Positions 1-20,000 of a stretch of DNA of 20,000 nucleotides are shown here, one piece after another. Under the pieces are notes generated by a model, which did not search any database, was not told the DNA's origin, and worked only from the letters and a program-made list of their open reading frames with translations. The position numbers and the translations under genes are program-made. The DNA is from Rhizaria sp. SCN 62-66. Taxonomy: Eukaryota. The stretch's first letter is position 1; each line of letters opens with the position of its first letter. Location: the NCBI GenBank assembly GCA_001724265.1, contig MEDY01000220.1, positions 56,443 through 76,442 on the forward strand, written 5' to 3'.

Positions 1-2
1 TC

Positions 3-3000
3 GCGGCCCGCCGTGCGCAGCGTGACCTAGAGGTCGCCGCGACGCTCCCACCGCCCCCGCCTCCCCCGCGCGCGCCGTATCTAGTGCCGAGCACGCTGCA
101 CGCGTGGCGCAGCGTGCTCGTCAGTGCTCGCGCAAGTAAAGCGTCACTGGCCAAGGTTTACACTGATGCTGACGATCGCTTAAGCAGTCGCATTTCTGCC
201 TTGTTGTCAATCTTTACTCCCCTCAGCAAGGGCATGAGCAGCATGAACCCCAAACTAGCCTCTAAGTCTCCGTCGCACAACCTCATCACATTGCCTCTTA
301 GCCCCACCAATCTCCGCCTGACTTCTTTGGCGATTGCTCTCTCTGTGACGCGTCTGCTACTCCGCACCATGGCTCGTGCTCATGTGTTTGCCCACACCGT
401 TGCGCTTGCACGCACGCGCATTCCTGTCCTGCCCGCGTACCTCTCGTCGGAGGCCGCTCGAACAGCACGCAGCAGTATGGAGAAAGAGCTGGCCCTGGAG
501 GCGCAGACCGCCGCCGCGACTCTCAGCATCGCGCGCGCGCCACTGGCGTACCGCTGCTTGTTTTCGCTTGCCGCAGCTGTTGTCGACAGCAAAGCGCGCG
601 AGTGTGGCTATGCTCTGCTGCCCGCGGTCGTGACTGCGCTGATGAGCGACAGCCCGCCAGCGACGCTTGTTGAAGCTGCTGCTGATGCCGCTGCTCTGGC
701 CGCTGTGATTTCTGACGCGACCAACGCGAACGCGACCGCTACAGGGATGAACGACAATGATAACGAAGAGAGTAGCATTGACGGGAGCCTCGAAAAGGCA
801 GATTTGAATGTGCGGGTCATCACCAAGGTTAATGCTGAGTTATGTGGTGTGAATGATTCGGAGGAGGGTCATAAGGACCCGTTTGCACCTTTGAACTCGT
901 CAATTCTTGCAAATCACGTCAATCCCAAGACCGCGTCCGCTTTAGCCGCTGTGGCTGTGGGCAGCGCACAGTCACCTATGCCTTCTGCAACCGCGACGAC
1001 CGCGACCGAGGACACAGAGTTCTCTCTGCAAATCTCTGAGTTAGCAGGAATGCCTGCGACGCTGCGGACGACTAATCTTGCCGCTTTGCCCCCGCATGAT
1101 TCGCCGCCGGAGCACGCTGTGTTGTCCGCGACGTTTGCGCCGGACAGTGTTGACGCTTCGCCTTCAACGCTTGCTGCGTTGCTGCACGTCCCGCCCCCGG
1201 CCGCCGTCGCAGACATGCGGCGGCGCGCGATTGCCTGGGCCAAAGACGTGCTGACGCTGCAGTTCCGCGCCTGCACCGGAAACCCTGCTGCGATGGCCAC
1301 TGCGGTCGCTGCGGTGCAATCGGCGCTCCGTTCGCCCGGCGTGATGGCGCGTTTCCTTCCGTTCGACTGTGCCGAGCGGTGCATCGATGTCGTTACGTCG
1401 TTGGTCGACTCCACGCGGCTCGGACTCATTGCGCTTAACGCTGCGGCAGTCGAAACATCGAAGCCACTGCTGAAGCTTGCGGGACGTGGTCGGCTCGCTG
1501 CAGAGGGTGTTGCCGCAGCAGCAGCGTCCAGGGCTCGTATCGAGGCTCAAGCCAAGGCGCGTGCTAAAGCAGCGTACAATGAAACTAAGGTTTTCGGTGT
1601 CACTCTGACTGGATTGATTGTCAATTCCAAATCTAAGCAAGCGGTGCGTACGGTTTCTGCAGCACAAATGACGCCAGAGCAACGTGTTTCAGTGGGGCTC
1701 CCTCTACTTCCTGCTGCAGTCGATGTCTCTGGCCGACCGGGCCACGTCACACCTGGAATCAAACAGAAGATGGCAGTTGCGCGCATGTCCTTCGTCAGCT
1801 CTCATCAAAACTCAGCAGCAGCGACTGCACAGGCAAATTCAATCTCGCGTGTTTTCCGTTCTGGCCCATGGCGCGTTCCCCACGCAGACCGGTACTCACT
1901 TCTTTTTGCGCGGGACTTGACTGTGAATGAGGCAACAGCAGCTGGATGGCGTGGTCGCTGTGACGCGGAGCGCGTCCGCGCAACTGCATCTGGTTTACTG
2001 AGAGCTGCGCGTGACGATGTCGGCGATAATGTTGGCATGAGGAGCATTGCCCGACTGTCGCACCGTGGACGCGTGCCATATCTTCTGGCTCTTGCCCTCG
2101 ATGCCGCAGACCGTGCCCGCGCGCGCTCACTTGCGATCGCAGCTCTACCTGCTGCTGCTGCTGCAGAACAAAGTCCTGCTTCGGCTGCAGCTGCCCTGTT
2201 AACGGCTGCGATTATCCCGTCACAGGCACTGCGGACGCTCCGTCGCGCGCTTGTCGCACTCACTCGCTCCAGTCGGCTTCTGTGGCGCCGCAGTCAACTT
2301 GACGCATGGGCGGCGCACCTGCGTGCGGGTGAGTGGGACAACGTCGTTTCTGCCCTCACAAGGCGTGGCATGCTTCCTGACAGTGTAAATAAAGCCTTGG
2401 CTGACTCGTCGCCTGCAATCATGGCTGGTCCGGAGCTTTTGCGCGCGCTTGTAGCTGCAAAGGCAACATCGGGCGGTTCCTCAGCTGCTGTTGTCACTAG
2501 CGTCGCTGCCGCAGTTGCCGCAGTGCAGCGCTTCTCGACGCAAGTGCGCGACCAGCGTTCTGCTATCAGCGAAGCATATGCTGCCGCCGTGAGTGATTTC
2601 ATTGCTGCAGCGGCCGACGCGACGGAGGAGCTTGTTGCCTTAGCAAACACGGACACTAGCTGTGTCAGCAGCTGTGCGCGCCACGGGCGCCACGCAAGCT
2701 CGCACCAAGACAGCGTGAACGCGTGTCACTGCCCACCGCAGCTTGTTGTGGCGTTGCAACTCGCGCGCGCGGTTGCAGCAATGACTGCAACACTGAAGGG
2801 AAGTATTGAAGCGCAGCGTCATTCGTCGCTTGCTGTTGACGCTTTGCTAGCCCGCGCAGGTTCAGCTCTGCATGACGCCCCTGCTGGCCTCATATCCGTT
2901 GGATCCCTGCCTGACCTGCCCACTGCCAATTCCGGTAAAGCCTTGACGCCCGCACTTGCAGCAGCCGCTGCTGCCCTGGACCAGCCTGCGCTGACGGATG

Positions 3001-6000
3001 CAGGTCTGATTCAAGGCGCTCCGCTGCTGCGTCGGCCTCGCGTTCGCGCAGCTGTGTTCGTTCTAGGTGCTGATAGCGCCAACGCGAACGTTTCACGTTC
3101 AAGCAACGGATGTGCAAAGAACGAAGGACTGGCGTTGGCAGGTGCGCTTATGGAGTCTGAGGCTGCAGCACGCCATACCGCGACTGCAGTTGTAAGTAAT
3201 TCACTTGGAACTGAGTATAACCTCGATGGCTCTGCTCTGAGGAGTCTTCTCGTTGCGTTTCCGTCAGCATTTACGACAGGTTCAGTGGCGAACTGCGCTC
3301 TTTCGGTCCCCGGCCTTTCGCTTCCGCTCACAATCGCACTGGCACGACTATTACGGCTCTGCCCCGGTGCACTGCACCTTGTTTTTAACCCCACACTTTC
3401 TCTGCAGTCGCACTTGGCTTCGCTCTTCACTGCGGTTACCGCTGCCGACGACGGTGAGGTTGCTTTTGCATGGGCTGAACTTACGCGTTCTCTTCCAGCC
3501 AGCGAGTGTTTCAATGAAGTGTCTGAGAGCTCTTCAGATGGCAAGCATAGTCAGCAAAATATGGGTGATGTGGCGCTACAGTCACTGCGACGTGCGTTGA
3601 ACGCCGTGTATGCCAGCAATACTAACAGTAGCACAAGCAAGCATGGTGTCACATTGGCTCAGCTTTTTCCCGCAGGCATCCTCTACGCACTTGCCCGTCA
3701 TACGCAGCTCTCACTTGCTGTTGCAGGACGCACACTCTGGCTCCCACAAGCTGCTTGGTTACTTTGTGGCCCCTCACACCCTCTGTCGCCTGTAAGCACA
3801 AGCAAACGTGTTGACAGCTCTGCTTCAAATCTTGGCATGCAAATTGCAAGCGAACGCGCTGCGTTTCTTTGCTCTATTATGCAGTCATCGTCTCTTGCAA
3901 TTGTCGTACATGCTGGCGCCGACCTGCGTCCCCGCTCAACTGCGATGAAGGAGTTGCAAGAGCGGCTGCTGCTCGCTGCCACTGTCGGAATCGACACGCT
4001 GATTGTCGCAATCACCGGTTTGTGGACCTCGCGCGACGGCTTCTCTGCCTCCCGCTTTGCCACTGCTCGCGCTGCCCTCACTGCTGGCGTCCTCAAGGAC
4101 GCAGGTTTCGGCTCTGCCGCTCTGCCTGCTCAAACTCCAGCGTCTCTTGGCGCTTCCTCAGTTCGGTCATCGGCATCACGTGGTGTCGGATCTGGCAACA
4201 GTCGGTCAACGTCCGAAGCTAACGCCGAAGGCGCGGCGGAAGCTGCAGCCAGGGCGCTGGATGCCCCACCAAGTTCGTTCGATACTATTTCATCGACGCC
4301 TACAGTGATCTTCATCCCTCTTGCGGCGGACGCTGATGTGGCTGGTGCGACGGCACGCATTGGTGCAATGACGGTCCCGCCGCACCCAGCTTTGCTTGCA
4401 GCATCGACATCTGCTGCGGCAGCTCTGGCGAACGCGAGTAAGCGCGGGAAGCATGGTGGTGATAATAATAGTAATCACTCGAAGGCTCTTACTTTGGGCC
4501 AGTGGCTGACAACTGATGGCCTGCCCTCAAGTATCTTGCTCGAGAAGATCACAAGTGCGAGCACCCTCACTGGCAGTGGGGACGCAACGGTGTCTGCAAC
4601 ATCAGCCAGTGATATTGCGACTGCGTATGGTAGTGTTGTAAGCGCTGCGGGTGTGCGTGTGGGTCCTTTATCTATTACGCCGGTCAACAACAACGAGAAA
4701 GCTATGTCTGACGCGAGTTCGGCGTCGAGTGGTGCATGTGACTCTGCACTGTGGGCGCGTGCATACCCGTCGCTTCCTGCTGCTCTTGCGCTTACCACAC
4801 CTCATGCGCGTTCTCGTCTCACTGACACAGCGCTGATGTCGCGCCCCGTGTCTTTGCTTGTCTCGTGGGTTTCTGAACCTATTGTGTCCTTATCGACCTC
4901 ACGCACGGCAAATGACACAGGATCGAACCTTGAACCAAGTTGCCGTTCGGGTGATGGTCTGTGGTTTGCGCCCGGCACTGCGAGTACGCATGTGCTTAAC
5001 TCCGGCACTCGCGAAGTCATCAATAGCTCGAACGTCGCAAACACCGAACCACTGATGGCCCGAAAGGCATCCCACTCATGGGGCTCTATCGGAGCTCAAG
5101 AGGAGGGTGACGGTGATTGGGGAGACTGGTGTCCTGCTGTTCCTCGTAACGGTGGCATCACTGACGTGTCGTCGCTTCTGCCACAGCTCCCCGGCTCAAG
5201 CTCGACTAGTAAGGGCAAGTCTGACACTCTTTCGAAACAGGACGACCGTGCTACGGCTGATTCTCCGAATAAGGGTCACACTGCCGTGTTTTCTCGACAC
5301 GCAGTTATTACCTACACTGTACGCGCGCGAGTGATCACTGGTTTGCTTCCCACGAACGCTCTTTCTCCTGCTGCGCTAGTGCACGCAGCTGAGGGAGGTA
5401 AAGTCAGCGCCGCCCAGCTAGCTCTTGCTGCGACGACTGCTGCTGCTTTGGCCCAAGGGCCATTGCTTGCGGCTGCTGTGCCTGCGCAGTCTCCTGACGG
5501 TTTAGCGTCTGTCATCAGGCACTTCACCCGCCGCGCCACCGCCCTCAGCTCTGACACAGTCAAAAACTCTCACGCTTCCAATGACGGCAAGACGAACAGC
5601 AATTCAGTGGAGTTCTTACCGTCATTGCCAGCGATGCCCTTTCCAGTCCAAGTATCTTTTCCTCGCTTCCGTGACAACGTAGCTGACTCTTCACGTTTCC
5701 CCGAGCTTGCACCTCTCATCACAGAGACACGCAATGCAGCGTTACGTGCGGGGATGACCCCTGCTTCAAGTGCCACTCTTGCGACCCGAACTGCGACGTC
5801 CCGCAATGTTTCCGATTTCGAGTTAATGGACCTCGACCACCCAGCGTTCTCTGCTGGTGGCGCTGCAGCCGCAGCACGACACTTACAGGGCCCTGTTCCC
5901 GTCGCTGACTACCACCACGGCAAGTCAAGTGCTAGTGGCGGTCGTGGTGACACGACTTCGGTCAACGATGCTCTTGACGAGACGGGCGATGCTGCGTGCG

Positions 6001-7709
6001 ACTCCGCGCTTTTCGCAGCGCCTGGAGACGATGTTTACGTGACGGTCACTGTTGATGCCGGAGCAGTCGGAGCATTGCTAGAGACTGTCGCTGTTGAATC
6101 AGCTGCACATGATGCAACTGCCAGCGCTGCTGCTGCGACACTGCTGCAAGACTTGGATCCGTCCGACCCGGTTGCAGCGGCTCTGATTCGTTTATCAACT
6201 GCCTCTGCGGTTGCTGCTGACGCTCTTGCATCAGACGGCGCCTCAGTTGCCTCTGGCGACGCAACAGTGGCGAGAGCGCGCGTTGCAGCGAGCGGGGAAG
6301 CGGGTGACTATGCGGCTGCTGTCCTTGCTATTCTGTCTGCGATGCACTCTCCCGAGGGTTGTGCACATGTCCTCTCGAGGAACAGCAATACCGGTGGTTG
6401 CAGTAGCCTCTTTGACGTCAGCATTCGTCCGGGCCACGTTCTGGTGGCACCATCTACTGTCACTGTCGCTGAGGAGACCCGCGACGCGACGGCTAAGTTA
6501 ATCGACACTCTTGCAGGTGGAAAGGCAGGAACCGCGCCGGTTTCTGCTTTTGCTGCCGCAGGCTCCATCGCTGCTGCGCGTGGCAAGCGTCAACAGCCGT
6601 CAGCTGCAGTCGAGCGCGCTGCTGCTCTCTTATCTTCGATGTCTCTGTCGCGCGCGCTAGCTGTACAGAACCCCGCTGTTCGTGGTCTGGCCCCTTTGCC
6701 GCTGCGGTTGGCACGCGTCGTGCAGGTCCTCGTTTCGCCGTGGTCACTTCATCCTGATGTGAATCACAGCAGTCCAGTCACACTTAGCCGGATGTATGGA
6801 GTTGGGAAGAGAGCTTTTTTTGTTCCTATGCGCAGTCTCTCTGCTTGTGACAACGATGCGGAGGATCCACTGTGCACGCTGCTTGGCTTAACGCGTCCTC
6901 GGATCATCATCAACGACAGTGCTCTTGACGAAAACGCCAAGAGTGCTTCCAACATGTGCGCAGCAGGAACGCTTGGAGCTGACCCGCTCCTGACAACCAA
7001 CGATAACATGTGCCTAACTTTGCTCTCTGACTGTGAGCAATGCCAGACTCGCGCTACTGCAACTAGCAAATCCTCACTCACAGTCAAGCAATGGTTGCAA
7101 CAATCCGGTGCAATTCCCTTCACTGTTGAAAAATCTGGGGCCTATGTAAAGCCTGGCGACTTCAGTCCTGCTAAGGTCCTCAATGCAGCATCGGAGTCAG
7201 AGTCGCTTCGTCTGTGTCGTATTGCGTTCGATCCAGTGTATGGTCCCGTTACATCCTGTCGTTTTTGCTCGCCATCAACAGCTCACGAATCGAGCGAGGA
7301 CTCGGTCGAGGACACTGGTGTGATTACCTCGAGTGATCTGAATGGTTCTGATCGTGGTGATATGAGTTCAGCTCTGACTCTTGCTGCGAGTGGGAAAGAA
7401 CGGCATTCCTGGGGACGGACATTGCCGTGGCTGGTTGAGGATGGTATTAGGAGTGCAGATGTTGCAGCCGACGCTGCTGCAGCTACTGCAGCGGCATCTA
7501 CTATTCCAGGCCGTGATGGTGAGATCGAGTACCATGTCAATAGCGATCTACTGTCGTCGATTTCCTGCTTACGTACTGCGCTAGCACCTGGTGCTCAGTT
7601 GTTGAACTCGTTTGTGTGGGTGCGTTTAGAGCGAGGTGACGGCAGTTTGATGAAGATTCGGGTTTGTGGTGTGGGTCGTGTCGTGCAGATTCTTCAGGCT
7701 GTCGACTAA
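3..7709 (+). CDS. Very large Ala-rich hypothetical protein, 5'-truncated by the window edge (>2568 aa)
   Basis: Frame is open from base 3 (AARRAQRDLEVAATLPPPPPPPRAPYLVPSTLHAW...), so the GTG at 84 used by the ORF track is not the true start. No internal stop of any kind over 7.7 kb. Ends TAA at 7707-7709, followed by an abrupt switch to AT-rich sequence. No domain confidently recognised. Confidence 0.85.
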   Translation, partial: AARRAQRDLEVAATLPPPPPPPRAPYLVPSTLHAWRSVLVSARASKASLAKVYTDADDRLSSRISALLSIFTPLSKGMSSMNPKLASKSPSHNLITLPLSPTNLRLTSLAIALSVTRLLLRTMARAHVFAHTVALARTRIPVLPAYLSSEAARTARSSMEKELALEAQTAAATLSIARAPLAYRCLFSLAAAVVDSKARECGYALLPAVVTALMSDSPPATLVEAAADAAALAAVISDATNANATATGMNDNDNEESSIDGSLEKADLNVRVITKVNAELCGVNDSEEGHKDPFAPLNSSILANHVNPKTASALAAVAVGSAQSPMPSATATTATEDTEFSLQISELAGMPATLRTTNLAALPPHDSPPEHAVLSATFAPDSVDASPSTLAALLHVPPPAAVADMRRRAIAWAKDVLTLQFRACTGNPAAMATAVAAVQSALRSPGVMARFLPFDCAERCIDVVTSLVDSTRLGLIALNAAAVETSKPLLKLAGRGRLAAEGVAAAAASRARIEAQAKARAKAAYNETKVFGVTLTGLIVNSKSKQAVRTVSAAQMTPEQRVSVGLPLLPAAVDVSGRPGHVTPGIKQKMAVARMSFVSSHQNSAAATAQANSISRVFRSGPWRVPHADRYSLLFARDLTVNEATAAGWRGRCDAERVRATASGLLRAARDDVGDNVGMRSIARLSHRGRVPYLLALALDAADRARARSLAIAALPAAAAAEQSPASAAAALLTAAIIPSQALRTLRRALVALTRSSRLLWRRSQLDAWAAHLRAGEWDNVVSALTRRGMLPDSVNKALADSSPAIMAGPELLRALVAAKATSGGSSAAVVTSVAAAVAAVQRFSTQVRDQRSAISEAYAAAVSDFIAAAADATEELVALANTDTSCVSSCARHGRHASSHQDSVNACHCPPQLVVALQLARAVAAMTATLKGSIEAQRHSSLAVDALLARAGSALHDAPAGLISVGSLPDLPTANSGKALTPALAAAAAALDQPALTDAGLIQGAPLLRRPRVRAAVFVLGADSANANVSRSSNGCAKNEGLALAGALMESEAAARHTATAVVSNSLGTEYNLDGSALRSLLVAFPSAFTTGSVANCALSVPGLSLPLTIALARLLRLCPGALHLVFNPTLSLQSHLASLFTAVTAADDGEVAFAWAELTRSLPASECFNEVSESSSDGKHSQQNMGDVALQSLRRALNAVYASNTNSSTSKHGVTLAQLFPAGILYALARHTQLSLAVAGRTLWLPQAAWLLCGPSHPLSPVSTSKRVDSSASNLGMQIASERAAFLCSIMQSSSLAIVVHAGADLRPRSTAMKELQERLLLAATVGIDTLIVAITGLWTSRDGFSASRFATARAALTAGVLKDAGFGSAALPAQTPASLGASSVRSSASRGVGSGNSRSTSEANAEGAAEAAARALDAPPSSFDTISSTPTVIFIPLAADADVAGATARIGAMTVPPHPALLAASTSAAAALANASKRGKHGGDNNSNHSKALTLGQWLTTDGLPSSILLEKITSASTLTGSGDATVSATSASDIATAYGSVVSAAGVRVGPLSITPVNNNEKAMSDASSASSGACDSALWARAYPSLPAALALTTPHARSRLTDTALMSRPVSLLVSWVSEPIVSLSTSRTANDTGSNLEPSCRSGDGLWFAPGTASTHVLNSGTREVINSSNVANTEPLMARKASHSWGSIGAQEEGDGDWGDWCPAVPRNGGITDVSSLLPQLPGSSSTSKGKSDTLSKQDDRATADSPNKGHTAVFSRHAVITYTVRARVITGLLPTNALSPAALVHAAEGGKVSAAQLALAATTAAALAQGPLLAAAVPAQSPDGLASVIRHFTRRATALSSDTVKNSHASNDGKTNSNSVEFLPSLPAMPFPVQVSFPRFRDNVADSSRFPELAPLITETRNAALRAGMTPASSATLATRTATSRNVSDFELMDLDHPAFSAGGAAAAARHLQGPVPVADYHHGKSSASGGRGDTTSVNDALDETGDAACDSALFAAPGDDVYVTVTVDAGAVGALLETVAVESAAHDATASAAAATLLQDLDPSDPVAAALIRLSTASAVAADALASDGASVASGDATVARARVAASGEAGDYAAAVLAILSAMHSPEGCAHVLSRNSNTGGCSSLFDVSIRPGHVLVAPSTVTVAEETRDATAKLIDTLAGGKAGTAPVSAFAAAGSIAAARGKRQQPSAAVERAAALLSSMSLSRALAVQNPAVRGLAPLPLRLARVVQVLVSPWSLHPDVNHSSPVTLSRMYGVGKRAFFVPMRSLSACDNDAEDPLCTLLGLTRPRIIINDSALDENAKSASNMCAAGTLGADPLLTTNDNMCLTLLSDCEQCQTRATATSKSSLTVKQWLQQSGAIPFTVEKSGAYVKPGDFSPAKVLNAASESESLRLCRIAFDPVYGPVTSCRFCSPSTAHESSEDSVEDTGVITSSDLNGSDRGDMSSALTLAASGKERHSWGRTLPWLVEDGIRSADVAADAAAATAAASTIPGRDGEIEYHVNSDLLSSISCLRTALAPGAQLLNSFVWVRLERGDGSLMKIRVCGVGRVVQILQAVD

Positions 7710-7858
7710 ATTATCGAACATTCAAGTTATTACGGATCAATCGACGCTCAATAATATCATCTCTATTCGTATATTTATGTAAATAAAAAAGCTATGTAGT
7801 TTTAATTCACAGCTATGTAACGTATTCTTCAGTCAACCTCACTCAAACAAAATTAAAG
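7710..7858. terminator. AT-rich 149-bp spacer between convergent genes (shared 3' UTR/polyadenylation region)
   Basis: Lies between TAA (7707-7709, +) and TGA (7861-7859, -). AATAAA at 7782-7787. AGCTATGTA occurs twice (7790 and 7811). Function inferred from position. Confidence 0.45.
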
Positions 7859-10800
7859 TCATGCAGGAGAAGTGCCGCGTGAATGTGAAGGATCACGCGA
7901 CTGAGGGCGCGACCTCGGCAACGACTGTGGAATATCAAGCGCTGTAAGAACTCTACTGCGCGCCAACACTGCATCAGCTTCTGTCAAAGAATGGACGCGT
8001 GGCGCTGCACGACTACGCACGTTTCGGCCGAGGGCGTATTCGACACTAGTCGCGTTCGTGAGAGAATCATTTCCATGCGCATAAACACCACTGTCATTTA
8101 GTGCAGTTGTATCTACGCTAGATGAATGAAGTAGAGTTGTGTTCACGCTCGTGTCTAAAACAGGATTATACACGGAATTGCTCATCAACACCTGGTCATG
8201 TCCATGATCTGCGAAGGTGTCTGTGATAGGCTTGCTCCGAGAACCCTTTCGAGGCGCAATTGCGGCCACAGCAGCTTGTGTAAGCGCTGATCGGGCCGCA
8301 CTCGCAACGCTCGCGGCAGCCCACTGGGTTGCGATCATACCCACCGGCTTTACAGCCGCAGTGCCGTGTTCTGTACTGCAGTAACCACTGACGGTAGTGG
8401 TGCCCGAGCAAGTTAAGCTGCCAATATTGTGACAGGAGGGAGTCAAAGAAAATTGATGCGACTTTAGCGCTACGGCATTTATAGCAGCGCGACCATTGCT
8501 TAATGCCGATTGAGCAATTACCTGATATGCAGCTGCAGCTGCAAACGTTGCTCGTCCCACTTCACCGTCGCTTGCAAGTGCCGCAGCTACGGCGCCACCA
8601 GCAGTCAGTGCCGCCACCCCGCGTGCGTGCGCGGTGTCCAACGCTGTCACTGTAACTTGATGAGCAAGCCTAAATCGCCGCAAGGAGAGAGCCGCTGCCT
8701 CGAGCGCGCGTGCACCACGCGCAGCCGCCGCGGCCGCGCGCCAACCGCGGATACCGCTCCGCCTGAGTGCGCGCAAGCGTGTCGCATCAGCAACTTGCTC
8801 GGCGGCCCTCTGCGCAGCGGATTCATGGTGTGCGTTTCGCCAGCTACGCAGCGTCCGCTGCAGTAACATGCGCACGCTCATATACTCAGCCGCCGCGCGC
8901 TGGTGGGCAAGCGCTGACATAGGGTCGATGACGGTATGGTGCCACCGAAGTAAGAGTGCACGCGTTTGAGCTTTGTCGTAGTGAGCGACTGCTAACTGCC
9001 ATTGTGCGCGCGCGCGGCCGGCATCTGCAGTCGCGGCGACCCAAGCGCGCAGCACCGGCCGCATGCGCGCGCGTTGGATTGTTGCGACGGCAGGTGCCAC
9101 CCGCAGCCACCATGCGCGCCGCTGCGCAGCTGCGAGCGACGCGGTCTCGCGCCAAGCTGTGAACACACACCGCTGCGCGCGGGCAACGCGGTGGGAGTGC
9201 GCGCGCTCCAGCCCAGCCTATTCACGACGGCGATCAGACAACGCCGTGCGCCAGTGATGCCACGTTGCGACCCGGAGGCGGTGTGCACGAGCCAGGATGA
9301 CCTTGGCTGCAGCAACACGGCGGGCGCGGATAATTCTGGTTACCGATGCCCATGCAGTGAGCAACCGACGACGACGCGCGTCAACAAGCGCCTTCGGTGC
9401 ATTAGCAGCGGTCATTAAAGCATGCTCACGGCCATGGGTAGTTTTTACTGCATCCTTAAGAGCATCAAGCCCACGCGAGATTGCAAGGGCGCGCAAAACG
9501 AAGCCGGCAAGACGAGCAGCCTCGCGCGCGCGCTTGCGCCGAGCTAATTCGAGTGCCCACAACCGCACTGCGCGGCGCATGCGCGTTGCAATAGCAAACA
9601 CCACCTCGCCGCGGCTCCGCGCGCGTTCCTTTGCATACGCGCGTAGGCGGTGTACAGCCCGACGCAACGCGCGTCTCGGTGCCCCAGCTGCGTGTGCAGT
9701 CGCAGCGGCTGAGATGTTGCGGTGCACAATACGCTGCTTTGCATACGCGCGGAGAGTTGCAAGAGCGGGCCGAGCACGAGCTGTCAGTGCTGCAGACCGT
9801 GTGTGGCCGGCGCGAATGCGTGCTCTGACTTTGCGAGTGGCGTTTTGCTTCAGCGCAAACACAACGCGAGAGAGAGCCCCTGCGCGCCAGTGTTCGTGAG
9901 CGATCTCGGCGAATTGGCGGCGGACGCGCAGCACGCCGACACGCAGCGTCCAGCGCTTGAGCACGCTCTGCACGCGCGCCACGAGCGCTGCCTGTGCAGC
10001 GTCTCGGCCCCACGCTTGAGCCGCAGTGTGGCTGCGCAGTGCAGCGACGGCGGCGCGCTTGGCCGTCACCTGGCGGTGCGCCAGCGCCCTGCGCGCGCGA
10101 CCCGCCTCAGCGGCAGCGGCAGGGTCGTAACGGGGGTCCCGCGGGTCGCTCAGTGCGCGCCAAAGCGCCCACGCGGCGGCCGCCTTGCCGGCCAAGAGTA
10201 CTGCGCCCGCCCGCAGCGCCAGCTCGCGCGCGGCCGCGAGCAGCCTCGCGCGGCGCCGCCAGTTCGCAAAGGCCTCGGTCAGCGCGGCCGCGCGGGAGCG
10301 GGCGGCAATGCGGGCACCCAGCAGCCGCAGCGCGCGGGACCGCGGCGTGTACTCGAAGCGCCAGGCGCGGAACACGCGGCGCAGCAGTCCGTCGGCGCGC
10401 GCGGCGGCGTGGCTAGCGCGAAGGCCGCGGACCGCCGACTGCAGTCGCACCGTCTCGCGCCAGTGCTTCATAACGCCACGTAGCCGCACGCGAGCCGCCG
10501 CTGTTGTAGCAGCTGACACAGTGTCACGTGCAACAGTGCGCGCACGAGCCCACGGGCGCCAGTGTGAGAGAACACGGATGACAGCGTTTTTATGCGCGCG
10601 TTTCTTGTGCGCGACAGAAGCAGCAACGACATATCGCCATGATTGCATCGCAAACGCTAGCGCATGCCGGCGCCGCATTTGCTGCAAAGGCCGCTCACGT
10701 TTCGTTGAGGCCGCGTTCTACTGAAGCGCGGCAAGCGCAAGAGCAGCGGCGCGACGACGGCGATAACCGTTGGCAATGATGCTCGACTGCCAGCGAAAGC

Positions 10801-11095
10801 GCCGTTCGTCGACACGGTCCTTCAGCGCTGCAAGACCGCGCTCGATACCACGGCGCTTGTGTAGCGCCGCCCCGCGGGCAACAAGTAAACGGTCTTGCAG
10901 TTCATCCTGCCAGCGGCCGAGGTACTACGACACCAAAGCGGTTTGGCGCCCAGGAGTGTCGCGCGCTGAGGGCAGAAGCGAGAGACCTGAAGGAAGGCCC
11001 GCTGAAAGTGAATCTAAAGCTAGCGGGGGCACGTGATTCGTACTACCTTGTGGGGTGGCGCTGGGAGAACTGTCACCTCTTGGAGGCACGTCCAT
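7859..11095 (-). CDS. Sfi1-like centrin-binding repeat protein (about 1078 aa when three in-frame TAGs are read as sense)
   Basis: ATG at 11095-11093 (MDVPPRGDSSPSATPQG...), with an in-frame TGA upstream at 11134-11132. Single frame to TGA 7861-7859, with internal TAG only at 10927-10925, 10720-10718 and 9220-9218. Arg/Ala-rich helical repeats with (F/L/M)xxW[R/K] motifs: VLSHWR, VMKHWR, VFRAWR, AFANWR, AWALWR, with Trp spaced 33,33,34,33 aa. This is the hallmark of Sfi1 repeats. Joins track ORFs 9218..10687 and 7859..9166. Confidence 0.8.
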
Positions 11096-11695
11096 CGGAC
11101 AGAATAGCCCTGATTGGAAGGCAGTGTTGAGTCAGTGGACTGTGTGCCGAGGGTGTGATTATCTAAGAAATGATTAGAAAGCAAAGCAGAGTGTGATTCA
11201 AATATAATTAACTAAACACTGTGCAAGTTCTGTTTAACGCATTTGGACATTACCAATCACCGGTTTTACGATATGAATACATCACTCTGGTCAAGACAAT
11301 AAACAGATCGAACAGTTGCCCGCCTCCAGCATCGCCGTCGAGAATCAAACAATGATCACTGCATACGTCATATAAAGATAAAACGAACATGAAAATTGAC
11401 ATGTATTAGTTAAAACATTACATTACATATTGTACTTATTTATATTTATCACGACCGATTGATAAAGGCATCTCAGCGACCAATTTAGGCATGCTGCGTG
11501 ACGTTGCCAGACGAAGTCACAAGGAATTGCGTCAATATTGAGCTGTGTACCCGTCATCCGCGCTAGATTGAACTAATTATTGGAATTTATTCGTAATATT
11601 TTGAATAATATGTGCTCACATCCTCTTGTTTTCTCTAAATCCCAAATATGACATCTTAGCCCAACATTGGATAACTTCGTCTCACACTTCTGGCG
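11096..11695. promoter_or_regulatory. Divergent (bidirectional) promoter region between the Sfi1-like gene and REV1
   Basis: AT-rich 600-bp spacer between head-to-head ATGs. Contains TATAAA (11371-11376), CCAAT-like words and TGACG/CGTCA words (11365-11370, 11499-11503, 11530-11534). Function inferred from position only. Confidence 0.5.
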
Positions 11696-14600
11696 ATGTC
11701 GCATTAGCCACCAATGCATCCGCACGCACCCTACATAACCGCTGGAAGTGGTACAAACAACGCAACACTGGCCGATATACCGGTAAATATGCACTCACCC
11801 CGCTCCAGTGATACTGGAAACGATTTCGAATGTAGCAATGGGGTCGACGCCAACCTTCTTGCAGCTCTCAACAGCGTCGACAGTCCCGTTGACCGGAATA
11901 TGGGGGAGTATATGCAAGCAAAAAGGCGTAAAGTACATGCTCAATATCTAGCCGAACCAATCACCGTCAATTTGGACGACATTGTACCACGGCCTGGGAC
12001 TGACTCATCGAATGATGAAGCAAGCATCACTGAGAGTGCAGCCAGCGCCGTCAGCGACGCTGTCACCGCTGACCGCAATAGTCGCAACACGACCGATCTT
12101 TTTTGTGGTTGCGTGTTCTGGGTTGACGGCCATACGAACCCGCCACTCTCCGTGTTGAGGCCGCTGATCACTGCGCGCGGTGGTCTCGTTGACCAAACCC
12201 TGCTCGCGAATGCGGCCGGCGGTAACGGCAACACGATCACTCACATCATCGCTTCAACGTTGCCGACTACAAAACACCAAGAGCTTCGGCGCACATACGT
12301 CCCGCGCGCCTCCGGAGTAGTACTTCCCGCATTCATACAGAGCTCTGCGAACGCCTCTGCGCATCAGCAGCAGCTGCCAGGAGCGCCCTTCGGTGGAGTG
12401 GCTGCGGTGTCGGCGGCGGACGCAGCGCGTGCGGAGAGGCTGCGGCGTGCAGTGCCAGTGGTGCGCCCGGAATGGGTGTTGGACTCGCTTGCTGCGGGTA
12501 AACTTGTTGGCGTAACGCCGTATCGCGTTGACATGCTAGTGTCGGAGAGTGTCAATAACAATAGCAATAACTACAACAATACGAATCCGAACAAAGCAGG
12601 CGCTCACACAAAGGTTGCTGGAAGTCTGTATCGGAAGAAGCAGCAAACCAGTTTGCCACCTAAGCCGATGCACAGTTATCCCCAGCAGCAATCAGACCCA
12701 CCCAATGCACTCACCACTCGGACTCATCATACCGCGCATCAGGCTCAACCGCAATCTCCACCGCGCAATCCTGCCGTAGCCGTGAGCAACGTTGCCGCTG
12801 GAGTGGCTGGGCAGCAGATCAACAGTGGGTTTGCTGCAAGCAACCGTGGCACCGCTCTAACCGCGCAGGCGTATCATGCACGCTCGCGGCTGCACTTGCT
12901 TGGCGCATGGCGCAGTGAGCACTACGTAGCGAATACATTGCCACGGCTGTTGGCGATGCTTCCGCAGCGCCGGCCACTGTCGGACCCTGCAGCTGCGCCG
13001 CTTAAGTACCTGATATCAGCAGCTACAGAGTTCGCTGTGTCAGGTAACGGTGGCAGTTTGACCTCGTCGAACAGCAGCATGAACCGTGGCACTAGAGCAA
13101 CCGATGAAAAACGTGACTTTGTTGGCCACGTGAACGGTCAAATGCCACTACCGCTAAGCGCTGCACTCTGGCAGAAGTGGTCACACACGCCTGCATTTGC
13201 GTCAAGAACATTGACATCGGACTCAGCATGTGTATTGAACGCTACACTGCCATGTTTGTCTCCTGAAGCAGCAACACTGTTACTTGGGGGAAACACGAAT
13301 AGTTCGACTGCACAGTCAGTTCATGGAGGCAGACGGCATCTACAATCGATCCTCACATCAGGATCGGACACACAGTCTCCGAAAAATTATGATGATTCAT
13401 TGCCACAGTCATCTCGAACAGTTCCATGGCTTGTGCTGCACATTGACATGGACTCGTTCTTTGCTTCGGTCGCATTGGCAAATACGCGGTCCGACTTGAT
13501 GGACATTGAATGTACGGCAGATCCCTCTCTGCACAGGCCTACAGTTACCGCATGCAAATCCCGCGATAACAATGAGGTGTCAACCGCTAACGGCGACAAG
13601 AATCAAGTAATCACCGATGATATTACCGTGTTACTGTCACATCCCCGCTCGGTCCTGTCATCGTCGCATCCGGTCGCAGTTTCCCACGGTGCTTCCTTCA
13701 TGAATAATTCCAGCACGAACAACAGCTCTGCATCGATGGCAGCTGTGTCATCATGCAACTACCCCGCCCGCGCCCGTGGCATCAGGGCTGACATGCGGCT
13801 AGCCGCTGCGCTTTCTCTTTGCCCTGACCTGGCTGTCGTGCCGTACACGTTTCCTGCTTATGTTGCGGCCTCAGACAAGCTTCACACAGCGCTTGCATCA
13901 CTGTCGTCGTGGGTTGTTCCGGTATCAATTGACGAGGGGCTGGTGGTAGCGAGCAGGGGTGATGTTGTCACCGCCTTTCTCGCTCATGCTGACACGAAAT
14001 ACTACTTCTCTATCACTGCGAATGAAAACAACCCTGATTTGAAGAACTACAACACCAATTATGTGAGCGTATCGCTTGCGCATTTAGACGCGGCATCCTC
14101 CCTTTGGTTCGCTCAGCTTGCACAGGCCCGAGTCGCCGCAGGCACTGGGTCTGCCTGCACTGTCGGTGCCGGCCCTTCGCCTTTGCTTGCTCGAGCTGCG
14201 ACCGCGGCTGCGAAACCCGCACGCGTGCGGGTGGTGCCCCCCTGTGCCACGGATGTGGCCGCGTTCGTGGCGCAGATGCCGCTGGGCGAGCTGCCGGGAC
14301 TCGGAAGGGTTGGGCTCAGGCGCGCGGTGGCAATGCTGAAGTCAGAGGCTGGTGCAGTGCAAGGTAGAATGACTGCCAGATAGCAGCAAGAGGAGGAAGA
14401 GGAGGAGGATGTGGGACAAACAAAACGTGTTCCGACTAATAATACCGGTGACGGCAGTAATAGTTAGGACGACAACTCTTACCTTACGTGCAAGCCACTA
14501 CAAGATATGGTGCTTGGACACAACCTTGCCAAAGGTGACAGTAATCCCAAGGCGCTGTTAGCGAGTTACATTGGCCAACAACTTGATTCTCAGCACGTTT

Positions 14601-17551
14601 TATCATCGACTCCAGCTGCAGCAACAGCCCTCCTTGCGACCATCTCCCCGCCACCACCATTGATTGCCGCGTTTGGTCCTGTGACAGCGCGCACGCTCAC
14701 TGCCTTAGTGCTTGGTATTGACACTAGGCCAGTCGAGACAACGTTTCTACTCACGTCTTTGTTGGCATCTGTGTCATCTCAGAGTGGCCTTGGCAACAGT
14801 AGCTCCGACGGTGTGGCCGCAGCTGCTGCAGCTGCCGCCGCTGCCGCTGCAGCAGGTGGCGTGCGCAAGACTGTTAGTGTGGATGTCACGTGGGGCGTCC
14901 GTCTCAGCACCCCGCGCGCAGGCAACCTACTTCTGCTCCAAGTTGCGGCCTCGGCGTTAACCCGACTGCACGCTGCTAGTGCCACCGCCGACCGTGCGAC
15001 ACTGCGGCTTATGATCAAACAGCCTGGCGCAGTCGTTAATCCCAAGTTTATGGGACATGGACCTTGTGATGTCGTGTCTAAGACGGCGAAGTTAAGTCGT
15101 ACTCTGGATCCCCGGAGTGACAGCGATGCTCCGCCAACACCAGAGCTGTTACCTATTGAGAAAGCTGTAAATACCGGAGTACATTTTACTGATGGTGATG
15201 ATGGTAATGGGCCTGTAGACCTGGCACGCGTGCCACAAGGTTCTCTTCGGCGATTGTTTGATGCACTGAGGGGGATTTGGGACACGCAGTTACGGCCGCA
15301 ACTCACGGAAGTGCGTGGTGTTAGTGTTGTTCTCGGAGGACTGCAACCGCGTACCGCGGGGCACAACATCACCTCATTCAACACAGCCAGTGGAGTCAAC
15401 GGGATGCTCGCGAGTCACGCCGATGCTTCTAGTGGACCTGGAGGTATTCTGGCTATGTTGAACACCTCGTCAACGACGAGTGATACCGCAACAAGTGATG
15501 GTTTCGGAGGTACTGTTGGTGGACGTGACCCGTTTGCGGGCAATAAGAGAGAAAAGAGTGGGCAACAAACAAGGAAATGCAATCATGCGACTAACGCTGG
15601 TGCAGCCCTACGATCATTTTTGACTGAAAAACTAAGTGATAATGACAGTGACATTGAGGTTTGTGGCAACATTATCAGCGATCGCCACCGCGACAGCGGT
15701 CGGTACAGTTTTGATGATGGCAATGATGAACTTGTTGTCAGCGACGTCATCGTCGTGACTCACGACGGAGTGCGTGATAAGGATGATGGAACTGAGCGCG
15801 AACAAGCGAAGAAGACAGCATTAATGCAGTGGATGTCATCAAATCAGACCCGTGTTAGCAATGCGCTACCGCAACATCACGCAAGAGAACAGCGCAAGTT
15901 GAACTGTTGTCATATCGATATCTCTGCTGCTAGGATTATTAGCATTGACTAGCCACCTTCCGAGCATAGCGTCGCAAATGCTACAGGTGTTCACGCATCC
16001 AGCTCTGATATGTATTTGCAGCAACGGCAGCAAATGACGCCAGAATGGTTAGTATCGTTACTGCTTCATCAGTCATCATGCAAACATGCACAGCGCTGCC
16101 CAAGTAAGTCTGAACAGGGTAATGGTTGTTTAGATATTGAAACTAGGCGTTGCTCCCCGCAGCTGCGTTGCAAATCGCCAGAGTGTGATCCGTGTCTATG
16201 TTGCATGTCAAGACTCACAGATATCCACATGAATGGCCTAGTCGCAGGCTCTTCTACAACGTCTGAAGAAGTGCACTGCGTGCAACAAACTTGGTTGACC
16301 ACAGTCTCACAGATCTCGTTATTAGCAACTGCACTAATGCGCGATCCTTCTACACTCCGCACGCTCACCCGCCAAGCGCGGGAGTTGTTAAAACGACTAA
16401 GCATGAATTTCCGCATGTTGACCGCGCAAAAAAACAATCGTGATATTGGGGAAAAAGTTGCTCCGTCCTCTGATCATCGCGATATCATAATACTTGAACA
16501 TTCTGATGTTCATGGTGTCGCGAGCTTGCCAGGCTCGGATTCAACACTCAGAGTCGATTGTGATGTGCTTCCTTCAAGTAATGAGCCGGCGGTTTTCCCT
16601 GGTAACTCCGATGTCGACACCGCAGTGTGCACAGCACATGGGGGCAAAGTATCAAATTCATGTTTGCCGAAGTTAAAGCCTCTTACAGAATAGGATATTA
16701 TGGCATCCGACACAAGTGTGATTATGTCCCAATGTGATGATGATACTGCGACTGTTGTGGCGTTATCTACATGGCTTTTAAAGACTGTGTTACCCCCTAC
16801 AGTTACCATGTGCGCAGTCGACCTATGCAAGGCGACAACCATCACAGCACCACTTCACATGGACAACACAGTCCACACCATTACTGGTAGTGATGAAGAG
16901 GGTCCTGTTATTGTCACAGTTGTGTGGCAACCCGTGCGGTGGACACTCGCATTGCGATGGTTACTGCGACTAGCAGTGACAGCAGCCACAGTAGGTCTAA
17001 ACCCGAGTACCAACGCGAATGAGTGCGTAATCACCGCTGTCGAAAAAAACGTTTTGCCAGAGACGCCGAGTCTTGGTACAACCGCAGCGGTATGCAGCGC
17101 TGTTGAAGCAGCCAGACGCGCAGTTGACATCCAATGGCGTTGCCGTTGCACGAAAAGCAAGAATAGTGGTTGCGGCCAAGATGTGTTCATCCTGACTGAT
17201 GACGATGCGAAGAATGACGCTGCATCCAGTTGGACTCGTAGTATTGTTAATATGGAATTGAGCTCAGTTAACAGTATGTGTTTCATGAACGCGTGCAGTC
17301 AAAATAACAAATACGAGGATAAAAACACTCATGAAGACACAAGGAAACCACACTATTGCGCAATATGCCGCTCTCTATCTGTGTGGCAATAGCTGACACT
17401 GATCTTCCGCACAACGACTGCCATTATCGCAGATAATGCAATTGATGTAAGTTTGAAAGGACATGAGAGACTACAACGTGCAGTCGCGGTTGCCGCTGTT
17501 TTTGACTCGAAGGTGACTGCCGTTCTTCAACGGGTCGAACAACAACATTGA
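11696..17551 (+). CDS. REV1: REV1 Y-family translesion DNA polymerase / deoxycytidyl transferase (about 1951 aa with six in-frame TAGs read as sense; alternative start 11714)
   Basis: Pre-BRCT helix GEYMQAKRRKVHAQY. BRCT domain LFCGCVFWVDGHTNPP...ITHIIAS...VVRPEWVLDSLAAGKL (~12098-12510). REV1-specific N-digit SRLH (12884). Catalytic HIDMDSFFASV (13439) and SIDE (13925). Also SSCNYPARARGI...LCPDL and HhH LPGLG. After TAGs at 14381 and 14465 the domain continues with LTCKPLQ, FGPVTA...GIDTRPV, RKTVSVDVTWGVR and KFMGHGPCD (thumb and PAD/little-finger motifs). Internal TAGs at 11705, 14381, 14465, 15950, 16691, 17390; terminal TGA 17549-17551. Confidence 0.92.
14390..14407 (+). repeat. GAR tract encoding poly-Glu (6 E) inside a REV1 insertion
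   Basis: GAG GAG GAA GAG GAG GAG immediately after TAG CAG CAA, in the REV1 frame. Confidence 0.7.
14816..14854 (+). repeat. GCN tract encoding 13 Ala inside REV1
   Basis: 13 consecutive GCN codons between the GIDTRPV motif and the RKTVS motif. Confidence 0.8.
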
Positions 17552-17896
17552 TTTGCGCGCATTTGAACGCCCCCATCTACTTAGTCACTTACTGCGTTGC
17601 GCAGCATACAGAACTTGTTTTCACTGCGAATATAATGCAGGCATTGCGTCAGGAAGGGGGCACTTATTTTAATGTCCAAAACACGTAAAGTTGTAACACA
17701 CAAAATGCGTTTGTGGTGGGAAAAGAAAAACTGCGGCATAGGAAAGGTGTTCAGTTGAATCAAGATCAACTAACAACGATACACTGATTTAAACTCGGTG
17801 TATGTTTTTTTTACATAGACATACATATTTATTAGAACATTCTCACCATTTGAATTGCTCTTTAAACGTGATACTGCCTTGTAAAACAGTCTGCGC

Positions 17897-19861
17897 ATGT
17901 TGGCGCTGTCGACAGACTCAAAGGAGGTGAAACGCGATGTTCTTGCACGTGTGGCGCAGCACATAACATCTATTAGAACGTCGTGTTCGGAGGAGTCGAC
18001 GCCTGAGGTGCTTGTGAGTGCGATCTCTGCTGCGCTTGACTTGCTCATTGCTTCTGACGCTGTCAAGAAGACTGTGAGTGCAGCCGCCCTCGTCCGCAAG
18101 CTGCTCACTTTCCTCGTCGCTGCTACGGACGCAGCAGACGCCGGAGAGCTTGACATATCCGCCATCGGTGCAAAGATCACACTGAGCTTTCCTATTCTTA
18201 CGCCACTTCTTTTCCACGCGGATGCGCTTGTGCGTTCCCACGTCTTCTACGTCGCCGCCGCGCTCGCCGGTCCCTACTTCGCTGCTGCCAAGACTTCCGA
18301 CGTCACGACCCAGATCTCACTCATCACGCGCGTCATTGACACTACGAGTTTGGGAGACGGTGAGGCCCTCTATCGCCTTGCTGAGCTGATTAGCCGTGTC
18401 TTAAAGGCATTGCCTGTGCGTGCTGACGACACTGGCGTCATCAAGGCGTCAGAACAGGCCTGGTATCCTCTTGTTATCGCGTTCGCTACCAAGATTGTCG
18501 CTGCACCCAAAACTGTCGAGGTAATCGCGCTTCCGCTGTTACTAGCACTTGCGCCGGCACTTACCGCTGCTGCTGCGTTTACTCAGGCGAACGCTGACGC
18601 CGGCAACAATGAGCTCATTGCTTTGTTGATTGACTACAGTAATGCAGTCGTCCCTGCAGTCGCCGCTGCAGCGACTAAGGCTGTTGCTGAGAAGTCCACA
18701 AAGGGACGTGCCAAGGTTGCTGGCGCTACTGCGGTGCGCGCTCTCCCGCAACCGATTGTGGGCCTGATTGCAGCGACGTTGACTATGACTGAGATCATTG
18801 CTAGGAGTCCAAACTCCGCTGAGTTCCTCGTCACTGGCGGCGCTCTGTCCGGCGCGGTTTCTCTTCTTGCGCTCATTCGTCCCGCATACCTCATTTCGGC
18901 GGAGGACGATAACGAGCCGTTCTCGATGAACGCTGTTCGTATTTCCAACAGCACTTTTGCGTTTGTTCAGACGTTGCTGCGCAAGACATCTGTCTCCACG
19001 CTGCCGGTCATGGCCAAGCTCGGCTTACTGGCTGCGTGCGCAGCGTTCCTGCCCGCGAGCAAGGGCGAGACGTCGGTGCTGTCGGCCGCGTTGTGGTGCT
19101 GCTCGATGTTCCACCGCGACGACGCGCTCATCGTGCAGCTGCTGCTCGCCAACGTGCTGCCGTGCTATCTCTCGCTCACCATGCACAGCGACCCCATCAT
19201 CCGCTCCGTTGCTGCGTTCTCGGCGAGTGCGGCCGCGGGTCTGATGTTGCTCCCGTTTAAGATGCCGCCTGTGGATTCTACCATTTCACCCGGATCCGCA
19301 TCCCTTGAGGGAAGCGAATGGGCTGAGGCTCTCATTAAGGCTCGTGGTGGGGGCTTCTCGATCGAGGACTTGATGTTCGTGCGCGACCAGGTCTGGAGCT
19401 GCTTCGACACTAAGGCGGTTACCGCCATCATCAGCTACCTCGTCGACCTCGATTGCCCCAACAATCTCCAGTCGCCGGTGGCGCGCGAGTTCCGTGGCTT
19501 TGTTTCGCTGCTCTCGACTGTCATGCTTGCTGTGAACAAGTCCGTCCAGGCTGAGATTCTTGCCGAGTCCAAGGAGAGCTTCGAGGCCATCATCGGCTGT
19601 CTTTCCGCGGCCTCGCATATCCGCAAGGCGCTTCCTACTGGTGTGCGCGACACCCTAAACCGCATGCTGCTGAGTCAGACCGGTGGCTCCACAAGTGTGT
19701 TCGTCCGGCTACCAGCAAAGAATGGAAGTGGCACGGTGACGCATATCATCTCCGAGGAGGAATTCAATCAGTTTTGGTGCCTGACTGAGTATCCCTCCAA
19801 GTTTGGCATGAACGATGCTAAGAGCTTGCTTTCTTCGGGTAAAAAGAAGTCCAACAAATAA
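17897..19861 (+). CDS. ARM/HEAT-repeat alpha-solenoid protein, 654 aa
   Basis: Uninterrupted ORF from ATG 17897 (in-frame TAA just upstream at 17882) to TAA 19859-19861. HEAT/ARM-like segments FPILTPLLFHADALVRSHVFYVAAALA and VLSAALWCCSMF...LLLANVLPCYLSLTMHSDPIIRSVAAFSASAAA. Specific family not resolved. Confidence 0.7.
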   Translation: MLALSTDSKEVKRDVLARVAQHITSIRTSCSEESTPEVLVSAISAALDLLIASDAVKKTVSAAALVRKLLTFLVAATDAADAGELDISAIGAKITLSFPILTPLLFHADALVRSHVFYVAAALAGPYFAAAKTSDVTTQISLITRVIDTTSLGDGEALYRLAELISRVLKALPVRADDTGVIKASEQAWYPLVIAFATKIVAAPKTVEVIALPLLLALAPALTAAAAFTQANADAGNNELIALLIDYSNAVVPAVAAAATKAVAEKSTKGRAKVAGATAVRALPQPIVGLIAATLTMTEIIARSPNSAEFLVTGGALSGAVSLLALIRPAYLISAEDDNEPFSMNAVRISNSTFAFVQTLLRKTSVSTLPVMAKLGLLAACAAFLPASKGETSVLSAALWCCSMFHRDDALIVQLLLANVLPCYLSLTMHSDPIIRSVAAFSASAAAGLMLLPFKMPPVDSTISPGSASLEGSEWAEALIKARGGGFSIEDLMFVRDQVWSCFDTKAVTAIISYLVDLDCPNNLQSPVAREFRGFVSLLSTVMLAVNKSVQAEILAESKESFEAIIGCLSAASHIRKALPTGVRDTLNRMLLSQTGGSTSVFVRLPAKNGSGTVTHIISEEEFNQFWCLTEYPSKFGMNDAKSLLSSGKKKSNK

Positions 19862-19961
19862 GAAGAGTAAACCATTTCACTCGGAGTTGTCACCTGTCAA
19901 TCGGGTGGTCATCATGTTCATTTTGTGTGCCCAGATTTCCCTATTCCCGCGTTGTTGTATT

Positions 19962-19963
<2 letters not shown>

Positions 19964-20000
<37 letters not shown>
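19964..20000. repeat. (TG)n dinucleotide microsatellite, at least 18 units, running off the window end
   Basis: Perfect TG repeat seen directly from 19964 to the last base. Confidence 0.97.

What the first reader, a model, noticed from the sequence alone, without database searches (positions are those of the whole stretch)
7859..17551. Non-standard nuclear genetic code: UAG is a sense codon while UAA and UGA remain stops
Seen in sequence: two independent genes on opposite strands are each one continuous reading frame broken only by TAG. REV1 has them at 11705, 14381, 14465, 15950, 16691 and 17390; the Sfi1-like gene (minus strand) at 10927, 10720 and 9220. There are no internal TAA/TGA in about 6,250 codons across four genes, and all four genes end in TAA (7709, 19861) or TGA (7859, 17551) at shifts to more AT-rich sequence. 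Random nonsense decay would give a mix of TAA/TGA/TAG plus frameshifts. Established knowledge: most eukaryotic reassignments change UAA and UAG together (many ciliates, hexamitid diplomonads, some ulvophytes). Uncoupled UAG-only reassignment is rare; it is known from the fornicate Iotanema spirale (Gln), an insect-associated rhizarian (Leu) and some phyllopharyngean ciliates. Inference: this organism uses such a code and may be an undescribed independent origin.
Basis: partly seen in the sequence, partly recalled or inferred. Interest (0 to 1): 0.95.

Follow-up and report, generated by a model that had tools for sequence, protein, structure and literature searches.

The report
In-frame TAG codons read as sense
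Two neighbouring genes of an unidentified wastewater eukaryote can only make full-length proteins if TAG is read as an amino acid, which points to a rare genetic code in which only one of the three stop codons has changed.

Summary
Under TAG=sense the REV1-like gene is one 1958-codon frame and the minus-strand gene one 1090-codon frame. There are 0 internal TAA/TGA in 6274 codons, and the four genes end in TAA (2) or TGA (2).

The TAGs are not assembly errors: contigs from runs of two other studies reproduce 7 of 9 without change. Two TAGs lie inside the REV1 catalytic core, with palm and fingers upstream and the little finger downstream. Coding signal stays in frame across every TAG. Nonsense decay predicts only about 40% TAG, so P(9 of 9) is 2-4e-4, and there are no frameshifts.

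Best reading (0.8): UAG is decoded as an amino acid, while UAA and UGA terminate.

Open points:
- The amino acid is undetermined; there is a weak hint for Gln.
- No tRNA, eRF1 or whole genome could be examined.
- The organism could not be placed, so an independent origin is untested.
- All nine TAGs are in two of the four genes (P=0.0015 by length). These are the two least codon-biased genes, so an ambiguous or gene-selective code is not excluded.

This is a new member of a known, rare kind.

The parts
3..7709 (+). Gene A. 5'-open frame of 2568 codons, Ala-rich, no Pfam family. No in-frame TAG, TAA or TGA. Ends in TAA 7707-7709.
7710..7858 (.). AT-rich convergent spacer of 149 bp between the stop codons of A and B.
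7859..11095 (-). Gene B. The first ATG in the frame is at 11095-11093 and the stop TGA at 7861-7859. Ala/Arg-rich, with a [FL]xxW[RK]-type W repeat about every 33 residues from W74 to W797 (Sfi1-like by motif only). Three in-frame TAGs.
   Evidence: no Pfam hit
9218..9220 (-). In-frame TAG, codon 638 of the B frame, between W627 and W660 of the repeat array.
   Evidence: Unchanged in a DNA contig of run X3 (6739-10042) and in a contig of the polyA RNA run X7 (8981-9254).
10718..10720 (-). In-frame TAG, codon 138 of the B frame.
   Evidence: Frame-0 coding signal on both sides. Unchanged in X3 and X4 contigs.
10925..10927 (-). In-frame TAG, codon 69 of the B frame, 5 residues before W74.
   Evidence: Unchanged in X3 and X4 contigs.
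11096..11695 (.). AT-rich divergent spacer between the first ATGs of B and C. Polypyrimidine tracts followed by AG lie upstream of both.
   Evidence: read by eye
11696..17551 (+). Gene C, REV1 orthologue. First ATG at 11696, alternative ATG at 11714, stop TGA at 17549-17551. Six in-frame TAGs in the stop-to-stop frame.
11705..11707 (+). TAG at the 4th codon after the first ATG. Ambiguous: it is inside the protein only if translation starts at 11696.
   Evidence: Unchanged in X3 and X4 contigs.
12095..12349 (+). BRCT domain of REV1 (residues 141-225 of the frame).
   Evidence: BRCT_2, E=1.5e-07
13664..14203 (+). Y-family polymerase palm/fingers (Pfam IMS, residues 664-843). The catalytic D591, D593 and S751-D753-E754 are invariant in the alignment.
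14381..14383 (+). In-frame TAG, codon 903, at the start of a 28-codon acidic insertion in the thumb of the polymerase core.
14465..14467 (+). In-frame TAG, codon 931, at the end of the same insertion, just before a confidently modelled thumb helix.
14864..15100 (+). Little-finger (PAD) domain of REV1, residues 1064-1142, downstream of both core TAGs.
   Evidence: 52% identity over 79 aa, E=1e-16; 73 non-self hits, all on this stretch; invariant K1065, W1073, R1076, G1127-H1128-G1129, C1131, D1132
15950..15952 (+). In-frame TAG, codon 1426.
   Evidence: Unchanged in an X4 contig (14848-16515).
16691..16693 (+). In-frame TAG, codon 1673.
   Evidence: Unchanged in an X4 contig (16487-17507).
17390..17392 (+). 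In-frame TAG, codon 1906, 52 codons before the TGA stop.
   Evidence: Unchanged in an X4 contig (16487-17507).
17897..19861 (+). Gene D. 654-residue ARM/HEAT-like repeat protein with strong codon bias and no TAG. Ends in TAA 19859-61. One relative at 58% identity exists in public metagenomes.

Best explanation
The window is nuclear DNA of an unidentified, GC-rich eukaryote that shows no introns here and occurs in wastewater-type samples. In this organism the ribosome reads UAG as an amino acid, while UAA and UGA still terminate.

Shown: two genes on opposite strands need UAG read-through to give their full-length products.

Inferred: the mechanism is the usual one for UAG-only reassignment. 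That is a tRNA with anticodon CUA, which does not read UAA, probably together with an eRF1 that recognises UAG poorly. Neither is in the window.

The encoded residue is not determined. Gln is the most likely, by precedent and by a weak local hint. UAG is a rare codon here (9 of 6274 codons) and is found only in the two least codon-biased genes. This fits a poorly decoded codon that is avoided in better-expressed genes.
For: 1. Frames. With TAG as sense, C is one 1958-codon frame and B one 1090-codon frame. There are 0 internal TAA/TGA in 6274 codons, and 4 of 4 genes end in TAA or TGA.

2. A conserved enzyme core spans two TAGs. Pfam IMS (E=8.7e-23) and BRCT lie upstream. The REV1 little finger lies downstream: 52% identity over 79 aa, E=1e-16, and 73 non-self phmmer hits all fall on this stretch. 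Invariant catalytic and little-finger residues sit on both sides. An AlphaFold model of residues 575-1215 (mean pLDDT 63.9) matches human and yeast REV1 cores over 615-641 alignment columns; the top hit is 3gqc_A, E=1.6e-22, TM by target 0.62. The stretch between the two TAGs includes a low-confidence loop (model residues 337-357, pLDDT below 50).

3. Coding signal. A codon log-likelihood trained on A and D is highest in frame 0 in 9 of 11 between-TAG segments. The 10-codon stretch before TAG 11705 is a near tie with frame 2. Codons 1426-1672 of C score -0.006 in frame 0, still above the other two frames. The set includes B codons 1-137. In the 50-codon flanks next to the TAGs frame 0 is also highest, apart from that same short stretch. 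The same frame is kept across all nine TAGs, which argues against introns and frameshifts.

4. Not errors. Contigs from runs of two other studies (X3, X4) reproduce 7 of 9 TAGs with 0 differences, and no indels are listed. One contig of a polyA RNA run carries the TAG at 9220 unchanged.

5. Not random decay. Single-step nonsense paths from the codons of B and C give a TAG share of 0.40-0.42, so P(9 of 9 TAG) is 2.4e-4 to 4.1e-4 and P(6 of 6) is about 0.004-0.006.

6. Precedent. In Iotanema spirale, 348 of 730 contigs carry UAG in the region aligned to homologues, and all observed terminators are UAA or UGA. In the rhizarian exLh, UAG is scarce in ribosomal-protein genes (PMC5304391: section 7 read, passages of section 6 seen).
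Against: All nine TAGs are in B and C. A and D together (3226 codons) have none, although TAG is as common in their off-frames as elsewhere. If the nine were placed by gene length, P=0.0015. A and D taken alone look like standard-code genes.

Only four terminators were seen, so use of UAG as a stop elsewhere is not excluded.

The window holds no tRNA, and no eRF1, no genome and no DNA of a relative could be obtained.

No TAG falls on a conserved alignment column: codons 903 and 931 lie in an insertion. So there is no direct evidence for which residue is inserted, or that one is.

B has no homologue or family support.

The RNA evidence is one contig at one site, in a library that may contain DNA.
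Confidence: 0.8

Rival explanations
1. Ambiguous or gene-selective decoding. UAG is still a stop for most genes, but is suppressed, partly or by context, in some weakly expressed genes such as REV1 and gene B. This would resemble the context-dependent codes of Condylostoma, karyorelicts or Blastocrithidia, or be an early 'ambiguous intermediate' stage of reassignment.
For: All nine TAGs are in two of the four genes (P=0.0015). A and D avoid TAG as completely as they avoid TAA and TGA. The order of codon bias is D > A > B > C, the inverse of TAG density. The base after TAG is C at 4 of 9 sites; C is recalled, from no call here, as a weak termination context.
Against: Five or six leaky stops in one gene would multiply to a negligible yield unless decoding is efficient. 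No gene in the window ends in TAG (0 of 4). In a known unambiguous case about half of the contigs also lack UAG (348 of 730 carry it; PMC5304391 section 7).
Confidence: 0.1
2. Restorative A-to-I RNA editing. The genomic TAGs are true premature stops that are edited to UGG (Trp) in the mRNA, as in the sexual stage of filamentous ascomycetes. This would explain why only TAG is seen and why only some genes are affected.
For: Fungal editing prefers U at -1 and corrects UAG stops. 71 such 'pseudogenes' are described in Fusarium graminearum (abstracts only, seen in the listing: PMC10776026, PMC11156358, PMC4817773). All three named REV1 hits are ascomycetes, though at only 28-31% identity.
Against: In-frame TAGs are no more often in predicted hairpin loops (4 of 9) than off-frame TAGs (26 of 55). 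The one RNA contig that covers a TAG shows it unedited. The neighbours of the TAGs are polar, and Trp ranks last of 20 residues in the neighbour model. TAG positions in B do not fall in phase with its W repeat. About 19 kb of coding sequence with no intron seen, and five or six sites in one gene, are unlike the fungal cases (recalled).
Confidence: 0.04
3. B and C are decaying pseudogenes, or copies of genes whose functional versions lie elsewhere in the genome.
For: The TAGs are concentrated in two adjacent genes. B has no detectable homologue.
Against: Only TAG is seen (P = 2-4e-4 under a nonsense-path null). There is no frameshift in 3048 codons. Catalytic and little-finger residues are intact. 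Frame-0 codon signal holds throughout. The sequence is the same in runs dated 2017 and 2025.
Confidence: 0.02
4. Artefact: assembly or sequencing errors, or TAGs that lie in unrecognised introns.
For: The source is a low-coverage metagenome assembly (word depth about 3-10 in most bins).
Against: 7 of 9 TAGs are identical in contigs from two other studies. The frame is the same on both sides of all nine TAGs, whereas introns of arbitrary length would keep it about one time in three each. The coding signal abuts each TAG. One RNA contig spans the TAG at 9220 without a gap.
Confidence: 0.01

Closest known systems
Iotanema spirale (Fornicata): UAG = Gln, UAA and UGA = stop (PMC5304391, section 7 read)
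   Same: Only UAG is in frame. The terminators are UAA and UGA. UAG is an occasional codon: there 204 in 126 genes, and 348 of 730 contigs carry one; here 9 in 4 genes.
   Different: That case rests on a transcriptome, with 22 of 28 hyperconserved positions being Gln. Here the residue is undetermined and the organism unplaced. Iotanema is a gut endobiont of a gecko. This sequence comes from wastewater, bioreactor and fuel-cell samples.
Rhizarian exLh (Sainouroidea): UAG = Leu (PMC5304391, passages seen)
   Same: UAG-only reassignment in a non-ciliate. UAG is rarer in highly expressed genes. Sainouroids are described there as coprophilic, a habitat not far from sewage.
   Different: exLh uses UAG often (384 in 71 genes). 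Here it is rare, and its neighbours are polar, so Leu ranks low in the neighbour model (16th of 20; weak evidence).
Phyllopharyngean ciliates and Protocruzia tuzeti: UAG = Leu or Gln (PMC11687900, passages seen)
   Same: [quoted passage not shown]
   Different: Those are ciliates, and UAA is their preferred stop. The paper gives GC of 27.4-53.6% for the group. This window has about 56% GC, lies on a contig of up to 207,920 bases, has very long frames with no intron seen, and uses TGA as often as TAA (2 and 2).
Context-dependent stop/sense codes (Condylostoma, karyorelicts, Blastocrithidia; abstracts in the listing)
   Same: In-frame 'stop' codons are translated. The meaning could depend on position or gene.
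   Different: Those codes involve two or three stop codons. Here only TAG is involved, and TAA and TGA never occur in frame.
Restorative A-to-I editing of UAG in filamentous ascomycetes (abstracts in the listing)
   Same: TAG-only premature stops in a subset of otherwise intact genes.
   Different: No hairpin-loop enrichment. One RNA contig is unedited. There are many sites per gene. No sign of a Trp context.

Membership tests
Nuclear code with UAG-only stop-to-sense reassignment | In-frame UAG inside genes whose conserved parts lie on both sides of it | tested here: met
   REV1 palm/fingers lie upstream and the little finger downstream of TAG 903 and 931. Frame-0 coding signal runs across all nine TAGs, apart from the 10-codon stretch before TAG 11705.
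Nuclear code with UAG-only stop-to-sense reassignment | UAA and UGA never in frame and used as terminators | tested here: met
   0 internal TAA/TGA in 6274 codons. Terminators are TAA x2 and TGA x2. Only four genes were available.
Nuclear code with UAG-only stop-to-sense reassignment | UAG not used as a terminator across the genome | not testable with these tools
   0 of 4 genes end in TAG. No genome is held. No further contigs were found.
Nuclear code with UAG-only stop-to-sense reassignment | UAG sites align with one particular amino acid at conserved columns of orthologues | tested here: inconclusive
   No TAG falls on a conserved column. The REV1 C-terminal half finds only its own fragments. 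The neighbour model is flat. 3 of 9 TAGs touch a Gln codon, against 17.6% for Gln and about 6% for Glu, Leu, Lys and Ser.
Nuclear code with UAG-only stop-to-sense reassignment | A tRNA with anticodon CUA | not testable with these tools
   ARAGORN finds 0 tRNAs in the 20 kb and Rfam 0 families. The rest of the genome is not available.
Nuclear code with UAG-only stop-to-sense reassignment | Altered eRF1 stop-codon recognition | not testable with these tools
   eRF1 is not in the window, and no genome is held.
REV1 (Y-family DNA polymerase) | N-terminal BRCT domain, Y-family palm/fingers with catalytic acidic residues, thumb and little finger | tested here: met
   BRCT_2 and IMS. Invariant D591, D593 and S751-D753-E754, plus little-finger residues. 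The best structural matches are human and yeast REV1 cores.
REV1 (Y-family DNA polymerase) | C-terminal domain that binds other translesion polymerases | tested here: inconclusive
   No Pfam hit for it at E<=0.01. There is only a loose MAFFT alignment of residues around 1720-1830 to the C-terminal part of fungal REV1.
Sfi1 (centrin-binding repeat protein) | Tandem repeats with a conserved Trp about every 33 residues (consensus recalled, not from a call) | tested here: met
   W spacings of 30, 33, 34, 30, 33, 34 and 33 occur within the array from W74 to W797, with [FL]xxW[RK/Q/H]-type motifs.
Sfi1 (centrin-binding repeat protein) | Significant match to the family profile or to a solved Sfi1 | tested here: not met
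   No Pfam family at E<=10. No PDB sequence at E<=1. B is therefore filed as 'Sfi1-like by motif' only.
Fungal restorative A-to-I editing | Edited A sits in a hairpin loop, and the RNA shows G at the site | tested here: not met
   Hairpin loop at 4 of 9 in-frame TAGs against 26 of 55 off-frame TAGs. One RNA contig at TAG 9220 is unchanged; the other eight sites have no RNA cover.

The most novel reading that the evidence does not exclude
A lineage outside the ciliates, and unrelated to Iotanema or the rhizarian exLh, has reassigned UAG alone, independently, in a GC-rich genome where AT pressure cannot explain loss of the codon. UAG may encode a residue not yet seen for UAG-only nuclear codes. 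UAG may also still be confined to weakly expressed genes, which would be a reassignment caught at an early, gene-selective stage.
Probability: 0.35. Interest if true: 0.8.

Novelty: new member of a known kind. Interest (0 to 1): 0.62.

Why it matters
Nuclear codes in which UAG and UAA differ in meaning are rare. The two papers read here list only a handful of lineages. Each new case tests whether the two codons are really coupled in evolution and how eRF1 and tRNA-CUA co-evolve.

This case would be unusual in three ways:
- The genome is GC-rich.
- TGA is kept as a stop as often as TAA.
- The reassigned codon is rare and unevenly spread among genes.
That makes it a useful test case for the codon-capture and ambiguous-intermediate models.

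There is also a practical point. Gene callers cut these genes at TAG: the public protein collections hold the REV1 tail as 227- and 230-residue fragments. The organism's proteome is therefore mis-predicted in metagenome resources.

Tried and rejected
Genome and earlier findings
- Whole genome: none is held.
- The look-up of encoding contigs was declared closed and was not called.
- Paper supplements were not requested. The tables of PMC5304391 and PMC11687900 that list codon counts could refine the comparison of UAG density.

Searches for more DNA
- Gene D and the D + relative alignment were scanned against metagenome contigs and genome contigs. None of the four scans gave a relative by tblastn.

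Protein searches
- REV1 560-1300, lengths near: 6 distant hits at 24-33% identity.
- REV1 600-1958, lengths shorter: only the window's own fragments.
- phmmer of REV1 850-1958 against the representatives: 75 hits. Two are self, and the rest cover only the little finger.
- So no relative aligns to any TAG.
- The best little-finger hit is a dinoflagellate transcript. I do not read that as a placement.

Families and features
- Pfam gives nothing above threshold for A, B or D.
- The PDB sequence search gives nothing for B.
- Rfam: 0 families. tRNA: 0.
- The Atlas search of D gave ARM/HEAT-like neighbours only.

Which residue TAG encodes
- The neighbour-residue likelihood is flat. Its top ranks are Cys, Lys, Tyr and Glu, within about 1.5 nats of each other, so it is not used.
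- TAG positions are not in phase with the W repeat of B.

Editing test
- No enrichment of hairpin loops.

Read cover
- No listed piece covers TAG 14381 or 14465.
- The RNA run has no listed cover at eight of the nine TAGs. Absence of cover is not read as evidence either way.
- Joints listed have sides of 20-38 letters at low-complexity GC-rich stretches. I treat them as other organisms' contigs, not as splicing.

Literature
- No paper on a wastewater or activated-sludge protist with a UAG change was found. The searches were (0 papers).
Full report
**What is in the window.** Read from stop to stop, the 20 kb holds four long frames with AT-rich spacers between them.
- A: 3-7709 (+), 5'-open, 2568 codons.
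- B: 7859-11131 (-), 1090 codons.
- C: 11675-17551 (+), 1958 codons.
- D: 17885-19861 (+), 658 codons; its ATG is at 17897.
GC is about 0.5-0.78 in the frames. It drops to 0.42-0.46 in the three spacers. No intron needs to be invoked in about 19 kb of coding sequence.

**The observation.** Under the standard code, C breaks at TAGs at 11705, 14381, 14465, 15950, 16691 and 17390. B breaks at TAGs whose first bases on the minus strand are 10927, 10720 and 9220. With TAG as sense each gene is a single frame. In frame there are 9 TAG, 0 TAA and 0 TGA among 6274 codons. The terminators are TAA (A, D) and TGA (B, C).

In the off-frames of the same genes TGA is the commonest stop triplet and TAG the rarest or near-rarest. 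From those counts, TAA+TGA make up 168 of 3916 off-frame codons in C. A 1958-codon frame free of both therefore has a chance of order 1e-37 (my arithmetic).

One site is ambiguous. TAG 11705 is the fourth codon after the first ATG (11696), and another ATG follows at 11714.

**Are the TAGs real?** The sequence occurs in 11 listed public runs of 6 studies. The best holder may be the source. I laid four runs.
- Contigs of X3 and X4, from two other studies, cover 7 of the 9 TAGs with 0 differences. Those are 9220, 10720, 10927, 11705, 15950, 16691 and 17390.
- No indel is listed anywhere in the window.
- A contig of a polyA RNA run (X7, 8981-9254) carries TAG 9220 unchanged. The tool warns that DNA can be present in such a library.
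- X5 holds short pieces that match exactly.
The organism therefore recurs in wastewater, bioreactor, fuel-cell and activated-sludge samples.

**Are the TAGs inside proteins?** Gene C is a REV1 orthologue.
- Pfam finds IMS (E=8.7e-23, residues 664-843) and BRCT_2.
- The best sequence hits are REV1 proteins; the three that carry a name are fungal.
- In the alignment the catalytic D591, D593 and S751-D753-E754 are invariant upstream of TAG 903.
- K1065, W1073, R1076, G1127-H1128-G1129, C1131 and D1132 of the little finger are invariant downstream of TAG 931.
- The little finger matches a dinoflagellate REV1-like transcript at 52% over 79 residues, E=1e-16.
- It also draws all 73 non-self phmmer hits.

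An AlphaFold model of residues 575-1215, with TAG read as Q, has mean pLDDT 63.9. Palm and fingers reach 85-92 and thumb helices up to 89. Its best PDB matches are human and yeast REV1 catalytic cores, aligned over 615-641 columns. The top hit is 3gqc_A, with E=1.6e-22 and TM by target 0.62. The stretch between the two TAGs holds a low-confidence loop (model residues 337-357) inserted in the thumb. A product ending at codon 903 would lack half the thumb and all of the little finger.

A codon log-likelihood trained on A and D is highest in frame 0 in 9 of the 11 between-TAG segments of B and C. The two weak ones are the 10 codons before TAG 11705, a near tie with frame 2, and codons 1426-1672 of C, at -0.006 but still above the other frames.

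Gene B has no family hit. It does carry a [FL]xxW[RK]-type repeat about every 33 residues from W74 to W797. W74 and W114 lie between the first two TAGs. Frame-0 coding signal is positive for codons 1-137. TAG 69 and TAG 138 are therefore probably inside the protein.

**Explanations weighed.**
- Random decay. Single-step nonsense paths give TAG only 40-42% of the time, so P(9 of 9) is 2.4e-4 to 4.1e-4. There are no frameshifts in 3048 codons.
- Introns. These would not keep the frame nine times out of nine, and the coding signal abuts each TAG.
- Errors. Excluded by the independent runs.
- Fungal-type restorative A-to-I editing of UAG to UGG. It is a real precedent for TAG-only premature stops (abstracts in the listing). 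Here, however, in-frame TAGs are not enriched in hairpin loops: 4 of 9 against 26 of 55 off-frame. The one RNA contig is unedited. Trp fits the local context worst and is out of phase with the W repeat of B.

The best explanation is that UAG is decoded as an amino acid while UAA and UGA terminate. The mechanism is inferred, not shown: a tRNA with anticodon CUA, which does not read UAA (argument in PMC11687900, passages seen), plus weakened recognition of UAG by eRF1.

**What argues for caution.** All nine TAGs are in B and C. A and D, with 3226 codons, have none, although off-frame TAG is as common there. By length alone P=0.0015.

Codon bias runs D > A > B > C, taking CAG:CAA and GAG:GAA ratios. 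This is the inverse of TAG density. It fits a poorly decoded rare codon that is avoided in better-expressed genes, as described for the rhizarian exLh (PMC5304391, passages). It also fits Iotanema, where only 348 of 730 contigs carry UAG (section 7). With four genes, though, this is a trend and not a test. An ambiguous or gene-selective code stays open, at about 0.1.

**Which amino acid?** Undetermined. No TAG lies on a conserved column, and no relative's REV1 or B could be found.
- Three of the nine TAGs touch a Gln codon. In these proteins 17.6% of Gln residues have a Gln neighbour, against about 6% of Glu, Leu, Lys and Ser. That gives a likelihood ratio of about 10 for Gln over Leu (my arithmetic).
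- The fuller neighbour model is flat.
- The contexts are polar, which weakly disfavours Leu and Trp.

**Which organism?** Unknown. The window holds no rRNA, tRNA or other RNA family. Gene D has one relative at 58% identity in public metagenomes. The named REV1 hits are fungal, but at only 28-31% identity. The four scans of the DNA collections found nothing.

The architecture is a contig of up to 207,920 bases, about 56% GC, and very long frames with no intron seen. This is unlike the phyllopharyngean ciliates described in PMC11687900, which have GC of 27.4-53.6%. Kinship with CL3 fornicates or sainouroid rhizarians cannot be excluded. 'Independent origin' is therefore untested.

**Comparison and verdict.** This works like the known UAG-only nuclear codes: Iotanema (Gln), exLh (Leu), and phyllopharyngeans and Protocruzia (Leu or Gln). 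The window-level membership features are met. The genome-level ones (terminator census, tRNA-CUA, eRF1, residue identity) could not be tested.

I rate it a new member of a known, rare kind. Confidence in the code reading is 0.8 and interest is 0.62. Literature searches found no description of such an organism from wastewater.

Noticed in passing
window 14816-14855: A run of 12 Ala codons (GCN repeat) inside REV1 attracts many unrelated contigs. Word depth jumps to 18-57 in the bin 14675-15341 in all four runs, with dozens of loose ends. This is a mapping trap, not a feature of the gene.
   Followed up: partly
window 19030-19192 (gene D): In run X4 a second contig overlaps the identical one and differs at 15 places in about 160 bases, 8 of them third codon positions. 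This is the stretch most conserved between D and its 58%-identical relative P0012. It may be a related strain or species living in the same sample.
   Followed up: partly
window 17897-19861 (gene D): ARM/HEAT-like repeat protein with no Pfam family. The Atlas model resembles armadillo-repeat proteins (TM 0.5-0.58), and its nearest feature clusters are named BRAT1, PRD1 or MEI1-like. Codon bias is very strong (CAG 11 : CAA 1, GAG 26 : GAA 3).
   Followed up: partly
window 3-7709 (gene A): A frame of at least 2568 codons, Ala-rich and low in complexity, with no family hit (best is DUF3656, E=0.049, below cut-off) and no stop codon of any kind. Its function is unknown.
   Followed up: partly
window 11590-11660, 11160-11200 (minus strand), 17775-17830: Polypyrimidine tracts followed by AG lie shortly upstream of the first ATG of C, B and D. 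They look like splice-acceptor or trans-splicing signals. This was read by eye only and no test was made.
   Followed up: no
window 11648-11674: A tiny upstream frame (ATG, two codons, TAG, four codons, then TAA) lies in the same frame as REV1 just before it. If TAG is sense it is an 8-codon uORF ending in TAA.
   Followed up: no
window 7710-7858: Only 149 bases separate the stop codons of the convergent genes A and B. An AATAAA lies about 75 bases after the stop of A. The 3' ends of the two transcripts must nearly touch or overlap.
   Followed up: no
window 17447: Run X4 reads T instead of G here, which changes GTA (Val) to TTA (Leu) in the REV1 tail. It is one of only five isolated differences between the window and X4 outside the 19030-19192 cluster.
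   Followed up: no
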